Positions 1 to 64,000 of a stretch of 64,000 nucleotides of DNA are shown piece after piece. The translations under genes were made by a program, and so were the position numbers. Location of the stretch: positions 2,614,315-2,678,314 of the forward strand of contig NC_087384.1 of the NCBI RefSeq assembly GCF_963675165.1. The letters run 5' to 3'. The first letter of the stretch is position 1; every line of letters starts with the position of its first letter. The notes below the pieces were generated by a model. The model was not told where the DNA came from. It made no database searches and saw only the letters and a list, made by a program, of their open reading frames with translations. Source of the DNA: Halichondria panicea (lineage: Eukaryota).

Positions 1-1298
1 CGCTTCTTCGTAGGTAAAATATTCGTGGTCAGACATTCAACCACGAAAACCACGAATAGTTTGCCCCACGAAAATTACCCGCTATACGGTAATCTTTTAG
101 AGCAGCTTATGCAAAGTGATGAGGAAGTGAGCTCCAAAGGGGTGTCAGTACTCTCTACAAACCATAACAGGTCTGTTCCCAAGCCCTTCAAATACCATCT
201 CTTCGATCACACAATACAGTAGAGCAGGAGAGGTACGCAAACTTTCTGGACTTCGGACAACCTTTCATGGTGCTGCCACTACTTCACTGCATTGAGAGCT
301 GGCAAACATGCTTTGTTCCATGCAGTTCTAAACACGCTTTAATTCTGTGAAACGTACATGATTTCATATTGGAGATGGAGGTACACGAACCGGAAATTTG
401 GTGTTTTTTCACACAAATCAAGCTGAATAAAAGAAAGCTCGGCACTAACATAGCAACTGTAGATATCAGTAGTGCTGGGTGTATGTGTGCATGATGTCCG
501 ATTGCTTTGAATTTCTCTTTTAGGCCCCCTACAAGCAGATATAGGGATCATTGTGTACTTTCTTGAGCGCAACTCGCCTCCAACCAGAGGGTATGACATC
601 ACACACTGCATTTACCTAGCATCACGTGGGGCGTTGGCTATCCCTTTCTTTCGTTTATCTATGCTTTAAAATTACCACTTAAACAGGCGATAAAGGGACA
701 ACTGGGAAAAGAAAGCGATATTCATCTGCATCGGATTTTGTAGCTACTTAAAATTAATCTTTTGGAAAACACCAGAATGCACCTGAAATCCAGGTCCGCC
801 CACACAGGGCCCCTGAGCACAGCAGGGTGGGTGTGATCCACAGGCTGGTATTCAGGCCAGTCCACAGACCATGAAACTTTGTCCTCAGGCACTGGAAACC
901 GCTTCACTCCGTCTTGATAGTTGAACAGACGACAGTTGTTGACTTTAGCCATGTGCCTGACTGCAATGAGAGGTCCTGTGATGCTCGAGATACGAGACAA
1001 AAAAGACATGCAACTTTGGCTGGCAGAGAGGTAGTGGTCGTCCACTGCACTGATAACATCTATGACATGGATCAGGGTCTGAGTTTTGTAAGGGGGTGGG
1101 GCTCATAATAATTAACTAATAGTGAGCTAGCTAGCTGCTATACTGCAGGCTGTTTTTATGTTATTGTGGTGCAATAACAAGACCAGGATCGCAAAATGAC
1201 TGACAGCAAGCATTATCTCTTAGAGGAATCTGATGAATCTACTGTAAGGGATCATTAATAATTAATTAATCCACCCACTGCACTCACAAACAAATACT

Positions 1299-1616
1299 AT
1301 GCAGTTGACAGACCTCTCTTCGGACACAAGCCCCGAGTCTCACCGTCGCTATTCTTCAGCTTCCCTGTATGGCCACCCTGACAGTGTGGCGGAAAAGGCT
1401 CTCAACTCAACTCAAGACAAAATGGAGGGACAACCTTTGTCTCTCTCTCCAGTTGAAGAACCAATGTCCGTGGATAGAGAGAGCCTTCGGAAAAATGCAG
1501 TTCGAATTAGCTTGACTCGTCGAATACCTGTAAAAAAGGAAATGGAGAGGAAAGAATTGGAGAGTTTGGTCACTGCAGCTCACAATGACTTGGATAAGCT
1601 TATTCATTACACACTG
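1299..1616 (+). CDS. Paralog A exon 1 (putative start ATG 1299; ORF 1299..1625 cut at GTACAT donor, phase 0)
   Basis: ATG at 1299; donor GT at 1617 just before in-frame TGA; linkage to the PX gene is inferred. Confidence 0.4.
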
Positions 1617-3886
1617 GTACATTGATTGATACTGTGACCTGACAAATTTGGGCGCTATTGTTGACATGTGATTATGAACTCTATTGTAGTGGGTCTTAAT
1701 GTATGATTGTTTTGCTGCCCAATTAGTTGTTTTGCACCAGAAGAGTACGCAGTCTTTGATTTCAACACATACGTAGGTGACCTATATAGTGTAGCAAGGC
1801 CAAACTAGCACAACATTACTGCAAAGGTTGATTTGACATGATTTGACATGATTGTACTATTATGATAGTTAATAATTTTACAGATTGTTGTAGAGGAGAA
1901 TAATTCTCTCAAAGAGGTACTGAAGGATGCTGTGATTTTCAGTGAGGATGGAAACCTAGGAGATGTAAGGGGCATAATTATAGGAATGATTATTACTAAC
2001 ACCAAATCACTGCATGTGTATGCAGATTGTTGAATGCTGTACTGCTCAAATGCTGTACTGCTCAAACAACCGTGTGCATATACTTTACTGAACTTTTTTT
2101 CTTATAGTATTCTGAGATCCTAATCAGCAGGGATAAGGAGCTACCGATATTGAACAGCTTAAGTCACCAGCACTTTAGTACTAGACCGTTGCTTGCATCC
2201 TCTCACTCACAACCACAGCACTCTAATGAGGCAACAGTATCGCCTCAACCAGCAGTGTCGTCAGAGCACACGTACCAATCAGACCAAATGTTTGACCTAT
2301 CAATGGATACTAGTTCATTAAAATCTGAACCAACGCCTGTATTTTCAAGGAGCCTAAATGAGATCGAAGGAGAATTAAGTACTGGGAGTGAAATACGATT
2401 TAGCCCGTTTTCGCCACAAGCCACCATTGCTGAAAACTTCACTCATGCCGTTAGTAACCAGACAAATCTCGATATTGAAAATGTCATCAGGAGTCCTAGA
2501 GCTGAACTTTCAATCAGGAAACTACAGTTGCTGACGCAGTCTTGCAGAGAACACGGGAATAAGCACAACATTGGCGGGAGGTGTTCTACACGAGGAAAAC
2601 AGAAAAGTTCCAAGAAACCAAAACGTGCAAAGTCATTGCAAAAGGTGGCTGTTAACTACACAAGTAGTGAACTGGATGAGAGGGAAATAATGTTGAAGAA
2701 GCCAACATTTTTTACATCTGACATGCTAGCTGTGATAATGGAGAGAAATGAGCTTAAGGAGAAGGTTCACATGCTGGAGGAAAAGGTTGACGAGCTTGGG
2801 GAGTGAGTATAGTAATATTAAGTCCGTTTTTTGTGAAATATCCCATGTTTAGCCATTAATTTTCTCTTCGCATTCAATTTTGGCATAGATTTAATTTCTA
2901 GCATAAATTGTTGAAGTACATTGTCCATACACGTTATTCTTTTGTGCAGAGAGTTAGCTCACACTCAGATGAAGCTGGTTGATGAGTTGCAGGGCGAAAC
3001 TGAAGGTATTCAAAGAACAAACTTCTTTAGACGAAATACGAGAATAAAGTAAGGGAATTAGGTAGAATGCTTTGGCATTATTTTGTATACAATAATTATA
3101 TAGGAGCAAAAAATCTGAGAGTGAAATTTTCATCAGTGACGTGTTAGTGATTGGATACAAGAAGAAGGAGAGAGTGTTTGTAAGTATGGCTTGTATTGCC
3201 TAAGATTGTTATAACAAATGTACACTGTGGCAGGTGTATGTAATTCACACGACATGGTCTGATGGACAACGATTTGAGATCTACCGTCGCTATGGGGAGT
3301 TTTTCACCTATGATGACCGACTACTGCAGCTGTTTCAAACGGAAGGAAGCAAGATCGATAAAGTACTTCCCACTCTACCAAGTAAGTCACATCGATATAC
3401 TTGAAGAAATAAGCTACCCGTGCAGTACCAACACTAATGAAAGCACCGCAGGTGCTGATGCCTCGGTGGAGATGCCAAAGCTACATAACATAAAGCTACT
3501 AATAGCTTTCCACAATCATGCATGCAAACTCAATGACCGGCCATGATTGTTGTTAAAAACGATCGATGCCAAAAGTTCAAGTCTAAAATTAATGGCTGCT
3601 GTCTGCAGCGCAGAGCCTTGCAGCTCTCTTCTCACTCTTGCAGCTACCAATAGCTAGCGTTCTAGTGCAGAGCTAACTACTAAGTAGGGTAGCAACATTC
3701 GGTGAACAAGTTTGGCTACGTGCTTTTCTGAAAAGGCTGCAATGGCATTCCAAGTAAGCAAAACTAGGCATAACTCGAGAACGAAGCATTATTTTGCAAA
3801 TCCACGAATTAAACCCAAGTAAACATGGCTAGAAACCTATAGAAACTCTTACTTGCACTTGATTCATCCTTGAGCAGCTGTAGCAG

Positions 3887-3952
<66 letters not shown>

Positions 3953-6900
3953 ATCTGTATACCTCGCTTGCGCATGCACACTGAGGCATAATTATTACAA
4001 ATGCTATACAGTGTAGCACTCGTTATAATTTCATTTTCAGATATTGACAATGTGCTGAGTTTATTTGGTCGTACTAACAATGAACATGTTATCAAGCAAA
4101 GACTGGGGACTATCAATGACTACTGCCAGGTAAACAACTTGACTCCCTTCTCAACTGTAAATGGAAGTCCATTGCAAATGTGTACTCAGCATAGGGCCTT
4201 AACCTTATATTATTTCTATCACTATAATTAGTATACGTATTGTTTGCAGATTCTCCTTTGTGAATTGGATGTGATGATATCTAGAAACGATTTTGTTCTC
4301 AGTTTCTTTCGACCTCAACCAGGAGATAGACAGCTGCAAAAGTGTGTTTGTAAATTTTATAAATATACAGCTTTTACACATTTTCGTTTATACACAGCCT
4401 AGCCAAATCCAGAACTGAATCCGAGTTGGGTATGTCCATCATCTCTGTCTACCCTCAACAAGTTCCTGCAGGTACGAACACACATGTACATGTACTGCAG
4501 CCTTCTACTAGCGAGAAATACGATGAACACATGAAAACATTCAATTGTAATTGGTCGAGTGGATATCACGGTTTATTTTGTGTGATAATTGCAAAGGTGT
4601 ACACGTAGATTATTTAAAATGACCTCCCGTGTTCTTCTATACAGGCAGTACATTTGAAGAGTATGTCACACTGGCTGACTACAAACCAAAATCTGAGGGA
4701 GAGCTGTCAGTGAAGGCTGGGGAGGTGGTAAAGGTCATCAACAGAGAAGCTACTGGTAAGAAAAAACCAACTTTAATTGTGGAGCATACATTGACAAAAA
4801 TAATAGCGGCTCCTTTATACGATAGAGTGTATGACACTGTTGTCTCGATACTTACATCTTTGTAAAGGTTGGTGGATGGTCAGCCAGAGCCCGGAGTGTG
4901 AAGATGGAGAGGAGAGGGTAGGCTACATACCCGGGGACTTCCTCAAGAGATACGACCCAACTCAAAATGTAGACGAAGATTCAATAAAGAATTACCTTGG
5001 TTTCGTGTCTCCAGCTGCGCTTACTGATAGTGCTAGAGCAGACGTGGACTCCGCACTGAAGTATGTGGCTATTGAGGACTATACGTCTGACGATCCTCGC
5101 CAGCTGTGTTTCACTGAAGGGACACAAGTAATAGTCATTGAGAAGAGTGAAGATGGTAATTATACGTGTGTAAAATTGTGTAGGTTCTAAATTGTGTATG
5201 TTGAAAATTACTCGTACTGTAAGTAATTTTCATGCATTATTTTGTACTACGCATCTATGTAAAAATTATGCATGAGCATACTTTTAGGGAATACAATACA
5301 TTGACCAGCATGCAGTTCCTGCTGAACCTAAATTTAACTCAGTTGCTGTTGTCCAGCTATGGTCCTCCATTGCAGTTTACTTTGTTTGTACAGGATGGTG
5401 GTTAGTAGCAGCTGGTGGTCGACATGGCTGGGCTCCTGCATCGTACTTGGAGCCCATGGACAGAAGAATATATCCGGAGGGAGAGGGTAAGTTCTAGGAA
5501 GCACATCATTAAAGCTGCATCAGTTGCACAAAGAGGTCTTCCATATATATTGCATGTAATAATTATAGCCTCTGCCTCACACCATAAAAGTTTTCTAATT
5601 GAGAAGTCAAATCTATCACAAACAAATAGATAGATCTATATCATTAATTTTATACACTTGTACAGATTTGTTTGTCTCAATGAGAATAATGGACGTTGTC
5701 AGCGGAGAGAAATACGTGACTAAAGCTGCCTTCAAAGGAGAAATTGAAGAAGACATCTCTTTTCCCGAGAAGGCCACCATTGAAGTGATTGAGAAGTCCA
5801 TCAGTGGCTGGTGGATGGTCAGGTGATCAGTAAACTGCAAGGCTGTATAACAGAACACAATAATAAATGACTGATGTTGTCGTTTCAGTAACCACGTGCG
5901 GTCTTTAATTGTTTAACTTCCTCTATGCGTTACTGTCTGTTACAATGGTTACATCTGCAATTATCTCTTCGGAGGATGTCTTTGTTCAAAAATGAAAGTG
6001 TATCTTTTGTGCGTCAATGTTCATTTATGATTAATGCAGGCACAAGGGAAAGATTGGAATGGCTCCTGCTTCCATGCTAGCTCTCACAGAGTCACAACTC
6101 AATGTACCTGGAGAGTACAAATTTGCAATGACAGTGGTACGTAGCAATCAGTACCTTTCAATAGTACATGTACGTAAATACATTCCAGTAACAATTTATA
6201 ATGACACAGGATTTGGGACATGGCGTGTCTGGAATCATCCAACCTCCACCAAGAAGGTAAGAAGAATTTATGTATAATTGTAGAATGCCAAGCATGCCTT
6301 GTAAGTGGATGATTAACTGTAATGTCGTTGCTAGCGTAACTATTACATTACTCTTGATTTTGCAGCAAGAGGTTTCTCCTGCTGAGTCAGTCCCACCGTC
6401 GCCAACGATCCAACACTAACACGGACGAAAAGAATTTTGAAACGTTGTTTGAAGAAGGACACACACCCTGCAGTAGCTCGTCCAATTCAGATAATAGCGA
6501 TATTGAGACAAAGCATTCGTCGATGAGCAAACATGTGAGAAAGCATGTTATTACAAATGAAAAACGACGACGAAAATTCAAATCATTCTTGCATGTACGT
6601 CCTGATGACATCAAGTCAAAACGGTCGAGTTCCATGTCTCAGCAGGACAAAAGAGCAACTCTACCTGCATCCCTTATGCAGAGATCATGGGGAGCAAAGA
6701 AACTCGATTTTAAAGGAATGGAGGTGTTTATCGGAGAAAATTCTCCACTAGAAGCGAAAAAAGGCTCTTTTCCGAGCAAACCAAGATCTTTAAGCAATGA
6801 CGAACTGCTAATGGGCTCCTTAATGAACCGCGAGACGCAGGGTAAAGGTACCCCGTCAGATCAACCAGAAGATTTTCTTCATCACAATGATAAGCTACCA

Positions 6901-7281
6901 TTTGAGACTGAAGCTATCAGTAACCCAGAGTCAATCTGCGGCCTAGAAACCAAAATGAATGAAATTCAATGTACCAATGGATCCACTAAATGTGAGACTC
7001 AGCGAATGCTCCCTAAGCCTGTAGAGGAAAACACTCCATCAAAAATTGCTTTAAATGACCTCCCCCTAAGTAAAGACCTACATATTTCCCCTGCACAACA
7101 GCTAAACGTTCCCAGTGAGGCATCAATCGAAAGTACTAGTGGTGCGAAGACGAGTGAATCTATTAACATTATTGAGAACACAAAAACATTGTCATCCTTG
7201 CCAATGCCTGAAAGTGAAGAGGGGGAGCGAAGCGTTTCCACATCTGTAACCAATTGCAATGAGTCTAGTTCCGATCTATAA
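1299..7281 (+). CDS. Gene span: Tks/SH3PXD2-like adaptor paralog A (N-terminal coiled-coil-like extension + PX + 3 SH3 + Ser-rich tail), 16 coding exons, ~1126 aa
   Basis: PX motifs (YVIHTTWSDGQRFEIYRRYGEFF, INDYCQ) and three SH3 motifs (ALYDY-like ...GWWxV...GWAPASYLE) in exons joined by GT-AG introns with consistent phases; terminal ORF 6445..7281. Confidence 0.7.
1884..1964 (+). CDS. Paralog A exon 2 (27 codons, IVVEENNSLKEVLKDAVIFSEDGNLGD)
   Basis: ttttacAG acceptor, GTAAGG donor, phase 0/0; no ORF-track anchor. Confidence 0.35.
2108..2802 (+). CDS. Paralog A exon 3 (Ser/Gln-rich, ends in coiled-coil ERNELKEKVHMLEEKVDELG)
   Basis: ORF 2150..2806 frame extended up to cttatAG acceptor; GTGAGT donor overlaps the in-frame TGA. 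Confidence 0.5.
2950..3048 (+). CDS. Paralog A exon 4 (ELAHTQMKLVDELQGETEGIQRTNFFRRNTRI)
   Basis: ttgtgcAG acceptor; the GTAAGG donor at 3049 is the only one that keeps frame with exon 5 (a GTATTC donor at 3006 would break frame). Confidence 0.45.
3104..3179 (+). CDS. Paralog A exon 5, PX domain N-terminus (SKKSESEIFISDVLVIGYKKKERVF)
   Basis: Homologous to paralog B exon 1 (SEIVHIVVTGYQKKKSPNKYY) and to the Tks5 N-terminus (VVDVEKRRNPSKHYVY). Confidence 0.6.
3234..3381 (+). CDS. Paralog A exon 6, PX core (VYVIHTTWSDGQRFEIYRRYGEFFTYDDRLLQLFQTEGSKIDKVLPTLP)
   Basis: PX signature RRYxEF and proline motif; cAG acceptor at 3233, GTAAGT donor at 3382; phase-1 end conserved with paralog B exon 3. 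Confidence 0.8.
3420..3990 (+). repeat. Dispersed ~600-bp repeat family ending in a (CA)n tract, copy 1 (in the paralog A intron)
   Basis: Shares aatgaaagcaccgcaggtgctgatgcctcggtggagatgccaaagctac ... gctaccaatagctagcgttctagtgcagagctaactact ... (CA)n ... cctcgcttgcgcatgc with 61060-62200 and 63530-64000; partial copies at 20290-20530 (+) and 35200-35310 (-). Confidence 0.75.
3889..3952 (+). repeat. (CA)n microsatellite (tail of repeat copy 1)
   Basis: Direct. Confidence 0.9.
4041..4129 (+). CDS. Paralog A exon 7, PX C-terminal part (NIDNVLSLFGRTNNEHVIKQRLGTINDYCQ)
   Basis: ttttcAG acceptor, GTAAAC donor; matches Tks5 ...RLKPIDEYC. Confidence 0.75.
4250..4341 (+). CDS. Paralog A exon 8 (ILLCELDVMISRNDFVLSFFRPQPGDRQLQ)
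   Basis: tttgcAG acceptor, GTGTGT donor, phase-2 end as in paralog B exon 5. Confidence 0.65.
4398..4471 (+). CDS. Paralog A exon 9 (NLAKSRTESELGMSIISVYPQQVPA)
   Basis: acacAG acceptor, GTACGA donor; parallels paralog B exon 6. Confidence 0.6.
4645..4755 (+). CDS. Paralog A exon 10, SH3-1 N-half (GSTFEEYVTLADYKPKSEGELSVKAGEVVKVINREATG)
   Basis: Anchored to ORF 4629..4865 frame; GTAAGA donor. Confidence 0.8.
4868..5155 (+). CDS. Paralog A exon 11, SH3-1 C-half (WWMVSQ...GYIPGDFLKRY) + linker + SH3-2 N-half (KYVAIEDYTSDDPRQLCFTEGTQVIVIEKSEDG)
   Basis: Anchored to ORF 4831..5190 frame; GTAATT donor after ...GAT G. Confidence 0.8.
5394..5486 (+). CDS. Paralog A exon 12, SH3-2 C-half (WWLVAAGGRHGWAPASYLEPMDRRIYPEGEG)
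   Basis: tgtacAG acceptor, GTAAGT donor. Confidence 0.75.
5666..5822 (+). CDS. Paralog A exon 13, SH3-3 N-half (DLFVSMRIMDVVSGEKYVTKAAFKGEIEEDISFPEKATIEVIEKSISGWWMV)
   Basis: Anchored to ORF 5599..5826 frame; GTGATC donor. Confidence 0.75.
6040..6136 (+). CDS. Paralog A exon 14, SH3-3 C-half (RHKGKIGMAPASMLALTESQLNVPGEYKFAMTV)
   Basis: Anchored to ORF 6059..6277; GTACGT donor at 6137. Confidence 0.75.
6210..6256 (+). CDS. Paralog A exon 15 (DLGHGVSGIIQPPPR)
   Basis: acacAG acceptor, GTAAGA donor, phase 0 to 2. Confidence 0.5.
6366..7281 (+). CDS. Paralog A terminal exon (Ser-rich, basic tail; stop TAA 7279-7281)
   Basis: ORF 6445..7281 frame extended up to ttttgcAG acceptor (SKRFLLLSQSHRRQRSNTNTDEKNFETLFEEGHTP...). 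Confidence 0.7.
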
Positions 7282-7547
7282 CTGTTCTAGCTGTGCTGTG
7301 TGTTGTCTATGGTTTGTTTGTACTGAGTGTGTGGTAATGTTTACAAGCCAAAAATCAATTTATCTGCGGAAGTGGTCAAATACGCAAACCACAAAGCATG
7401 CCAAAGGGAATCTGTATATAAGAGCAATCATAACAGCAGCTAGACCTACTTAACTGTAAACTGTAAACATTCAAATACTTTATATAGGCTACTGCTGGCA
7501 GTTCCTTACTTATTCTGTAAATCAGTAGAATTGTTGTACGAGAGAGA

Positions 7548-7634
7548 ATGCCGTGGAAACGCTCCTCAAGGTCAGAGATAGTGCACATTGTGGTCACTGG
7601 CTACCAGAAGAAGAAATCTCCAAACAAATACTAT
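7548..7634 (+). CDS. Paralog B exon 1 (ATG; MPWKRSSRSEIVHIVVTGYQKKKSPNKYY, PX N-terminus)
   Basis: ATG at 7548; GTGAGC donor at 7635; homologous to paralog A exon 5. Confidence 0.65.
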
Positions 7635-10600
7635 GTGAGCAACTACAGCTGAGTTGTAATAATTATTAAACAGCTATAATTATAAGGCATAATGTACACT
7701 GAATCACCGGCCATAATTATCTAGACTTGTCAGTTACTCCGAACTAGCTGTTCAGTAGTTTATACTGCATGCATGCATGGATTTGATAATCAATCGACCA
7801 TTAGTATTAGACGACCTGTTTCCTTTTGCAGGTGTTTGTGATTGACATAACATGGAATAACTCCGAAAGATTCGAGGTTTATCGTCGCTACAGTGATTTT
7901 TTCTCTTTCCAGGTCAGTGACTACACACTGCATACATAATTGTACGTAATCACAGCACCATGACTGCATTTAGACAATAATACTGGCAGTTTTTCACCAT
8001 AAATTATTTAAAGACTTTTTGATACCCTACACTGTTACTGTTTGCTAACGTGTGCATCTTATGTGTTCACCTCATCCCACCTCTGCAGACGACACTCAAG
8101 GCTCTTTTCCCGGGTGCTGCTGGCAAGAAAACGGATACTAGGGTGATCCCCCAGTTACCAAGTGAGTCGGTATTGGTGATAGTGGCGATTAGACTAATTA
8201 AGGTTCCAACTACCAATGTTTGGGGATATACCAACATTGTTTCTTTCCCCTAGGTGATAGTTTGCTTAAAATTACTAGCTATGTACTCAGTCTATTTTGT
8301 AAAGCCAATGGATCAAGCAGTCCATACTTAAAGAGCAGCTGCTTATTCTACGTTGGTGGGAAACACCCGAATCATTATTACTGTATTTGCTGATGCCTCT
8401 TAATGGCATAATTAATTACATGGTGTACGTTGCCTTTTCTGAACTGCAACTTAAAGATGCATACTTACGTATTGAAACAATACACATGCAGTACTAAAAT
8501 TACATGCTGTTTATACTTACATGCTGCTTATACTTGCAGAGCGAATATTTGTCGGAAGGAGCCACGTTGCCAAGGTAGCAGAAGCAAGACTGGAACAAAT
8601 CAATAGATACTGTCAGGTATGGTATTCCCAATTGCTGCATTTGTCGTACTTCATGACATCACAGTATACCTGGTATAAGAACAGTGATAATTTATTACAA
8701 GTGAACTGTACGTAAAAATGGAGCGAATCGATTCATGAATGTGGCTTCACAAGATCGATTTGCTTGGCTTCTTTCAGAGATCATGCCAGCATTGTTGACA
8801 CACCATAGAAGGCTATGGGATGGTGGTGGTGTGTGGACATCTGGTTCATCACCCTCTGATGTCTATTGATTTGTGTTAGACCCAAGAATACATGTGTTGA
8901 TGATAATATCCAACTACTGAATAGGTTAAAATACGGTACTAATAATTATATTTATTTTCCCTTAGACTCTGATCAGTCTAGAGCCGTTGATCTCTGAGAG
9001 TGTCCATGTGATTGGTTTCTTTAGCCCACGAAGCACAGACAAACCACTTCCAAAGTAAGCATTGATTGATCCACTACAGTATTGCACATACTTTTAATGA
9101 CAGCTAAGTGCCATTTAATGCCGGCAACAGAATAAATAAGTGAAACCTTTTGTGTACACATAATTTTATGAAGTCATTTCTAGCTGATATACACACAAAA
9201 AAACCCACAGTGTTACTGTACACAGTTGGATGAGTAATTGTTCTCTTGGGCCCTCCCCTATCATGCACTCTTGACCTTACTGGAACCTGTCACATGCATA
9301 CTATACTCCCACCCTTTGCAGGCTTCATCTACACAGACCAGCCTCCATACATCCTCAGAAGATTCCGGCAGGTAACCTAAATAGGCCAGAACTACAATGA
9401 CATCGATAATATCTGTAGTCAGTCATCTAGAGCATTCTTTGCGTACACTTCACTATAATTATTGCTGTTATATGTACTGTACAGTATACCCGAGTTTTCC
9501 ATTATCATCACCACGGTCCATGCAGGTAGTCTATTTGAGGATTACTGTGCTCTGGCAGAATACCAGGCCGAGGACGAGTCTCAAATCTCTTTTAGTCCTG
9601 GGGAGAAGGTGCTAGTGTTGTCTAAAGATGATTCAGGTAAGTAACAGTTGTGTCTGGGGCATGGCCCTGTTTGGAGGCTAATTATTAGGTGTGTACAAAG
9701 AATTGGAACGTACTCTAAATTTGGGTTTGTATTAAGATTAATTTGCTACAAAATCATGGTATTTACACTACATTATTAGGTATGTAACTGGCATTTTTCC
9801 AAGGAAACGACTGTAGTGTGTGTGCTTCCCCCACACGTTGTGGTCAAATTTTAATCCTCCACACGTACATTGCATGCCCACAGCTGCCCCACCAAACCAC
9901 TTGTTTACTGTGCTATAGCTGCTGTGGCCAAATACAGCTGTTTAATTCTGGCAATCAGTTTGCCCAGTGTTGGCTAATGTCACTTTTTGTTTTAAGTATC
10001 ATGAAGTTCTTATTTGACTGTGCTCCAAATATAAGGAAGTAGTACCCCCACAAATTATTTTAGCTTTATGTTTTCCTCGATCAATAGCACTTCCTTCATT
10101 TCCCTCTCGAAGTATAATACCCTAATACCCTGCAAGTGATGTTCATGTCTTAATTGACTATAATTATATATAGTATGTGTACCGGTTCAGTGTGTAATGT
10201 ATACATAATGTATACATGTATGCATGTGCATGTCTCAATAATTATAGTCTACCGATTCAGTGTTTAATGTGCATGTCTCAATATAGTCTGCCGGGTCAGT
10301 TTGTAATGAATGTAACACTACAGGTTGGTGGATGTGCAGTGTGGACGGAGGTAAGGTGGGCTGGGCCCCTCCCTCCTACCTCAAGAAATGTGAGAAGAAC
10401 AGTGACGGAGATAGTGACACAGACGATGAATACATTGGATTTCCCGATTCCTGTAAGCCACCACCTGCATGCATGGTACACACATTCATGCACTATTAGT
10501 ATGTCTTCTCTGTTGTAAAACCATACTTGAGTGTGTATTACACATACACATGCTTTTAATCATTCTCTTATTTCCATTCCCACTCACCTCGTCACAACAT

Positions 10601-13600
10601 CACAGACGCTAAGGAGAAAGACTCTGATGACAGTGGTGTGGGGGACCACGAATCTACGCCCGATAGCTCGTTGATGCAAGGCTTTAAAGCCCCCGAGATA
10701 GATGCGGAGGCGTACAAGGCGATAGACTCGTACGAGGCTGAGGGTCCAGGTCAGGTGACCTTTGAGGCCGGCAGCACTGTGCATGTCCTGGATAAGATGG
10801 AGGATGGTGAGTGCATGCATAGTTATGGCTAGTTAATCCATCCGTAAAGGAGTGGCCAACTCTCATAGCATGTGTGTGATTATGTTATAGTTATGTTATA
10901 GTTATACTAGTTATACTAGTTATACTATGGTTCTAGGGATTTATGGCAAATAACTAACCACTAACCACTCTCTTCTCACAGTGCATGCATAGTTATGGCT
11001 AGTTATGCATAGTTATGGCTAGTTAATCCATCCATAAAGGAATGGCCAACTCTCGTAGCATGTGTGATTGTGTTATTATAATACCACTCTCTTCTCACGC
11101 AGGATGGTGGTTTGTGAGCAATGGTGTTGATGAGGGCTGGGCTCCGTGTAGTTACCTGGAAAACGGAGGAGATGAAGAGGAGGTGGCCATCTCCAGCCTA
11201 GGTGAGGACTAGCAGTCTGTATGTATGGCAGGTGACTGTCCGTATTTGGCAGTGAGCTAGTAACATTTAAGTATGAGGGATTATAAGTACTCAACTGAAA
11301 GTATGGTTGTTTTGTCATGCGGATATAGTTTGAATGACTGTGCATTTACTGAAATTCTTGTGAAACCAACCATCTAAATATCCTGCACACTATAGTTACA
11401 ATCAATTAATACCTGATACATGCATGGTCTTAATATTGCTTAATAGCTATAGGCACTTCATGGCTCATTGAGTGGACTTTTATTAGTACTTGGAACATAC
11501 CAAATTATTACTCCCTTTTTGTGACGATTAACATTGCACAGTTATTATGCTCAATATCATGCATACATTAATTAACGTTTGCCAAACAACAAAGATTTTA
11601 AATGTAATATCTGGTTACAAGCTGTTTGATGATGGTATAGCTACGTAGGGCCCAATGCATGCCATGCATCTGATTCATCTCAATTATCGTGACACAGATT
11701 TGCAAGTGCTTGTTTACTATCATAGTAGCTGTCCAAATAGGTATTTCCTGTCACTATTGTATGATTGCCAACACAATCCTAAATAAGGTGATGTCTAACC
11801 CCACCAACCCCCTTCAAGTAAAATCTGCAATTTCAACCTAGGAAAGCCTATTTTTACTTATATTAGTATGGGTACTCAGAGATCACCTCACCCCACCCCC
11901 TCTAGATATTCAAAAGTATGTGACCCTGGAGGAGTATAAAGCTGAGGAGGACGACGAGATGTCATTTGTAAAGGGCATTACAGTTGACGTGATTCAGAAA
12001 AGGCTGGATGGATGGTGGCTGATCAAACTACACTCTAGGATAGGTCTGGCACCAGCCACTTTCTTGAAGAAGCTCTCGAGCCCCTGCCCTCAGAGTGAGT
12101 CAGGAGAGGAGCCCCTTTTTCGTAAGGTCAATGTGGTGACGGCTTCGTCTCCTCCACAACCTGAGTTTCTGATCACCAACAAGCAACCACCAAGAAAGTG
12201 AGTTGAAGTTCCCTACGTACACCATGCCACCAATTAATTAAACCACTCAAAATTGAATTATTGTCCCTAAAATTTCTCTCACTTTATATGGCTTTGACTT
12301 CGAGGACAGTCATTTTGATTTTTGTTGTACTGACAGGTTTAAATTCACACCAGTAATTTAAATTGGTTTGTGCAGAGGCTATGAATTAGTATAGCAGTAT
12401 ACCCGTTGCCCTAGCTATCAGCTTGCAAGTAGTTTTGTGTGCATGTAACCAGTGACCATGTTTCCTGTCTTGCCCCAGGCATTACACCCTAACTGTGTTG
12501 AAGCATTGCCAACACACCCCCGCATGAGCAATGCACGTTTGAGCATGCGATGCATGTACCAGTGGGGGTGCTGCTTACTATACTGTATACACTGTAGCTG
12601 TTGATAGCATGTGATACATGTACCAGTGGGGGTGCTGCTTACTATACTGTATACACTGTAGCTGTTGATAGCATGTGATACATGTACCAGTGGGGGTGCT
12701 GCTTACTATACTGTATACACTGTAGCTGTTGATAGCATGCGATGCATGTACCAGTGGGATAGCTGTTGATAGCATGCGATGCATGTACCAGTGGGATAGC
12801 TGTTGATAGCATGCAATGCATGTACCAGCGGGGGTACTGCTTACTATACTTTATACACTGTATACGTAGCTGTTGATGCAGCACATGCATAACACAACTG
12901 TACCTGTGCATGTATGTATTCACTGTCACATCACTTTTTCTCTCTACAGGCAATCGGTTCGTTATCGAGCTAGTATGAAGAAGAACATATTAAACAAACC
13001 TCAAGCTGAGAAGAGAATTCTCTCACCTCTCCACCAAGTACAGACCACTCCCCTCTCTCCGATCTCATCCGAAGTGACAAGTGATCCCGGTAAAAGCCTG
13101 GCTAAAGGGCGTTTAAATGCACCAATACCTGCACCAAGAACTGCCCGCAACTTAAGCCCAATCTCTTCCGATTCTGAGCCAGAATCACAAGGGCAGAGCA
13201 AATCACAGCCTCCAAAATCGCCAAGAATGGTCAAACGTGGTTTGGAAAGTAGGATCAAAAAGTTCGAGAAACGTAGAGAGTCAGAATCTTCAATGAGCGA
13301 GGACAGTATTCCTGCCTCCCACAAATCAGAGCGTCTTTCTAAGCAAATATCCTCTCCAGATGTGCACACAGATTCACATGTAAAAGTACACGGAAAATCT
13401 TACTCAGTGGATGAAGTATCAGAAGACAGAAGGAGGGGGGAAGTTCCAACACCACCCCCTCGCCCTCACAGAGCTGAAATGAACCGGCTGCATGTTCCAG
13501 TTATCCCCAAGATTACCGAGGATCTGTTAGCAGACGATTCTCCTTCCTCAGGCCCAAATAGACCAGCTAGACCGAGAGTGAGTGAGATACGAAGAGCCAA

Positions 13601-14069
13601 GGATAAATCACGATCTACGAGTCCTTACAGGTTGGACGGAGAAGGAGACACTGATGCTTCCTCCGTGTTCTCTATGAGCTCAAAAAGTTCATCAGAAGTT
13701 TCCTCCAAAGCACATCACAGAAAAGTTCACAAGAAACTAAGCACTGTTGACACACCTTCTGCCTCTTTGTTGCCTCCACCTGTACCTCGACGAAAGAGCA
13801 CTAGTGATGCAGACATTGACGAAGCTTGTGCTCCACCCCTTTCAGCTCCACCCCAACGACTGCCCACAGACACTTCACAAGCTGCCAATCCACTCAGCCA
13901 GCAAATGGCAGACACACTGATCAAGTACATTTTAGCGTCAGAGGACCCAGGACTCAAAGACGCTTTACGTCAAATCATCACGAGCAACCCTCAAGCAATG
14001 AAGGTCATACAGGGTGATACGGGAGTGCAAGGTGGAAGGCCACCTACTCCCCCACAGAGACCTTATTGA
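7548..14069 (+). CDS. Gene span: Tks/SH3PXD2-like adaptor paralog B (PX + 3 SH3 + long Pro/Ser-rich tail), 12 coding exons, ~802 aa
   Basis: Exon-by-exon homology to paralog A with conserved intron phases; terminal ORF 12873..14069; AATAAA at 14144. Confidence 0.75.
7832..7912 (+). CDS. Paralog B exon 2, PX core (VFVIDITWNNSERFEVYRRYSDFFSFQ)
   Basis: ttttgcAG acceptor, GTCAGT donor. Confidence 0.8.
8089..8161 (+). CDS. Paralog B exon 3, PX (TTLKALFPGAAGKKTDTRVIPQLP)
   Basis: Anchored to ORF 8050..8253; GTGAGT donor; phase-1 end. Confidence 0.8.
8540..8616 (+). CDS. Paralog B exon 4, PX C-terminal part (KRIFVGRSHVAKVAEARLEQINRYCQ)
   Basis: Anchored to ORF 8521..8715; GTATGG donor. Confidence 0.8.
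8967..9055 (+). CDS. Paralog B exon 5 (TLISLEPLISESVHVIGFFSPRSTDKPLP)
   Basis: ccttAG acceptor, GTAAGC donor, phase-2 end as in paralog A exon 8. Confidence 0.6.
9322..9371 (+). CDS. Paralog B exon 6 (KLHLHRPASIHPQKIPA)
   Basis: ctttgcAG acceptor, GTAACC donor. Confidence 0.55.
9526..9636 (+). CDS. Paralog B exon 7, SH3-1 N-half (GSLFEDYCALAEYQAEDESQISFSPGEKVLVLSKDDSG)
   Basis: Anchored to ORF 9462..9644; GTAAGT donor. Confidence 0.8.
10324..10452 (+). CDS. Paralog B exon 8, SH3-1 C-half (WWMCSVDGGKVGWAPPSYLKKCEKNSDGDSDTDDEYIGFPDS)
   Basis: ctacAG acceptor, GTAAGC donor. Confidence 0.75.
10606..10806 (+). CDS. Paralog B exon 9, acidic linker + SH3-2 N-half (...AYKAIDSYEAEGPGQVTFEAGSTVHVLDKMEDG)
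   Basis: Anchored to ORF 10638..10832; GTGAGT donor at 10807. Confidence 0.8.
11103..11201 (+). CDS. Paralog B exon 10, SH3-2 C-half (WWFVSNGVDEGWAPCSYLENGGDEEEVAISSLG)
   Basis: ctcacgcAG acceptor, GTGAGG donor. Confidence 0.75.
11906..12197 (+). CDS. Paralog B exon 11, complete SH3-3 (KYVTLEEYKAEEDDEMSFVKGITVDVIQKRLDGWWLIKLHSRIGLAPATFLKKL) + linker
   Basis: Anchored to ORF 11920..12201; GTGAGT donor overlaps the in-frame TGA. Confidence 0.75.
12540..12870. repeat. Minisatellite (~62-bp unit x ~5, with 36-bp truncated variants) in the last intron of paralog B
   Basis: Repeating gatagcatgtgatacatgtaccagtgggggtgctgcttactatactgtatacactgtagctgtt. Confidence 0.85.
12950..14069 (+). CDS. Paralog B terminal exon (Pro/Ser-rich tail with PxxP motifs PPPRP, PPPVPRR, PPTPPQRPY; stop 14067-14069)
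   Basis: ORF 12873..14069; ctctacAG acceptor restores frame with exon 11 (aa + g = K). Confidence 0.75.
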
Positions 14070-14143
14070 TAAATATCATACACACTACCGGTATCTTTTC
14101 ATGCAATCACATTCATATACGTCACAGAGAACAATTTCCCACT

Positions 14144-14149
14144 AATAAA
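14144..14149 (+). terminator. AATAAA poly(A) signal for paralog B (75 nt after the stop)
   Basis: Canonical hexamer in ...ccactAATAAAgtgc... Confidence 0.5.
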
Positions 14150-14604
14150 GTGCTAAGTATTTATTTATAATTATTTTGTTTACTCACTTCACTCAAATTT
14201 TTAATTAAAAGATATCATTCTATTTTGTGTATAACCCTCTGTATTGTGCGTCCATAATTATACGTTGTTCAAGGATAGCAGTTGATCTGCTGATTAATTA
14301 TTGTAATGCCGATTGCATTGTCATTATTGCAATTCAAAAACTAGCTATATACAACTGAAAGCTGAAGGTTGGCATCAATTAGTCTATATACTATTCTTAT
14401 GCTCAATCCATTATACAAAATTAATTTTCTTTGCGGATACAAACTTTCACGTGAATTCATACACATAATTATTATTACTATATACTTTCAAAAAGGACTA
14501 CACACACACATGTACATGCACACAAGCCAAAAAATAAAGCAATTCTCAAAAAATCAATCAAAAACTGAAGGATATTGGCACTACATTCTACACTTTGCTA
14601 AAAG

Positions 14605-14748
14605 TCATTTAGGGAATGATTTTAGTTCCAGTTTACCTACTGCAGTTGTATGTACCTCGTCTGGACCGTCTGCTAGCCTCAGGATACGAGCCCAAGAGTA
14701 GAACTGAGCCAGAGGGGTGTCCGCAGACAGACCCTTGGCACCAAATGC
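14605..14748 (-). CDS. ACAD10-like terminal exon ([47 protein letters not shown], stop)
   Basis: ccacAG acceptor; TGA stop is the complement of 14605-14607. Confidence 0.75.
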
Positions 14749-17700
14749 CTGTGGGGAAGTTATTGGAAAGTATAATCAGTCCGGTATACAAAACAGTAAT
14801 ACTGTACGTAGATAGGTTATGTTTACTATGCACTTACAGCATAGCTATTGAACAGCTCTACTTTCATGGTATAATTATTTATAAGCCACGACGGGTGTGT
14901 GAGTGTAAGGTCTTATTGGGTTATCGCAATTTCCATATACAGCCGCTATTACTGCTCACCTGCATTGCTCTGTCCACTACCCGCTGAGCCATGTGGGGCG
15001 CCACCACCTTGATCATGGCTATCTCCTGTCGGGCAGCCTGTATCACAGCAAAGATAAAAGTAGTGAATAGATACACAACAATATCTAATTAATATCTTGA
15101 AGCCCTGTGACCACTGCAAGGCACCACCAAATGTAATCTGTATACATACATGTTTCTGTGACTACATCAAAGGCCCACCTTGTTGCCCACTGTATCCATC
15201 ATGTGAGCAGCCTTGAGAGTGAGCAGTCTGGCCTGTTCCAACTCCATTCTAGAGTGAGCAATGTCTGCCAGGATGGTGTCTCTCTCAGCCAGGGTCTTCC
15301 CAAATGCAACCCTCTCCTTCACCTGAAATTTAAAAACATGCATTGCATATACTTGAATAGATAATGAATGCAGATCTTGATTGCAAGAGCTTTCGCAGAA
15401 CATTTTAACAAAACTGGGGCTTTTGGTGACTTGCCATATAAGAGTTTAGTACATGTACAGTCATGCATGTACATCATTTTTCATAACAGTGAGAGATCGG
15501 CTGCTTATTGGATGTGACCATAACTCACCCGTTCTTTCATCAGCTCCAGAGATCTCTCTGCCAGACCAATTAACCTCATGCAATGATGGATACGTCCAGG
15601 TCCCAGACGCCCCTGGGCTATCTCAAAGCCACGCCCCTCTCCCAGAATGAGATTGTCGGCAGGAACTTGTACGTTTATAAACTCTATCTCAGCGTGGCCA
15701 CCAGGAGCATCATCATACCCAAACACTGTCAGAGGTCGGAGTACAGACACGCCTGCTGTTTCCATGGGAACCAATACCATCGACTGTAGTTGGACATTGA
15801 AAGGACACATGATAGGGAATTTATTATACGATTACAAAGGAACTAGTGGTATTGAACATGAGTCGCTGTATTACTGTACACACATGATTGTGTATAATTA
15901 TGAACATTTGTCAATTATAGCACCTGCTGTTTGTGCCTTGGGGCAGTTGGGTCTGTCTTCCCCATGAAGATACACACCTTACATCTGGGATCCATGGCTC
16001 CTATGAAGTTAGTGTATATATAACCAAGTGTCAAATTCAAACATTGTAGGTTGATAACGTCAAAGGCTGTATAAATGCCCTTGATAACGCGTTCAGTACG
16101 TGTCATCAATATCCCTCTAAATTTACATGACAGTGCAAGAGACAATTCATGGAATGTATTGTGATGTCAAGTTGCCTATATCTTATGCTGAAACGTCATG
16201 CATTAAATTGGATAGTATTGCATGATCGACCGTGGGTGTACCTGATATCCACCACTTTCTGCCGTTTACGGTGTACCCTCCACCATTAGCACGAGAGATG
16301 GAGCTTTGAATGTTGGTGGCATCAGAGGAGGCCACCCCCGGCTCTGTCATACCAAAGCACGACCGAATATCACCCGAGAGAAGCGGTTTCAACCATTCTT
16401 GCTGTGTAGGGAATGGAAGGCATAAATTGTGGACCTAATAATTATTGTTAAGTTTCGCAGTTAAAGCATACGTATAATTAGCATAAACCAGACCTTCAAC
16501 ACTAGAGGTAAAAATCACTGCAAATTTGACGAACCTTTTGCTGCTCTGATCCATACTGTACCAACACTTCCATATTACCAGTGTCCGGAGGACTACAATT
16601 GAATGGCTGAGAGCGTGGGGGCGTGGGGGCAGCATTAACGCATGCATGTACGCACATGATATTGTACACATCACAGTTACTGTAATGGCCCAAGAGTGCA
16701 CGGACAAATTATGTACAAGCATTTGTAGATAAAAATTTAGTACACCTTCCCAGATTACATGTACCCTGATTAAATCATGCATGTGAGATTACTCATAATT
16801 ATTACGGTGTCATCATAATTATATCACATTACCAAGGACGTCCTTGACATTACTGAAATGTGCGTGCGCATTTCCTTTATCTACATTCTGTACCTCTGAC
16901 CCGAATAAACTGTGTCCCATGAGCTCAGCCAGGTGTGAGTACTCTAGGTTGGTCAGACCAGCACCGTAACTAGTGGAAGGGTCAGAGTCCGACGGCAAGA
17001 AGAGGTTCCATAGACCACATTTCTTTGTCTTGGCCTAGAACAAAATAATAGACTACATGTGTGTGTTCTCAAAGGTTGCATGAGCACAATTAATTAACTG
17101 ATTGCTTTTGCTTTGCTGTAACTTAATTTTGTGTATATGCATGCTCTTGCTAAATGAAGTACATGTACATGTACATCTATGGTACTGCCTATAGGCAACT
17201 TTAGAGGAGGGGGGCACCAGTTTTGTGTGTGCACATCTTATATAAAGCGCTCTGTTATGTACTCAACAAACACTGAGGCTATACATGTACATATACATAT
17301 ATCAGCATTCACAAGCTTTCGTGCCTTCTGTTTATTTGTACAAGGTACTTGTATCAGCTCGTATACACATGCAGCCTCTTATTTTGTGACACGTACATAC
17401 ATGTATCTTGCACCTTAAGTGCCTCCATTTTTGAGTGAGGTGTCCATCTCTCTGTCGACTGTTGATGCTCAAAGAGCTCCTCTTCTATTGGCAGCACTTC
17501 TTCTCTGATAAACTCTCTCACCTCTTTGTACAGCTGCTGCAGCCGAGGGGGGAAAGTGCTTGGGGGCCCTGTAATTAATTCAATCGAGGGGGCAGATGTG
17601 GAGTGATTCCTGTGGGGGGTAGCATTCTGAGGTGCAAGTGTAGAGAAAGTTCTTGCTCCAGGGGGCTTAGGGATTCGTGTGGGTGTGTTGTCTTGCTTCT

Positions 17701-20700
17701 GTGCAAAGGCCCATCCCTTGTCAGCAAATTTCTCAGCCATTTTGCCAACTTCCTTTGCATTGGAGGCACTCGCTTGATCTGTGCGTGTAAGAGTGTGGTT
17801 CTATAATGAGTGAAACGGGAGCTAGGGAGGGGGGGGGGGGGGGTTCCATGGAACCTGATATATGATATCAATTTGTCAAGATAAAAAGGGTGTAATAAAA
17901 GTCATACAGTCCCTTCTGTGTTATATATTTTATTTACAAGGTCACGTAGCCTTGATGCATGATTGGTAAGGGTTGTAGTGATGTAAAAACACAATGTCCT
18001 ATTTATATGAGTATCCTTGTGTTGTATAACTATAATTATGTACATATGAAATAAGGTAACTGGCCTCGGACTTGTCCTGTATACTTCCTACAACACTCGG
18101 TCTCATTATATATGTACCGTTCTGGTGGATATAATAACATGTACATGTACAATAATTATGTATAATTATATATATACCGATACTATGTACAGTGGAACCT
18201 CGATTATCCGGACACCTTGGTTCCAGAGGGAGGCCGAATAACTGAATATGCCGGATAACCGGATAATCGAACAGATAAACCACGCCTTAATCTACCCACT
18301 TAATTAATAAACAGCAGTGCCATGTACATGGTTGTTTGCGCATGATATGTGCAGAACAGAAGCAGGCCTATCTCCATGTTAACAGCTGCAATGCGCATGC
18401 GCATTAAGGGATACGCCCATTTTCAAATAGAAAATTACCAAGCCGGATAATCTAAGTTCCGGATAACGGAGGGCCGGATAATCGAGGTTCTTTTTGTAAT
18501 CAAACTACAAGTATAAATATATAGGCTGATATACATGAAGAATGTTCTCCAGGCTATATAATTATGTATCGACTTACTCTGTAGGGATCTCTTGTACACG
18601 CCCTGCAAAATGGCCGCCACTCTGAAGAAGGTGAAGGCGAGATAAAAATTCCAGTTATCCTTAAGGTCAGCCACCTGTCTGCAGTCAGAGTACGTTTTGA
18701 TCATCACCTCCTCACTTGGGATGCCTAGAGCAGCTATGTCCACACCGTTCAGTCCTGGAGAAGGAATGAAGGCTGAACACAATAGTTCACTGTTTATTCT
18801 TAGGGCAGAAACAAACTGTTTCAATTATTAAGTGGCACGGTTAAACTATGCTACATGTATGAAGACATAATTATTAGAGGGTAACCTGCTTGTACAAGGT
18901 GACCATACAAACTTAACACGTAATCTCTAGCTTATGGTTGAAAGGGATGTAATCCTACGCTTAGACCAAATCAAAAATCTGAGAATAGCATAAAACCATG
19001 CACAGAGGATCTAATGTCTGCTATATAATTATACTCTATACTCCACTTGATTCCGTTATAACTTAATTACACATAGTTACATGACCAGACCATGAACTGT
19101 ACCCTTGAGGTGTGGTTGGTCATGATCGAGGTGGTAGGTCATGCAAATGTAGGCGAGGTCTGATATTGGGTCACCGAGGGTGGACAGTTCCCAGTCCAGC
19201 ACCGCTAGCACTGTAGGACGATCCCTCGCAAAGATCAAGTTGTCCAATCTGCATGCATGCATGGGTAGGGATAAATATTCAGGATGACATATCACACTAG
19301 ATGCAACCTCTCTCAAACGACTCTACACACCTGAAGTCGCCATGTACGACAGTGGTGGTGTGGTTGCTAGGAGCTCTGCTGGGCAACCAGTCCACTAGTC
19401 TATCCATGGAAGGGATGGAGTGGGTTTTGCTCGCCTCGTACTGTCGTGACCAGCGCTCTGTCTGTCTCTGGATGTAGTTACCTGCACATTATGATTTATG
19501 AGCATAATATTAATACACTATAAAATATTGCCATAAACTAGGCATGTCCAGAAGAGGTACTTACACTATTAATGGCTGTGTAGAATGAGAAGAACATTAA
19601 TGAACAGGTTATAAGTTGCATGTGATCACATTCTCAAACCCCACCAAATTTGTACTTGTATGTACCTACATGAACATGTAGTAGTGTAAGCTAGCTAGCA
19701 TACCAGTTTTTCCGAAATCGGATAAATTGGCTTTCTGGATGTCCACAGAGTGAATGGCTGCCAGTACCTTGGCTGCTGACCGATAGATCACTTCTCTCTC
19801 ACATGGGTGGAGTCCTGGGAGGGTGGGGTCTTTGAACACTCGTCCGTCCGTATAGCCCATTATGTAGAATGGGGTACCAACCACGCTAGAGTGAATAAGT
19901 TGTACACATAAGCATCAGCGTGAGCATTAACCAGTTTTACCAAGGATGGGCTGAAAAGTCGATCGAAAATGTTCTGTTAGCCTGCGCTTTCTGAAGTCTA
20001 GAATTGGCAGCTGCAGCTGAAAGCTTGCTCAGACTATTGTGAACACACACTCTAAGCAGCTATAATACTAAAAAAAACTAAAGAGGGTCACTTCCAATGC
20101 ATAAAAAAGCCCCCATACCGTACTGTTGACAAAAGGTAGTGCGGCTCTCGACAGAGTTACGCATTTACAGTACGTACAATTCTACATTTGCATGCAGGGA
20201 ATGGTGCAAAAGAGTGCATGGGAAAGTATCGATCGTGATTGTTGCCAAAAAAAGGATGCCGAAAGTTCAGAGTCTATATAATGCCGCAAATTCATGAAAC
20301 AGTGCAGCTTTGCAGTTTTTTTTATGACTTTTGCAACCAATATAGCTAGCGTTCTAGTGCAGAGCTAACTACTGAGTAGAATAGCTAAAGCTATATTAAC
20401 AGATTTTACTGCACACGAGTCTGATTCGAAGTAAGCAAACCTAGCCATACCTCGAGAACGAAGCAATATTTTGCAAATCCACAAATTGCAATTCATGACT
20501 AGAAGCCTCACATTGAGCAGCTGTAGCAGTTGCTAAGTTTTCCCCGTTTTTTTCCTATTCTCCCCCAATTTTTCTCGCTTTCTTCCCCACTATTTCCCCC
20601 TATTAATATACATGTATTATGAAGGTTGTCCCAACTTATCCTGTATTCACTCTCTAGTCTTACCTGTCTGTCTCACAGAGTGAGTGCAGCGGGGGCACAG

Positions 20701-23170
20701 GAACACCAGCCTCCTGCATTGCCGTCATCACTTGGTACTCTCTCTCCACCGCATGGGCAGATGGGAGGAGCTTCCCAGGCTGCATACAAAGGAGGGGAGG
20801 GTGAGACAGTGAGTGGCTACATGTATATATTAACCCGAGGCGCGCCACGGCGTCATGGTTATAGTAGTCGATCGGTCAGTCTGTTTGTCTGTCTGTGTAT
20901 ACATTCAGAGTCTACTTACCCACTGTGTTTGTATCATGGATAGATGTACACGCGGCTTTGATTCAAAGCTGTAGATTCACTAAGCCTCAAATTAACGCCG
21001 AGGGTTTACACTTCATTTTAATTCGGCGCGGCCATTATTCGAAAACAAGCCCGCACAATTACTGATACGGGATTAATTGCTACACTCTCCAGTCACTAAT
21101 GCACATCATATACGATCAGCCTAATATCACTGCCTATAAGCTTTACAGAATACCGTACTTATAACGTACTGGTTTCTTTCTGAGCACAAGCTCCCTCCCT
21201 TTATAACTGATATAGTAGGTGGGGTTAGACTGTCCGTGCTTAAACTGCAGTACCCTCATGGGACCCTCCACCTCATTGCCAAACACCTGGTCCAGGTAGG
21301 TGGCTAATTGGAGGTCAGGGAGGGCGTGCTTTGAGCTGACCTCACGGGTGCTGGAGATGTGCGCTGCAGGAGATTAGGGTATACATCATGTCAGTGGTGT
21401 TCAGGGTGTGAGTTGTAGGGATTAAGGTATCAAGTCAGTGGTGTTCCTAGTTGGGCGTGGCCCGACCACCTTCTGTTAAAAAAGGAGGTCGGTTTGCAAG
21501 CTTATCTTGGCTGCATTATGTAACAACACTAGCTGCTGTGAATATTCTATTCCAAGTGGGTTTTAACCAACTTGATGACGTGGCTAAACCACAGCATAGT
21601 GCATTTCGGTTTTGCAACTAGGAAGTGTATTACCATGAAAATGCTGTAATCTGATAGGGCGCCACTATAGTGGCGGTTAAAAAAAATCCGAGATAGGCTT
21701 GCAACCCGACCTCGCCGCGTCCAACTATGGTGTTCCAGGGTATGGGGATTAATCAATTGGGTGGTGTTCAGGATTAGGACGGAAGTTGTGCTGTTTAGGA
21801 ATTTATGGTACCGAAGTAATACTCACAGCTAGTGTATGTAAGTCTATGCATGGTGCTTATAGTGTGAGTGGTGTGGGGTACAATGGGGAATGATAATGCA
21901 CAAGAGGAAACTTTTATGTTAGCATGTCTATAGAGACTAACTCACGAGAATAATAGCCGTCCTGAACAATAGCGTTGAGTTCCTCCATGGCAACACCTAT
22001 ATCACCCACCTGCACATAATTACAGTGTTAGAACTGACTGTATGGTCAACTGGTCATACTGATTGGACACATACAGGAATGCATGGTCATTCTAATTAAA
22101 CGTCCGGTCAATGACCGATGGCAGCGAGTAATTTCTAATATGTACTTATAAACACATGATCAGAACAAACAGACAAAAGTCAGGCTATGTAAATGTACTA
22201 ATCCACCTTGATGGTTGCCATGCCCATCTCCCGTGCAGTCTTGAGATTACCCCCCAGGTCATCCAGGAACACCGCGTCCCCGGCCCCCACCCCTAGCCTC
22301 TCTAGAGTCAGGTCAAAGATTGCTTTGTCTGGTTTCTTGAGGCCCTCAATACACGACTGTACCACCTGAGAGTAAGGATTTGTAGATTTGAACCGTTTGG
22401 TTGGACATGTTCGTGCAATACGGAAAATTGCTGAATTGCATCAAAGGTGTGTGTAGACTGGTAATGTATTCAAAGTTAAAGTAGGAGTCTAAACAACAAT
22501 TAATAGCTATACATGTACATGTACGTACCACATCTACTCCAGGAACTGACTCTTTAGGAAACACAGTATCACCATTATCCCATCGGAAATTGTTAGTCAA
22601 AATTGCAACTTTAATCCCCTTAGACTTAAGCCACTGGATACAGTTCGTAACAGCAGGATGAGGGCTGAGCTTCGTGAAATCTGATAAACACTTGATGAAC
22701 TCCTGTGTCTGTTCCAGTGTAAGTTCACCGGAATTCACTTCAACATATTCCTTTTGAAACGGTTCTGAAAATTCCTCAATCGATATCTCACCACGCTCCA
22801 TTTTACCAAATGCTCCCTGATCGCCTTTGACTTTTATCGTCTTCACAAGAGACCCCTTCTGGAGTTTGTGTTTCTCTTCAAACTTGTCGAAAATCGGCTG
22901 CGGAGAAGGTACGACTACTCCTCCCAGATCGAATATAACAGCCTTGGGTGTAGGCCATTGTAAGCGAGCAGATGTTGATGATCTCTGGCTACATGTAGCT
23001 GAAGTGTAGGAGGTTCCTGAGAGGCTTCTTACAGAGGGCCAGGGAGAACGGATTTGAGAGAGTTTGTGTGGGCACTGGAATAAGGATCCGCTACTTACTG
23101 CTCTGAGTGTTGCAGGGAGATGCAGACCTCTAGTTCTCCTGCAGAGATAAAGACATCTTCTCAGGCTCAT
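14605..23170 (-). CDS. Gene span: ACAD10/ACAD11-like protein (HAD-like hydrolase + APH/kinase-like + acyl-CoA dehydrogenase), 18 coding exons, ~1088 aa
   Basis: Ordered matches to the ACAD10 architecture: VIFDLGGVV (HAD), [10 protein letters not shown] / RLDNLIFA / [12 protein letters not shown] (APH), [12 protein letters not shown] / [16 protein letters not shown] / [24 protein letters not shown] / [29 protein letters not shown] (ACAD); all intron phases are consistent. Confidence 0.85.
14960..15037 (-). CDS. ACAD10-like exon 17 ([26 protein letters not shown])
   Basis: tacAG acceptor, GTGAGC donor; matches human [25 protein letters not shown]. Confidence 0.75.
15179..15322 (-). CDS. ACAD10-like exon 16 ([48 protein letters not shown])
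   Basis: Anchored to ORF 15167..15403; GTGGGC donor. Confidence 0.85.
15529..15783 (-). CDS. ACAD10-like exon 15 ([85 protein letters not shown])
   Basis: Anchored to ORF 15505..15810; GTGAGT donor. Confidence 0.85.
15924..16000 (-). CDS. ACAD10-like exon 14 ([26 protein letters not shown])
   Basis: Anchored to ORF 15915..16145. Confidence 0.8.
16242..16401 (-). CDS. ACAD10-like exon 13 ([53 protein letters not shown])
   Basis: Anchored to ORF 16183..16392. Confidence 0.8.
16535..16606 (-). CDS. ACAD10-like exon 12 ([24 protein letters not shown])
   Basis: Anchored to ORF 16502..16693. Confidence 0.8.
16894..17034 (-). CDS. ACAD10-like exon 11 ([47 protein letters not shown])
   Basis: ttctAG acceptor, GTACAG donor; matches human EGLWNLFLP...GAGLTNVEYAHLCELMG. 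Confidence 0.7.
17414..17778 (-). CDS. ACAD10-like exon 10 ([25 protein letters not shown]...[44 protein letters not shown]; linker + ACAD N-terminus)
   Basis: Anchored to ORF 17354..17740; GTGCAA donor. Confidence 0.8.
18190..18490. mobile_element. MITE with TIR CAGTGGAACCTCGATTATCCGG and internal CCGGATAA sub-repeats, in an ACAD10-like intron
   Basis: Left TIR 18190-18211; the right end 18474-18490 is its reverse complement; a related copy lies at 60397-60566. Confidence 0.65.
18578..18754 (-). CDS. ACAD10-like exon 9 ([59 protein letters not shown])
   Basis: Anchored to ORF 18435..18824; GTAAGT donor. Confidence 0.8.
19103..19248 (-). CDS. ACAD10-like exon 8 ([49 protein letters not shown])
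   Basis: Anchored to ORF 19077..19316; GTACAG donor. Confidence 0.8.
19331..19481 (-). CDS. ACAD10-like exon 7 ([50 protein letters not shown])
   Basis: gtgcAG acceptor, GTGTGT donor; internally consistent length, +/-2 nt. Confidence 0.65.
19704..19885 (-). CDS. ACAD10-like exon 6 ([61 protein letters not shown])
   Basis: Anchored to ORF 19666..19884. Confidence 0.8.
20290..20530 (+). repeat. Partial copy of the (CA)n-tailed repeat family inside an ACAD10-like intron
   Basis: gcaaccaatatagctagcgttctagtgcagagctaactactgagtag ... cgagaacgaagcaatattttgcaaatccacaaat. Confidence 0.6.
20664..20779 (-). CDS. ACAD10-like exon 5 ([38 protein letters not shown])
   Basis: Anchored to ORF 20660..20848; GTAAGA donor. 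Confidence 0.8.
21170..21363 (-). CDS. ACAD10-like exon 4 (...[31 protein letters not shown]-terminus)
   Basis: Matches human [28 protein letters not shown]; GTACGT donor. Confidence 0.7.
21946..22009 (-). CDS. ACAD10-like exon 3 ([21 protein letters not shown])
   Basis: tgtgcAG acceptor, GTGAGT donor; matches human VNDPETAVKELEALLG. Confidence 0.6.
22207..22365 (-). CDS. ACAD10-like exon 2 ([56 protein letters not shown] motifs III/IV)
   Basis: Acceptor and donor GTGGAT; upper end anchored by the stop of ORF 22346..23170. Confidence 0.8.
22529..23170 (-). CDS. ACAD10-like exon 1 (ATG 23170; Arg/Ser-rich presequence-like N-terminus + HAD hydrolase domain to ...[12 protein letters not shown])
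   Basis: ORF 22346..23170 frame; GTACGT donor after GAT GTG. Confidence 0.8.
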
Positions 23171-23367
23171 TCTGTTGCTAGCTAAGCTAGCTAGCTATTC
23201 AGCTATAAAAAAGTATCTCCTCAATACCACGCCCCCTACATGCTTTGTGCTAATGTTAAGCCGCGGTGGTATTCGAGGTTTAAGAATTATTTGCCAGAGA
23301 AGGGCCAGGGAGCTGGAAATCACAAAACAAAACTGAGAACAATAAATAATGTGCAAAAGTTATCATA

Positions 23368-23446
23368 CTATGTTCCTTTGTGTTTATGATTCTTTTTTTT
23401 CTTTGACTTCATGAGGGTGGGCAGTGAAGGTAGCTTGAAATGAGTA
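23368..23446 (-). CDS. GTF2H3: GTF2H3 terminal exon (NTHFKLPSLPTLMKSKKKKNHKHKGT, TAG stop)
   Basis: cttcAG acceptor; resembles the human C-terminus [23 protein letters not shown]. Confidence 0.6.
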
Positions 23447-25922
23447 CTGAAGAAGTAAACAGCATGAAATTACTGATCACCAATATAATTATAGGTGCAC
23501 ATAACTTACTTGCACATGGAACAAATTGGAGTTGACCGGCAGAATACTGCATAGGGAGAAAGAGAGAAGTATTGCAACATCACAACACTGTAATTTAGGC
23601 CATGGCTCTATTGTGTGACGTACAACACGCCTCTATATATACATCACCCAGCCTGTACGAGAAAACTCCTACACAGTGTATTAAAAGTGGTCAACAAAAA
23701 CAAATCAAAATGCATTAGCTGCAGTGCAAATTAATGAAAAAAGTATCCATAACTCACTGGAGAGACAGACAGAGCACACAAATCCCACGTCCACTAGTTT
23801 GTGATGACAGAAGCAGGCGGCTCTGTAGTCAATCTCAACAGAGGAGGGGAGGAGGAGGTGGTCACGAGTGGACGGGTCAGGGAGAAACACCCACTGTGAG
23901 AGGTATGGGGGACGCATGTGTGGTGCTATTCAAAATAGCATGACTATAATTAAAGTGGTGTGCATGTACCGTATATAGTGCTAGATATAATTATATGCGA
24001 GCATAAAATATTTTGGCCAGGCTACAAAATGTTATGCGATTAATCTTATTTCCTCAATTAAACACCGCGATTTCAATGGGGATTGTACAGGCCTCGAATA
24101 AAGGCCAACAATTGTGCGTTACAATTTATGCGATATGACAGGCACTCGCATAAATAGCGTTTCTTTTTACGGTAAACTGATTGAGTTGGACAGGTAAATT
24201 CTATATGCAGGCGGCAGAGAATTAAAGCTACAGTAAACTTTAAAGCAAAAACAGTATAATTATACTGTTATCAGTAAATACCATTCTGAATGTGAATGCT
24301 GTGCATAACCATTATTTTGTGGGACCACGCACCTTACCTTCTAGTATCAGGTACCACACTGGCTCACCAATAAATACTGCAGCAGTCCCGAGGGCTCTGG
24401 GGTCCTGATGTACACACCCCCAGTCACGTCAGAAGCTTGTTGCAAGAACCCAGAATCCTCCCATAACACACAAGAGTCTATAGGCACTCTCTGAAAAACA
24501 GGGAACAGAGTATCATTATTTTTATAAAGTTATTAAATGAACAAAACACACGTGTGTGTTTTGTTATGTATAGCAACAGAGTCCAATCCGTGGTGTAAGA
24601 GGAAATAAATCTTCAAATTGATTATAGTCATGAATGGACACTTTTCTCAGCCTAATGCAAAATGTTGGCCACTTGATTTGGAGCAAAATCAAAAACTAAT
24701 GGCCACCTCAATGCCTACACACATTCTTTAGAGCAGCAAAAATGCAGTTCATGGTGTGGATGTACTGAGGGGCACTGTCAGAGGAGGAGCGGACCACCAG
24801 GATACGAGAGTTGAGTGTCCTACCTATTAACAGCTCTCTGTTCTGTCGCTGAATGTCTGAACAATTAGTTAGGGACATTACAGGTTCAAGAATATTACAA
24901 GCCCCCACTCCCTTGCAATCGACCATCTAGAGGAACTTAAGAAAACTAATAGATTAGTTCAACCACTTCATGCAATCATGACATTTGCATAGGCGACAAA
25001 GTATAACAAACTCTGGATTTACTATACACACACGTACTACACTTTGTCTCAGATTATAAGGCCATGGTATATATAACTCAGGATACAACACAGTGACTTG
25101 CTGATGGCCCCAGAGAGTAGAGTACTCGTAGACACAGTGTCTGCTGGTGCTGACGAGAGTTTGGCCACAACCTGGTGCACCTGGTCACATAGTATAGAGT
25201 TCATGTGCACTAAAGGCTCATATTTGCCAGTGTTCTGTAGTCTAGGGTCGTCTGCTGAGAGTTCAGAGGTCATGGATGAAGGGTACACCATTTGACTAGG
25301 AGAGTGCGTGATATGGGGTCAGCATGATTATGAGGAGTGAAGTTGTGCCTCCGTAATTGAGCATGTGACAAAAGTTGACAATTATAGGTACGCGTGTACG
25401 TAAGCAAATGCAGATTACAATGTGAGCGTGTATAATTATAGTAATGTACTAACTACCTTCCAGCTTGGTGACTGATGCACACCGCTACACTGTGTCCGTG
25501 GCAAGTGAGTACGTACGAGTTTATAAATGTTGTCACTGCATCCAGACACTGCTTCACGGACAGCTGCATGGAAGGACACAAACGAGTGTTAGTAGTGAAG
25601 CTGAGGCAAAACGTACCTAGCTAGCTACAGATAATGAGGAAACTATTTCCTTTCCCAGGCTATCTGCGATAATTATCATCTCTTTGATAGTGAGAAAAAC
25701 AGAGTCTATAGTGTTGGTCGTATTCAACCTTAGCTAGCTTCATACATTTTTTCTTTTGCTCTTTCACAGTACTTTGTACAACTTAAAAACAATCCAAGAC
25801 AGTTGCCTTACCGCTTGTGTGTGTTCCTTAGAGGAGGCGCTGATTTCGTAGGCATTGCACAAGTCCACAATCACTACCAGCAGATGCTCCACATCTCCTC
25901 CACTCTCCTCTACATTAGCCAT
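23368..25922 (-). CDS. GTF2H3: Gene span: general transcription factor IIH subunit 3 (TFIIH p34/Tfb4), multi-exon
   Basis: N-terminus MANVEESGGDVEHLLVVIVDLCNAYE; LSVKQCLDAVTTFINSYVLTCHGHSVAVCISHQAG; SRILVVRSSSDSAPQYIHTMNCIFAALK; C-terminal zinc motif DYRAACFCHHKLVDVGFVCSVCLS ... IFCRSTPICSMC; basic tail KSKKKKNHKHKGT. Confidence 0.8.
25457..25563 (-). CDS. GTF2H3: GTF2H3 exon 2 (LSVKQCLDAVTTFINSYVLTCHGHSVAVCISHQAG)
   Basis: ccatgcAG acceptor, GTAGTT donor. Confidence 0.6.
25812..25922 (-). CDS. GTF2H3: GTF2H3 exon 1 (ATG is the complement of 25920-25922; 37 codons; GTAAGG donor)
   Basis: MANVEESGGDVEHLLVVIVDLCNAYEISASSKEHTQA. Confidence 0.7.
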
Positions 25923-26142
25923 CTCTTTGGTCCATGTAGACTGGAGGTTTAAACTAAGGAAAGAAAGAAGAAAATTAGCTAATTATTATATTAAAAGCAT
26001 GATCCTTTACCTTGTGTAACAAAAACAGAAAAAAACCGTGTAACATGGTGTAATCAAAACAGAAAAATGAGATCACTAAATGCACAATACACAGATATCG
26101 AGTTGCTATATTATTATCACTAGAGAGTAAGCTGTCTTTGCA

Positions 26143-27609
26143 TTATTCACAGGCCAACTTGGAGTCGAAGCTAGACAACACAATAGAAAACGCCTGCAGG
26201 GCACACATGGGAAAGCTGTAATCGAGAGTGAATGTGTCCTCTGAAATACGACCAAACTGCATCACAACATAATCCTCATGTGAACTGTGCACCAATTGAA
26301 AGTTCTTCACAGATGCTTGAGTAACTCGGCCATGAAAGTTGAGCACATACGCCTGAGTGTCATCAGACCACACTGGCTGCTTGTTATGCACCTCCAGCAG
26401 ATCTGACATGTGATTGTTTCGCCACCTCTCCAGTAGTGTTTCATTTTCTACTTTTGGAGTGACTGGAATCCTCTTGTGAACATGATTCATCGCTGGAATA
26501 ATGACAGTCATTTTCCGAGGACCTTTGAAGCCAAGAACATTTGTCTCGTAATGAACAGCAGCAAGTTCCTCACGAATGATTTTCTGGCCAGGTTTAACTT
26601 TTCTTCTTTGTGGGTTAGCACCTCCATTGAAAACTGTGAATGATGTGCCGACAAAATTAGAGCGAACTTTCCCAATGAAATTCTCACCATCTCTCGAAAG
26701 GTCAGTAGGATCGGTTGATACCAAATAGTTGGAAGAACGACTCTTCTTTCGTTTGCGTGCTGCTAGTAGGAATATCTTTTTTCCACTGTCTTCTCTTTCC
26801 ATGTGTAGGAAGTAGGTGGGGTAAAGATACCTTTCCATGCCTTTCTGATCCCTGGTCACTCTGCATTTTATTGTTACCCCCTCAGGAGCTGGTTGGTGCA
26901 CAAAGTCGTGTAAATCTTCGATTTCTCCACCTCCAGGTGTTAACGTGAGAGCAAGACTTTGCATTTGCATTCCTGTTGCTTGCGACTCTACAGCTGCAGT
27001 TGGCACAACTTTTGCAGCTTCTTCTGTGGACACGGCGGAACTTGGGGAGGCTTCTTTTGCACCAGGGTTGCCCAGTACCTCAATCTCATCATCACTATCT
27101 TCAGATTCGTAATCTACAAATGCGGTTAACCCCATAGAGTCCAGTTTTGATTGAGCTGTTTGTCCGTTAGATGATGAAGACTCATTTTCTTTGCGTTCGA
27201 TAAAAGACCCCTGCTCAGAAAACTTAGTGTTCACGGTGATAGGAGTCGGGAATGTATGATTTCCGTTAGGTTGTATAGTCTTTAGCACCTCAGAGGATTT
27301 AATCGACTCTAAATGACCTTGTGCTGTTGTGTTTCCTGTTTCTATGAGGGGCGGTGTCAGGGGGGGTGAAATGAGTGGAGTCTCGCTACTTGCACTCGGT
27401 CTCCGTGAAATCATGTCACTATCGCTGGAGGCAGTTGGAATATCAGAAGTGGGACGACTGGTCGGTCGAAGGTATTTTGAGGATAAAGGACGAGCACGTC
27501 CACTGATAGCCATGACCATTCCTGATTGCCTTTGTCGCTGTTTCTTCTTTTCTTCCATGAGAATTCGCTGTTTGTCCAGCATCTGCTGTCGCTTGGCTTC
27601 ACCATCCAT
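26143..27609 (-). CDS. Tubby-like protein (TUB/TULP family), single uninterrupted 488-codon ORF
   Basis: ORF 26143..27609; C-terminal tubby domain nearly identical to vertebrate TUB ([59 protein letters not shown] ... [37 protein letters not shown]). Confidence 0.85.
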
Positions 27610-28228
27610 TTTGACAGACAGACTAGGGCCTGGAGGGATATTAGGCTATATATATCACAGTGACATCATATTTTCACTAGATCTAGCTCTAGTAGCTTTG
27701 CTAAACCAAAATCTATACGTACGTACGTACCTCTGTTCGATCCACCACGTCCACTGCGATAAGATGTCTTGTTTCTTTTTCTCACCTGGATCGGCTAGTT
27801 GCTAACGAAATATGCGTGGGTGCAATGACACTATCATGCGAGGTCCACCCCCTATTCAAGCGTGCTGTTCCACAAGCAGTGCAGTGCGCATGTTCACTAC
27901 AAGATTATTTTCTGTCGACCCACCCCTTTACCAGCTGAGTCACTGTATTAGTATCAGCCCTTGCTAGCTAGCTTGCTGTGTTACAAGCTCTCCTGTCTCC
28001 CTGTGCAAAAATCGTGTAAGTCTTAGCCCACCTATCAGGTAGATCTAGCTGTCTAGTTACTGTAACTATAACCAAAGGAAGTTATAAGTGTGTGGTTACC
28101 TCCTATTAATACATGTAGTAAATCTACCTGTGCAACCACCCATAGGCCATATCACAACTCATGTACGTACTATATCTTTGCATACCTACATGAAACTTTA
28201 GACTGTCTCCTAACAACAAGAGGTCAAG
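27610..28228. promoter_or_regulatory. Putative bidirectional promoter between Tubby-like (-) and MVP (+)
   Basis: ~620 bp between the divergent start codons; inference only. Confidence 0.3.
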
Positions 28229-28375
28229 ATGAGTCGAGGTGGCGTCTCCAGAGATGAGTCCAAGAGCATCTACCGCATCCCCCCTTACTACTATGTCCAC
28301 GTTTTGGACCAGAACACCAACACCACCAAGATGGAGGTTGGCCCTAAGACCTACATTCGTCAGGACAACGAAAAG
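28229..28375 (+). CDS. MVP: MVP exon 1
   Basis: ATG 28229; ORF 28229..28432; GTGATA donor after AAG. Confidence 0.8.
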
Positions 28376-30731
28376 GTGATATTTACATACGTGGATGCTT
28401 TCAGTCTGAATGTGCCATTTAATAGTATGTGATTACGATTAACATAAAAAATCAACTAAAATTATTAGGCTGCTTTAATGTGTTTATGGGTGGCCCTTGG
28501 TATTATAATTCTGTAGCCTATGTACAGTGCATTTGCACTAAAGCACACGTTTATTGTGTGTTGATGATATCTTATCTGTCGTCCTTCTCTTCCCCAGGTG
28601 ATTCTTGGCCCTGAGAAGATGATTGTTGTACCTCCTCGCCACTACTGCATTGTGGAAAACCCGGCAGTCAAGGACAAGGACGGTCAGGTGGTCTTTGACA
28701 CTCACGGACAAGTGAGTGCTGTATTTAATTTTAGGTTGAGGTTTCCTGTTGTTGTCTTATGTATTTTGCAAATACAACTGTTCTCAGTAGTTTCATTTCA
28801 AGTGTACATTAGAAAAGATCTGTGTGTTTGTAGTCCATAGTAGTCTTATTTAGGCTCAAAATACACTCTCCTATTTTTGCCCCACAGGTGAAGCTTCGTC
28901 ATGCCGACCAGGAGATTCGTCTGGCCCAGGATCCGTTCCCCCTTTACCCTGGGGAGATACTCAAGCAGGTGGTGGCGCCTCTCAAGGTCGTTCAGGCCAA
29001 CACGGCTCTCAGGATCAGATCTATTCTTGACTTTGAGGAGGAAGACGGCACAAAGAGAGTGGCTGGGGACGAGTGGTTGTTTGAGGGACCAGGTGAGGGT
29101 GTGAGTGTTGAGTTGTAGTCAGTTAGTACCACTATGTGTAACTTGAGTCTAAGGTGGTCTGTGTTACATTAGCCTCGATTCCCGGCCGCTTGAACAAGGC
29201 GGCCTGGTATACCTTGTATGCGCATGCGCAAAATAATTGACAACAATTTCATCATACAAATTGTAAAAAAACGGACAAAGTTACAAAAGGGAATAATACG
29301 TATGACAATGTGACCACAATGGCAGCTTTCAGAGACACTAATCAAAGTAGAATAATTATGCTGCAGCAGTGTTGCTTCTTCTAGCTCTGTTTATCAAAGA
29401 GACAGTTCAAGAAAGCCTCCCAGACAGCTAGAGCTGCCAGCTAGGAAGAGTGGTGGACTCTTTAATACATCAGTAGATCTTGAGTGAATAACTTCCTGAG
29501 TGTCGAGTTAAAGCTTATTAAAAGCTTTTAGGAGTAATCATTAGCTTCTTTATCTTCAGCAATGACTTCTTGTCGAACATAAAGGCAAGATTTAGTAGCA
29601 GAACACTTGCCTGGTCTATATTACCACAGCCTCATCAGGGGACCCACAGGAACACATCATGCCTTTCCTATAACATCTGTAGCCTTACAGTGTAGGGTGT
29701 CGTTAAGTAGAGACTTGGCTTGATACAATAAAGGGCGTAAGAACTCAGTCACAATACTTCTATGTAACGGACTGTAAAATCAGAATACAAATAGTATACG
29801 GTTTATTTTACTGACAGTATCCACAAATACACGGATTACCCCCTTTTTGGGGTAATGTACACGCATGCGCATACAAGGTATACCAGGCCGCCTTGTTCAA
29901 GCGGCCGGGAATCGAGGCTAGTGTTACATGTACATGTCTAAACATAATTATGTCAATTAAAATACTCTAATTTGATGTTTATGCTCCCCTATTCGTTGCA
30001 GGAACCTACCTGCCTAGGAAAGAGGTGGTCGTTGAGGAGACTATTCGAGCCACGATCATCCGTCCCAACCAAGCCATTCGTATTCGTTCCCGGAAGGAAA
30101 CGCTTGATCGTGACGGTACCCCACGTGTAACTGGGGAGGAGTGGATGGTGCGAAAGGTGGGGGCCTATCTACCGGGTGCCTACGAGGAGGTGGTGGACAC
30201 TGTGGACGCGTATGTGCTTACAGATAAGGTACGTGCACAATTTGTACCTTTTAGGGGCATTGTCTTTATTCTTTTGTGGGGTGCTTTTTAGTGCATGCAC
30301 ATGTATATACTAAAGTGTAGTTGACCTTGTGTGCTGTGAATATACTCTAGTGTAATGAATATTGGTATAGTCTGTATATGGAATGTTAGACAATCACACC
30401 CACTTGCCTATTGTGTGTACAATACAGGATCACGTATCCTCTCACTATCACTTACAATCACTTAGTGCATGTGACCATCACCTAAAAATCGTGTCGCCAA
30501 GCAGCAGCATACAGTACATCTGCATTAGGAACCTTACTTTTAGTAACCAGTATTTATAGTCTATTAAATACTGAGGTGTTTAAACGAAACTGATGTTTGA
30601 GCCCCCCCCCTCGTTGAATCACAGGCAGAAATATGGTTGTCTAGTGTAAATGGGGTATATCTTGTACAGCTATGATTTGTTTTACCTTCACATGCACATG
30701 CTGACCACCTGTGAATGCATGAACTCCTGCA

Positions 30732-30774
<43 letters not shown>

Positions 30775-33700
30775 TGCTCTGCACATGCGAGCCACTCGTA
30801 CGTTCACTGACAAGTTGGGAGTGAAGCGTAAGAACGGAGAGGAATGGCTCATCAAGATGGAGGACACAGAAGCACACATCCCAGACGTCTATGAGGAGGT
30901 CAGCTACTCCTGAGACCATAATTATAGTTACATGTATTACGATGCTAGACTGATGCTTACTTTGTATAAAGTATTTTAGCTGAGTGTGGTTTGCAAGTAC
31001 AGTGTGCACGTAACTCTGTATTTTTGACATTCATATGTACACGCATGCATGTACTCTATATGCACTACATTATTGTAAAGTACATGTACTTCTACAAAAA
31101 CCCCTACAATGTATTTATAGTCTGATTTCCCCTCAGGTTGTGGGTGTGGTCAAAATCACCACCCTCAGCAACAGGCAGTACTGTGTGATCGTAGACCCAG
31201 TGGGCCCTGATGGGAAGCCTCAACTCGGACAGAAGAGACTAGTGAAAGGAGAGAAATCTTTTTTCCTGCTGCCTGGGGAACGACTGGAAAAGGGTATTCA
31301 GAATGTGTATGTACTGGGAGAAGATGAAGGACTCATTCTCAAGGCCATCGAAGCTTTCAAAGATACTGACACTGTGAGTGTGTGTATGTAGAAAGTTGTG
31401 CTTGTTCTTTGGTGCACAATTTTACATTTCACAGCCAATCAACTACGTGTATCTCATTGAAAGTTGGTATCTAGAACTTTATCATGATGTATAATGTGAT
31501 AAAATGCATGTGCACGCACTGTTTTTTTTTTTTATCAAAGGCCACGTTTTATTCCTTCCTATAGCTACATCTGTAACTTTATAGAGACATTTTCGAACAT
31601 GTACATGTACAGGGAGCGGACCGAATGCCTGGCGACCGTTGGATGATCCGTGGCCCCCTGGAGTATGTACCCCCTGTGGAAGTGGATGTAGTCACCAAAC
31701 GCAAGGCCATCCCATTGGATGAAAATGAGGGTATCTATGTACGAGACATCAAGACTGGAAAGGTGACTATTGTACATTGCACATTGGGCTACCCACTGTA
31801 CATGTATCCACCAACACAACAAACGTTGTGTGTACATGTACATACTGTATTAGGGACTGCATGCAAGTACGTGCACGGAAATAATTTCCTGTATCATATA
31901 CCGTAACCATATTCTACCGAGATTATACCCAACCCATCTTTTGAGTGAAAGTTCCTGCATAGGCTCAGAGGATCAAGGTACGGCAAGGCCACGTGATCCA
32001 CTTTTTTTATGAGATTTTGGAGCTGTTCTAATGTGTGAAACAATTTGCTCCTGGGTATAATTATATTAGCTAACGATTAAACCCAGAGGTTGTTTTATAT
32101 TGAAATATGACACCGAACTACATGTACATGTACATACTGTTTAGGAGATATTCTCTTTTACCTTTTACACTCGCTCAGCAGCTACAAAACAATGAAAAAT
32201 GTTTCTATCACTTGCCATATCTATCACTTGCCATACAAAAATCACTGGTGTCAGCTGCCAGCTCAGCAAACATTGGGTTATGACATTACTAGCACTGTCA
32301 CATGAGCAGAGATAGGATGTCGTTCCTCCTTTGGCATAGGCTAATTCGCTTCAAGAATACGCCCATCAGAAAGTGGTGCTTACCATGCATTTACCATTGT
32401 TATATTGAGAGCTGGTACGCCTCAGTTTATTAATGAATAGGCGTAATTTCGAAATTAAGCCCATCCCACCTGTAACTGCTGTGTTGCATGCAATTTGTAA
32501 TTTGTGTGAGTGTAATCTCGGTAGGATACGGTATATACATAATTTATGGTTTATTATCATTCTTCTTTGCACAGTTGCAGCTATATAGTCCTCTTATTTG
32601 CACTCCACAGACTATCGGGAGTGCATGAATATGATACTATGTATAGGAGCAAGAGTAATGAACTCTTGGTAGGAGTAACAACATACATGTACTTTCCTGA
32701 ATGACGAATGATTCTCTCTCCTGTGTCCAGGTGCGAGCTATCTGTGGGTCCACGTACATGCTCACCCAGGACGAGGAGCTCTGGGAGAAAGAACTGCCCC
32801 CAGGTGTGGATGAGCTCATCTCGGCCGACAAGGACCCTCTCGCTGACCGCAGTGACAGATGTGAGTATGTGTTTGCAATGCGTGAGAGTGTGGGTAAAAC
32901 GTGTATATACAGTACTGTAGTGTAAAACGATACAGTAGACAGTGCGGTACCGAAACGTTTGTTACGCTTGTTATCGTACTATGGAAACAGTATGAGAACT
33001 ATTATTTTATTGACGTCATTTAAGGGGTGGGGTGGGGTGATGATTGTGTAATAGATGTTCAGGTGTCTGCTCAGCCTATAGAATTTTTATTACGACTTCA
33101 TTTTTATTGTCATTAATTGACCTCTAGCTCGTTCTGGTGCCAACCTGAAGAGAGACAAGACCAAGGTGATCATCTATAGAGTGCCTCATAATGCAGCCGT
33201 CCAGATCTATGACTACAAGCAAAAGAAAGCTCGTGTTGTGTTTGGCCCTGACATGGTCATGTTGAAACCTGATGAGCAGTTCACTCAGCTCAGTCTCTCT
33301 GGAGGCAAACCCAAGAGACCCAACACTATCAAGGCTTTGTGTCTGCTGCTCGGGCCAGACTTCTGCACCGACATCATCACCATAGAGACCTCAGACCACG
33401 CTCGTCTGCAGCTACAGCTCTCTTACAACTGGTAAGCCTAGAGAAAAGCCTAAGAGGTCTCTTTGCAATAATACTTTGTACTATACAATGTACATGTAGC
33501 TACAGTGTACAAGTACGTATATGACATGTACATGTAAATTGTAGTCTTGGAGTGCAAGTTGACATAACTGAATATATAATAATTATGTAGCTAACAGTAC
33601 TGTTCCCACCATGTAGGCACTTCGAGACAGGAAATGGTAAAGAGTCCTCCAAGATCTTCTCTGTGCCTGACTTTGTGGGAGATGCTTGCAAGGCCATCGC

Positions 33701-34353
33701 CTCTCGTATTCGTGGAGCCGTTGCAGGGGTCCAATTTGACGACTTCCACAAGGTACATGTACAGTGCAAATGTATTTTATGTTCACCTACATGCAAGTAC
33801 TGTCAGTAACAGAAATAAATATGGTTCATATACAATGTGGTATAATTATGGTGTGCATTTTGTTTACGTGTATAAAGTCACAATTAATTCAAATGTATGT
33901 GTCTGCAGTTTATTAATGTTGTTTTGTGCATGAGCATTGTAACAACCCTTATCACTTGTGAACAGAACTCTGCCAAAATCATCCGTGCCTCTGTGTTTGG
34001 TCTGGATGAGCGTGGAAAGGTCAAAGGTCGTTTTGTCTTCCCCTCCAACAGCCTAGTCATCACGAGTATTGACATCCAGTCTGTGGAGCCCGTGGATCAG
34101 AGGACAAGGGATGCACTGCAGAAGTCTGTCCAGCTGGCCATTGAGATCACCACCAACTCTCAGGAGGCCACTGCCAGGTATGTACATGTAGAAAAACTGT
34201 TGTGTTTGTGTGCATGTTTGGGAGGGGCGTGTGTGTACCTACTGTATACAATAAAGATTTGTGTGGACCTTGACTGGCGTTACATGTACATGTACATGTA
34301 ACTATAGTTGAGCCTGTGTGTGAAGATTTCATTACCTAAAATTCGTGTACAAT

Positions 34354-34396
<43 letters not shown>

Positions 34397-36017
34397 TACA
34401 TGTAATTAACTTTTGTTGTGATCTTCTCACACCCTTGCAATCCTCTCCACACTTGATTAGACATGAGGCCGAGCGACTGGAGCAGAAGGCCAAGGGTGCT
34501 CTGGAGAGGCAGAAGATCACTGACGAGGCTGAAGCAGAGAAAGCTCGCAAGGAACTGCTAGAGTTGCAGGCTGGCAGTGCTGCCGTGGAGTCCACTGGTC
34601 AAGCCAAGGCCGAGGCTCAATCAAGAGCAGAGGCATCAAAGATCGAAGGAGAAGCTGCTGTGGAGCAGGCCAAACTCAAATCTCAGGCCACCAAGATTGA
34701 AGCTGTAAGAGCTCTGTGACACTTAAAAATTCACAAGATATTATTTGTTTTAAGCTGATCAAGATCATAGTACGTATACAATACGTACTGACATGCACAG
34801 TCATGTAAAACTCGTACTGTACCAAAAGTTCTACCTCCCTCACACATACAGGAATCTGAGCTAGAGCGTCTTACCAGTGCTCGTGAGGCTGAGACAAAGT
34901 ATGTCCGTGAACAGAATGACTTAGAGATCAGCAAGTCCAAAGAGATGGCTGTCATTGAGAGCAAGAAGTTCCAGGAGATGGTGGACGCTATTGGAGCCGA
35001 CACAATTGCAGCCATTGCAACAGCCGGTCCTGAAATGCAGGTGGGTGTGGTCGTCAAAGTCTCTAGACACTTATCTTGAGACCTTTTGTATTGACCTGCA
35101 TGTTGTGATGTATTTACGTGTATCTAACTTAGCCATTATAGATTATACTCAAGTTATGGCTACTTCGAAGGCCATTGCGGTCTCTTCTGACTCGTAGCAA
35201 AATCTCTTGGCTATTCTGCTTGGAACTTAGCTCTGCACCAGAACGCTAGCTATTGGTAGTTGCAAGTAAGAAAACGTCTACAAAGCAAGAACTTGCAGCC
35301 ATATGAAGTTTGAACTTTCGGCATCCTTTTTAACAACAATGGTCATCATTTCACCACTTTTTTATGCATTTGAATGTAGAACGTATATCTTATTTTGTAC
35401 AGTACGTCTGCTAGTATTGGCAGTGCACAGTGTAACTCATGCCGTAAAGCTTTGGTGCCTCTCCACCTCAGCCTGCGGTGCTTTGTTCTTTTAATCTCTG
35501 TGACTGCTGCTATATATTACACCCACTGGAATGAAAAATGTTGCCACCTAAGCTACCTCACCTTGTGGATACAACTAGCTAACAGTCTCAATCAAAAACT
35601 TGTACGTATAGCTTGTAGCCAGTACTAAGCTTCTAGCTCTACGTACTAACTTGTCCATGTCCAAGCAATGAGCCCCACCCATCTGTCTTGCCCTTACCAA
35701 CAAGTGGCTAGCTTTTTTTGGCTGTGTATAGTATAAAGTACACCCTCAAGGCAAGGAGTTTATGAGGAATGCAGAGTTTATGGTAGTTAAACCCCACCCA
35801 GTTGATATGATACAGACCCCATGTGGGTTAGCATAATCCATGATCTCACAGTCATACACTTCCCTCCCCCCATCTTTAGGTGAAGATGCTGCAAGGCCTG
35901 GGTCTCAAGTCCACGCTCATCACTGATGGCTCCAACCCCATCAACCTCTTCAACACGGCCCATGGTCTGTTAGGGGCTCTCGGAGCACCCTCCAGCGGGG
36001 AAGACGTCCCAGAGTGA
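28229..36017 (+). CDS. MVP: Gene span: major vault protein, 14 coding exons, ~852 aa
   Basis: Collinear match to vertebrate MVP from [29 protein letters not shown] to ...[20 protein letters not shown]; all exon junctions in phase. Confidence 0.9.
28598..28711 (+). CDS. MVP: MVP exon 2
   Basis: ORF 28598..28840; [38 protein letters not shown]. Confidence 0.8.
28888..29092 (+). CDS. MVP: MVP exon 3
   Basis: ORF 28888..29118; ...[10 protein letters not shown]. Confidence 0.85.
29161..29929. mobile_element. Non-autonomous DNA transposon/MITE (~770 bp) with perfect ~68-bp terminal inverted repeats, in MVP intron 3
   Basis: 29161-29228 GTGTTACATTAGCCTCGATTCCCGGCCGCTTGAACAAGGCGGCCTGGTATACCTTGTATGCGCATGCG is the exact reverse complement of 29862-29929; no coding capacity. 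Confidence 0.8.
30002..30228 (+). CDS. MVP: MVP exon 4
   Basis: ORF 30025..30291; [39 protein letters not shown]... Confidence 0.85.
30727..30772 (+). repeat. (CA)23 microsatellite that abuts the MVP exon 5 acceptor
   Basis: acacac...acAG|AATGCT. Confidence 0.9.
30773..30898 (+). CDS. MVP: MVP exon 5
   Basis: ORF 30650..30913 frame; [42 protein letters not shown]; the acceptor lies at the 3' end of a (CA)n tract. Confidence 0.8.
31137..31373 (+). CDS. MVP: MVP exon 6
   Basis: ORF 31035..31391 frame; [48 protein letters not shown]... Confidence 0.85.
31613..31762 (+). CDS. MVP: MVP exon 7
   Basis: ORF 31625..31906 frame; [50 protein letters not shown]. Confidence 0.85.
32731..32860 (+). 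CDS. MVP: MVP exon 8
   Basis: ORF 32701..32925 frame; [43 protein letters not shown]. Confidence 0.85.
33128..33431 (+). CDS. MVP: MVP exon 9
   Basis: ORF 33166..33435 frame; ...[29 protein letters not shown]...[12 protein letters not shown]. Confidence 0.85.
33617..33752 (+). CDS. MVP: MVP exon 10
   Basis: [45 protein letters not shown]. Confidence 0.8.
33966..34177 (+). CDS. MVP: MVP exon 11
   Basis: ORF 33897..34301 frame; [70 protein letters not shown]. Confidence 0.85.
34359..34392 (+). repeat. (GT)17 microsatellite in MVP intron 11
   Basis: Direct. Confidence 0.9.
34461..34704 (+). CDS. MVP: MVP exon 12 (coiled-coil cap-helix region)
   Basis: ORF 34345..34719 frame; [46 protein letters not shown]... 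Confidence 0.85.
34852..35040 (+). CDS. MVP: MVP exon 13
   Basis: [63 protein letters not shown]. Confidence 0.8.
35880..36017 (+). CDS. MVP: MVP terminal exon ([48 protein letters not shown] stop)
   Basis: ctttAG acceptor; stop 36015-36017. Confidence 0.8.
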
Positions 36018-36666
36018 TTGTCTTAGTTACAGATATTTAGAATGAAACTCCGAGATTGTTAGAAATTTTGTCTAGCACCCAATAGTGAACAAAATTATTT
36101 TGAGCCCTCTAGTATTTTTATTAAAGTGAACATTTAATATGCAGACACAAAATGGGTATAAGCGTGTGGGGCGTAAGTTGAATCATGGTTGAATAGAATT
36201 GTAGTATAATAGTAATAGTAATACAGCAATTTTCAGAGTTCTAGCGTCGGACAGAGGAATTAAGTACATCTGTGTGAGACAAGTTGGTTTTGTCCACTGC
36301 ACTATAGGGTCATACAGTTGAGATATTATACCCACTTGACCTCATCATGCACCCAGAAGTGTCCTTAATTTATTAAGAGATTATACCATACGATACGTTA
36401 CCTCAAATTATGTGTTGATGACTTGGTGAGTAGTAGCGGTCTTTAATTGTATTGGGAACAGATTAATGTTGGAAAATGCGAGTGGACCACATACGTATCA
36501 TCTCTGGTACGTACAAGGCATTTTGTCCTGCACTATTTAATGTTAGAGTTTGTTATAAGAGTTTCCACTGTACCCGTAAAATTATATGATTGTACATGTG
36601 TACCTCATAGTAATGAACAAGATAATCATGCATGCAGTGACATAGAATACAGACAAAGAAACACAT

Positions 36667-37062
36667 TTAAACAGCAGCTAACAATGAACTCAAGTCCCAG
36701 TTCTCAAGGTCAGCTTCACTGAGGGCAGGTTCGTTGCATGGATACAGAACATCATTAAAGTTTGTTTCTGTCAGAAAATCCATTGAGTCACTATCTCCAT
36801 GAAAACCGATCACGTTAGGGCTTGGTATGTTATTGTCTGTGAAAGTGCTTAGTGTTTCAGCAAGTAGAGTGTCACTGTAGTCCAGTGGTAGTGTCACTTC
36901 TTTAGTGGGTTCCAGTTGGAATTGGCTGCACCCCACCATTGAGGGAGTCTCAAGAGCTGTGTGTTGCTGGGAGGATCCATCCTGTCCAACATCAGGAGTT
37001 CGTCCAATTGGGGAAGAACTGGGAAATCCTCCGTCTTGAAGAAATTGAGCCAGTAGCTCATA
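36667..37062 (-). CDS. XBP1: XBP1 exon 3 (C-terminal, acidic transactivation-like region specific to the spliced form; ends ...SEADLENWDLSSLLAAV, TAA stop)
   Basis: ORF 36667..36939; ctttgtAG acceptor anchored by ORF 36894..37100. Confidence 0.75.
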   Translation of the reverse strand, partial: YELLAQFLQDGGFPSSSPIGRTPDVGQDGSSQQHTALETPSMVGCSQFQLEPTKEVTLPLDYSDTLLAETLSTFTDNNIPSPNVIGFHGDSDSMDFLTETNFNDVLYPCNEPALSEADLENWDLSSLLAAV

Positions 37063-38143
37063 CTACAAAGAAAATACAGCACAATTATGAGACACACCAA
37101 CTACAGTAAGTGCGACGTGTATACTTGTTTACTTAACAGGGGAGTTTAAACCCACATGAGTACGAGCCCTTTAGTTATAATTATATGAACGCAACGCACC
37201 AGAGTATGAAACATGCCCTTACCTGAGCATCATCCAGACAGGCAAGAGGTTGGCCCTTGGGAAGTGTTTCTGCTGCAGAGAAACAACACCAGGTGCTGCA
37301 GACCTAAATGGGGTCTCCTTCGGGCTTTCCCTCTTGACAAGTCCTGTGACAATGTCAGTTTGAATGGAGTCGGCTAGACATAGCTCTAGCTGCTTTTTTT
37401 CGGATGTTAGAATCGTAGTTCCTTGTTTGAGGTTTTGGTTTTCGGCTTGTAATTGGCGATTTTGTCGCTCTAGAATGGCCACTTTCTTCTCCAGGTCGTC
37501 AATGTAGCTCTTCTTTCTGTCTCTGGCATTCTGAGCAGCAACTCGATTCATCATTTTCCTACAGAAATAACACAATAAGTAGCAGTGTTTAATATCGGAC
37601 CAAATACCAGCCGTATGGTGGTTATTATTTTCTTATTGTAGAGCATCATCCAAAAATTAAAGCGCAATAATTATAGTTCTATGTCACCAATCTGAGCAGT
37701 GCGAATATGATACGAAAACTGACAACGAAAATTATCCTCTATAAAGGTCATGGCTTACAAATCGAGGGAGGTTATTTTCGAATACTAAACCACAAAGAAA
37801 TAATTATAGTCAAAGAAACCGACCTTTTCTCTCTCTTTTCTTTTTCTGTCAACTCTGTACTTCCAGTTCTCTTTCTTTTCCTAGAGTTTGCATCAGGTGA
37901 TCCAACCTCACTCTCCTCGCTACCGCTCAGTGCTGAGTAGAGACTGTCCTTTGACGGGGAGCATGGTGGACTCTGCTCACTTTGAACAGTAACAATATCT
38001 TGCTTCTGAGGAGACACGACGGCACATGGGACCTTCAAGCTCTTGCTCAACAACTGAAGACCGAGTAGAAGTAGTTTCTTCTTGTCGGGACCGGGAGCCA
38101 TCGGCCTCGGTTGTAGTGTGGCGAGTGGCTTGGCTGTTTCCAT
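36667..38143 (-). CDS. XBP1: Gene span: X-box binding protein 1 (bZIP, IRE1 target), 3 conventional exons plus an unconventional 23-nt intron
   Basis: bZIP signature RKMMNRVAAQNARDRKKSYIDDLEKKVAILERQNRQLQAENQNLK (compare XBP1 RKLKNRVAAQTARDRKK); twin CUG|CAGC sites 23 nt apart. Confidence 0.85.
37223..37558 (-). CDS. XBP1: XBP1 exon 2 (bZIP). The unspliced frame stops at 37219 (XBP1u); after the 23-nt intron is removed the frame continues to the GTAAGG donor at 37222
   Basis: ORF 37219..37575 anchor; ttctgtAG acceptor. Confidence 0.8.
37276..37298 (-). other. XBP1: Unconventional IRE1-type XBP1 intron (23 nt; transcript sense cagcacctggtgttgtttctctg), flanked by tCUG|CAGCa and tCUG|CAGCa
   Basis: Both cleavage sites fit CNG|CNGC. 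Removing the 23 nt shifts the frame by +1, so the bZIP exon reads ...SAAETLPKGQPLACLDDAQ into the conventional donor and the 132-codon C-terminal exon. Confidence 0.8.
37824..38143 (-). CDS. XBP1: XBP1 exon 1 (ATG is the complement of 38141-38143)
   Basis: ORF 37772..38143; ends ...KRKRTGSTELTEKEKREK + ag; GTCGGT donor. Confidence 0.75.
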
Positions 38144-38494
38144 GTCTTTTTAGCACCACTCGAGCGAAAAGTTTTAGATTATCACGTAGCTAGCTATCAC
38201 TTCATCTTTTTTATGATCTTTCCGAATGACACGTACGCCAATGAAACAACTAGAAGATGGAAGATGATGAAACCTGGAACTGCGGTATTATTAGCCATAA
38301 TTAGGTCACAATCAACCATTACATCACTGTGCAAAAGATGTGGGTCAATGTGATTGGCTGGGCTGAATGTGGGTTATGTCCACCCACATTCATTGATAGT
38401 TACTGGTCATTGTGGTCAAACACAAACCACAAGATGATGTCATACAACTAATTAAAATTCCACTAATCCCCAAGCTAGCTAGCAGCTAGACACA
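38144..38494. promoter_or_regulatory. Putative bidirectional promoter between XBP1 (-) and the D-glutamate cyclase-like gene (+)
   Basis: 350 bp between the divergent ATGs; inference only. Confidence 0.3.
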
Positions 38495-38805
38495 ATGTCA
38501 TCCATAATGCAAGTAGATCTACCAGAGGATACTTTTCGACCTTACATTTCACCCAAACGTCCAGATGACTCCTTCAATATGAAGCCGTTAGAAGCAAGAG
38601 CACTGTTCCGAACGAATGACTACACAGGTTTCACCTCTGGTTTCTGCGATGGATACACTCAGTTCAACATCATTATTATTTCTAGTGAATTTGCTGATGA
38701 TTTTGAGACATTTTGCAGCCAAAACTCAGGTGCATTTCCTGTATTATATCGTAGTAAACCAGGTGAAGTTGGAGCCCCTCCTATTGCTGAGGACTCTAAC
38801 GTCAG
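38495..38805 (+). CDS. D-glutamate cyclase-like exon 1 (ATG 38495)
   Basis: ORF 38495..38818; GTATAT donor. Confidence 0.65.
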
Positions 38806-40450
38806 GTATATCATTTAAAAAATACAACAGTCACACATTGTTCAATATACACATGCTTTTTTGTTTTTTTTCTGCAGGACTGATCTCCCTTGTTATACAA
38901 TCCGGAAGAATGGAATCAGAGTAGCTGAAGCTCCAGATTTGAGCCGATTTACACCAGTTTGGGACTACTTAGTGACTTTCTACATTGGATGCAGCACCAC
39001 ATTTGATTTCGCCTTAATAAAGAATGGTGTTGATGTTCCTAATGTCCTTGACATTCCTGGCTATAAAACTAATGTTTGCTGTTCGTCCGTTGGTCCTTTT
39101 CAAGGAGTAAAAATGACGGTTTCAATGCGTACCATAGCAAAACATCAGCTAGAAAAAGCTTTCATGATATCAAATCAATACCCAGACTACCATGGAGCCC
39201 CTATTCACATAGGTGATCCTACTCGAATTGGAATAAGTGGTGTAACTGTACCTGATGGATATGTAGCTACATTTTGGGCTTGTGGAATGACAGTTGAAGA
39301 TGTAATTTTGATAGCAAGTAAGTCTGTTGTTATGTGCTCTCGTCCTATTACTCAGAGCTTAGTGCTGTCACATGATCTCCAGCTTATAAAAGTAGTCACA
39401 TGTCCATGCTTTAAACTAAAGCTAGAGATCATAATTATGATCATTATATAAATACTTTAAATTAGCCAAAATCACGTCTTTTAATGCTGGTGCATTCGGA
39501 TGGACTCTTGGTTACGTTAACCTCGAGACCAGCCCTAGCACACAGATTGAAACACTTAATCTTGGCTAGGTGTGTTAACTCACATAATGTGTTAATGTGA
39601 CGATCATTTTTCATAATTTACAGAACCAGAGCTTGCATTCTCTCATTATCCTGGTGCGATGTTTATTGGTGACATTAAAAGAGAACCAACCAGTTTAGGT
39701 GATGCTGTGAAGATTATTAAACTCAACAAAGCCGGCTGTGAGTACTTTGCTTCTGTTATAAATCAAAACTCAATAGCTGTATTTGAAGGCATTCAGAGAG
39801 CCTTGGGGATAAAGCCTGTCAATGTACAAGTCAATTCATCCCCTCTTTTGGAAGTAACCCTTAAACTATCTCATGCTAACAAGGTGGTATTAGCATACAT
39901 TCCAAAACATTCTTGTCAACATATTGATGTGCTAGGTATAATGGTCTTTTGTCAGGCTTTGCTCATTCTCAGGAAAGGTGTCACTCTTGTGGTCAAAAAA
40001 GCAGATAAAAACCTTTTTGATATTGCTATTCAACACATGGTTGAGACATTCCATGTTGATACTCCCACCATTGTAACAGTATCCCAGAATGTGACCATAG
40101 AAGATAACATTCCTGTGTTTGATTGCCTACTAATGACATCTCAGAATTGCTATGATGCTGTCAAAGGAATACTTGATATTGCTCAAAAAAACTCTCACAC
40201 CAGTGTCATAACACTCAATAACTATCATTGCAAAGCCACTGAAATTGAGCCAGACATAATTGTGACTGAAAACTTAGTGAACAGTGCGTATGCTCTAGCA
40301 GGAGGATTGTATGTCGCCTCTACCTCTCCTTACCACTGGAGATACAAGAACTATTCCATCAATTCACATCAACAACCTCAATTCAGCGTGGATGATTTCA
40401 TACCTACCAATGATCAGGTTAGTGTTTGTTTTAAATTATGTCATGCATAA
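38495..40450 (+). CDS. Gene span: D-glutamate cyclase-like protein (DUF1445/UPF0317 putative hydro-lyase family) with a C-terminal extra domain; at least 3 exons
   Basis: ATFWACGMTVEDV and HIGDPTRIGI motifs typical of DUF1445; exons 38495-38805, 38878-39317, 39624-40417 (or read-through to the stop at 40450); possible small exon 4 at 40464-40607. Confidence 0.6.
38878..39317 (+). CDS. D-glutamate cyclase-like exon 2 (DUF1445 core)
   Basis: ORF 38861..39451 frame; tctgcAG acceptor, GTAAGT donor. Confidence 0.65.
39624..40417 (+). CDS. D-glutamate cyclase-like exon 3 (second, DUF4392-like domain)
   Basis: ORF 39659..40450 frame; tttacAG acceptor; optional GTTAGT donor at 40418. Confidence 0.6.
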
Positions 40451-41118
40451 TTTTGTCTCACAGTCACAATCACTATGGAAGATGATACTGCCAAAAGGAA
40501 GCTCTGGCTCAGAAGAATTACCTAACTTGTGTCCTGTATCTGAACTCCGTAGTCTATTGAACTGTAGTCTATTGAACTGTAGTCTATCAATGTATGCTGA
40601 TTTGTGATATTTTGGGGGGGGGGTACGTTGGTTGGTTATGCTGGCACAGTTTTTGGTGAGAATTATGGTGGGTATACTCATCAATTGGCATGATAATAAA
40701 ATTATGAGACTAAAAGTTAATTTTAGTGCAGAGTCATTAAGTATAATTATGATCACAAATAAGACTTATAAGGGTATGGAGTGGGTGGTTGTGGGTTTTT
40801 TTATACATTTTCACAAAAAGAGACCCGCTTGTTAGGGGGCCACTAAAAGAGAAATACCGGAAGTGAAATTAAATAATGGGCGTGGCAATAGGAGTGGCGC
40901 AGCGGGGTCTAATTTGCTAGCGGGTTCTGTACCAAATAAATAATGCAGCCATCAACAGCCAGAGCCACAGCACTGCAGTGTGTGTACTTTGTCTATGCAA
41001 GTGAGTGCCAACACTGCTGCTGCTGATATCACACCAAGTGTCTAGATATGGATGACAAAAATATGAGAGTCTTTCAAAGTCTGACCGAGCCTGCATGGTG
41101 CTGTAATCACTGAACTGA

Positions 41119-42470
41119 ATGCTACTCGGATGCACTACCTTATATAGGGACACTACCACCACATTATCTCCGAGCACATCAATGGATGCAACATCACCTA
41201 CCCACCATCTCTCCACAACTCTCAACTCCTCCTCAAACAGCGTCAACTATTCACTCCATTCCACAAAGTCAGGCATATTGTTTAATGCTAGGAGTGTTGC
41301 AAACAAACTACGAGATCTTCACCACGCAAGAGAAAACATTGTATCGCTGTCACAGAAACACACAGATACAAAACTAATGGTCCCCATGGTTTGCCAAACC
41401 AAAGTGAAATCACTCCCGATATCAAACCCTACTGGAAAGCTCGTGGTGACCTTACGATGGTACACTTTTGCTTTACGACCAACGAATGTAGTCCCAAAAG
41501 CACTGCAAAGGCAGACCCTACAAAAGATTCACACGGGACATCAAGGAATTCAACGATGTCGTCTCCGTGCCAAACTCTCTATTTGGTGGCCAGGAATATC
41601 AAAAACCATCAACGACATGGTTAAGCAATGTTCAACATGTTCGAAACACTTTAAACCAAGGATGATACCAACACCACTTCCTGACTACCCGTGGCAAAAA
41701 GTATCATCTGACCTATTTCAACTCGATGGTGCACAATATATTGTAGTTGTCGACTATTACTCGTTAAACTGCCAACAACTACCTCCAGACAAATCATTGA
41801 AGTTCTGAAGAGAATATTTTCTCGTCATGGAATTCCGGAAACCCTAGTGAGCGACAATGGACCTCAGTACTCATCTCGAGAGTTTCAAGATTTCGCAAGT
41901 TCCTACCAATTCTGCCACTTGACAAGCAGTCCTCACTATGCACAGAGCAACGGACATGCAGAGAGAGCAGTGAAGACGGTGAAGAAACTGTTGCGAGAAG
42001 CAGAAGACGGCCTTACTAAGTTATAGGTCAACTCCTTTCCATTGGTGCGGGCTGATGGGGACGAGCTAACATGCCTCTTCAGAAAGACTTGCTTATCCCA
42101 GACTGGAAATACCTGAACCAGTTTCACAAAAGGAGACAAAAGAAAGATTTGATTGCCGCCACAGGACCCAGTCACTCCCAGCACTCCCTGACGAAACAGA
42201 AGTGTGGGTTACTACGGGAAACCAACCGATACCTGGACAAATTGTGACTTCTACAACTACCCCTCGATCTTATGTTGTAAGTACACCCAGTGGAGAAATT
42301 AGGAGAAACAGGAGTCATCTCAACCCAATACCTCACTCCGATAACAGGACCGAAGAACCTGACCCGATTACAACTACCAGGGTGATTCAAACCAGATCCG
42401 GAACTGGGACAGTTATTCACCCACCAGAGAGACATCCCAGAGAAAGGGGGATGTGGAATGTGAACTAATT
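41119..42470 (+). pseudogene. Degenerate LTR-retrotransposon pol fragment (integrase: HHCC zinc finger + rve DDE core), frameshifted with internal stops
   Basis: LQKIHTGHQGIQRCRLRAKLSIWWPGISKTINDMVKQCSTCSK ... ETLVSDNGPQYSSREFQDFASSYQFCHLTSSPHYAQSNGHAERAVKTVKKLL spread over three frames. Confidence 0.8.
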
Positions 42471-43144
42471 GTATCATGTATTTAGTAGAGTATTCTAGAA
42501 TGTTCTGGTAGATTGTTTGTACTATGCTAGTTGTTGTTAGATAGATCTAGAACCTTCTAGGAACTGTTTTGGTGTTTGTATAAATACTCTTGTGTTGTTA
42601 CAATGATGAGTCTTTATGTCTAAAAGTCAAACAACAACAAATCTACACGATACTACAATTACTACACCATTTTCAAATACCACAGACGGTCAGAGACCAA
42701 CAGCATCAATAACAATCTGTACAGATACATTTCTCTTTTAGTGTGAACCTGCAGACCTCACACTAAAAGAGAAATTTACACTTAGGGTGTTTTGCATGTT
42801 CAGGCACTGTGTTACACACATCTACATCATTGTTGCACTGTTTGAAAGTACCACAGAGACCAGCAGCAACAGTAACTCTAAAGAGAAAAACTACAATTCT
42901 TTTTTAGTGTGAGGTCCCCGCGGTTTACACTATAGGTAGCTTTACAGGTTTGTTGCTGTCTCGGTATACTTTCAAACAGTGTAGTGATGTATATAGACCC
43001 ATGCATGTCATATATATTAAGTATATACATGTATATATAAATTATAAGCTCATGGAAAAACCAGTGACACTATGCACTCCCAGTTTTTTTTGCAGCCTGA
43101 GCTACATCTACATCTAGTGATCTAGCTCATGATTGATCCATATA

Positions 43145-43860
43145 GTTTACAGCTGTTTGCATAGACCTTGCAAAATACTAAATCAGCTCACTGCATTACC
43201 ACAAAACCACAAAATCACCATACAATGTTGCTATGCAAACAATATGCAGTCCTGAGCAATGATTGTTTCTAGAACTTGTATAACGGGTACTTTTTGAGTA
43301 GACCCTTGAAAAATACCTGCTGTATAAGGTGGTATAAATTATATCAAGAGTAGATGCTTTATCTACTCTTGGTGGCATGGAAACTCACATAATTATGGTG
43401 AGGCTTGAAGTTTCAGGCTGAAGAGTACGAAGTACCTTAAACACTAACAGATCACAAAATATTGTTTGGTGCTAATCTAGTAGAGAAATATGTTCGGACT
43501 TGATGGTCAAAACCGGTATACCGCAGTGAGCAAGTTAGTAGGCTCTTTAGCGTAAACATTTTTCGTACAGCACAAGTCTCAGCATAAGGCGTTGGTAGAC
43601 CATTCTCTACTATGACTCTCCATGTAGTCTAATTTCTTGAAGTCATGCACCATTGATGAATGTGAATTATATATATAACTGTTAAAACAGGGGTGTATAT
43701 GTACACCCCAAAATGGGTACCACATACGCTTTAAAAACTACCCCCTAGGGTGTAAACTACATGCTCAATATTTACACCTTTAAGGTGTATATATCTCTGT
43801 ATAGGGTGTACTCAATTACACCTCTATAGGGTGTATATAGTATGCATAAAACATGCATTC
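43145..43860. repeat. Left arm of a large internal inverted repeat (unique ~110 bp + ~23-bp GGGTGTAAAC-type tandem array)
   Basis: Reverse complement of 47441-47545 (tacagctgtttgcatagaccttgcaaaatactaaatca...) and of the array at 47191-47400. Confidence 0.65.
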
Positions 43861-45668
43861 ACCATTCAAATTGATCACAGCTGTATCAAGTTAAAACACA
43901 TCCACAAAAGTATAGCAGCAAAGAAACAAAACATCATAGCAGCACTAAAATGAGATTATAATTATACATGTGCCAAAGGGTTCAATTTTGTTCGTTGAGT
44001 CCAAAGAATACACTTAGCTCGCACGTTGGCTCTTGTTCAACATCACATAGAAAATACAGTCTGTACTGGTCTGGCACAAAGATCGTCTGAATTCTGCACA
44101 GAAAACAAAACACCAAGTCACAAGCATACAGTACATGGAGAATGTTAATTTTTACCGAACAAACGTTTGACGCATTCACATAATTATTATAAGAGCAACA
44201 CACAACCTTAAGGATCTACCTTATATGCATTCGTACATGTACAAAATAGATAAGTCTTCAAAAACTCTTTAATTATTTGGATTGACGGAACACCTACATG
44301 CGCATACATAGAAAAGTACAGTCAGCTATTTTGTAAAAGCCAAATCGAAGCTAACCTTGATATCATCTGAAGAACCCTCGCTATCAATTTTTTACCTTGT
44401 CGCCATCTCCAACTTAGAATATGCAATAATCCATGAGTCCCAGTTCTCCATTAATGATCGATTGGACACTCACATCTTTTTCAATACTGACGATTCTCTT
44501 GAACTCGATTCATGAATAGGCCTGCATAGAGGAATTAGATGTGTACAGATCAGATAAACTTGCTAACGACAGGTAAGAATAGTCGAAGTCATAGAAGTTT
44601 AGAACCTACCACTTCGTGAAGTTTCAAAGAAGGAAAATTTATTCATAAGATCTGAGACCGAGGGCTGTGCTGTCTTTCTTCTTTCAAAATATGTCAGTTC
44701 TGTAATGATATGATATAGATTTAAACAATTGTAGCAACATAAATCTATTAACATACTTTGTCTGATGATGTCCCATTCTCTAGGAAGTTGGTTAGCAACT
44801 TGTTCACTAAAGCTGTTGTCCATAAAAGGATGTTACTGGATACTTGAGAACCCAGGGATGAATAGCTAGCTACCAGTCAGAGGACTGGTTAGTATTAATA
44901 CACGTGCTCAGAGGTGTGAATCACACCTTATGTGTCTCCTAAAAAACGCACACCTCAATTAATAATTATGGGCGGGGGGGGGGGGGGCTGTAAATTCTAT
45001 GTGACTGAAGTTGATGAAGCCCTAGCTAGCTAGCTCTAGTCTTGGACATGCATGAGAGCTCTTTATGTTTGGAAAGCTGATGGACATTACTATATTTGTC
45101 CTCAACTCAAATCACTTGACACAGTAGAGTACGAGTAGACTACAACCATCACAGTAGTTTCCACTGTTTATACATTGTAGGAACTCAGCACTCACTCTTT
45201 TCTTTTGTACCTAACCATAATTATGTTAGAATTACCAGAAAGTATTAGTACGCTATGTATCGTTCCAAAACATATACTTTTTAGCTCAATATGATGTGTT
45301 TTATACTTGATTTATTATTTTTCTCTGTATCAAATGAATTTCTTCCTTGAACTTTAATTAGACTGTACTGCAATCAATAAAGTACAGTGTAGTAAAGGCA
45401 AACTGGTACTGGAGTTTGCAGAATCTTTGCAACACATGAATAAAAGTGTTGAGCACTGTGGTTCCTTATGTGGGAAATGCTCATACATTTAAGTAGTAAA
45501 ACAGACCACAGTGTGTACACAAAATCCATATAAGGAACGGGTAACGCTCTACGCTTTTACTGGTGTGTTGCAAAGACTCTGCAAACTCCAGTAGTATATA
45601 ATGATGCACTCTTTATATGCTACACCCCATGCTATTGTGTAGTTTACACCCTTATGCTATTAGTGTAG

Positions 45669-45787
45669 TTAACCCGAGGCGCGTGGGCGGCCACGGGTTA
45701 TAGTAGTCGTTTGGTTTGTTTGTTTGTTTGTTTGTTTGTTAACCCGAGGCGCGTGGGCGGCCACGGGTTATAGTAGTCGTTTGGTTT
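45669..45787. repeat. 2 x 59-bp tandem unit AACCCGAGGCGCGTGGGCGGCCACGGGTTATAGTAGTCGTTTGGTTTG(TTTG)n; a related copy lies at 20823-20893
   Basis: Direct comparison of the three copies. Confidence 0.7.
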
Positions 45788-45805
45788 GTTTGTTTGTTTG
45801 TTTGT

Positions 45806-47200
45806 GACAGGTGAATCTACTCACCTGGATGCCACAGCACTGCGTTTACAGCATGGATAGCCTTTATACAACAAGTTATTAGTTTTAATAGTGGCAGAAT
45901 TTCATGTTAAACCTTTGTTGTCAAATAAAAACGAGCAAAAGCTAAGAAGCTTGTGACTGGGTCTGCTTACCTGGATGCTCTAGCACTGTGTTTACAGCAT
46001 GGGTAGCCTCCACACAACAAGTCAGTACTTCTAATAGTGGCAGCTTTCGGTGTTAAAGCTTCGTTGTCTAATAAAAGCGAGCAAAATGTAGCTTGAACAG
46101 AACTTGCACATGCGTTACTTATAACTGAAGTGATCCTGTACCAGGTCCAGAAACAATGGAACAGGGTCACTAAAGTAGAAAGCTTGCTTTAGCTGACTGG
46201 GATCCAGCAGGACCTGGAGCCATACTTCTCTGAGACTCCAGGCTTCTCTTTGCTGTGATCCTAATCCACAGTGCATATATCTATAGTACTACTACCTGTT
46301 CTCAAATGTTTCAGCATGCCTCCAGTCTGGTTTAGTTTTATTGCTCCTGAGTTGCTGTGCAAGTCATGCATGCATGATGATGATAACAACATCACTATAA
46401 TTATGGCAATGCACTGCATTATATGGTTTCTTTATAATCATGTCACCAGCCGAGGGTTTGCACTTTAGTGCTCTAGTTTGTTTGTGACAGATGAATCTAC
46501 TCAACTGGATGCCACAACACTGCGTTTACAGCATGGATAGCCTTCATACAACAAGTTATTAATTTTAATAGTGGCAGAATTTCATGTTAAACCTTCGTTG
46601 TCAAATAAAAACGAGCAAAAGCTAAGAAGCTTGTGACTGGGTCTGCTTACCTGGATGCTCTAGCACTGCGTTTACAGCATGGGTAGCCTCCACACAACAA
46701 GCCAGTACTTCTAATAGTGGCAGCTTTCGGTGTTAAAGCTTTGTTGTCTAATAAAAGCGAGCAAAATGTAGCTTGAACAGAACTTGCACATGCGTTACTT
46801 ATAACTGAAGTGATCCTGTACCAGGTCCAGAAACAATGGAACAGGGTCACTAAAGTAGAAAGCTGTATATACCAGGAACAATGGGACAGGGTCACTAAAG
46901 TAGAAAGCTTGCTTTAGCTGACAGGGATCCATGCAGGACCTGGAGCCGTACTTCTCTGAGACTCCAGGCTTCTTTGCTGTGATCCTAATCCAATTTATCT
47001 ATAGTACTACTACCTGTTCTCAAATGTTTCAGCATGCCTCCAGTCTGGTTTAGTTTTATTGCTCCTGAGTTGCTGTGCAAGTCATGCATGATGATGATAG
47101 CAACATCACTATATGCACTGCATTATATCAGTCTTCTGGTTTCTTTATAATCATGTCACCAGCCGAGGGTTTGCACTTTAGTGCTCGTTTACATTGCTAT
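45806..47200. repeat. Tandem duplication (2 x ~680 bp) with an internal ~130-bp sub-repeat
   Basis: 45806-46484 and 46485-47200 are near-identical apart from small indels. Confidence 0.8.
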
Positions 47201-47545
47201 TGTAGTTTACACCCTTACCTATTAGTGTAGGCTATTGTAGTTTACACCCTTATGTTACTATTGTAGTTTACACCCTTAAGCTATTAGTGTAGTTTACACC
47301 CCATGCTATTGTAGTTTACACCCTATATGCTATGATATTTACACTCCCTTTTGTTTACTCCCCAAACCAGGTCTTATTTAAACCCTAGTACATGGTGTAT
47401 ACACCCCTGTTTTAACACAGCATGAATGTACCCAATGCTATTTGTTTGCATAGCAACATTGTATGGTGGTTTTGTGGTAATGCAGTGAATGATTTAGTAT
47501 TTTGCAAGGTCTATGCAAACAGCTGTACTGACAAATGCCAGAGAA
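47191..47545. repeat. Right arm of the internal inverted repeat (tandem ~23-bp CTATTGTAGTTTACACCCTTA units, then the unique segment)
   Basis: See the left arm at 43145-43860. Confidence 0.65.
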
Positions 47546-47992
47546 AACTTTGGGCACTGGAAGTAAACAAAGGATTAGCTACAATCTAACCGGCAGGACA
47601 GAGTAGCATCTGATTGTCTAAAGGATCTTCTTGAGACTGCATGGCGTGCATGCATGCATATGTATGTAAGCTAGCCTGCCATGCAGGTACCGTAGTGACA
47701 CTAGAAGTGAAAGAAACTCCTTGAACAGAAGTCTAACCAGAATAAAACCAGTCACTGGCAGCATAGATAGAGTAGCTCTATCTATGCTGGCAGAAAGCTG
47801 TAATTAGTGTTAATGTGGTACCCGCCAGCAAATTGGACCCCGCTAGGCCACGCCCATTATTTGATTTCACTTCCGGTATTTCTCTTTTTTTAGTGTTGCG
47901 AGAAGTCTCAGATTGCACACGTGATCTAAAAGTTGCATTTTTGTGGTTAAAATTAATTATGTCAATTTGTTACTATGTGCGGGCACCCTTAA

Positions 47993-48263
47993 GGCCACTC
48001 CAAGTGACACTCTGGTTTCTGGTCCTGAAGTTTTTCTAATTGCATGCGGGCGGGCGGCTTTTCTCATTATGTCATTATCAATTTCACCTAATGAACTCAT
48101 TATTTGCAAATGAATATCATTATCACACTATTTTGTACCACGTGGACCATTATGCGCATGCGTAGTAGAAATAATGGGATAGAAATCCAATAATGAGATA
48201 GAAATCCAAGAATAAAATCTGATGCGGGCGGTGGACCAGAAACAGAGTATCACTTGGAGTGGC
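47993..48263. mobile_element. MITE-like element with 32-bp TIRs (GGCCACTCCAAGTGACACTCTGGTTTCTGGTCC)
   Basis: Left TIR 47993-48025, right TIR 48232-48263 (reverse complement with 2 mismatches); ~205-bp AT-rich internal region. Confidence 0.6.
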
Positions 48264-48396
48264 CTAACTTGAAGGAAGAAATACAAATAGAGAAAGAAAG
48301 AAGGACCTCTCGAAAAACTAGTAGGCCACTCAAAAAGACACCTTCTTTTTTCTTTGTCTCTTCTTCCTAATTATAGTGTCAAAGGAAAAAAGATAA

Positions 48397-49320
48397 ATGG
48401 CTCTAGTCATCAGAAATGCAAAATTTGAAGATTTGCAGTTTCCCATTCGATTTGTTGTAGAAAATAAATGGAGGCCATTTGGTCCAGGAGATTACTCATG
48501 TGCTTACAGCTACGATCCAAAAGGCTTCTTTGTTGGTGAGCTTGATGGAGAAGTAATCAGTCATATCATGGTTATCTCCTATCCCTCGCATTCTACTCAC
48601 TGTGGGTCACTGATAATACGAAAAGAGTATAGACACAAAGGCTACGCGGCACTGATGCTGAAACATCTTTCAAAGACTATAGATCAAACATTTACAATTG
48701 GACTTGACTCACTACCGTACATGATTCCGTTCTTCGAATCTTTTGGTTTTTGTACTGTTTGGGAAAATTCTATCGCCATGTTAAGCTTTGAGAAGATCAT
48801 TTCAAAACTAGACCATCTGGAATTCAAATCAGAAGATTTATTACTAAAACCTATACGAACAGTGGACATCAAAATGCTAGTACAGTACGACGCATCTGTT
48901 TTTGGCTGCAAGAGACACACCCTAGTGGAAAATTGGGTGAATATTCCAGGTAGTATGGGCTGGGTGGCTTTTGATTGTGACAGAGGAATTGTTGGGTACA
49001 CTCTTGTCAGGCCCATTATTATGAATGGGGGGAGTGAAATTGGAATGAACATGGCCCCTCTCTATGCTGAAAACAATCAAGCAGCTGGTGTATTGATGAA
49101 AATAGCAGCAGAGACCTGTCTTGTTAATGAAGCGGTCGCAGCAAAAAAATTTCTACTTATTTATGCCAGAGGTGCGGATCACAGCAAGAATGCATCAGCG
49201 ATATTTGACCAAGTGGAAGCCGAATACCTACCTTTCGCGACCCGAATGTACTCAAAAGGAGCCCCAATAAATGGCTCTTTGAACAAGATCTACGGGATCA
49301 TGCACCCTACATTCGATTAA
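48397..49320 (+). CDS. GNAT-family N-acetyltransferase (N-terminal GNAT fold + C-terminal YitH-like domain), intronless, 307 aa
   Basis: ORF 48397..49320; acetyl-CoA binding motif IRKEYRHKGYAALMLKHL. Confidence 0.6.
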   Translation: MALVIRNAKFEDLQFPIRFVVENKWRPFGPGDYSCAYSYDPKGFFVGELDGEVISHIMVISYPSHSTHCGSLIIRKEYRHKGYAALMLKHLSKTIDQTFTIGLDSLPYMIPFFESFGFCTVWENSIAMLSFEKIISKLDHLEFKSEDLLLKPIRTVDIKMLVQYDASVFGCKRHTLVENWVNIPGSMGWVAFDCDRGIVGYTLVRPIIMNGGSEIGMNMAPLYAENNQAAGVLMKIAAETCLVNEAVAAKKFLLIYARGADHSKNASAIFDQVEAEYLPFATRMYSKGAPINGSLNKIYGIMHPTFD

Positions 49321-49440
49321 CTATATAATTATACGTTAGTACGTAGGTCTGGCTAGCAACCTCAAAACATTAGATCATTGTTTGTGTACAATACATGTAG
49401 TTGTAATTATAATCCTATACAATAATTATTATGAATCCAA

Positions 49441-50223
49441 TTAGTTCTGAATCAGTTTACGAACAACAAACACAAAAGCTGTTGCATAATCTCGGTACGG
49501 CATTTTAGTGTTCTCTAACAGTTCACAATTGCATATTGATATCTGCTTTTTCCATTCTTCAGCTGTCAGGTCGAACAATTCTTTGTTGACTGTTGCAATG
49601 AAGAAACAGCCCGGCTTGAGAACATGGAGGATGTTTGGCAAACATTCCGGGCCACACTGTCCAATCCCAAACACACCAGCACAGATAACACTGTCAAAAC
49701 TATTGGCTTCGTATGGCAGTTCCTCTTTCAGGTTGATGACTTGCAGCTCGGTGTAAATTCCTTTTGATTTTGCTACCTTCAACATCTCATTGCTAATGTC
49801 ACCACCATAAAGCTGAATTGCTTGTGGAGTTGATACAGAATTTAAAAGCAATTCACCAGCTAGGCCAGTTCCGCATCCTGTATCAAGAAGTTTGTGCTTC
49901 TTTCCAACATCATTTAAATGAAAGCTCTGCCATTTTTGAACAACACTCGTGTATCCAGAGTAGTTCATAGAATTTACATCAACTTCATAGCTGCTTGCCC
50001 ACTGGTCGTAGGCAATTGATCCACCACCTTCTGCAATGAGTGCAACAAAACCTTTTGCTCTCTCAGAGAAAGGTAACTCGGCCATAGCCCGATAAATTAG
50101 TCCTATCAAGAGCCTTGGAATTTTGATTGCAGCGGTTAACGTGTGAAGATTAAAGGTGTCTAAGTGCCTCGAAAAATGCCGTAAGATGCGGTAATCTATA
50201 GCTGTGAAACCGCACAGCTGCAC
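49441..50223 (-). CDS. Class I SAM-dependent methyltransferase, METTL27/WBSCR27-like, intronless; the true start is probably the internal Met (complement of ~50083-50085, MAELPFSERAKG)
   Basis: ORF 49441..50223; motif I LLDTGCGTGLAGELL, YDQWASSYEVDV, FDSVICAGVFGIGQCGPECLPNILHVLKPGCFFIATV, parallel to human METTL27. The first 46 codons of the ORF are encoded by a hairpin arm and are probably not translated. Confidence 0.6.
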   Translation of the reverse strand: MQLCGFTAIDYRILRHFSRHLDTFNLHTLTAAIKIPRLLIGLIYRAMAELPFSERAKGFVALIAEGGGSIAYDQWASSYEVDVNSMNYSGYTSVVQKWQSFHLNDVGKKHKLLDTGCGTGLAGELLLNSVSTPQAIQLYGGDISNEMLKVAKSKGIYTELQVINLKEELPYEANSFDSVICAGVFGIGQCGPECLPNILHVLKPGCFFIATVNKELFDLTAEEWKKQISICNCELLENTKMPYRDYATAFVFVVRKLIQN

Positions 50224-50313
50224 CTGCTGTGCTGCACCTGTGCATGCGGTTTAGTGCCTAGTTAATTAGTCACTAGCCTAAGGAGCACAGCAGGTGCAGC
50301 TGTGCGGTTTCAC
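50204..50313. promoter_or_regulatory. Perfect 30-bp inverted repeat (GTGAAACCGCACAGCTGCACCTGCTGTGCT ... AGCACAGCAGGTGCAGCTGTGCGGTTTCAC) with a 50-nt loop, just 5' of the methyltransferase gene
   Basis: Exact reverse-complement arms at 50204-50233 and 50284-50313. Confidence 0.5.
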
Positions 50314-51727
50314 GTGCTAAAGAATACGTACCGTGTAGGCATAAATTAATTAATTAGGCAAGTCCTGACTAGTACAGAGATAGTAGTGTCTTGAGCTAGA
50401 TAATTATCGGCTATGGTAGCATCAATGAGCAACAGTGAACTATGGCGACTAGGAATCAACAGTACTCTGACACAGCTTTTGGCCGCAATGCTTTATTCTA
50501 TTAGTGTCATTAGCTATCTGCCCTCCATTCACAGATTTGTCACTAATCCCACTGAAGAGAACCTCAATGGAACAAGTCACTTTAAGGTTTATTATGAAGG
50601 TTTTATGGTGGCCGGCCTGCCACAAAATTAATGTAGTCTAGTGCTGGGTATAGGTACGATACAAAGGGGGAGACATCTAATTTCTGACCCCCCTGTCTTG
50701 CAGATCTTGAGAGCTATTTTATTTACCTATTCACTAACTACTATACTATGGTCAATAGGTTGCATGTAGGCAAAAAATTCTGGTAAATGAGACAGGGGGG
50801 GTATTACGAGATACCATTACATTTATCGCTAATTGGCTGCTCTATAGCATATCTTATATTGAAATACAGTTATTCTGTCTATAAAAACAGTTACTCCTTT
50901 TTTAACAGATACCTAGACGTAAGTGAATTTTACATGAGAAGAGAACTACCAATACCTCTACACAAAAACTGTGCACAAAGTAACGTGACCTCCTGTCAAT
51001 TGCACGTGAGCAACTCGCAATTGATGAAATTTGCGCAAGCTTGTGCATATACATTATACGCAACGCACAGAATTCGTTAACAGTGAGTAAAGAATGCAAG
51101 TGAAGAGGAGCAACTCAAAATTGTCTCTACTTAGATTTTGTGAAGAAATCATTGTCTATCAGTGTGCGGTGAGTAGCTCTGAACGTTGAACGCGAACGTG
51201 CAGATCGATGTCATTGTTCAATTAATTACCACACCCCTAAAACGTCATGCTTAACATTTACTAGGAGATTACTACAATTATACCCTATCATGTGCAAGTC
51301 ATGTTACTTTGTGCACAGTTTTTGTGTAGAGGTATCGGTATAGATAGACACTCTTCTCTTCTTATAATAGTCTTGATTTACTACTGGCACCCACTTAAAT
51401 TTGGTCATTAAAATGTTTCTCCAGTATACTTACACAAACTATGGTGGTATCTCTGTCAACACATGCACAACTTTAAATTTCTTTGGAAAAAATACTATAG
51501 AGAGAGGTACATGCAGTAATGCAGTAGCGGATAATTTTCGGGGGGATAAAATATTCGTGGTTCAGCAATATTAAGACATTTCGTGGGTAATATTTTCATG
51601 GTTGCTTAGCTTTACGGTATTAGAATAGCTGAAGTTTTAAACAGTGCTCTCATAATTGGTTCTGTCTCACAATTAATAATTATACCCTCTTCTATCCAAC
51701 TGGCTTAGTGAAATTATATAACTGCAG

Positions 51728-52142
51728 GTTGAACCAGAAGCTGGACTAGGAGAGTCAGAATTCTTCTATTCCTTAGCTATTGCTTGTATGTATATCGGAT
51801 CAGTCACAGGAGGATTTTTATCTGCTTTTCTTGTTAAGTTTGTCCCATATTGGTATCTGTTCATCCTTTTTCTTTCTGCTCATGTACTTGGCTTTGTGCT
51901 GTATGGCACGGCAAGTCATGGGTGGGCACTGCTACCAGCAATGTTTTTTGTTGGGCTATTTGCAGGTGCTGAAGTTACATTGGTTTTTAACTATGCCACT
52001 GATATTAGTGTTAAGTATGTGGATCTGTTGAAAGAAAGAGGAAAAACGTTCAACTGTGACAAAACCAAAGTTGTCAAGATCCGAAACTATCTCTATGCAA
52101 GTCATTCCTTTGGGTATAGCATTGGGTTTATTGTTGCCACAG
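51728..52142 (+). CDS. MFS transporter exon (VEPEAGLGESEFFYSLAIACMYIGSVTGGFLSAFLVKFVPYWYLFILFLSAHVLGFVLYG...)
   Basis: ORF 51788..52273 frame; aactgcAG acceptor, GTGAGC donor. Confidence 0.55.
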
Positions 52143-54896
52143 GTGAGCATCGTTCATCGTATAGCGTGAAATGTTCGCTGATTTCGTTGGTTTGCTATCC
52201 TACACGAAAATTAAGTCCACGAAAATTGTGCAACAAAATCCTTTTAGAGGCCATTCCACGAAATATAGTCTAAGTGCCTTGAAAATTTCACACTATGCAG
52301 TAATTTATATTGAGCAAAGTAGATACACATACACTTTTGGATGTACGTTTTGAAGCAATACATGTATATTTTTTTAATCGTAGGAGTAGCAGTTCTGCTG
52401 TCTCACTTACCTATTGAACAGTATCGATCAATTGCTTGGTTCAACATGGCTTGTGGTGTAACTGTACTACTATTGTTTATGTTTTTCTTTCGCGGTGAAT
52501 CAAGTTGGGAAAATGTCAGCAACATCACTAAAATGTGCCGGTGCAGTTGCCAGTGTAAAACTGAAAAAGATATCAAGTTTGGATCACTTCAAATATTCAT
52601 ATCCTCAAAATCCATACCAATCATGCGAGTGTTTTATGCACATTAATTTATGCACATTAATTTTATATACCCTATTACTAATCATAATTGGTAGCATAAT
52701 TAATGAGAATTGTGCTGGCATACTGGGCACCTTTAAATAATCAGCTTTCAAATTATGTCTACCTACCGTATAGCGTGTAATTTCGTAGGGCAAATATTCC
52801 TGGTTTTCGTGGTTGGAGGTCTGACCACGAATATGTTACCCACGAATAAAGCGACCTTGCCTACCTTTACCTGCAGTGCAAGCAGCAACCATGAAAATAC
52901 TACCCACGAAATGTCTCAATATTGTTGAACCACGAATATTTTGTCCCCCGAAAATTACCCACTATACGGTATTACTATACTGTTTTGCAGAATGCATGCT
53001 AAAGCCATAATTGACCACATAGCTTCTGAGGTTGAACTCAACGCAAATAGACTTTAGTACGTACGTACTTGTATGACAACATGATCCTTGCAAGATTGTG
53101 ATCCAAAATTGTCAATATTTATGCTGATTTTGCTCGTTTATTGCTTGCAAAACAATGTAATAAATATACGATAGTTCTTTATAAACATTTACTGCATGCA
53201 TTGTATTGTGTTCATGAATGTTTCCTGAACATTGCTAATTACATTATTGTTAGTCTACATCTTCTCTCATTTGTTGAGATGATGAAGTGGGCCTATCTTG
53301 ACGTTCTGCTGAATCCAGTTCTCAGTGACTCATTTGGCCTCTCTTTGGGAATGTCTTCCTACTTCTACTTGGCATTGGCAGTTCCTCGAATCTTAGGAAC
53401 GGTGTTGTTGTAAGTGAACTATTTTTGACAATGTGATATTATCATTTACCCTCTCTCGGCCCTCCTCTATATAAGTAAAATGTAATGAAATACGAGCAAA
53501 ATCTAGCATTGGTTCAGAGGCTTCATTCTAAATGTACAGTGTCAGGACTGTACTCTCAACCTCCTCACCCCAAATGTTACAATAATGCTAAGATGGCCAT
53601 GAAATAATACCTTAGTATGAATTCTGATGTGGTGGCAAATACCACTCCTCTCCTAATATCTATCCTAATTATGTACAGGGTTATCCTACAGAGGATCAAG
53701 TTCACTACCCAAACAGTTGCGTTCATTGGTATTCTATTGTCACTGATTGGCTACTTACTAATATCAGACTGGCAAACCATTCCGTACGACCCCTGCACCA
53801 AATACAGTCCATTTCATCATCCAGAACTGTCACAGAATGATAGCTCACACCACACCCACAATGAAACAGAAATAAAATGGATGTTTGATACACGACCTGT
53901 GAATCGTGTTCCATTTACTACTGATTTATCGTTCACAGTGCATTCTGGTATTAATGGTAGTCACGATAAGCTTCCTACGAAAACCTCTAGTCGCTTACAT
54001 TTAACTTGTCAAGTGAATGCAGATTGTTCCCTTGTTTGCGAAACACAACGAACCGATCAACTATGTTTAACGCTCATCTACCCAAACAGTGACAATCCAT
54101 TACTTCTTAAACCCACAGCCTACTCTTGCTCTATACAACACAACACATTATGTATCAACATTTATCATCAATCTAAAAGGAACTTACTTCTACAATCGAA
54201 CGCAAATGTTCAACGTCTGATGGTGCTACCAGCTGCTGTTTATGACAAGGCAAGTAACTCGTGTATGAATTCTATTGATGGACAATGTCACTGGATACCA
54301 TTCTCAACATTAACACACAAGAAGTGTATTGACTGTCCCCCTATTTGTAGAGGAAAGCAACAAACGCTTCTTTTTCCACTCTTTATACTTGGAATGGCTC
54401 TCCAGGTGATGTCAAATCCATTAATATGGGTTCCCACAATCGCCCTTGCTACCAATCAGACCCCTAAGAGTATGCAGGTAAATATGCACTTATTATTAAT
54501 AATTATGCCAAAAATTGTTTTGAGGTGCTTATTCTACACAGGCAATCATTATTGGTAGTATTAACGCCATCAATGCTGTTGGACAGAGCATTGGACCAAT
54601 ATTAGGTGAGTCCATGCACGTGTGCCCACATCGAACACAAGTCATATTATAATTATTTCACTGATGAAGTGTGTCAATCGTAAACCCTATAGAGTAAACC
54701 ACCGATTATCGAACACATGCTATTTTTGAATGCTTATTCTCGAGGACAGCGGCTCAGAGTAGCACTGAAGTATAGACTACTGTAGTCTTTCTAATTATAG
54801 AACCACCCTAATACATGCACCAACCAGATAACCCTGCGTGTGTAGCAGGGGTAGAGTGATTGGTGTGTGTGTGTGCGTGTGTCAGTTTGTGTGGGT

Positions 54897-54938
<42 letters not shown>

Positions 54939-55473
54939 ACACAAACATGAGTTGTTTGAGCAAACTAGACACTGATAAATGAGAAATTAGTTGAAAAATA
55001 GGCTAATCCGCTATGGTTACAGTTGAAACTATATGTATGCGATCTTCGAAGGCGACAAAAACACTGTTTTCTAATCGAGGAAGCTGGCCGTGAGTTTGGA
55101 TGCGATCTTCGAAGGCGACAAAAACACTGTTTTCTAATCGATCTAATCGAGGAAGCTGGCCGTGAGTTTGGACATGAATAGAGCCTTACCTATACCTATA
55201 CTAGGTACTATTACTAAACTTAGTGGTCTGAGCCGCTGTCCTTGAGAACAAGCGTTCCAAAATAGCATGTGTTCGATAGTTGGTGTTTACTCTACTCTAC
55301 TCATGATCAGTGTGCACATTTGATAACGTTGTGTCATATCCTATGCAGTGGATGCACTATATGAAGGAGCACAGAAGAGAACATTTATTCCATCTACTCT
55401 ACTGGCCGTTTTACACATTCCTTTCTTAATTGGAATTATAATTTTGTATCAAAAGTTAGGACCTAAAAAATAG
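51728..55473 (+). CDS. Gene span (partial model): MFS-superfamily transporter with a large Cys-rich extracellular loop (SLCO/OATP-like)
   Basis: Hydrophobic TM-like exons; one 266-codon exon encodes a Cys-rich loop (CQVNADCSLVCETQRTDQLC ... GQCHWIPFS ... KKCIDCPPICRG) between TM segments; exons 51728-52142, 52384-52494, 53679-54477, 54542-54605, 55349-55473; further exons (about 53200-53411; 5' exon possibly 50413-50621) are unresolved. Confidence 0.5.
52384..52494 (+). CDS. MFS transporter exon (GVAVLLSHLPIEQYRSIAWFNMACGVTVLLLFMFFFR)
   Basis: ORF 52341..52646 frame; atcgtAG acceptor; the GTGAAT donor is uncertain. Confidence 0.4.
52795..52985 (+). repeat. CACGAA-rich dispersed repeat (MITE/SINE-like), direct copy; the inverted copy is at 51530-51635 and another copy sits at the window start (1-100)
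   Basis: Shared ...caaccatgaaaatactacccacgaaatgtctcaatattgttgaaccacgaatattttgtcccccgaaaattacccactatacggta... Confidence 0.65.
53679..54477 (+). CDS. MFS transporter exon with the Cys-rich extracellular loop (266 codons)
   Basis: ORF 53617..54558 frame; tgtacAG acceptor, GTAAAT donor after ...KSMQ. Confidence 0.55.
54542..54605 (+). CDS. MFS transporter exon (AIIIGSINAINAVGQSIGPIL)
   Basis: ctacacAG acceptor, GTGAGT donor. Confidence 0.5.
54668..55310. repeat. Foldback element in an MFS-transporter intron (~80-bp inverted arms flanking (GT)n and a 2 x 62-bp tandem)
   Basis: 54690-54760 is the reverse complement of 55228-55300; (GT)n at 54871-54938. Confidence 0.6.
55349..55473 (+). CDS. MFS transporter terminal exon (VDALYEGAQKRTFIPSTLLAVLHIPFLIGIIILYQKLGPKK, TAG stop)
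   Basis: ctatgcAG acceptor; stop 55471-55473. Confidence 0.5.
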
Positions 55474-55978
55474 CGTAGACTCTAAGATGAAACAAAGTAT
55501 ACAAGTATCGAATGATACCAGTCAGTTTAATTTGTGCATTTCAGTGTTCACTGATTTTGTTTAGCAGTTTCATGGTCAATTGTGAATGGAAGCCTTTACG
55601 GAAAATAATTAAGGTTACTACAGTAGACTCTCGAGTACGCGGTCACCTCGATAATTACAACTGGCCATTCATTTTGGTTTGGCACGGATTGCTAGAGCTC
55701 GATGTTTACTGCACAAAACTCACCCTGAAATGCGGCCACTCGCTATTCTGTATACTGGCCAGTACTGATTGCCCCAAAACAATGTAATTTTGTGCGGCCG
55801 GATATGACTTTTGGGTGTGGTTTGGCAGATAAAATTGGATTACACAGACAGAACAAAATATTACTAATTTCTTTCGAGGTAAGGTCTTTTTAGCTGCGGC
55901 TATTTTCTAAAGTGCAGCCGGTACCTCGCTATTCCGGCCAAGCTGCCTCCCACTATGGTGACCAGATTAACGAGAGTC

Positions 55979-56283
55979 TACCAAATGTATAAATGGTGCA
56001 AAAATAAGCGTGCATTGGATTCGTTCGCCAGATGTTGCGAAGGGAATATTGGATATCTCATAGACTAGGCAATGTACAGAGGATAGTAGTCTCGCACTGG
56101 CACCTATTTAACGTTAGGTCAAGGCTAGCTGGTGCCAAATGTATAAATGATGCAAAGTATATTGGATCTGTCCGCCATATGTTGCGAAGGGAATTTGGAT
56201 ATCCATAGGCTGGGCAATGTACAGAGGACAGTAGTCTCCACCAGCCCCGATTAAAGTAATGTTAGGTCAGGGCTAGCTGATGC
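55979..56283. repeat. 2 x ~160-bp tandem repeat
   Basis: taccaaatgtataaatggtgcaaa...ggtcaaggctagctggtg repeats with ~85% identity. Confidence 0.7.
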
Positions 56284-56537
56284 GAGACTAAGAGAAAAAG
56301 ACCTACTTCGTTGGATGATATAATAGAGACATCTTTAAGATGCCACTATTATCAGCCATCCCATCACAGAATGGTTTGTATTACCATAGATTGAAGAGTT
56401 CAATCTATGGTATTACAAGGTTCATCAATGTATGTAGAATTGATCTTTACCCAGCGATCGTAATTTGAAGCAGCGGTAAAAAAGTCCTGCGTAGGCCTAA
56501 CGCTCTCTACCAGATGTGCTAAACTAAAAAGTTTTAA

Positions 56538-56741
56538 ATGGATATAGAGCTAGAGTCAGAGAAGTTTGGCCTTTTCTTGAAAAATGTACCATCCCAAGAG
56601 GCTACTAGGTCACACCCAAAGATCTTTAGTAATGAATTCTCGATGTTAGTCCTCCCAAAAGATGTAAGGCTACCGTGTTCAGAATTCACTGGACCACAGT
56701 CCAATGTCACCGTAGTTGTCAGCAAGCACACACCTCCAACC
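56538..56741 (+). CDS. ZWILCH: ZWILCH exon 1 (ATG 56538)
   Basis: ORF 56538..56774; GTAAGT donor at 56742. Confidence 0.7.
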
Positions 56742-58358
56742 GTAAGTATATATAAGTGTGAAGGAACGATTTAGGGACAGTACATATTTTTCATATTTTT
56801 CAATTTGTTTGATCTGCAGCCCTCCAAATCTTTGGGGTTTCCACTGGAGGTAGTTCAAGGTGTATGCGTGGGACAGCCTATTATGCAGAATCAGGTGCAC
56901 CTACCAAGCTCACATCCCAAAAATGAGAAACTCCCGACCAATCTGATCAATTCCGAACCTGTAGCAGACGTATCTACACTGATACCCCTAACTCTGGACG
57001 AAGCTCGCTATATTGCCTCTCTTTACTCCATCAGCACCAAGACCTCTTCCTCTCTGCCCAATCTATGGATTATGTGCTCTAGTGAGAAGCCAAAAATTGT
57101 TTCACTTGGAACTTCTTTCAACAATTCCACCCTCTACATCTACACCATCACGCTTCAAGAAACTCTTCACTCTGAGTCTAGCAGGAAAGGTGTTTTCAAG
57201 CAACAAAATCACTTCAATGGACCTGTGTTTAGTCGGTATGCGATTGCCGGCTCTTCAAGTAGCGATGACGATGAATCTGGTAGCTTGTCTGTCGAGTTTA
57301 ACTGGTCTGAAGCTGAACGACCACTTAGTCTACCACCTGAAAGTTCCCACGCAGTAATCAAGGTGTCCGCAAAACCGGGCTATACTTTCTCACCTGTATT
57401 GGCTACCTACAGTGAGCTGTCCACTTTGCTCGCATTTTGTCTCTCTGGGGTGTCCGAATGGCCACTTCAAGAGCACCCCAGTCAGCAAGATACAATGGGC
57501 CAGCTAACTAAGAAGATTGACTCATTTCTCGGTGATGTAGCCTCCCCTCTCACACAAGTGCTGGACACGACTGTGATTTCACCTACTGCTGACAATAGTA
57601 TTTACGAGACGAGAAAGGATTTAGATTTTGCTGAGCGACTATGGATGTTTGCTAAAGATGTGACTAGCCTGGATGAGCTTCAAGAGATATTTGGCGCTGT
57701 TTTCAAAGCTCTTCTTCTCGGACAAGTACAACCTTTTGTTCACCGTACCAGCTCCTCAACACTCGCAATACTCCTGCGTCAATTACTGCAGTGTTCCTCC
57801 ACTGAAGAGAGACAAGCACTTGCCCCGAGGTATCAGTCCCTCCTCTCACCTACCAAACTACTACCTTGCCTCATACAAATAGGCTTGGAGAAAATGAGAC
57901 GTGATTATCGAACGTTTTTCATCAGCTCAGATATTGTCACAGACAACCAACTGGACCATTTTTTCTCTGAATTTTCCTCACAATCACAGCTAGCTAAATG
58001 CCGCATTCTGTGCAAGCTGCACTGTGTGCTGGAGATCAACGCATCGCTTCTCTCATTTCTCAACCTACCCTCTTCTGTTTTATCGTCGTTGACTAAAACT
58101 GCTCTCCAAGTTTATCGAGAAATGCCTTTCAAGTCGTTCTCTACTACACCTACATTTTCACTGCCCCTTGCCCCATATTCACCAAGCCTCAAGTCGCTAG
58201 TCTGTCTATGCAACAAACTCCATCCAACAACCTGGAAGGCCACACAGGGCAAGGAACAAGCTATGATCTTGTACAGGAACGAGCCGCTGTATGGAAAAAG
58301 CGAGGACAGTGACAATTATTCTGTATACAAAGCTAGATGTGACATTTCATATTTGTGA
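56538..58358 (+). CDS. ZWILCH: Gene span: kinetochore RZZ-complex protein Zwilch, 2 coding exons (56538-56741, 56820-58358), ~580 aa
   Basis: DLDFAERLWMFAKDVTSLDELQEIFGAVFKALLLGQVQPFVHRTSSSTLAILLRQ and QIGLEKMRRDYRTFFIS match human ZWILCH (DLDFAEQLW...IQPWLHSGSNSLLSKLIHQ; EIGLDKLKKDY). Confidence 0.8.
56820..58358 (+). CDS. ZWILCH: ZWILCH exon 2 (terminal)
   Basis: ORF 56805..58358 frame; gatctgcAG acceptor. Confidence 0.75.
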   Translation, partial: PSKSLGFPLEVVQGVCVGQPIMQNQVHLPSSHPKNEKLPTNLINSEPVADVSTLIPLTLDEARYIASLYSISTKTSSSLPNLWIMCSSEKPKIVSLGTSFNNSTLYIYTITLQETLHSESSRKGVFKQQNHFNGPVFSRYAIAGSSSSDDDESGSLSVEFNWSEAERPLSLPPESSHAVIKVSAKPGYTFSPVLATYSELSTLLAFCLSGVSEWPLQEHPSQQDTMGQLTKKIDSFLGDVASPLTQVLDTTVISPTADNSIYETRKDLDFAERLWMFAKDVTSLDELQEIFGAVFKALLLGQVQPFVHRTSSSTLAILLRQLLQCSSTEERQALAPRYQSLLSPTKLLPCLIQIGLEKMRRDYRTFFISSDIVTDNQLDHFFSEFSSQSQLAKCRILCKLHCVLEINASLLSFLNLPSSVLSSLTKTALQVYREMPFKSFSTTPTFSLPLAPYSPSLKSLVCLCNKLHPTTWKATQGKEQAMILYRNEPLYGKSEDSDNYSVYKARCDISYL

Positions 58359-58693
58359 TCGTATGCAGCTACGTTTTATGCTAAGTGTTATAATTATACT
58401 TAATTTAGGTCTATACCAGAAACTCCACATGCAAATGTCATGCAACTTTGTCTCTAAAAAGCCACGCCCATCTAATTAGTTTTGCTGACATAAACATTAA
58501 TGTTCATGTAGAACTAGACGAATGGCAGTTCCTGCTGAAGAGTGGAGGCATCCAGACAAGAGGAGAATAATTATCAAGAAGCTGTAAGTCTTGAAAATCA
58601 ATCACCAAAGCTGACGGGCTAGCCTGAATATCAGTCCGTATGTAATTATTCTGCCTGCGTACCGATCTGTACTGTTATGTGGTACGCACACTA

Positions 58694-58856
58694 TCAGGGC
58701 TGCATTGAGGGGGGGGCGAGGGGGGTAATTCGCCCCCCCTAGAATTTGGCAGATTCCTTTATGCTGCTATAATTCTGATGACTTTGTCCCTCCTACATTT
58801 TTTAATTGCCCAATTCGCCCCCCCTGATCCAAAATCCTGGATGCAGCCGGCCCTGA
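58694..58856. repeat. Small palindromic MITE-like element (arms TCAGGGCTGCAT...GGGGGGGCGAATTA / CAATTCGCCCCCCC...TGCAGCCGGCCCTGA)
   Basis: Inverted ~45-bp arms with G7/C7 cores. Confidence 0.5.
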
Positions 58857-60396
58857 CTATAATTATTATACCGTGTTTATTTAACTGTGTATATGCCCTT
58901 TTTTCTTGTGAATTTGATGTGGTCCAATTGGAGGTTGGGTCAATAAAGTTAACGATGACTCTAATTTTCACGGCTGGTATCCCCCCACTAGCATCCGTCT
59001 TTCTCAGTGCCACTATTATGATTTTCCAGTGGCACATAAATAGAACACACAAATAAACTACAATACCAGTTTGGCGCTTAGCAGTAGAACGTAGAGTAAC
59101 AATAGCTGTTTCTACGAGGCTATCATATCAGTTGTACAATTAAAAGACGTGTATTTTCTAAGTACCTAAGCCAGCAAAAAATAACTTGGCGCTCAATTCG
59201 ATAAATTATTTTGTGGGCTCGGCGCTTCTATTAGAGTAAGTACTGTAATTAGAATAAAGACGGTACTTTTATCATACTGTAGAAACTGGATTATTAGCGC
59301 TTGCTCGATTATAAGCATATATATATTTATTTTAAGCGCATGCAGGTTTTTTCTTCGAATTGTAGCACTTTTCCAATTATGCAAAGGAGCTAACTATGAG
59401 ATGTACTGTCTGTATAGTGTGATATCCATCTGAAAGGACTCTTGGGCAAGCTGTTACCTTGTCTGAAGAGAATAGAGACTTAGATGAGGTGGACTTTACC
59501 CTTTTTGTTCCATTTCCTGGTCAATTTGTTATACAATGAACTGTAGCATAATAATAATTATGATATAGCATGATATAGGTCTAGTTAGGGTAGCCTGCTT
59601 CCCTAGCTCACTCACTTTCTAGCTAGCTAGCTGTCACAGAGACATCCGGTTACTGGGTGGGGCTAAAAATGACTGCAATAATTATAGGCGCATTCTCGAA
59701 TATAAGCGTATGCAGCTCTGCTATTGACCCCATGAGCGCGTGCACTAATAATACGGTAGATTTGTAGGAGAGAGGGATTGGAAACGGATGTCAAAACGTC
59801 TACTTTTACACAGGGGGTATGGCTTAATTCTGAAACCTGTTGCCCTTGGAAATACTTAAGGCCGACTTTTCTAAAACTTGTTTTCCATACTCTTTGTTGG
59901 TGGGTATCGTGTGGAAAATTTAATGGTCAAATAATGCTCTCGATTGTTGAGAAATGGCTAGAGGTACATAGCGTTTTCTTTCACACTTCTGAGATGCTTC
60001 TGTACCTATGATATTTATACACTGTAGTATAGCTAAGACTGCCTAACTAAGTAGTGTACCAGGTCACATAATGACCTCAAGTGTCAAAAGTGTCAAAAAA
60101 AGTGCAAGTTGTGTCTCTTAGCCTGAATTTTTTTAGTATATAGGCCTCGAGTACAACCGGGGCAACACGGATGACAATTCGTTTCCAATCCCTCTTTTCT
60201 TCATCTAATAATGGCAGCACATTATTTCTGCCATATACATGTACAGTTTGCCTTTCTACATGTACCTTTTAAAGTTAAAATTAAACCCCTCGAAAATTTC
60301 GCGCTATACGGTATGTCATATTGATGCAAACATTCTGTCTGTACTGGCTTTATTCTTTAACTGCTGTAGTTGATGGCGAGCATGCGTATATATATG

Positions 60397-60566
60397 TACA
60401 GTAGAACCTCGGCCATCCATTATTCAGAACTCGATTATCCGGCATGGCAAGGATAGGGTAAAGTTCAACTAGTAATTCAATCATGGCGTGGTACGTATCT
60501 ATTCGATTATCCGTTATCCAGCCTGCCTCTGTAACCAAGGTGTCTGGATAGTCGAGGTTCTACTGT
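60397..60566. mobile_element. Second copy of the GGAACCTCGATTATCCGG-TIR MITE family (170 bp)
   Basis: TIRs tacagtagaacctcg / cgaggttctactgta; internal CGATTATCCG repeats. Confidence 0.6.
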
Positions 60567-61059
60567 ACAAAGGTCATTATAATTATGTCTACCCTCAAAC
60601 GCAGAGAGGAGGCTTACTCGGGCGGCTTGACTGGTATACAGCAGAGCCCTCAAGAGCTGGAGCAAGCTGTCTATGACAAGTCCAAGACTAGAGTGAGTGT
60701 TCACAATGTATGTTAGTATGCTAATAGTCCTTTAAGGTGTTCTCTGTGCCTTTAGTGCCATTTTGGTGAGTACTTCCCATCAGTTTGTTTCAATAATCAA
60801 CTGTATTATTATACGCCTCCCGAAAATCCTGGTGGGCGTGGCACGGTAAGGGTTAATGTAGCTCTCTGTTTATAAAACACAAAATTTGAGCATGTTCATA
60901 TCTAGGGCCGTTTGATCCTGTTTTGTTTGCAGCAGTGTTTCATCTAGGATAAAAAGTTTGGGGAGAGGGATTTGGGCGTGCTTTAAAATGTTTGACTAAG
61001 TTGAGATAATTACATTAACCAATGTGACAAAGTCATTATTCTACTAATAATAATGAAAG

Positions 61060-62034
61060 CACTGCAGGTGCTGATGCCTCGGTGGAGATGGCAAAGCTAT
61101 ATAACATATAATAGCTTTTATACACATGATGAACATTTTTGCAATTTTGCTGCATGTAAACTCAAGGAGTGGGTAATGATCGACCATGATTGTTGTTAAA
61201 AACGATCGATGCCAAAGTTTAAGTCTAAAATTAATGGCTGCATCAGCAGAGCCTTGCAGCTCTCTTCTCACTCTTGCAGCTACCAATAGCTAGCGTTCTA
61301 GTGCAGAGCTAACTACTCAGTAGAGTCTGGGGAGGTCGATACGAGCGGACATGTTTCGACGTAAGAGTATTCAATCCTCACGCAAGCTTCAACAGACAAT
61401 CGACCCTAGCCAGCACCTACCGGAAACATAAACTATCAAAAAAGGATGTATGAACGAAGAGTAAGACAAATTGAACATTCGTCCTTTACACCACTTGTCA
61501 TGTCTGCTACTGGAGGCTTGGCCACGGAAGCCACAACCTTTTACAAAAGGCTAGCCGCACGCCTTGCTGACAAATAGGAGCACTCGTACTCATCTACCAT
61601 GGCATGGCTCCGTTGCCGATTGACTTTCTCACTACTGCGTTCCGCCTTACAGTGTATCCACGGAGCTCGTTCCGGCATCGGTCACGCTTTCAAAGCAATG
61701 GACCTCTGAACTGCAAATAGGTTAAACTAATAATTATCATCATTACACTGTATACTTTACCTTTATTTTTAGTACTGCCATCTTATATTTTAAAGGGGAC
61801 ACTCCCCCCCCCCTAAAAAAAACTACTAAGTAGAGTAGTAACACTCGGTAAACAAGTTTGGCTACGTGCTCTTTTGAAAAGGCTGCAATGGCATTCCAAG
61901 TAAGCAAAACAGGCATAACTTGAGAACGAAGCATTATTTTGTAAATCTACGAATGAAAACATGACTAGAAGCCCATATAGAAACTCTTACTTGCGCTTCA
62001 TTGATCGTTGAGCAGCTGTAGCAGTCTACACATA

Positions 62035-62125
<91 letters not shown>

Positions 62126-62200
62126 TACACTGCCATATTATCGGTATACCTCGCTTGCGCATGCGCACCGAGGCATAATTGTTACATAGTCAGATCAGTC
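61060..62200 (+). repeat. (CA)n-tailed repeat family, copy split by a ~490-bp insertion
   Basis: Collinear with copy 1 except for the inserted block 61321-61812; (CA)45 at 62033-62122. Confidence 0.75.
61321..61812 (+). mobile_element. 5'-truncated retroelement insertion (ends ...cccccccccTAAAAAAA) flanked by a 14-16-bp target-site duplication (AACTACTMAGTAGAGT)
   Basis: TSD copies at 61305-61320 and 61813-61830; absent from the other repeat copies; the internal sequence has a short open frame (MSATGGLATEATTFYKRLAARLADK). Confidence 0.6.
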
Positions 62201-62577
62201 ACTACTGTAATAAATGTAATGGTTATGTTTGTGGTAAATGTACTTGGACTTCCGGCTTACTGGGAATGTACTGTACGCATACATACTTTTACCATGTTAT
62301 CCTATATACATCCAGGAGGAGTACAATCATTACCTACAGCAGGTGTTGCTGAGACTGGCCAGAGGGAGGAGATCAGGTCAGGGATACTAGTAGTAGTAGT
62401 AGTTTGTGAATAGCAGGGGGCGGGGGTAGGAGACATGATAAGGTGTGTGGCACATACGTAACAGAGACTTTGTCTCTTTGTTTAATATCGATAATTATTG
62501 TGAAGCTGCTTACTCATTTCATGATAAATGTTTGAGTGTAATGGCAACTTTATGGGACCATTGTCATCTTGTTTCAG

Positions 62578-63328
62578 GCGGTCCAACGGGCGGGAACATG
62601 ATGCAACAGGGTGGAATGGGAATGAACCCTACTCCCAGCTATACCCAGCCTCAGTACTCACAGTACTCCAGTGGGGTTCGGCCAGGTGAGCATGGGTGGG
62701 GGGGGGGGGGGGCACTTATTAAAATGCAGTTTGCTATCAGAATGGCATGGTTTGCTTTATGTAGCAAGATAATACAATTTTGGTTGTCTATCGACTAGTT
62801 GAATATCGTATCCTCTGCAGGTGTTGATATGAGTATGGGGATGAACCAGACATCTCAGCCCCCAGGCTATGTTCACCATGGCGGCTATCAAAGGCCTGTG
62901 GTGGCCTCTCACCCTAATCAGCCGTTCAATCAGATTAGGATGCCTGGCCAACAGCAAAGTGAGTAAAGAGTTGCCCACCCACTTTCAATGCATGAAGTGC
63001 CCATAGCATGAGTTTGGAAAATTAAATATGCAGTCGAGAGACCTTCATAATCAATAGTATCAGTGAAACGAAGCTATACTTTTGCTACACAGTTGTAGTC
63101 TCTTTTATTTATTTATTACCACTCCCTCCCCAATGCCCACAATAATGTATGTTAGACACTACATAGACTTGTGCTTTTGATTGCTTCAGTAGCTGATTTG
63201 GACGGGGGTAATAGTTATACTCCCCGCAGTGTACGGCCAGCCCCCTATGGCGAATCAGGGTGGGTATACCGGAATGCCTCCTCGATACAACGTCCACCCC
63301 AACATGATACCTGGGGGCATGATGAGAG
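62578..63328 (+). CDS. 5' part of a Q/P/G/M/Y-rich low-complexity (prion-like) gene, SS18/SSXT-like in composition; exons 62578-62685, 62820-62957, 63230-63328; continues beyond the window
   Basis: Three phase-compatible exons (GGPTGGNMMQQGGMGMNPTPSYTQPQYSQYSSGVRPG; VDMSMGMNQTSQPPGYVHHGGYQRP...QIRMPGQQQ; MYGQPPMANQGGYTGMPPRYNVHPNMIPGGMMR) with AG/GT boundaries; an upstream exon around 60605-60692 is possible but not in phase. Confidence 0.4.
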
Positions 63329-63529
63329 GTAAGTTCCTCCCCTTTATATACTGGCTGCACTGCAGGTTTAGCTTGCTGTTGGTCTCAAAAATGGTTGCTA
63401 TTGTATGTGTACATACATGGATATGTACAGGGTGTTATACGGGGGGGGGAGGGGGATATCCCCTCCCCCCTAAAATTTAGCTCACTACTATGATGAGAAC
63501 GCTTAGGCAACCTCAAAACTGACCTAAGA

Positions 63530-64000
63530 CCACTTAAATGAAAGCACCGCGGGTGCTGATGCCTCGGTGGAGGTGCCAAAGCTACAGAACATAAAGCTAC
63601 TAATAGCTAGCTTTTATACACACATTGATTATAATTATCATGATGAATTTTGCTGCATGCAGAATCCAGAATCACAGGGAAACTCAAAGAGTGGGTAATG
63701 ATCGACGATGATCGTTGTTAAAACAATCAATGCCAAAAGTTCAAGTCTAAAATTAATGGCTGCAAGTCAACAGAGCCTTGCAGCTCTCTTCTCACTCTTG
63801 CAGGTACCAATAGCTAGCGTTCTAGTGCAGAGTTAACTACTAAGTAGAGTAGCAACACTCGGTGAACAAGTTTTGCTACGGACTCTTCTGAAAAGGCTGC
63901 AATGGCATTCCAAGTAAGCAAAACTAGGCATAACTCGAGAACGAAGCTTTATTTTGCAAATCCACAAATACCAAGCCAAGAAAACATGACTAGAAGCCTA
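63530..64000 (+). repeat. (CA)n-tailed repeat family, copy 3 (runs off the window end)
   Basis: Collinear with 3420-3990. Confidence 0.7.

Follow-up and report, generated by a model that had tools for sequence, protein, structure and literature searches.

Gene structure of the locus

The window (the whole 64,000-nt stretch of Halichondria panicea DNA that was analysed) contains two adjacent genes, paralogue A and paralogue B, which lie head to tail on the forward strand.

1196..7281, + strand: paralogue A, revised model; 17 exons, 1140 aa, all introns GT-AG, open reading frame without internal stop
7548..14069, + strand: paralogue B; 12 exons, 802 aa, all introns GT-AG, without internal stop

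Paralogue A comprises an N-terminal extension, a PX domain, an SH3 domain, a bis-SH3 pair and a Ser/basic tail. Paralogue B comprises a PX domain, an SH3 domain, a bis-SH3 pair, a Pro-rich tail and a C-terminal helical module. Both rebuilt models are intact, and Pfam detects a PX domain and three SH3 stretches in A and B alike, in agreement with the preliminary description of two complete PX plus three-SH3 paralogues in tandem. The A core aligns to B with 35% identity over 413 aa (BLASTP, E 7e-75), and the A and B copies are 35–41% identical. Conserved intron positions and phases had also been described; seven introns occupy the identical alignment column and phase in both genes, including the phase 1 intron after PTLP and the phase 0 intron after YCQ. 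Two further introns are probably common to both, which would bring the number to nine (PEGE/D and SSL/D in phase 1; PPPR/S and QPPR/K in phase 2; slash, splice site). Upstream of the pair, the apparent ATG of a divergent open reading frame lies near position 1009 (read by eye), about 186 nt from the ATG of A.

The PX and SH3 core

The domains shared by the two proteins are encoded as follows.

3132..4318, + strand: A PX domain (aa 422–539), four exons; Pfam PX, E 1.2e-07
7578..9031, + strand: B PX domain (aa 11–128); Pfam PX, E 3.7e-14
4656..4953, + strand: A SH3-1, extra SH3 domain between PX and bis-SH3; Pfam SH3_1
9537..10388, + strand: B SH3-1, extra SH3 domain; Pfam and domain comparison
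5059..6085, + strand: A SH3-2 and SH3-3, bis-SH3 equivalent; closest to SH3-1 and SH3-2 of Tks, p47phox and a Monosiga protein
10707..12072, + strand: B SH3-2 and SH3-3, bis-SH3 equivalent; colinear with the p47phox tandem SH3

Both PX domains score over the Pfam gathering score, and the p47phox PX chains in the PDB are matched at E values of 1e-18 to 1e-19. The PX domain in the model of transcript P0001, a B orthologue, superposes on the p47phox PX structure 1o7k with a TM score of 0.87–0.90 and an rmsd of 1.7–1.8 Å (Foldseek). The basic-pocket positions YRRY and GR(T/S) are conserved in the alignment, a likeness to p47phox (NCF1) and NOXO1, whose N-terminal PX domain carries YRR(Y/F) and GR at these positions. 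Judged from these residues, the PX domains of A and B should bind phosphoinositides. The p47phox tandem SH3 (8wej_C, residues 157–282) is colinear with residues 265–388 of B (E 2.4e-42). Domain by domain, the sponge SH3-3 is always closest to SH3-2 of Tks, p47phox and the Monosiga protein, and the sponge SH3-2 is mostly closest to their SH3-1; the matches of A SH3-1 are ambiguous. The linker between SH3-2 and SH3-3 is short (about 15–24 aa). In the AF2 model of P0001, the tandem SH3 pair could not be superposed as a unit on p47phox (rmsd 10–18 Å).

A and B are members of the p47phox family and are not Tks orthologues. The closest PDB sequence matches are p47phox for both the PX domain and the tandem SH3. 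The homologues that carry a name are 'SH3 and PX domain-containing protein 2A/2B-like' proteins of echinoderms, hemichordates and vertebrates, together with proteins of Monosiga and Capsaspora. The earlier label, Tks/SH3PXD2-like, is adequate for the p47phox-related superfamily as a whole: Tks4 and Tks5 (SH3PXD2B and SH3PXD2A) likewise combine a PX domain, a bis-SH3 and more than two SH3 domains, with a PPPRR-type motif where A and B carry a looser basic PPR segment, and together with invertebrate SH3PXD2-like proteins they are the best full-length database matches by name. The label does not hold below that level. Pfam finds no SH3 domain C-terminal to the bis-SH3 in A or B, which have three SH3 domains in total with the extra one placed before the bis-SH3, whereas Tks and its homologues from echinoderms, hemichordates and placozoans have four or five, of which those beyond the bis-SH3 follow it and the last sits at the C-terminus. 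The sponge proteins also differ from p47phox and NOXO1, which lack an SH3 domain between PX and bis-SH3 and have much shorter tails; neither the C-terminal helical module of B nor the N-terminal extension of A is known in p47phox or NOXO1. Early-branching p47phox-like genes have been reported to be closer to SH3PXD2 (Kawahara & Lambeth; PMC2121648).

Proline-rich motifs, tails and C-terminal ends

Downstream of the bis-SH3, the following elements were located.

12181..12965, + strand: B KQPPRKQSVRY, basic PPR motif that spans intron 11; corresponds in position to the p47phox AIR and the Tks PPPRR motif
13452..13472, + strand: B PPPRPHR, regular-expression match to the strict pattern of PMC12730246
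6366..7281, + strand: A last exon, with the Ser/basic tail, a conserved C-terminus and the stop TAA at 7279–7281
13887..14012, + strand: B conserved C-terminal helical module (…MADTLIKYILASEDPGLKDALRQIITSNPQ…), kept in P0001, P0002, P0004 and P0015

The AIR of p47phox (APPRR) lies just after the bis-SH3, and a basic PPR motif occurs at this site in A (QPPPRSKRF, 6240–6375) and in B; the phase-2 intron that follows PPR is common to both genes. The published pattern for PPRR-type tandem-SH3 ligands is [PAVIL]PPR[PR][^DE][^DE] (PMC12730246). The post-bis-SH3 segments of A (PPPRS) and B (QPPRK) are basic and contain PPR but fall outside this strict pattern, a difference from the p47phox-type ligand. 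B has a second motif of the PPPRP/VPPRP type further down the tail, as does p47phox (365-VPPRP-369), and in the B orthologue P0001 the strict motif (VPPRPGR) also lies further along the tail. The order of PPRK, PPPRP motif and tail in B appears closer to p47phox than to Tks. AF2 confidence on P0001 does not rise at QPPRK or VPPRPGR; since there is neither a docking signal nor a superposition of the tandem SH3 on p47phox, the model lends no support to autoinhibition.

The tails of the two paralogues differ, as described earlier (Ser/basic in A, Pro-rich in B): PxxP motifs number 3 in the A tail and 13 in the B tail, and proline content is 5.9% and 12.1%, respectively. Pfam finds no domain in either tail. 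The A protein ends in SSSDL in the window and in ..VDL in relatives. The C-terminal module of B forms three helices in the AF2 model of P0001 (pLDDT 82–89), and no relative of it was found among Pfam or PDB sequences.

Age and conserved linkage of the pair

The A-to-B order with a short spacer also occurs at the homologous loci L005, L008 and L009. On the question of whether relatives keep a single copy, the pair is present in at least three other assemblies. The A exon orthologues follow the same order in L003–L009, and MPWKRSSRSEIVH of paralogue B is retained in L005, L008, L009 and transcript P0001. In a neighbour-joining tree, built from 247 columns only, the A and B sequences of sponges all fall into a single clade (99% bootstrap), within which A forms a clade at 100%, on a long branch, and B, including Ephydatia, a clade at 79%. 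Ephydatia muelleri is the single named sponge match (42%). Vertebrate Tks4 and Tks5 group apart from the sponge sequences at 100%, so the phylogeny of the PX-SH3 core speaks against a grouping of A and B with Tks. The tree places the duplication within the sponge clade, and the duplication is therefore old. The tandem duplication proposed from the first inspection is thus real, and its timing is ancient (35–41% identity, pair in at least three other assemblies, 99% sponge clade).

The N-terminal extension of paralogue A

The 5´ part of paralogue A was revised as follows.

1196..1243, + strand: A exon 0, start codon and 16 codons (MTDSKHYLLEESDEST), donor GTAAGG
1244..1304, + strand: A first intron, 61 nt; ATG 1299 lies inside its acceptor (tatgcag/TTG)
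1305..3048, + strand: A exons 1–4, N-terminal extension, with motifs including HRRYSSASL (1341–1367) and DLDKLI.YT
3049..3103, + strand: intron between exon 4 of the extension and the first exon of the PX part, 55 nt, phase 2
2696..3046, + strand: RH2-like (RILP-homology-2-like) coiled coil, KKPTFFTSDMLAVIMERNELKEKV... (2696–2800), continued in exon 4 (2951–3046, ...GIQRTNFFRRNTRI)

Paralogue A had first been drawn from 1299 to 7281; rebuilt from the sequence, that model has 16 exons and 1126 aa. Instead of being the start, ATG 1299 probably belongs to a splice acceptor. The M of MQLTDL in the window is replaced by Y in L006 and by a stop codon in L008, and the AG directly before (C/T)TGACAGA is kept in all compared loci. 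Exon 0, with its ATG and the ST/GTAAG donor, is also found in L006, L008 and L009, and the frame is closed by a stop codon 6 codons ahead of ATG 1196. The most likely start of paralogue A is thus ATG 1196, within a conserved mini-exon of 16 codons. With this start, the extra N-terminal region, previously given as about 370 aa in exons 1–4, does belong to A but measures about 412 aa in five exons. The only homologues located for exons 1–4 are exon-sized fragments on sponge-type contigs, and every A homologue located is a genomic exon fragment.

The comparative evidence that the extension and the PX-SH3 part form one gene is strong. The phase-2 donor and acceptor of the junction 3048/3104 are conserved in six assemblies; the intron measures about 200 nt in L004 and 50–61 nt in the other five. 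In five of the six, no ATG occurs in the first PX exon. The concern that the N-terminal exons might belong to an unrelated gene is thereby answered in favour of A.

The extension ends in a segment that resembles the RH2 coiled coil; the match is consistent and lies below the Pfam threshold. The RH2 of RILP, RILPL1/2 and JIP3/4 has the motif (K/R)-P-x-F-…-E-R-N-x-L-K ahead of a coiled coil with heptad repeats, and the same arrangement is found in A. A profile of the extension matched JIP3 (E 0.018), RILP (E 0.04) and RILPL2 (E 0.083), all in a register that spans P-x-F...ERNxLK; these are three of the top five among 177,635 PDB sequences. In hhalign, the extension matches RH2 at 95.4% (E 2e-8). 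Pfam RILP (PF11461) is matched by five of the six A orthologues, under the gathering score (best E 0.0011), and is the sole Pfam family matched by most of them; the window A scores E 0.014 and 16.4 bits (cut-off 24.8), and its alignment continues into exon 4 up to the FFRR segment. The similarity extends over about 31–35 residues. With regard to the residues of RILPL2, the equivalent of K149 is an invariant K and those of P131 and F133 are conserved, the equivalent of R130 is K in most A proteins or Q, and that of R132 is K in four species and T in the window and L005. In RILPL2, the X-cap arginines R130 and R132 plus K149 are required for (phospho-)Rab binding, R132 reads the phospho-threonine, and R132K alone abolishes phospho-Rab binding (PMC7139218). 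RILP, RILPL1/2 and JIP3/4 also possess an N-terminal RH1 domain, whereas none was detected in A: a profile built from the N-terminal ~170 residues (alignment A2) found no RH1 among PDB chains, the best matches being unrelated proteins with E values of at least 0.15, and Pfam found no RH1 or other known domain in the extension. In contrast to known RH2 proteins, the coil of A is fused to PX-SH3 modules. Described RH2 proteins are not known to carry such modules, and the combination is modestly new.

Two other readings of the extension were weighed. Exons 1196–3048 could constitute a separate RILP-like gene that ends at TAA 3050–3052 and was wrongly merged with the PX-SH3 gene. An in-frame stop does follow the exon-4 donor directly in five of the six assemblies, and the Pfam RILP alignment reaches …FFRRNTRIK in exon 4, a peptide that we take to be similar to the short C-terminal segment following the RH2 coil in RILPL proteins. 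However, a phase-2 exon followed by GTAAG or GTGAG yields a stop automatically, and in L004, where the donor is GTACGT, the frame stays free of stops for 23 further codons. In the first PX exon, the acceptor and the codons ahead of the PX domain are conserved and an ATG is mostly lacking, the junction phase is compatible in all six assemblies, and with exon 4 only 50–61 nt away in five of them there is no space for a promoter and a first exon. A separate gene is thus very improbable. A lineage-specific, mostly disordered extension with a generic coiled coil, in which the RH2 likeness arises by chance or composition and no Rab-effector function exists, is unlikely to a lesser degree. It would accommodate the sub-threshold RILP/RH2 scores, the PDB profile scores of designed coiled-coil peptides and bZIP zippers, which almost equal those of RH2 proteins, the loss of the key arginine (RILPL2 R132) and the missing RH1 domain. 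It accounts less well for three different RH2 proteins in the top five, for the hhalign result, for a common register that includes the non-heptad P, F and E-R-N and the K149-equivalent K, and for RILP as the only Pfam family that most orthologues match, with the window alignment reaching the exon-4 FFRR.

The spacer and transcription of the two genes

Between the two genes, the following elements were found.

7282..7547, + strand: spacer from the A stop to the B ATG, 266 nt, no canonical poly(A) hexamer
7365..7381, + strand: conserved element TGCGGAAGTGGTCAAAT, ETS-type GGAA core
7415..7422, + strand: TATA-like box TATATAAG, 133 nt before the B ATG

The initial account of this spacer is correct in the A stop ending at 7281, the B ATG at 7548 and the absence of AATAAA and ATTAAA, but its length is 266 nt and not 267. 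None of 12 common variant hexamers occurs in it either. The first ATTAAA further along the + strand lies at 7665, inside B intron 1, and an AATAAA lies 75 nt past the B stop. The spacers of L005, L008 and L009 measure 239, 328 and 362 nt. The strictly conserved 11-mer of the element at 7365–7381 occurs once per locus in all four loci, always within the spacer, at +57 to +94 nt from the A stop and -183 to -269 nt from the B ATG; because its distance is steadier to the A stop than to the B ATG, it could be a 3´-UTR or termination element of A instead of a promoter element of B. L009 has a TATA-like sequence, TATATAAA, at -205, and the TATA-like box is not present in all four species.

Transcription of B separately from A is favoured. 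The alternative is that A and B, though structurally separate genes, form one or overlapping transcription units, so that some or all of the B expression would come from read-through or bicistronic RNA; lacking a usable poly(A) signal, A transcripts would run into B and end at ATTAAA 7665 or beyond. The hexamer-free spacer, the tight linkage kept in four genomes with spacers of 239–362 nt and the steadier distance of the 11-mer from the A stop point in this direction. Yet the absence of hexamers is not conserved, as L008 has an ATTAAA at +43 nt plus an AATAAA and L005 has CATAAA and TATAAA. A GT-rich stretch immediately follows the A stop, and the TATA-like box precedes the B ATG; this box and the conserved 11-mer also count in favour of a separate B transcript. 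The transcript contigs of the B orthologue in a relative were assembled on their own, with 5´ UTRs of 97 nt and 12 nt and no A-like sequence upstream. The conserved C-terminus and stop of A argue against a fused A-B protein. Short intergenic distances also look normal within the window, given the spacing between A and the divergent reading frame. Shared transcription is accordingly judged distinctly unlikely; A and B are most likely transcribed separately, the position of the B promoter being predicted.

A probably derived and a probably ancestral copy of a p47phox-family adaptor

Taken as a whole, the gene pair is real and of an ordinary type, and it contains a single domain fusion that is modestly novel. 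We interpret the locus, with a probability of roughly three in four, as an ancient tandem duplication of a p47phox-family adaptor gene that took place in the sponge lineage and whose two copies stayed adjacent, B being the ancestral form and A a derived copy with an RH2-like extension. This reading starts from the gene structures, the homology, the conserved linkage and the conserved exon junction that we observed. The common core would consist of the PX domain, a lineage-specific extra SH3 and a bis-SH3 homologous to p47phox SH3A/B and Tks SH3-1/2, with the basic PPR(K/S) segment placed where the family has its autoinhibitory tandem-SH3 ligand. B probably retains the ancestral sponge form, with the Pro-rich tail, a canonical PPPRP-type tandem-SH3 ligand and the conserved three-helix C-terminal module. 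The B promoter may lie inside the 266-nt spacer, and the 3´ end of A would be squeezed into or overlap the same spacer.

By analogy, B most likely works like p47phox and NOXO1, as a lipid-recruited and possibly self-inhibited scaffold for partners with proline motifs. In A, both the Pro-rich tail and the C-terminal module would have disappeared, and about 412 N-terminal residues would have been added by five additional exons that join the first PX exon in frame; the added region ends in a putative RH2-like coiled coil of the RILP/RILPL/JIP3 type. If the RH2 reading holds, A would dimerise and act as a scaffold that may bind a small GTPase (Rab) beside its PX and SH3 domains.

Two intact tandem adaptor genes

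The window is eukaryotic, with ~41% GC and short GT-AG introns. Gene models for the upstream paralogue (A) and the downstream paralogue (B) were rebuilt manually and then checked by script. With the start given in the preliminary description (1299-7281), A encodes 1126 aa in 16 exons; the revised A (1196-7281) encodes 1140 aa in 17 exons, and B (7548-14069) encodes 802 aa in 12 exons. In both genes every splice site is canonical and internal stops are absent. By Pfam, A and B each have one PX and three SH3 stretches, and the A core matches B with 35% identity across 413 aa (E 7e-75), which bears out the description of two plus-strand paralogues in tandem with a PX-SH3-SH3-SH3 layout. Seven introns occupy an identical column and phase in the pairwise alignment, including both introns named in that description. 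Two further pairs in variable linkers, PEGE/D versus SSL/D (phase 1) and PPPR/S versus QPPR/K (phase 2; slashes mark the introns), are very probably the same introns in A and B, and each gene has two private introns. The tails are indeed unlike each other, with three PxxP motifs in A versus 13 in B. Pseudogene status was ruled out for both copies, whose intact ORFs are kept in several species. The pair is of an ordinary kind: real, conserved, ancient tandem genes for p47phox-family adaptors. Two introns carry the repeats listed below, and others contain smaller 16-39-bp duplications.

3890-3951: (AC)31 microsatellite in a PX-region intron of A
12542-12862: 64-bp tandem repeat (4.9 copies) enclosing a nested 37-bp repeat, in intron 11 of B

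Family placement

A domain-by-domain comparison with Tks, p47phox and Monosiga proteins aligned the sponge SH3 domains unequally. SH3-3 best matches SH3-2 of these proteins in every case and SH3-2 mostly matches their SH3-1, whereas SH3-1 has no consistent partner; likewise, the p47phox tandem SH3 is colinear with SH3 domains 2 and 3 of B, not 1 and 2. Other animals' family members carry their extra SH3 domains after this bis-SH3 pair. The matching and the domain order of the others therefore give a sponge layout of PX, extra SH3, and bis-SH3. A basic PPR segment directly follows the bis-SH3 (QPPPRSKRF in A; KQPPRKQSVRY in B), with a shared phase-2 intron after PPR in both genes, in the same place as the p47phox autoinhibitory region (APPRR) and the Tks PPPRR motif. 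A strict match to the published tandem-SH3 ligand pattern lies further down the tail, as PPPRPHR in B and VPPRPGR in its orthologue P0001.

P0001 was modelled with AF2 in place of the window's B. Confidently folded parts are the PX domain, all three SH3 domains and a three-helix module at the C-terminus. Its PX superposes on the p47phox PX with a TM of 0.87-0.90 in Foldseek; superpositions of its tandem SH3 have a high rmsd. The P0001 model gave no signal for intramolecular docking of either PPR motif onto the SH3 pair. The C-terminal module lies at the following position in the window:

13887-14012 (B aa 743-784): …MADTLIKYILAS.DP.LK.ALR..I.S[DN]P…, a motif common to B-type sponge proteins

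The MADTLIKYILAS module is also found at residues 614-655 of P0001 and in the B-type proteins P0002, P0004 and P0015. Neither Pfam nor a PDB sequence search returned relatives of it. An STI1/RAD23-like assignment was not supported, with RAD23 reaching only E ~0.7, and lectin matches were spurious repeats.

A and B therefore belong to the p47phox-related superfamily, without being Tks orthologues or p47phox proper. The earlier label 'Tks/SH3PXD2-like' holds for the shared superfamily and fails for orthology, the extra SH3 lying before the bis-SH3. Published work followed the p47phox/Tks organiser family back to choanoflagellates, with a coverage that did not extend to sponges (PMC2121648).

Age of the duplication

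Among full-length relatives of B, P0001 is the closest (64% identity). Two Logan contigs encode it as an intronless sequence, so it derives from a transcript assembly. The best named match is Ephydatia muelleri Em0015g1059a (42%); lower-ranked matches include 'SH3 and PX domain-containing protein 2A/2B-like' entries from echinoderms, hemichordates and vertebrates, and Monosiga and Capsaspora proteins. By these matches the window comes most likely from a sponge, probably a demosponge. Tblastn recovered the A→B order at three relatives' loci, L005, L008 and L009, with spacers of 239, 328 and 362 nt, so these relatives keep the pair rather than a single copy. In a neighbour-joining tree of PX and bis-SH3 (247 columns, 500 bootstraps), the sponge sequences group together with 99% support, the A clade with 100%, and the B clade, including Ephydatia and P0004, with 79%. 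This separate sponge clade of A and B goes against the Tks affinity first proposed. The C-terminal helical module is common to B-type proteins and missing from A. The linkage, the tree and the B-only module therefore argue that the duplication is old and arose within the sponge lineage, with B keeping the ancestral form and A as the derived copy.

The N-terminal extension belongs to A

The extension (~412 aa, five exons in the revised model) was used as a 398-aa query in an exhaustive HMMER search, and the source contigs were fetched, which gave six assemblies (loci L003, L004, L008 and L009, and L005/L006/L007, apparently one taxon). The matches are exon-sized ORFs only, from short genomic or metagenomic contigs. 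At the position of the window's ATG 1299 the relatives lack an ATG, with Y in L006 and a stop codon in L008, and all have an AG immediately 5´ of (C/T)TGACAGA. All relatives also keep an upstream mini-exon, consisting of an ATG and 11-15 codons to …ST, followed by a GTAAG donor:

1196-1243, + strand: A mini-exon MTDSKHYLLEESDEST, with the conserved ATG, …ST end and GTAAG-type donor

In the window a 61-nt intron follows this exon, and the '1299 ATG' sits within its acceptor. The true start of A is thus most likely the conserved mini-exon.

In all assemblies the same extension exons stand in the same order upstream of the PX exon. The last of them (…FFRRNTRIK) has a phase-2 end throughout, with a GTAAG, GTGAG or GTACG donor, and the first PX exon has a phase-2 acceptor and a conserved coding start (…ESE.F[IV][ST]DV…), lacking an ATG in five of six assemblies. 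The intron between them measures ~200 nt in L004 and 50-61 nt in the other five assemblies. A stop follows the exon-4 donor in five species and is absent from L004; it reads as an automatic by-product of a phase-2 GTAAG/GTGAG donor. Because the phase-2 junction is kept, a second gene would have no room there for its own promoter and initial exon, and the stop is a donor by-product, the extension and the PX-SH3 part are judged to be one gene. The preliminary description had attached these exons to A while allowing that 1299-3048 might be an unrelated gene; the junction, kept phase-compatible in six assemblies, supports their attachment to A, and only the start at 1299 is probably wrong. An internal start for a PX-only isoform was dropped, since neither the exon-4 M nor the exon-5 M is kept from species to species. 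A protein search with the A core returned only Tks-like proteins (~30% identity) and no full-length or transcript-derived A orthologue.

Both ends of A carry short motifs. H(R/H)R(Y/F)SSAS(L/M), at 1341-1367 near the N-terminus, occurs in all orthologues and resembles a putative basophilic-kinase (RRxS) phosphorylation site. The C-terminal residues are SSSDL (7264-7278), with AVDL in L005 and L008 and TVDL in L009, and have the appearance of a putative PDZ-ligand-type motif.

A probable RH2-like coil

Pfam returned nothing significant over the entire extension. A profile built from the initial ~170 residues found nothing in the PDB and thus no sign of an RH1 domain, and this candidate was dropped. 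The last ~70 residues are strongly conserved as K(K/Q)P(K/T)FFTSDML.VI(M/T)ERNELKE.V..L.EK, a stretch that extends into exon 4. When all PDB sequences were searched with a six-orthologue profile, JIP3 took rank 1 (E 0.018), RILP rank 4 (0.04) and RILPL2 rank 5 (0.083). They share one common register across P-x-F…E-R-N-x-L-K, and hhalign against their RILP-homology-2 (RH2) fragments gave 95.4% probability. Pfam RILP (PF11461) is the sole family matched by most orthologues (5/6, best E 0.0011, all below the gathering score); in the window protein this alignment continues into exon 4. The RH2 profile had one match in JGI metagenomes, contig VSKX01099326.1, already among the A-homologue contigs. 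The end of the extension is therefore a probable RH2-like coiled coil.

In RILPL2, R132 reads phospho-threonine (residue roles: PMC7139218). A keeps the equivalents of K149, F133 and P131, but the R132 position is K or T, which makes it unlikely that A reads phospho-Rab as RILPL2 does. The extension may instead simply dimerise or bind a GTPase that is not phosphorylated.

The spacer between A and B

The preliminary description had given a 267-bp spacer free of poly(A) signals. Its length is 266 nt, and it indeed contains neither AATAAA nor ATTAAA, nor any of 12 common variant hexamers. Downstream, ATTAAA first appears at 7665, within intron 1 of B, and an AATAAA lies 75 nt past the B stop. Among the four loci compared, the missing hexamer is particular to this species. 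The sole block alignable in all four species' spacers is TGCGGAAGTGG(T/A)CAAAT; the 11-mer TGCGGAAGTGG occurs exactly once per locus (64, 11.5, 20.5 and 12.7 kb), in the spacer every time, at +57 to +94 nt relative to the A stop and -183 to -269 nt relative to the B ATG. Its GGAA core is that of a putative ETS-type site. A TATA-like TATATAAG lies 133 nt 5´ of the B ATG, and a relative's B transcript has a motif-free 97-nt 5´ UTR.

These elements fit a B promoter within the spacer. The TGCGGAAGTGG element may instead act at the 3´ end of A, because its distance from the A stop is steadier than that from the B ATG. Transcription may also read through from A into B; a fused A-B protein is unlikely, because the A stop codon is conserved in relatives together with the C-terminus (..VDL).

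Neighbouring genes

A minus-strand ORF stands head-to-head with A, which suggests a short bidirectional promoter region. It has the same relative position as the L008 minus-strand ORFs upstream of A, for which NUDT9_N Pfam matches are on record; the window ORF itself has no Pfam match at E ≤ 0.001. Downstream, synteny extends to a convergent, apparently ACAD10-like gene, present on a relative's transcript contig (L001) and in the window, where its 3´ end lies within ~500 nt of the B stop. The GNAT and methyltransferase ORFs could be retrogenes or horizontally acquired genes, since both appear intronless amid an intron-rich region. Rfam found no RNA families in the whole window.

722-1045, - strand: ORF head-to-head with A; likely ATG near 1009, ~186 nt from A ATG 1196
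~14600-23200, - strand: ACAD10-like gene (HAD, APH kinase-like, acyl-CoA dehydrogenase; domains from L001 and one window HAD exon)
26146-27645, - strand: Tubby-domain gene (Pfam)
~28500-35100, + strand: major vault protein gene (Pfam; exon 33121-33432 scanned)
37222-37632, - strand: bZIP gene (Pfam)
41119-42465, + strand: integrase-containing retroelement fragment (Pfam; zinc-binding domain in 41119-41805)
48397-49317, + strand: GNAT acetyltransferase, 307 aa, apparently intronless ORF
49444-50250, - strand: methyltransferase-domain stretch, 269 codons stop-to-stop, apparently intronless
56775-58355, + strand: Zwilch (RZZ complex) gene (Pfam)

Implications

Three useful corrections concern where A starts, the standing of extension and PX-SH3 part as one gene, and the family placement. 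The modestly novel feature is the fusion, in a sponge clade, of an RH2-like coil with a PX/SH3 organiser; if the RH2 reading is true, we know of no described combination of Rab-effector and phosphoinositide/SH3 scaffold modules. A bolder joint reading would make A, in that clade, a fusion of an RH2 coil with a p47phox-type organiser that serves as a dimeric coincidence detector of Rab and phosphoinositide, and would keep A and B as neighbours through cooperation (for example, A SH3 domains binding PPPRP-type motifs of B) or through shared spacer DNA at TGCGGAAGTGG. We consider this reading improbable as a whole, at roughly 15%.

Annotation pipelines are likely to err on the start of A and on the link between its extension and the PX-SH3 part, and possibly to merge A and B over the short spacer. 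The sponge lineage built a scaffold variant in which an extra SH3 stands ahead of the bis-SH3; this variant was duplicated in tandem, the pair was retained, and one copy gained an RH2-like coil through in-frame 5´ exons. The locus is a clean, testable case of a gene accreting a domain through added exons. Under the joint reading, a scaffold resembling a NOX organiser would be tied directly to Rab trafficking in an animal of an early-branching lineage.

What the first reader, a model, noticed from the sequence alone, without database searches (positions are those of the whole stretch)
26143..27609. Intronless Tubby-like gene in an otherwise intron-dense region (possible functional retrogene), divergent from MVP
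A 488-codon uninterrupted ORF encodes a full Tubby-family protein with a strongly conserved C-terminal tubby domain. Every neighbouring gene has many introns (ACAD10-like 18 exons, MVP 14, GTF2H3 at least 5), and vertebrate TUB/TULP genes have about 12. A single-exon structure suggests retroposition, yet the ORF is intact. It sits 620 bp head-to-head with MVP, which is compatible with a shared bidirectional promoter.
Basis: partly seen in the sequence, partly recalled or inferred. Interest (0 to 1): 0.5.

Follow-up and report, generated by a model that had tools for sequence, protein, structure and literature searches.

The report
Anciently intronless sponge Tubby gene
This is the ordinary Tubby/TULP3-type cilia-trafficking gene of the sponge Halichondria panicea; its single-exon structure is real but is shared by every related demosponge sampled, so it is an old lineage-wide trait and not a recent retrogene, and in most of these sponges it shares a short conserved promoter region with the vault gene MVP.

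Summary
Window 26143-27609 (minus strand) is an intact 488-codon ORF for a full-length Tubby-family protein, identical to RefSeq XP_064391617.1 of the demosponge Halichondria panicea. Its start codon lies 619 nt from the divergent, multi-exon MVP gene.

I fetched Tubby loci from ten other sponge-like genomes, and all encode the whole protein in one uninterrupted ORF. One of them is a named tedaniid sponge of another order. Their proteins are 49-72% identical to this one. Ten further relatives on contigs of at least 23 kb appear to do the same. Nine of the ten fetched relatives keep the MVP-Tubby head-to-head pairing (282-818 nt apart).

Synonymous sites are saturated and dN/dS is far below 1. 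There is no poly(A) remnant, no convincing target-site duplication and no close paralog.

The bidirectional-promoter idea gains support. All ten MVP-paired species, including this window, show the same motif order in the spacer, including two species checked only after the motifs were defined.

The intron-free state probably reflects an ancient complete intron loss through a reverse-transcribed copy. That polarity is inferred, not shown. Other long single-ORF genes, such as Zwilch, lie in the same window. Interest is low to moderate.

The parts
26143..27609 (-). Complete coding sequence (488 codons plus TAA) of the Tubby/TULP3-type protein, in a single exon
   Evidence: ORF list; Pfam Tub 1.8e-91; identical to RefSeq XP_064391617.1; in-frame stop 39 nt upstream
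27526..27597 (-). N-terminal basic helix (aa 5-28, [24 protein letters not shown]). It corresponds to the region of TULP3 that binds the IFT-A complex; that role is recalled from the literature, not tested here
   Evidence: Conserved from sponges to Capitella and vertebrate TULP3 in alignment A2: R7, Q8 and Q14 nearly invariant, R15 and L17 invariant
26161..26898 (-). C-terminal tubby domain (aa 238-483)
   Evidence: Pfam PF01167 covers profile 2-256/256; about 70% identical to solved TUB domains 1s31, 1c8z and 1i7e; dN/dS 0.02-0.04 where dS is estimable
26662..26670 (-). Codons for K314-V-R316 in 'GKVRSN'. These align with K330/R332 of mouse Tubby, the phosphoinositide-binding pair; that role is recalled from the literature
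   Evidence: K314 and R316 are invariant in all 16 sequences of A2; position mapping from the 1c8z alignment
27610..28228 (.). 619-nt spacer between the divergent Tubby and MVP start codons; candidate shared (bidirectional) promoter
   Evidence: Head-to-head arrangement with 282-818 nt spacers in 10 species; conserved blocks among the three closest species; shared 7-mers exceed all 100 shuffles
27814..27820 (-). CCCACGC element, always on the Tubby-sense strand, 91-343 nt upstream of the Tubby ATG
   Evidence: Present in 10 of 10 MVP-paired species in the same orientation and order; absent upstream of the unpaired L011 gene
27886..27892 (-). CATGCGC element (core of the GCGCATGCGC palindrome; NRF1-like by recollection), 45-104 nt on the MVP side of CCCACGC
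   Evidence: Present in 10 of 10 paired species; the 8-mer GCATGCGC is strongly over-represented in the window, 10 found vs 0.66 expected, so it is a generic regulatory word of this genome
27934..27942 (-). TGACTCAGC element (bZIP/AP-1/MARE-like by recollection) inside an invariant AGTGACTCAGCTGG block
   Evidence: Invariant in H. panicea, L002 and L003; also in L012 and, on the other strand, in the tedaniid L010; only 2 copies in the 64-kb window
28229..28375 (+). MVP (major vault protein) coding exon 1, 49 codons, divergent from Tubby
   Evidence: Read from the sequence; tblastn finds the orthologous exon in all paired loci at 85-98% identity; Vault and MVP_shoulder Pfam hits on downstream fragments
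25812..25922 (-). First coding exon of GTF2H3/Tfb4 on the same strand, starting 220 nt after the Tubby stop; it limits the Tubby 3' UTR to about 200 nt or implies overlap
   Evidence: Read from the sequence; exons 1+2 give a weak Tfb4 hit, E=7.6e-4, below Pfam's cut-off; Tfb4 Pfam hits directly downstream of Tubby in L007 and L010

Best explanation
The ORF is the demosponge ortholog of the TUB/TULP3 group of Tubby proteins, and its single-coding-exon structure is an old trait of the lineage, not a recent insertion. Shown: the whole protein is encoded without interruption in this window and in ten other sponge-like genomes that I fetched as DNA. These include a tedaniid (order Poecilosclerida), whereas Halichondria belongs to Suberitida. 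Ten further relatives on contigs of at least 23 kb are inferred to be the same. Shown: in ten species including this one, the gene sits head-to-head with MVP, 282-818 nt between start codons. The spacer carries the same ordered motifs, [TGACTCAGC] - CATGCGC - 45-104 nt - CCCACGC on the Tubby strand, flanked by the same neighbours (Zwilch, bZIP, GTF2H3). Shown: strong purifying selection, and invariance of the residues that align with the phosphoinositide-binding pair and of the N-terminal helix. Inferred: the protein works like TULP3/TUB. Its C-terminal barrel would bind PI(4,5)P2 membranes and its N-terminal helix would bind IFT-A, delivering membrane proteins into cilia or flagella such as those of choanocytes. 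Inferred: Tubby and MVP are transcribed from one compact bidirectional promoter built from generic promoter words of this genome. In L007 only 282 nt separate the start codons, so the two core promoters must abut or overlap. Inferred: the ancestral gene had introns, and all were removed at once through a reverse-transcribed mRNA copy before the sampled demosponges radiated. This happened either by in-situ recombination with cDNA or by retroposition followed by loss of the parent.
For: ORF and family. Species identity and matching RefSeq CDS. Uninterrupted ORFs of 502-583 aa at DNA level in L002-L007, L010, L011, L012 and L014, each running from the conserved N-terminal RQQKLDKQR..KKKQRQ motif to FDSKLACE-stop; in-frame stops 9-96 nt upstream were checked in the window and L002-L007 and L010. 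L010 is a tedaniid sponge metagenome (PMC8518922). 21 cluster representatives on contigs of at least 23 kb fall in one clade with Halichondria, the tedaniid and Geodia. MVP pairing and spacer lengths. Motif conservation: two 7-mers in 8 of 8 spacers, whereas the best-shared 7-mer in 100 shuffles never exceeded 6 of 8; same order and strand in all; confirmed in two held-out species; invariant blocks in alignment A1. Selection: tubby-domain dN/dS 0.02-0.04 where estimable, dS saturated in most pairs. Functional residues invariant. A bilaterian comparator, Capitella, has 11 coding exons over 8.1 kb, and the same intron positions recur in many animal-type metagenome loci. The metazoan ancestor is inferred to have been very intron-rich (PMC5560861).
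Against: No transcript data were available, so introns in the UTRs, the transcription start sites and actual co-expression with MVP are untested. The polarity is not demonstrated for this gene: I could not examine a verified non-bilaterian outgroup or another sponge class, and the metagenome loci that share Capitella's intron positions look bilaterian. In the Geodia-like branch (L011) the gene is intronless but not next to MVP and lacks the motifs, so the pairing is not universal and its ancestral state is unknown. Most relatives are unnamed host contigs in holobiont assemblies; their sponge identity rests on clustering with three named sponges in a neighbour-joining tree without support values. 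The motif words are generic in this genome, so they show a conserved promoter layout, not Tubby-specific regulation. No RFX X-box was found, although one might be expected for a ciliary gene.
Confidence: 0.85

Rival explanations
1. Recent, lineage-specific functional retrogene. A processed Tubby mRNA was reverse-transcribed and inserted next to MVP in the Halichondria lineage, while an intron-bearing parental gene persists or was lost only recently.
For: The coding region has no introns while three neighbours have many. Bilaterian orthologs have about 10 introns. Landing beside an existing promoter is a known route by which retrocopies become expressed (recollection). One 30-nt direct repeat flanks the ORF at 26095-26124 and 27652-27681.
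Against: The same intronless gene sits at the same place, with the same neighbours, in nine other species whose Tubby proteins are only 49-72% identical and whose synonymous sites are saturated. There is no A-rich tract within 400 nt of the stop in any of the eight species checked. The flanking repeat matches at only 21 of 30 positions, about what chance gives in 2.4 kb of this composition (my estimate), and could not survive at that level over such divergence. The only sequences above 90% identity are allelic variants with 1-2 substitutions, all 488-aa ORFs. No second Halichondria-named Tubby appears among the top hits.
Confidence: 0.03
2. Ancient orphan retrogene. Early in demosponge evolution a processed Tubby copy landed head-to-head with MVP, captured its promoter, and replaced the intron-bearing parent, which was then lost. 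The arrangement has been kept ever since.
For: All introns are absent at once, which fits an origin from a spliced mRNA. The gene lies within 0.3-0.8 kb of another gene's start, in a spacer made of generic promoter words. The Tubby locus differs between the Geodia-like branch and the rest, so at least one relocation occurred. 'Orphan retrogenes' that replaced their parents are described in other genomes (PMC3548309; title and abstract seen).
Against: The L011 gene is also intronless, so the relocation does not coincide with the intron loss. Relocation by ordinary rearrangement explains the difference equally well. No scars can survive to test the idea. Zwilch in the same neighbourhood is also a single ORF, which suggests whole-gene intron loss is not rare in these genomes and does not require relocation.
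Confidence: 0.2
3. Primitively intronless. The Tubby gene of the animal ancestor had no introns in its coding region, and the introns seen in Capitella and other bilaterians were gained later.
For: No verified outgroup with introns at homologous positions was examined here. All metagenome loci that share the Capitella positions look bilaterian.
Against: The metazoan ancestor is reconstructed as the most intron-dense eukaryotic ancestor (PMC5560861). At least six intron positions in the tubby domain are shared among diverse animal-type loci, which indicates old introns. Some non-sponge loci have independently lost introns within the domain (L025-L032, L044-L052), so loss is frequent in this family.
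Confidence: 0.12
4. Not truly a single-exon gene. The ORF is the last, large exon of a gene whose 5' coding or non-coding exons lie upstream, or a 3' UTR intron exists.
For: AG dinucleotides lie between the upstream in-frame stop (-39) and the ATG. A canonical-looking 57-nt GT...AG segment lies at 25954-26010, between the Tubby stop and the GTF2H3 ATG. No transcript data were available.
Against: The conserved N-terminal helix begins within 5-40 residues of the first Met in every species, and what precedes it is short and not conserved. In-frame stops lie only 9 nt upstream in L007 and L010. The RefSeq protein model equals the ORF exactly. Spacers of 282-440 nt in several species leave little room for an extra exon. 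The 57-nt segment is better read as a 5' UTR intron of GTF2H3.
Confidence: 0.1

Closest known systems
Vertebrate TULP3 and TUB (Tubby family, Pfam PF01167; structures 1c8z, 1i7e, 1s31, 8fh3)
   Same: Same two-part architecture: a short basic N-terminal helix, a disordered linker and a C-terminal tubby domain of about 260 aa. The domain is about 65-70% identical. The K/R pair that aligns with the phosphoinositide-binding residues, the RKRKKS stretch and the FDSKLACE C-terminus are invariant. The sponge gene predates the vertebrate TUB/TULP1/2/3 duplications (tree).
   Different: The coding region has no introns, against about 12 exons in vertebrates (recollection) and 11 in Capitella. The linker is unrelated in sequence, and the Pfam Tub_N domain (PF16322) recorded for the vertebrate hits is not recorded for this protein or for nearly all of the sponge-like hits. 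The genomic neighbours differ.
Orphan retrogenes (retrocopies that replaced their intron-containing parent; PMC3548309)
   Same: An intronless, functional gene, with no close paralog detected, whose orthologs in other phyla are intron-rich.
   Different: None of the diagnostic scars (poly(A), TSD) is present. The synteny break that would reveal a retroposition is not seen within the MVP-paired clade. In-situ loss through cDNA recombination gives the same picture.
Conserved bidirectional (head-to-head) promoter gene pairs
   Same: Divergent orientation with under 1 kb between the genes. The arrangement is kept across deep divergence. The spacer contains a GCGCATGCGC-type palindrome, which I recall as an NRF1-type site typical of bidirectional promoters.
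   Different: An MVP-Tubby pair is not a pair I know from other animals: Capitella has no MVP within 10 kb of its Tubby gene, and the human genes are on different chromosomes (recollection). Start sites and co-expression are untested. The pairing is absent in one sponge branch.

Membership tests
Tubby family (Pfam PF01167; TUB/TULP1-3 type) | C-terminal tubby domain of about 260 aa matching the family profile end to end | tested here: met
   E=1.8e-91, 306.8 bits against a cut-off of 27, profile 2-256/256; E about 1e-120 to solved TUB domains
Tubby family (Pfam PF01167; TUB/TULP1-3 type) | Conserved phosphoinositide-binding Lys/Arg pair (mouse Tubby K330/R332; role recalled from the literature) | tested here: met
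   K314 and R316 are invariant in A2; they align with the GKLRSN motif of 1c8z. Binding itself was not tested
Tubby family (Pfam PF01167; TUB/TULP1-3 type) | N-terminal helix conserved with the IFT-A-binding region of TULP3 | tested here: met
   RQQ.LDKQR.L.E.KKKQR aligns with Amia and Sigmodon TULP3 and with Capitella. The interaction with IFT-A is not testable here
Tubby family (Pfam PF01167; TUB/TULP1-3 type) | Beta-barrel fold around a central helix | not tested
   No structure prediction was run. About 70% identity to solved structures makes the fold a safe inference
Processed retrogene | Lacks the introns present in its source gene | tested here: inconclusive
   There are no introns in the CDS and the bilaterian ortholog has 10, but no source gene within sponges is known
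Processed retrogene | Intron-containing parental paralog in the same genome | tested here: inconclusive
   No second Halichondria Tubby appears among the best 120 hits, and the near-identical sequences are alleles. The genome itself could not be searched, so a distant paralog is not excluded
Processed retrogene | Remnant poly(A) tract 3' of the copy | tested here: not met
   No A-run of 5 or more within about 390 nt of the stop (the first one lies inside the GTF2H3 intron), and none adjacent to the stop in the seven other species checked
Processed retrogene | Flanking target-site duplication | tested here: not met
   The only flanking repeat matches at 21 of 30 positions, which is chance level
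Processed retrogene | New genomic position relative to orthologs (synteny break) | tested here: not met
   The same Zwilch-bZIP-MVP / Tubby-GTF2H3 context holds in nine other species. A different context is seen only in the deep L011 branch, where the gene is also intronless
Bidirectional-promoter gene pair | Divergent genes with start points less than about 1 kb apart | tested here: met
   ATG-to-ATG distances of 282-818 nt in 10 species. Transcription start sites are unknown
Bidirectional-promoter gene pair | Arrangement and spacer elements conserved in evolution | tested here: met
   Motif order, strand and spacing conserved in 10 of 10, including two held-out species
Bidirectional-promoter gene pair | Co-expression or a shared nucleosome-free region | not testable with these tools
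   No expression or chromatin data were available

The most novel reading that the evidence does not exclude
The only TUB/TULP3-type gene of demosponges is an ancient orphan retrogene. A processed copy landed against the MVP promoter several hundred million years ago and replaced its intron-bearing parent. Since then it has been locked to MVP by a shared, motif-conserved bidirectional promoter, which would imply co-regulation of vault particles and ciliary trafficking in sponges.
Probability: 0.15. Interest if true: 0.45.

Novelty: new member of a known kind. Interest (0 to 1): 0.25.

Why it matters
The main value is corrective. A single-exon gene among intron-rich neighbours looks like a fresh retrogene, but comparison with related genomes shows an old, stable, lineage-wide gene structure. 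That is a useful caution for scans that flag "intronless in an intron-dense region". Two modest positive results follow. First, demosponges offer a clear case of complete intron loss in a conserved ciliary gene, with Zwilch next door as a second case, which is useful for studying how and how often whole-gene intron loss happens in an otherwise intron-rich phylum. Second, the MVP-Tubby pair has a 0.3-0.8 kb spacer whose motif order has survived saturation of synonymous sites. It is a compact, ready-made candidate for dissecting promoter grammar in sponges, where few cis-regulatory elements are defined.

Tried and rejected
1. RFX X-box in the spacer, expected for a ciliary gene. Only the closely related L004/L005 pair has a reasonable match, and the window has a half-site at best. 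I rejected it as a conserved feature.
2. Target-site duplication. The D1 repeat flanks the ORF but is at chance level.
3. Polarity test with metagenome loci. Many split loci break at Capitella's intron positions, and some looked very distant (32-44% identity). That low identity was an artefact of tblastn reading through ~50-nt introns. The proteins are ordinary animal-type Tubby, probably from small bilaterians, so they are not outgroups.
4. Gene-structure look-ups for Geodia barretti (P0053) and Ptychodera flava (P0065) found no record.
5. Tracing the VSKX, WLWD, JAAUY* and JACCDP accessions to hosts in the literature returned only noise. Only JAAGOD could be traced, to a tedaniid sponge.
6. 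Literature search for tubby + sponge + intronless found nothing, and a search for Tubby gene structures outside Bilateria found only plant TLP family papers.
7. I considered treating short Logan contigs (1.5-5 kb) as evidence of intronless genes and decided against it, because they may be transcript assemblies. I counted only contigs of at least 23 kb or loci I fetched as DNA.
8. I ran no structure prediction or fold search, because about 70% identity to solved TUB domains already settles the fold.
Full report
**Observation**

The window contains exactly the ORF described: 26143..27609 on the minus strand, 488 codons, ATG to TAA.
- Residues 238-483 match the Pfam Tub family end to end (E=1.8e-91).
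- Residues 225-488 are about 70% identical to the solved C-terminal domains of human and mouse TUB (E about 1e-120), with TULP3 and TULP1 close behind.
- The protein is 100% identical over its full length to NCBI XP_064391617.1, "tubby-related protein 3-like [Halichondria panicea]".

The window is therefore demosponge DNA, and an independent annotation uses the same coding sequence. This matters for the interpretation: the comparison that counts is with other sponges and early-branching animals, not with 12-exon vertebrate TULP genes.

**Surroundings**

- The MVP start codon is at 28229 on the plus strand, 619 nt from the Tubby ATG. MVP exon 1 is 28229-28375.
- MVP is broken into at least 13 exon-like pieces across three frames up to about 36 kb.
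- On the Tubby strand, the first coding exon of GTF2H3/Tfb4 (25812-25922) starts only 220 nt after the Tubby stop.
- The fragmented ACAD10-like gene follows. Its HAD hydrolase piece is at 22346-23170, with APH and acyl-CoA dehydrogenase pieces seen in the orthologous locus L002.

The neighbours are indeed intron-rich. Tubby is not unique, however. Zwilch (56805-58358) lies almost entirely in one 517-aa ORF, and a GNAT acetyltransferase and a methyltransferase are also single ORFs.

**Is the single-exon state specific to this genome?**

It is not. The homolog search returned about 50 unnamed proteins closer to the query than any bilaterian. Most come from ENA and Logan assemblies, where genes are called as plain ORFs. 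I fetched the DNA for ten of them: L002-L007, L010, L011, L012 and L014.
- In every one the whole protein (502-583 aa) is one uninterrupted reading frame. It runs from the conserved N-terminal RQQKLDKQR..KKKQRQ helix to the FDSKLACE stop. In-frame stops 9-96 nt upstream were checked in the window and seven of these loci.
- MVP beside it is in fragments, which confirms that these are ORF calls on intron-containing genomic DNA.
- L010 comes from the assembled metagenome of a tedaniid sponge, order Poecilosclerida (accession JAAGOD; PMC8518922). Halichondria belongs to Suberitida.
- In a neighbour-joining tree all these sequences form one clade with Halichondria, the tedaniid and Geodia barretti, apart from the bilaterians. 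21 distinct cluster representatives sit on contigs of at least 23 kb.
- I did not count short Logan contigs, because they could be transcripts.

**Synteny**

Nine of the ten fetched relatives, ten species counting this window, have MVP divergent from Tubby, with 282-818 nt between the start codons.
- In the longer loci Zwilch and a small bZIP gene lie beyond MVP.
- GTF2H3, with or without the ACAD10-like gene, lies downstream.
- The exception is L011, the branch nearest Geodia. There the gene is again one ORF (579 aa) but lies between unrelated genes, with no MVP within 10 kb.

The intronless state therefore extends beyond the MVP pairing.

**Age and constraint**

- Pairwise protein identity among the MVP-paired species compared is 49-80% over the full length and 67-91% in the tubby domain. 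The deepest sponge-sponge comparisons are as divergent as sponge versus mammal.
- Synonymous sites are saturated in most pairs. Where dS can be estimated, dN/dS is 0.02-0.04 in the tubby domain and 0.12-0.28 in the N-terminal half.
- The two residues that align with the phosphoinositide-binding pair of mouse Tubby (K314/R316 here), the RKRKKS stretch and the N-terminal helix shared with TULP3 are invariant or nearly so.

This is a functional, canonical Tubby gene.

**Retroposition hallmarks**

- There is no A-rich tract after the stop, in this window or in the seven relatives checked.
- The only direct repeat flanking the ORF matches at 21 of 30 positions, which is about chance level for 2.4 kb of this composition.
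- The only sequences above 90% identity are allelic variants with one or two substitutions, all 488-aa ORFs.
- No second Halichondria-named Tubby appears among the best hits.

With synonymous sites saturated between species that share the arrangement, no scar of an original insertion could be expected to survive.

**Polarity**

- The bilaterian Capitella teleta has 11 coding exons over 8.1 kb. Its introns fall after the residues that align with sponge 231, 279, 316, 354, 387, 416 and 444, and MVP is not nearby.
- Its last exon encodes the final 44 residues. From my recollection, that matches the segment replaced in the classic mouse tubby splice mutation.
- A scan of JGI and ENA metagenome contigs found many genomic loci whose tubby domain is split at these same positions.
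- The ones that seemed very distant turned out to be ordinary animal-type genes with ~50-nt introns, so they are not outgroups.
- Other lineages have lost some or all introns within the domain (L025-L032, L044-L052).

The literature reconstructs the metazoan ancestor as the most intron-dense eukaryotic ancestor (PMC5560861). Complete loss in demosponges is therefore the more parsimonious reading, but I could not demonstrate it for this gene.

**The shared spacer**

- An unbiased k-mer comparison of eight spacers found two 7-mers, CATGCGC and CCCACGC, in all eight. In 100 dinucleotide-preserving shuffles the best-shared 7-mer never exceeded six of eight.
- In every species CCCACGC is on the Tubby-sense strand, 91-343 nt upstream of the Tubby ATG. 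CATGCGC lies 45-104 nt further towards MVP.
- The three closest species share invariant blocks: AGTGACTCAGCTGG, CATGCGC and CCCACGCA...GTTAGCAACT.
- Two species fetched afterwards (L012, L014) show the same layout.
- The L011 gene, which lacks MVP, has neither word in the 1.2 kb upstream.
- Both words are over-represented throughout the window (GCATGCGC 10 found vs 0.66 expected; CCCACGC 7 vs 2.1). They are generic regulatory words of this genome, not Tubby-specific signals.
- In L007 only 282 nt separate the two start codons, so the two core promoters must abut or overlap.

Start sites and co-expression remain untested. No conserved RFX X-box was found.

**Conclusion**

The gene is the demosponge ortholog of the TUB/TULP3 group. 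By inference it acts as a membrane-to-IFT-A adaptor for ciliary trafficking.

The origin of the intronless state is most likely a one-step intron loss through a reverse-transcribed mRNA, before the sampled demosponges diverged. I cannot decide between in-situ cDNA recombination and an ancient retroposition followed by loss of the parent.

I found no paper describing this gene structure in sponges. It is a new example of a known kind of event, not a new kind of thing. The conserved MVP-Tubby promoter module is a small but concrete by-product.

Noticed in passing
window 56805-58358 (+); also L007 814-2772 and L010 1193-3103: Zwilch (RZZ kinetochore subunit, Pfam 4.2e-41) is almost entirely one ORF of 517 aa here, and a single ORF of 636-652 aa in two other sponges. 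By recollection the human gene has many exons. This is a second apparently intronless conserved gene in the same neighbourhood.
   Followed up: partly
window ~37600-56800, including 41119-41808 (+): In four other sponges Zwilch lies about 1 kb beyond the bZIP gene next to MVP. In H. panicea about 19 kb is interposed, including an ORF with a retroelement integrase zinc-binding domain (Integrase_H2C2, 3.5e-14). This suggests a lineage-specific insertion or rearrangement.
   Followed up: no
window 48397-49320 (+) and 49441-50223 (-): Two compact single-ORF enzyme genes lie tail-to-tail about 120 nt apart: a GNAT acetyltransferase (307 aa) and a SAM-dependent methyltransferase (260 aa). Their origin (ordinary small genes or horizontally acquired) was not examined.
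   Followed up: no
window 3970, 18393-18402, 29220-29229, 29863, 48154, 59336, 62157-62166: The 8-mer GCATGCGC, often as the full palindrome GCGCATGCGC, occurs 10 times against 0.66 expected (0 of 100 shuffles reach it). It looks like a genome-wide promoter or regulatory word, NRF1-like by recollection. Two copies lie inside the MVP gene body.
   Followed up: partly
window 25954-26010 (-): A canonical-looking 57-nt intron (GTAAAG...polypyrimidine...TTAG) lies between the Tubby stop and the GTF2H3 ATG and ends 31 nt before that ATG. It is probably a 5' UTR intron of GTF2H3. If so, the GTF2H3 first exon lies within about 130 nt of the Tubby stop and may overlap the Tubby 3' UTR.
   Followed up: no
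window 37219-37551 (-) and 27934-27942 (-): A small bZIP gene (bZIP_1 1.7e-10, bZIP_Maf 3.5e-05) is the conserved neighbour on the far side of MVP. The MVP-Tubby spacer carries an invariant TGACTCAGC, a bZIP/MARE-type site by recollection. This may be coincidence or local autoregulation; it was not tested.
   Followed up: no
window codon 261 of the Tubby ORF (26827-26829, -): The window allele has Tyr at residue 261 (GMERYLY). The four full-length H. panicea variants in the protein collection have Ser, as do most other sponges, so this is a private substitution of the reference haplotype in a conserved position.
   Followed up: partly
L025, L027, L028, L032 and L044-L052 (metagenome contigs): Unidentified non-sponge organisms carry the whole tubby domain, or its last 143 residues, in a single exon, while the N-terminus is encoded elsewhere. 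This shows repeated independent intron loss within the domain in this family.
   Followed up: partly

Follow-up and report, generated by a model that had tools for sequence, protein, structure and literature searches.

Between a D-glutamate-cyclase-like gene and a GNAT gene of the sponge Halichondria panicea there is an island of about 7 kb in which inverted repeats lie one pair within another. Its coordinates are those of the window, the whole stretch of 64,000 nucleotides that was analysed (GCF_963675165.1 NC_087384.1:2614315-2678314), which is H. panicea DNA from a metagenome assembly. The comparison set consisted of the same animal's other haplotype, four further assemblies and two paralogous loci, here called L020 and L021. 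A preliminary description made from the sequence of the window had pointed to an island of transposable elements (TEs) with inverted repeats in concentric pairs and the pseudogene of a retrotransposon integrase, and this is borne out, with all of the repeats it listed being present at or near the positions it gave, far beyond chance expectation. It is also correct that the island has no intact gene, since its ORFs are short and the Pfam matches are to a broken integrase only. Neither Pfam nor the ORFs disclosed a transposase or other domain in the island besides that integrase, and Pfam had no match in any stop-free segment of the otherwise unexplained parts. Rfam and tRNA scans of the island yielded a sub-threshold miRNA match and nothing usable, so that a tRNA-derived SINE is unsupported. 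A literature search found nothing specific.

The outer arms and the framework they bound

The outer left arm is at 40841-40925 on the plus strand, where it forms the left terminus (beginning CACTAAAAGAGAAATACCGGAAGTG...) of what is referred to below as the framework, and the outer right arm is at 47820-47888 in inverted orientation, lacking 12 bp that all left arms have. The outer inverted pair of the preliminary description is thus real: BLAST aligns 40845-40925 with 47820-47888 over 81 bp at 80% identity (E = 3e-15). The actual arm starts are at 40841 and 47888, with CACTAAAAGAGAAAT; CACTAAAAGAG stands at 40841 and its reverse complement ends at 47888, i.e. there are CACTA termini on both ends. 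The arms have no sub-repeats and, at 85 bp of 7,048 bp, account for about 2% of the length. They are flanked on both alleles by ...GGGGGC and TTGCGA..., with no direct repeat of 2-8 bp that could be a target-site duplication (TSD). A scan of JGI metagenomes, in which the host species is barely represented, gave 0 matches to the outer arm.

In the same genome L020 and L021 share the left arm together with ~550 bp next to it, and internal sequence on the right as well, and the outer framework is therefore a real repeated unit, non-coding and seen at three or more loci. Its left body (40926-41385, plus strand) is 91-94% identical to L020 9696-10260 and L021 460-1013, and the point at which the left arm starts is common to L020 (9696) and L021 (460). 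An ORF start in the left body, from 41181, resembles the N-terminus of the APE endonuclease of non-LTR retrotransposons (homologues P0151-P0153), the motifs typical of that N-terminus being present; in L020 and L021 the ORF runs on to ...GDFNIPSINW. The match to Exo_endo_phos_2 is weak (E = 0.013, below the Pfam cut-off), and no reverse transcriptase (RT) was found in any of the three framework copies. Further in comes a tandem array (42658-42916) of about 1.5 units of ~172 bp, with 3 units in L020 (18467-18896) and 5 in L021 (4365-5140), at whose unit ends the terminal 15-mer is repeated in inverted orientation. The remainder consists of a stretch at 42917-43147 (plus strand; 89% identical to L020 19101-19226) and a right body at 47528-47786 (plus strand; 88% identical to L020 19227-19472) that has a palindrome with an 18-bp stem at its end. 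One candidate for the enzyme of the framework, a P-element-like transposase in L020, was rejected: it belongs to a separate 6-kb element (L020 11302-17295) that is bounded by TIRs of its own, 37-40 bp long, and is missing from L021.

Are the outer arms the two ends of one element? The right arm is found at this locus only, on both alleles. L020 and L021, both possibly truncated, have none, with L020 homology stopping 34 bp before the right arm and L021 being truncated earlier; a candidate right arm in L021 (5811-5838) was ruled out as it gave no alignment. Given the restriction of the right arm to this locus and the missing TSD, the arms may be the true framework termini, the two ends of one element, but need not be. 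In beginning with CACTA and in having their terminal motif repeated internally they are like CACTA/CMC TIR transposons; they are unlike them in having neither a 2-4-bp TSD nor a transposase, in the want of a right arm in the other copies, and in that the left part of the framework resembles the 5′ end of a non-LTR element. This last feature leads to a possible, though not favoured, alternative in which a rearranged non-LTR retrotransposon makes up the framework, with the left arm as its 5′ end and the right arm as the 5′-end remnant of a second, inverted copy. The APE-type endonuclease start, a left start common to three copies as in full-length LINE copies, the occurrence in the arms of ACCGGAAGTG and GGGCGTGG, which we take to be promoter-like motifs, and a right arm that is in neither other copy and comes with no TSD would all be accommodated. 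However, LINE fragments usually keep their 3′ and not their 5′ ends, an unrelated inverted fragment would have to lie 34 bp from the right edge of the framework by coincidence, RT was found in no copy, and the terminal 15-mer is present in the internal array in both orientations in the manner of the binding-site repeats of DNA transposons.

Elements within the framework

The gap in the framework between 41386 and 42657 is occupied by the 3′ part of a Ty3/gypsy pol gene on the plus strand: 1.27 kb with integrase only, in which the last ~350 codons, broken by at least 4 frameshifts, are followed by about 190 bp beyond the stop. At its left edge the framework homology breaks off, and at its right edge it picks up again. 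The integrase has an H2C2 zinc finger and an rve core (PF17921 and PF00665), and in its relatives RT_RNaseH and RVT_1 are found upstream. The fragment is 84% identical at the nucleotide level to L004 2265-3636, with the alignment ending at both edges; the cluster of integrase ORFs has one member. An integrase pseudogene had earlier been placed at 41119-42470 and does exist, but the true span of homology is 41386-42657, and 41119-41385 is part of a different repeat, not gypsy. While the closest relatives are Ty3/gypsy pol genes that also encode protease, RT and RNase H, the fragment differs from such LTR retrotransposons in having no LTR, gag, PR-RT-RH, TSD or flanking direct repeats and in that homology is confined to 41386-42657. 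Ginger DNA transposons, in which an integrase is the element's own transposase, the TIRs are TGT...ACA and the TSD is 4-5 bp, were rejected as a source: the integrase is closest to pol genes that include RT, the other framework copies do not have it, and the ends of the unit are CACTA with no TSD.

The inner inverted pair has a core of 43148-43242 against 47442-47527, about 95 bp nearly identical (about 97% identity) apart from an 8-bp indel (E = 7e-30). It is a genuine pair, but one that belongs to an independent family of miniature elements (MITEs) and not to a 7-kb unit as its arms. The left part of the MITE is at 43148-43679 on the plus strand (TA duplication at 43148-43149, then a TIR of ~95 bp from 43150 beginning CAGCTGTTTGCATAGACC..., and an internal part) and its right part at 47418-47527 in inverted orientation (right TIR at 47442-47525, TA duplication at 47526-47527). 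L020 joins the equivalent of window position 43147 to that of 47526 at a single TA, i.e. it has the paralogous empty site, and L017, an unrelated contig, has a free 640-bp copy with no internal cargo; TA flanks the MITE on both sides in the window and in L017. The parts of the MITE in the window that lie outside the insertion described below sum to 638 bp. With the empty site and the free copy, the core of the inner pair is a ~640-bp Tc1/mariner-type MITE that inserted independently. Like Stowaway-like and Tc1/mariner MITEs it (43150-43679 plus 47418-47525) has a TA target duplication, TIRs starting CAG..., a length of ~640 bp, no ORF and independent copies in two sequence contexts; unlike them it has a long TIR (~95 bp), and its copy in the window has been entered by a 3.7-kb passenger. 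The window and the loci compared with it yielded no autonomous partner that has a DD(E/D) transposase and matching TIRs.

That passenger is a TIR element of 3,738 bp (43680-47417) with perfect 20-bp TIRs, TGTTAAAACAGGGGTGTATA, at 43680-43699 and 47398-47417, and with subterminal motifs GGGTGTAAAC and GTTTACACCC. Its ORFs have no Pfam domain, and neither a TSD nor a second copy was found among the sequences compared. A tandem array had been reported at the end of each inner arm. On the right this holds (period 26, 3.9 copies, 47232-47329), but the left array, of GGTGTA, is degenerate and has GTTTACACCC in exact form just once, enrichment of that motif being a property of the right-arm array only. 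In all, the left degenerate array occupies 43690-43860 and the right one 45621-45670 and 47187-47340, split by a tandem duplication of 680 + 713 bp at 45796-47186 (plus strand). The latter had been correctly described as 2 x 680 bp with sub-repeats: 45796-46473 pairs with 46476-47186, and the sub-repeats are of 139 bp at about 80% identity, the 139-bp unit occurring twice in L016 also. Ahead of the duplication a unit of 70 bp, the head of a dispersed short repeat, is present 2.0 times with 100% identity (45668-45805, plus strand). Its period had been given as 59 bp, which is not upheld, whereas the relative noted in an intron does exist (20830-20897, 78% identical).

The preliminary description had favoured a single foldback or composite DNA transposon, mobile now or once, for the whole 7-kb block, with a captured retrotransposon fragment inside. 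Concentric inverted repeats, the outer framework being found at other loci, and a gypsy piece cut at both ends and lacking LTRs and a TSD, as expected of captured DNA, are what such an element would leave, but it is now very unlikely. When the arms are followed elsewhere the outer framework recurs, at L020 and L021, but without the integrase fragment, the inner pair or the tandem block; for the inner pair there are a separate TA duplication, an empty site and a free small copy, so that the inner arms are to be found, in L017, as an independent copy without the internal content, the very result that the preliminary description had named as refuting it, here borne out for the inner arms; and no mobile unit took the gypsy piece with it, for it fills a framework gap at this locus only. 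Nor is the common allele here one unit of 7 kb: in the allelic contig L005 and others the outer arms enclose only 1.2 kb. The 3.7-kb element has inverted arms with short tandem sub-repeats (the GTTTACACCC arrays), as do FB-like foldback elements; otherwise it is unlike them, its arms being a small share of the element (inner arrays ~150 bp of 3.7 kb, the left one degenerate). The outer pair, too, is unlike foldback elements, in which long arms of tandem sub-repeats take up most of the length, in being without sub-repeats and such a small fraction of the whole; it has no TSD, and a transposase is missing.

Two alleles at the locus

L005, from the same sample, has flanks 98.9-99.3% identical to the window. 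Its collinearity with the window extends to 40964 and resumes at about 47178; the 396 bp in between are private to it. The segment missing from this common 1.2-kb allele thus amounts to 6.2 kb (40965 to about 47186), in whose place are 396 bp of unrelated sequence; when this filler was compared with the island, homology scores were within the range for shuffled sequence. The same short-allele junction is present in assemblies of other individuals, in L007, L008 and L012 on the left and in L019 on the right, and for the long allele there is a single contig. Short-read contigs are continuous through the outer arms and broken at the inner arm and array, which fits a low-copy outer and a multi-copy inner repeat.

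Which allele is derived? All that the short one retains of the two nested TIR elements is their right ends, and the join 40964|40965, continuous in three framework copies, is cut in it. With these half-elements and the cutting of a native join, the common short allele is a derived deletion. The reverse polarity, in which 6.2 kb was copied from another locus into a short ancestor by ectopic gene conversion or by a template switch for which the shared inner arm served as primer, is improbable. It would suit the short allele being the commoner and the long one having been seen once, and the 396 bp of the short allele being absent from the long; the half-elements, however, are not something that insertion can create, and the join is native to the framework family. 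A chimeric path taken by a metagenome assembler through repeats, with the whole island as artefact, is scarcely credible: the long form is indeed in only one, repeat-rich, contig, but paralogous copies that are 79-94% identical are too divergent to confuse long-read assembly, both flanks are about 99% identical to the allelic contig, and the nest is internally coherent (TA duplication, MITE parts summing to 638 bp).

The two alleles, 7 kb and 1.2 kb with the same ends, can also be brought into a more ambitious reading, one that we regard as rather doubtful. The outer arms would be the true termini of an undescribed low-copy family of sponge TIR transposons in which the promoter and the start of the ORF come from a LINE and the terminal 15-mer recurs internally, and the internal deletion with filler would be the outcome of abortive gap repair after excision.

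Order of events and significance

The island is an ordinary dead TE nest, with mobile elements that landed one inside another in the space between two genes; it was probably built stepwise in intergenic H. panicea DNA and probably has no function as a unit. The layering is seen directly, as are the alleles, the empty site and the copies at other loci; the succession of steps and the modes of repair are what we infer. First, a non-coding framework of ~4 kb, with its left end CACTAAAAGAGAAAT..., APE-endonuclease-like ORF start and ~172-bp array repeating the terminal 15-mer, would have come to sit between the D-glutamate-cyclase-like and GNAT genes, at this locus with its first ~80 bp repeated in inverted orientation on the right. 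Its middle would then have been lost and the Ty3/gypsy pol fragment acquired in its place, perhaps by double-strand-break repair with filler DNA, perhaps by insertion followed by deletions. The MITE would next have entered a TA dinucleotide, to be itself entered by the 3.7-kb TIR element with its GTTTACACCC subterminal repeats, within whose array a short dispersed repeat may then have expanded tandemly (70 bp x2, ~700 bp x2). Lastly, in another haplotype lineage, the 6.2-kb deletion with its 396 bp of filler would have given the common allele.

In this the locus is like the TE nests of plant and animal intergenic regions, with elements within elements, an inner one having a target duplication and an empty site, truncated fragments, no coding capacity, and presence/absence and deletion polymorphism; it is unlike them in that its outermost layer is of no recognisable superfamily and has no TSD, and in that its gypsy layer fills a gap.

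The significance beyond annotation is little, and nothing at the island points to a novel type of mobile element or to any function; its repeats probably represent sponge TE families that are unannotated. If the abortive-gap-repair reading were true, it would be evidence of recent DNA-transposon activity in H. panicea. Since the island is directly upstream of the GNAT gene, the alleles differ by 6 kb in promoter-distal sequence. From the 3′ end of the D-glutamate-cyclase-like gene to the 5′ end of the GNAT gene the long allele measures about 7.9 kb and the short one about 1.8 kb. The locus is a clean worked example of the growth of a TE nest and then of a large deletion on one haplotype.

A layered nest

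The island at 40841-47888, between two plus-strand genes, is a layered nest of transposable elements with a later large deletion, rather than one transposon of the foldback or composite type. An exact match to the GNAT ORF on one side of it (48397-49320) is present on ctg15175 (274 kb, 153x) of ENA metagenome assembly ERZ26868619, where the D-Glu_cyclase gene (PF07286) adjoins that ORF. The neighbouring ORFs cluster with RefSeq proteins of Halichondria panicea, and the window is therefore nuclear DNA of this sponge. We detected neither a transposase nor an RNA family nor any other function in the island.

The repeats listed in the preliminary description are all present in the window, with some adjustment of detail. 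The outer arms (40841-40925 and 47820-47888, inverted; an 81-bp alignment at 80% identity, E = 3e-15) surround the inner arms (43148-43242 and 47442-47527, inverted), which are near-identical save for one 8-bp indel, and there is a perfect 20-mer pair at 43680-43699 / 47398-47417. The GTTTACACCC arrays ascribed to both inner arms are a regular 22-26-bp array on the right and only a degenerate version on the left. The short tandem unit, taken as 59 bp, has an actual period of 70 bp x 2.0 and does recur in an intron (relative at 20830-20897, 78%), and the 680/713-bp duplication with 139-bp sub-repeats is as had been described. Within two mismatches the 15-mer CACTAAAAGAGAAAT has 5 sites in the 64 kb, 3 of them exact; four of these five are inside the island, and 0.22 would be expected in the whole window.

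A repeated framework and its Ty3/gypsy fragment

A full HMMER scan with ORF 41119-41400 as query gave three relatives, two of which were traced to contigs: L020 (ctg15252, same sample as ctg15175) and L021 (an H. panicea contig of another assembly). Window 40841-41386 matches L020 9696-10260 (91%) and L021 460-1013 (94%); further, L020 18467-19472 matches window 42644-43142 and 47523-47785, and the L021 match to the right-hand body extends to 43127. Since both sides are matched, the left arm, the adjoining sequence and the right-hand body, including the part deleted in the short allele, are one repeated unit, the ‘framework’. Its start is at the identical base at three loci. Internally it has a tandem array of ~172-bp units, of which the CACTAAAAGAGAAAT ‘MITE-lets’ (42658-42916) are the window's 1.5; L020 has 3 and L021 has 5. 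The framework ORF runs on in L020 and L021 (...DIIAVTETH...FRRDRN...GDFNIPSINW), with motifs of the sort usual towards the N-terminus of APE endonucleases in non-LTR retrotransposons; the Pfam match is weak (E = 0.013), and no RT was found with it in either.

Stitched frames of the integrase remnant gave Integrase_H2C2 and rve. Many of the 1,178 homologues have RT_RNaseH domains, one is from the sponge Ephydatia, and PR-RT-RNaseH-IN are consecutive on the contigs of the two best matches. Because nucleotide similarity to the nearest relative, L004 (84%), is confined to 41386-42657 and stops at both edges, this segment is a doubly truncated Ty3/gypsy pol fragment without LTR or TSD; 41119-41385, earlier counted as integrase, belongs to the framework. 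The fragment's position is exactly the framework's missing middle in the window, in place of which L020 has ~2.2 kb of framework and a separate 6-kb P-element-like transposon absent from L021. The latter (L020 11302-17295), P-element/THAP9-like and nested in the framework copy, has its own 37-40-bp TIRs and encodes the transposase domains TNP-like_RNaseH_N, GBD, RNaseH_C and Tnp_P_element.

Are the outer arms termini? The right one occurs at the window locus only, in both alleles; L020 similarity ends 34 bp short of its position, L021 is truncated earlier, and no TSD was found at the arms. We lean towards the view that the framework ends in these two arms and that the L020 and L021 copies are truncated; a less likely reading makes the right arm a stray piece, inverted, from the 5' end of a LINE-derived unit. 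Under either reading the framework at the window locus is non-coding. Both outer arms (40856-40886 and 47847-47877) contain ACCGGAAGTG and GGGCGTGG, which we take to be putative promoter-like motifs, ETS-like and Sp/KLF-like respectively.

The inner pair and the element inside it

With the inner arm as query, JGI metagenome contigs yielded L017, where a 640-bp element has both arms and a TA either side without any of the window's cargo. In L020 the flanks of the window's inner element are joined directly at one TA (...gatccatacttTActgacaatgcc...), and the window at the equivalent junction reads TA/CAGCTG...CAGCTG/TA; the L020 junction is an empty site and the window copy has a TA duplication, a combination characteristic of Tc1/mariner-type elements. 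The inner pair belongs to a MITE that inserted independently. The proposal of a foldback or composite element with a captured retrotransposon is partly supported: the inverted repeats and integrase remnant behind it are real, and the empty site and free copy of the inner pair go against it.

The window's sequence next to the arms (43150-43679 and 47418-47525) totals 638 bp, agreeing with the free L017 copy, with which it has short internal similarities in common. The remaining 3,738 bp (43680-47417) are therefore most readily explained as another TIR element that went into the MITE. Its limits are the perfect 20-mer and GTTTACACCC motifs, and its right array is split into 45621-45670 and 47187-47340 by a 70-bp / ~700-bp tandem block, the short repeat composing which is also in the intron (20830-21015) and twice in L016. 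Within this element, too, is a lone 48-bp inverted repeat (45407-45593, 88%, 91-bp spacer), perhaps a small hairpin or a MITE, which had no second copy among the sequences compared.

Two alleles and their surroundings

Over 30000-40964 the allelic contig L005 (ctg14779, same sample, 83x) matches the window at 98.9% identity, and from about 47178 onward at 94-99%. Between these flanks 396 private bases, without detectable relatives within the island, replace 6.2 kb, and the outer arms enclose just 1,209 bp. Other individuals' assemblies have the short junction (left in L007, L008 and L012; right in L019). Of the inner structures the short allele keeps only right ends (one CAGCTGTTTGCATAGACC and one TGTTAAAACAGGGGTGTATA), and the join 40964/40965, continuous in three framework family copies, is broken in it. 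Since half-elements arise only by deletion and the native join is broken, the short allele is the derived one, with 6.2 kb deleted and filler DNA in the gap; though derived, it is the commoner among the assemblies seen.

Nearby is a 273-bp MITE (47993-48265) that looks like PIF/Harbinger (Tourist): its TIRs measure 26-34 bp (GGCCACTCCAAGTGACAC...) and its duplication is the 3-bp TAA. It is missing from L005 and L019 (empty site cccTTAACTTG) and a 99% identical copy begins at L020 20314, which together suggest recent activity. Inside it, upstream of GNAT, TGCGCATGCG (48163-48172) is presumably an NRF1-like, putative promoter-like motif. In the 5' part of the minus-strand methyltransferase gene (49441-50223), window 49918-50383 and L005 14122-14726 do not align; L016 has the same gene (99% over 49521-50228) and different downstream DNA, and the members of the methyltransferase cluster have 214, 260, 136 and 114 residues. 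A dispersed family (3436-3994, 61052-62180, 63534-64000 and 20322-20508), with a dinucleotide microsatellite at its end, is 76-94% identical to L020 2995-4269 and L017 3509-4450. Another repeat (50943-51385; inverted ends 50952-50989 / 51298-51340) shares 79% identity with L017 754-1178 and partially matches L006 at ~7280-7390.

The transposable element families of the island are probably undescribed ones of known kinds, and a nest such as they form is ordinary in a eukaryotic genome.

What the first reader, a model, noticed from the sequence alone, without database searches (positions are those of the whole stretch)
48397..50313. Convergent pair of intronless genes (GNAT acetyltransferase and METTL27-like methyltransferase) 120 bp apart, with a perfect 30-bp hairpin at the methyltransferase 5' end
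Both ORFs are single-exon and compact and lie tail-to-tail (stops at 49320 and 49441). This is unlike the intron-rich neighbours. The GNAT protein has a bacterial-style two-domain architecture (GNAT + YitH-like C-terminal domain). The methyltransferase matches the metazoan METTL27/WBSCR27 family, which argues against simple contamination. Just upstream of the likely methyltransferase start is an exact 30/30 inverted repeat (50204-50233 and 50284-50313). Its arm even encodes the first residues of the ORF-track product (MQLCGFT), so that N-terminal extension is probably spurious and the hairpin is 5' UTR or promoter. The hairpin could be a MITE footprint or a regulatory structure.
Basis: partly seen in the sequence, partly recalled or inferred. 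Interest (0 to 1): 0.55.

Follow-up and report, generated by a model that had tools for sequence, protein, structure and literature searches.

The report
Conserved sponge enzyme-gene trio, palindromic promoter
Two intron-free enzyme genes (an acetyltransferase and a METTL27-like methyltransferase) are ordinary, long-resident sponge genes, but several divergent sponge-like assemblies keep them tail-to-tail next to a D-glutamate-cyclase-like gene, while the 30-bp hairpin is a species-specific palindrome between two promoters and is not coding.

Summary
There is a 307-aa tandem-GNAT ORF at 48397-49320 (+), a METTL27-like methyltransferase ORF on the minus strand, 120 bp between their stop codons, and an exact 30/30 inverted repeat at 50204-50233 / 50284-50313.

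The methyltransferase starts at the ATG at 50085 and is 214 aa. The 46-aa GTG-started extension that begins in the hairpin arm is an ORF-finder artefact.

Both genes look like host genes. Their GC, GC3 and CpG depletion match the neighbours. dN/dS against an orthologue is about 0.1 with synonymous sites saturated. The closest bacterial GNAT relatives are only 23-28% identical.

The GNAT-><-methyltransferase pair recurs as uninterrupted ORFs in at least five other sponge-type assemblies. In four of them a three-exon D-glutamate-cyclase-like gene lies just upstream, while the outer flanks differ. The same gene is in the window at 38495-40450. So the pair belongs to a conserved three-enzyme block. 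A shared small-molecule pathway is my inference, not something shown.

The hairpin lies in the 327-bp head-to-head spacer between the methyltransferase and the next gene. It varies in a conspecific contig and is absent from other species. No other copy was found. It is one of 13 long inverted repeats in the window, so it is probably a TE-like or local palindrome.

Interest is moderate.

The parts
48397..49320 (+). Intronless tandem-GNAT acyl-CoA N-acyltransferase gene of 307 aa. The N-terminal GNAT domain carries the acetyl-CoA motif R79-H-K-G82-Y-A84. The C-terminal domain is YitH-like (Acetyltransf_18).
   Evidence: ORF. Pfam PF00583 scores 38.1 bits and PF18014 41.1 bits, both above their cut-offs. 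AlphaFold2 gives pLDDT 91 and a tandem-GNAT fold whose best PDB match is 3ddd. Full-length uninterrupted orthologues at 53-99% identity. dN/dS 0.09-0.13.
49441..50085 (-). Intronless METTL27-like class I SAM-dependent methyltransferase gene of 214 aa. The ATG is at 50085 and the stop at 49441-49443. SAM motif I is LLDTGCGTG.
   Evidence: P0021 is a 214-aa gene call, 100% identical, from another assembly, and homologues are 213-234 aa. The profile hits mouse METTL27 (7qcb) at E=2e-20 against 1e-9 for the next family. The top structural hit is also 7qcb. dN/dS 0.13-0.21.
50086..50223 (-). Spurious 46-codon, GTG-started extension of the methyltransferase ORF. It is non-coding and is either 5'UTR or promoter.
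   Evidence: It starts at a GTG inside the hairpin arm. The homologue alignment starts at MAELPF.
49321..49440 (.). The 120-bp spacer between the two convergent stop codons. No canonical AATAAA signal on either strand by eye.
   Evidence: The equivalent spacers in orthologous loci are 138, 196, about 270, 532 and 1495 bp.
50204..50313 (.). Palindromic element with 30-nt perfect arms (50204-50233 and 50284-50313) and a 50-nt loop. Imperfect pairing continues about 10 nt outward on each side.
   Evidence: In the conspecific contig L005 the arms are 36 nt with one mismatch and the loop is 33 nt. It is absent from the orthologous promoters of other species. There is no other copy in the window, in the eukaryotic loci or in JGI metagenomes.
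50086..50412 (.). The 327-bp head-to-head intergenic spacer between the methyltransferase ATG and the ATG of the next + strand gene. It is probably a bidirectional promoter, and the palindrome lies near its middle.
   Evidence: Exon 1 of the neighbour (ORF starting at 50413) is conserved head-to-head with the methyltransferase in L001/L002 and L005. That it acts as a promoter is inferred.
38495..40450 (+). D-glutamate-cyclase-like gene of 525 aa in three exons (38495-38805, 38878-39317, 39624-40450). It is the conserved third member of the block.
   Evidence: GT/AG splice sites and the reading frame were checked. Pfam PF07286 scores 127.6 bits. PDB UPF0317 proteins 2pif and 3db9 hit at E=1e-42. 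Orthologues lie directly upstream of the GNAT in L001-L004, L010 and L014.
40451..48396 (.). An 8-kb spacer between the cyclase-like gene and the GNAT that is specific to this species. It contains a retroelement integrase fragment at 41119-41808.
   Evidence: Integrase_H2C2 hit. The same spacer is only about 0.7-2 kb in the other species. L005 stops being colinear with the window to the left of 48121.
47992..48265 (.). A second long inverted repeat (26-nt arms, 92% complementary, 222 nt apart) about 130 bp upstream of the GNAT ATG. It resembles a MITE.
   Evidence: It is single-copy in the window.

Best explanation
The window is nuclear DNA of a demosponge-like animal. The closest sequences come from sponge holobiont assemblies, including a Halichondria panicea sponge metagenome.

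Positions 48397-49320 encode an intronless tandem-GNAT N-acyltransferase. Positions 50085-49441 on the minus strand encode an intronless 214-aa METTL27-like SAM methyltransferase. Both are old, vertically inherited host genes under purifying selection, not recent bacterial imports.

The tail-to-tail pair is one unit of a conserved three-enzyme block. The order is a D-glutamate-cyclase-like hydro-lyase (38495-40450, with introns), then the GNAT, then the methyltransferase pointing back towards the GNAT. The block has stayed together across lineages whose synonymous sites are saturated and whose outer neighbours have changed.

The most likely reason, which is inferred and which I put at roughly 40%, is that the three enzymes act on one small molecule. 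A plausible candidate is a (D-)glutamate/5-oxoproline-type or other amino-acid-derived metabolite that is cyclised, N-acylated and methylated.

The 30-bp hairpin is not part of any protein. It is a species-specific, polymorphic palindrome, either a TE-like insertion or a local inverted duplication. It lies in the middle of the 327-bp divergent promoter region between the methyltransferase and the head-to-head neighbour gene. It most likely sits between the two transcription start sites and has no conserved function.
For: Shown.
- Domains and folds of the three proteins.
- The 214-aa methyltransferase start.
- Host-like composition: GC 0.41, GC3 0.39 and CpG o/e 0.44-0.59, against a window CpG o/e of 0.52 (flat GC profile).
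- Purifying selection: dN/dS 0.09-0.21 with dS above 1.2.
- The convergent pair is present in L001-3, L004, L010/L011, L014 and L095. It is also implied by shared contig lengths for P0013/P0024 and P0014/P0034.
- The cyclase-like gene lies directly upstream in L001-3, L004, L010 and L014.
- The downstream flanks differ: a multi-exon gene in the window and L001, a RING gene in L004, Ig genes in L010, and an extra GNAT plus p450 exons in L014.
- Paired GNATs form one subclade. Paired methyltransferases share one clade with four solo copies nested in it. The identities of the three genes fall in the same order across loci.
- Eighty bacterial two-domain GNAT loci are only 23-28% identical, and none has a methyltransferase or cyclase homologue within 6 kb.
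- For the hairpin: geometry, polymorphism in L005, absence from other species, and a background rich in inverted repeats and MITEs, including a polymorphic 317-bp MITE 22 bp away in L005.

From the literature.
- The METTL27 substrate is unknown and may be a small molecule (PMC9240639).
- Mammalian DGLUCY converts D-glutamate to 5-oxo-D-proline (PMC5339696, listed).
Against: - No expression, transcription-start or poly(A) data are available, so independent transcription and the promoter role are inferred.
- A shared pathway is inferred from linkage alone. Only about four independent lineages were examined, and the upstream flanks could not be compared because the contigs or loci end there.
- Some methyltransferase copies (L096, L097, and Halichondria RefSeq METTL27 in L012/L013) and several GNAT paralogues (L006-L009) lie alone, so the linkage is not obligatory.
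- In the window species the cyclase-like gene has been pushed 8 kb away by insertions, and a conspecific contig is not even colinear there.
- The C-terminal domain of the window's cyclase-like protein does not reach Pfam PF14336.
- For the hairpin, no target-site duplication and no second copy were found, so a TE origin is not demonstrated. A perfect 30-bp stem that persists in two haplotypes could reflect function.
Confidence: 0.65

Rival explanations
1. The linkage has no biochemical meaning. The trio stays together through slow rearrangement or cis-regulatory and 3'-end constraints, for example overlapping convergent transcripts or enhancers embedded in neighbouring genes. On this view the enzymes do not share a pathway.
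For: Conserved metazoan microsynteny is often explained by regulatory constraint (PMC3514665, listed). Only about four lineages were sampled. Solo methyltransferase and GNAT copies exist. The cyclase-GNAT distance is unconstrained in the window species, at 8 kb and polymorphic.
Against: The adjacent non-enzyme neighbours were not retained in L004, L010 or L014, whereas both enzyme adjacencies were. All three genes are small-molecule-type enzymes from different superfamilies. The convergent spacer ranges from 120 to 1495 bp, so a strict 3'-overlap constraint is unlikely.
Confidence: 0.4
2. The GNAT, and perhaps the UPF0317 part of the cyclase-like gene, entered an early sponge or animal ancestor by ancient horizontal transfer from bacteria. 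That would explain the lack of introns and the YitH-like architecture. Afterwards the gene was inherited vertically and expanded.
For: The two-domain architecture is widespread in bacteria over its full length. The sponge clade is isolated, with every relative outside it at 30% identity or less. The genes are intronless and form tandem arrays. The cyclase N-terminal region hits bacterial UPF0317 structures at E=1e-42.
Against: No bacterial sequence is closer than 28% identity. Related intronless copies occur on another eukaryotic contig, and a chytrid fungus carries a homologue. The NJ tree is star-like and does not nest sponges inside any bacterial group. Composition is fully host-like. This rival is compatible with the main explanation.
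Confidence: 0.3
3. The pair results from recent horizontal transfer from a symbiont, or from bacterial contamination of the assembly.
For: Both genes are compact and intronless, and the sequences come from sponge holobiont samples.
Against: GC, GC3 and CpG depletion equal those of the flanking intron-containing genes. The pair is embedded between eukaryotic genes (bZIP, Zwilch, retroelements) on one contig, and this is reproduced in an independent assembly. The best bacterial identity is 23-28%. Orthologues occur in several sponge assemblies.
Confidence: 0.02
4. The hairpin is functional. It could be a transcribed hairpin RNA (a precursor of siRNA or miRNA), a translation-blocking structure in the 5'UTR, or a cruciform or transcription-factor palindrome that controls the bidirectional promoter.
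For: The stem is very stable (-86 kcal/mol, z=-11). It is retained, with one mismatch, in a second haplotype. It is centrally placed between two divergent genes. Rfam gives sub-threshold matches to miRNA precursors.
Against: The Rfam scores (37 and 33.7 bits) fall well below the gathering score of 66.7 and appear on both strands, as any palindrome would. Neither the sequence nor a comparable structure is present in the orthologous promoters of other species. The loop differs by indels between haplotypes. The genome is full of similar inverted repeats. A -86 kcal/mol stem in a 5'UTR would probably abolish translation.
Confidence: 0.12

Closest known systems
YitH-type / tandem-GNAT acetyltransferases (Pfam PF00583 + PF18014). 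Structural neighbours are PDB 3ddd (Pyrococcus horikoshii putative acetyltransferase), the tandem GNAT of the clavulanic-acid pathway (2wpx), Eis, VipF and histidine acetyltransferase (9en3).
   Same: The two-domain GNAT architecture is the same over the whole length. The acetyl-CoA motif R-x-x-G-x-A is present in the N-terminal domain. The AlphaFold2 model is confident and superposes on tandem GNATs with TM 0.6-0.77.
   Different: Sequence identity to every solved or named protein is very low (10-16% in the structural alignments). The profile reaches only single-domain GNATs in the PDB by sequence. The substrate is unknown. The sponge clade is an isolated family of intronless genes, expanded in eukaryotes.
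METTL27 / WBSCR27 (mouse structure 7qcb), an orphan class I SAM methyltransferase
   Same: It is the best hit by both sequence (E=2e-20, 11 orders of magnitude ahead of the next family) and structure. The match includes the N-terminal YDxWAxxYexDV helix and SAM motif I. A 53%-identical sponge protein is named METTL27 by RefSeq.
   Different: Identity to the mouse protein is only about 24%. The sponge genes are intronless, multi-copy and sometimes tandem. Orthology with vertebrate METTL27, as opposed to paralogy, was not tested with a metazoan-wide tree. Sponge copies are linked to a GNAT and a cyclase-like gene. From memory and not tested here, the human genes lie on different chromosomes.
D-glutamate cyclase (mammalian DGLUCY) / bacterial UPF0317 (DUF1445) hydro-lyases
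   Same: Pfam PF07286 scores 127.6 bits. PDB UPF0317 proteins 2pif and 3db9 hit at E=1e-42. Orthologues carry the GLUCM-like_C domain (PF14336), as DGLUCY-type proteins do.
   Different: The C-terminal half of the window protein itself does not reach PF14336. No activity was tested. Linkage to a GNAT and a methyltransferase was not found in the papers I searched.
Animal metabolic gene clusters (for example the sponge terpenoid clusters in PMC13483135) and conserved metazoan microsyntenic blocks (PMC3514665)
   Same: Three non-homologous enzyme genes are kept adjacent and in fixed relative orientation across divergent lineages, while the flanks change.
   Different: No product, no co-expression and no pathway logic has been demonstrated. 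The block is small, and in the window species TE insertions have loosened it.
MITEs / foldback elements
   Same: It is short (110 bp), non-coding and AT-rich in the centre. It has long terminal inverted repeats and lies in a genome with many MITE-like inverted repeats, including a polymorphic 317-bp MITE 22 bp away in a conspecific contig.
   Different: No target-site duplication is recognisable and no second copy was found. Identity is highest in the middle of the arms and decays outward, which is the opposite of typical MITE termini.

Membership tests
GNAT superfamily, YitH-like two-domain subfamily | N-terminal GNAT domain above the Pfam gathering score | tested here: met
   PF00583 scores 38.1 bits against a cut-off of 20.7, covering residues 32-118.
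GNAT superfamily, YitH-like two-domain subfamily | C-terminal Acetyltransf_18 (YitH C-terminal) domain | tested here: met
   PF18014 scores 41.1 bits against a cut-off of 22.7, covering residues 162-300 and profile positions 2-124 of 124. The AlphaFold2 model has a tandem GNAT fold.
GNAT superfamily, YitH-like two-domain subfamily | Acetyl-CoA pyrophosphate-binding motif Q/R-x-x-G-x-G/A | tested here: met
   R79-H-K-G82-Y-A84 in the window protein. The consensus across 16 homologues is EHRGKGYG.
GNAT superfamily, YitH-like two-domain subfamily | Acyl-transfer activity and identity of the acceptor substrate | not testable with these tools
   Requires enzyme assays.
METTL27 / WBSCR27 | Closest characterised relative is METTL27, clearly ahead of other methyltransferase families | tested here: met
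   The profile hits 7qcb at E=2.1e-20 against 1e-9 for the next family. The top Foldseek hit is 7qcb. A single-sequence search gives E=4e-15.
METTL27 / WBSCR27 | Class I SAM-binding motifs (motif I D/E-x-G-x-G-x-G and the acidic post-I residue) | tested here: met
   LLDTGCGTG and GGD are present. D68, G70, C71, G72, T73, G74 and D96 are invariant in 22 homologues.
METTL27 / WBSCR27 | Orthology to vertebrate METTL27 in a metazoan-wide phylogeny | not tested
   No taxon-labelled metazoan protein set was available. Only RefSeq's naming of Halichondria XP_064388699.1 supports it.
D-glutamate cyclase (DGLUCY / UPF0317) | D-Glu_cyclase (PF07286) domain | tested here: met
   127.6 bits against a cut-off of 25. 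PDB 2pif and 3db9 hit at E=1e-42.
D-glutamate cyclase (DGLUCY / UPF0317) | GLUCM-like C-terminal domain (PF14336) | tested here: inconclusive
   Not detected in the window protein at E<=0.1. It is recorded for the orthologous products in L001, L004, L010 and L014, to which exon 3 aligns at 32-47% identity.
MITE / foldback transposon (hairpin) | Terminal inverted repeats | tested here: met
   30/30 arms.
MITE / foldback transposon (hairpin) | Target-site duplication flanking the element | tested here: not met
   The flanks are ...TATAGCT and GTGCTAAAG..., which share no direct repeat. No empty site was available for comparison.
MITE / foldback transposon (hairpin) | Multiple dispersed copies in the genome | tested here: inconclusive
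   No other copy in the 64-kb window, in the 14 eukaryotic loci held at that point, or in JGI metagenomes. The whole genome of the species could not be searched.
Known RNA families (miRNA precursors and others) | Rfam covariance-model score at or above the gathering threshold | tested here: not met
   The best match is mir-214 at 37 bits against a threshold of 66.7, and it appears on both strands.
Recent horizontal gene transfer | Atypical composition and a close prokaryotic donor homologue | tested here: not met
   GC, GC3, CpG o/e and codon usage match the neighbours. The best bacterial identity is 23-28%.
Metabolic gene cluster | At least three non-homologous enzyme genes adjacent, conserved across lineages while the flanks change | tested here: met
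   The trio is present in the window, L001-3, L004, L010 and L014 with different downstream flanks.
Metabolic gene cluster | Co-regulation and consecutive steps of one pathway | not testable with these tools
   No expression or biochemical data.

The most novel reading that the evidence does not exclude
The D-glutamate-cyclase-like gene, the tandem GNAT and the METTL27-like methyltransferase form a true animal metabolic gene cluster. It would make or detoxify a modified amino-acid derivative, for example by cyclising, N-acylating and methylating D-glutamate or another D-amino acid that sponges take up from the bacteria they filter and host. If so, this would be the first genomic-context clue to the substrate class of the orphan enzyme METTL27/WBSCR27, pointing to a small molecule rather than RNA or protein.
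Probability: 0.25. Interest if true: 0.65.

Novelty: new member of a known kind. Interest (0 to 1): 0.4.

Why it matters
On their own, the two genes and the hairpin are ordinary. They are host genes of known superfamilies plus one of many inverted repeats in a MITE-rich genome.

The value lies in the context. METTL27/WBSCR27 is a Williams-Beuren-region methyltransferase whose substrate has resisted direct searches (PMC9240639). Conserved clusters of non-homologous enzyme genes are also rare in animals. A METTL27-like gene that stays next to a tandem GNAT and a D-glutamate-cyclase-like gene across deeply diverged sponges gives a concrete hypothesis that can be tested cheaply: three recombinant enzymes, candidate amino-acid substrates, and LC-MS.

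The case also warns against reading intronless, 'bacterial-looking' genes in holobiont assemblies as horizontal transfer.

Tried and rejected
- **Recent HGT or contamination.** Rejected on composition, eukaryotic flanks and the 23-28% identity to bacteria.
- **Imported bacterial operon.** None of the 80 bacterial GNAT loci has a methyltransferase or cyclase homologue within 6 kb.
- **Hairpin as a repeated element.** There are no further copies in the window at up to 3 mismatches, by blastn-short against the window and the 14 eukaryotic loci held at that point, or as an exact 21-mer in JGI metagenomes.
- **Hairpin as a known RNA.** Only sub-threshold miRNA-like Rfam hits, on both strands.
- **Hairpin conserved in orthologous promoters.** No comparable inverted repeat in L001, L004 or L010. 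The promoter cannot be aligned with L001, as expected with dS above 1.2.
- **Naming distant GNAT relatives.** Most are unnamed metagenome proteins. Only a Kiritimatiellia MAG and a chytrid were labelled.
- **afdb50 fold search for taxon-labelled homologues.** The library was unavailable.
- **Histidine acetyltransferase / NAT16-type relationship for the GNAT.** Seen only at fold level, not by sequence profile.
- **Bacterial promoter/terminator scan.** Uninformative for a eukaryote.
- **Literature searches for a known link between cyclase, GNAT and methyltransferase.** Nothing relevant.
- **JGI metagenome search for more loci.** One short contig, which again carries the convergent pair.
Full report
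**Observation.** A 307-aa ORF runs 48397-49320 on the + strand. A minus-strand ORF runs 49441-50223. The stop codons are 120 bp apart. The inverted repeat 50204-50233 / 50284-50313 is 30/30 complementary with a 50-nt spacer. No comparable match occurs in 100 shuffles. The structure folds at -86.1 kcal/mol as RNA (z = -11.0) and at z = -10.2 as DNA. The GTG that opens the 260-aa ORF lies inside the left arm, so MQLCGFT is read from the hairpin.

**What the two genes are.** The + strand protein matches Acetyltransf_1 (residues 32-118) and the YitH-type Acetyltransf_18 domain (162-300), both above Pfam cut-offs. It carries the acetyl-CoA motif RHKGYA. With a 16-sequence alignment, AlphaFold2 gives a confident tandem-GNAT model with pLDDT 91. 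Its best PDB neighbours are tandem GNATs: 3ddd, the clavulanate-pathway tandem GNAT, Eis, VipF and histidine acetyltransferase. By sequence, the profile reaches only single-domain GNATs.

The minus-strand protein is a class I SAM methyltransferase. A profile of 22 homologues hits mouse METTL27/WBSCR27 (7qcb) at E = 2e-20, against 1e-9 for the next family. The AlphaFold2 model (pLDDT 89.6) also has 7qcb as its top structural match. A 53%-identical Halichondria panicea protein is named METTL27 by RefSeq.

The true start is the ATG at 50085. A 100%-identical 214-aa gene call exists in another assembly, homologues are 213-234 aa, and the alignment begins at MAELPF. The 46-codon extension is therefore an artefact of using bacterial start codons.

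**Host genes, not imports.** GC (0.41), GC3 (0.39), CpG depletion (o/e 0.44-0.59) and codon usage of both genes match the flanking intron-containing genes and the window as a whole. The GC profile is flat. The genes lie between a bZIP gene, a Zwilch gene and retroelement remnants.

An independent contig, L005, reproduces window 48121-58930 at 98-99% identity. Against the orthologues in L001, dN/dS is 0.086 for the GNAT and 0.135 for the methyltransferase, with dS above 1.2.

A profile search of 1.84 billion representative proteins finds 3,589 relatives of the GNAT. Everything outside the sponge clade is at most about 30% identical. The best 80 bacterial loci are 23-28% identical over the full two-domain length. 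None of them has a methyltransferase or cyclase homologue within 6 kb.

The same architecture occurs as intronless genes on plainly eukaryotic contigs. One such locus is a five-copy array in L009. Another is two copies in L098, next to THAP, Harbinger and LTR elements and a Dis3 gene. A chytrid homologue also exists. A rough NJ tree is star-like and does not nest the sponge clade within any bacterial group. Ancient transfer cannot be excluded. Recent transfer and contamination can.

**The conserved block.** The GNAT-><-methyltransferase arrangement recurs in several loci.
- L001-L003: GNAT 76% and methyltransferase 71% identical. The contig belongs to WGS project JAHZIO, which its paper describes as a Halichondria panicea sponge metagenome.
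- L004: 62% and 60%.
- L010/L011: 61% and 62%.
- L014: 51-54% and 57%.
- L095: 73% and 71%.
- Two further short contigs, judged from shared contig lengths.

All are single uninterrupted ORFs. The spacers between stop codons are 120-1495 bp.

In L001-3, L004, L010 and L014 a gene with D-Glu_cyclase (PF07286) and GLUCM-like_C (PF14336) domains lies immediately upstream of the GNAT on the same strand. The window has it too. I reconstructed a three-exon, 525-aa gene (38495-38805, 38878-39317, 39624-40450) with GT/AG borders and a continuous reading frame. It scores 127.6 bits on PF07286 and hits bacterial UPF0317 structures at E = 1e-42.

In the window species about 8 kb separates this gene from the GNAT. 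The spacer contains a retroelement integrase fragment. L005 is not even colinear to the left of 48121.

The downstream neighbours differ between lineages:
- a multi-exon gene head-to-head with the methyltransferase in the window and L001;
- a RING-finger gene in L004;
- Ig-domain genes in L010;
- a second GNAT copy and p450 exons in L014.

Paired GNATs form one subclade. Paired methyltransferases fall in one clade that also contains four unpaired copies. Two of those were checked (L096, L097) and lie alone in one assembly. The Halichondria RefSeq METTL27, also unpaired, falls outside the clade. More distant GNAT paralogues are unpaired.

So the block is ancestral to a sponge subgroup and has outlasted its flanks, but it is not obligatory.

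**How it probably works.** What is shown is three intact enzyme genes under purifying selection in conserved order and orientation.

What is inferred is that they act on a common small molecule. Mammalian DGLUCY cyclises D-glutamate to 5-oxo-D-proline (PMC5339696). GNATs N-acylate amines. The METTL27 substrate is unknown, and the structural study did not exclude a small molecule (PMC9240639). A (D-)amino-acid modification or detoxification route would suit filter feeders that consume and host bacteria. I put this at about 25-40%.

The main rival is linkage without a shared pathway, through regulatory or neutral microsynteny (about 40%; PMC3514665).

**The hairpin.** It lies 118 nt from the methyltransferase ATG and 99 nt from the ATG of the head-to-head neighbour, that is, in the middle of a 327-bp divergent spacer.

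In L005 the arms are 36 nt with one mismatch and the loop is 33 nt instead of 50. A 317-bp MITE with 67-nt terminal repeats is inserted 22 bp away there, and a 71%-identical copy of that MITE sits at window 21448-21713.

The orthologous promoters of three other species have no such repeat and cannot be aligned. No other copy was found in the window, in the eukaryotic loci or in JGI metagenomes. No target-site duplication is visible. Rfam gives only sub-threshold miRNA-like scores on both strands.

The window has 13 long inverted repeats, about one per 5 kb. One of them, at 47992-48265, lies about 130 bp upstream of the GNAT start.

The best reading is a young, lineage-specific palindrome, either a TE-like insertion or a local inverted duplication, sitting between two transcription start sites. 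A regulatory or hairpin-RNA role remains possible (about 12%).

**Comparison with known families and verdict.** The proteins are new members of known families: tandem-GNAT/YitH-like, METTL27-like, and DGLUCY/UPF0317-like. Orthology to vertebrate METTL27 and all enzymatic activities are untested. The hairpin fails or leaves open two of three MITE criteria, and it fails Rfam membership.

The finding as written is largely ordinary. The conserved three-enzyme block is the part worth following up, because it offers a testable lead on an orphan human methyltransferase family. Overall interest is 0.4.

Noticed in passing
L005:11938-12256 (insertion point corresponds to window ~50335); related copy at window 21448-21713: A 317-bp MITE with 67-nt terminal inverted repeats and a CAGTGTAGG target-site duplication is present in the conspecific contig L005, 22 bp from the hairpin. 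It is absent from the window. A 71%-identical copy lies elsewhere in the window.
   Followed up: partly
window 48121 (breakpoint) and L005:1-9724: L005 matches the window at 98-99% from 48121 to 58930, but its 9.7 kb upstream of that point matches nothing in the window. The break falls inside the inverted repeat 47992-48265. This suggests a large structural polymorphism or TE insertion between the cyclase-like gene and the GNAT.
   Followed up: partly
window 47992-48265: A second MITE-like inverted repeat (26-nt arms, 92% complementary, 222 nt apart, with an internal 19-nt tandem duplication) lies about 130 bp upstream of the GNAT start. Both intronless genes therefore have a long inverted repeat in their upstream region.
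   Followed up: partly
window, whole (e.g. 54697-55288, 45407-45593, 50947-51340): The window holds 13 inverted-repeat pairs of at least 22 nt within 600 nt of each other, about one per 5 kb. Arms reach 62 nt, which indicates a MITE-rich genome.
   Followed up: no
window 41119-41808: An ORF with a retroelement Integrase_H2C2 zinc-binding domain lies inside the 8-kb spacer between the cyclase-like gene and the GNAT.
   Followed up: no
L009:216-15809; L098:4970-8915; L096:4595-10666: Paralogues of both families occur as tandem arrays of intronless genes in other eukaryotic contigs: five GNATs in L009, two GNATs in L098 and two methyltransferases in L096. These are lineage-specific expansions.
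   Followed up: partly
L014:4369-9179: In this lineage the block carries an extra GNAT copy beyond the methyltransferase, with cytochrome P450 exons next to it. These could be additional cluster members or coincidence.
   Followed up: no
window 50190-50325: The palindrome gives sub-threshold Rfam mir-214 matches on both strands (37 and 33.7 bits against a gathering score of 66.7). By eye, its arm contains ACAGCAGG, which I recall as the start of mature miR-214 (from memory, not checked). I judged this a chance match.
   Followed up: yes
window ~48143-48156; 50240-50250; L005 MITE interior: An NRF1-like palindrome, TGCGCATGCG, lies upstream of the GNAT. A GCATGCGG(T) motif recurs in the hairpin loop and inside the L005 MITE.
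   Followed up: no
window 37219-37575 (-), 56805-58358 (+): The flanking genes include a bZIP transcription-factor exon and a large Zwilch (RZZ complex) exon. The order bZIP, then cyclase, GNAT, methyltransferase and the head-to-head neighbour is fully syntenic with L001/L002.
   Followed up: partly
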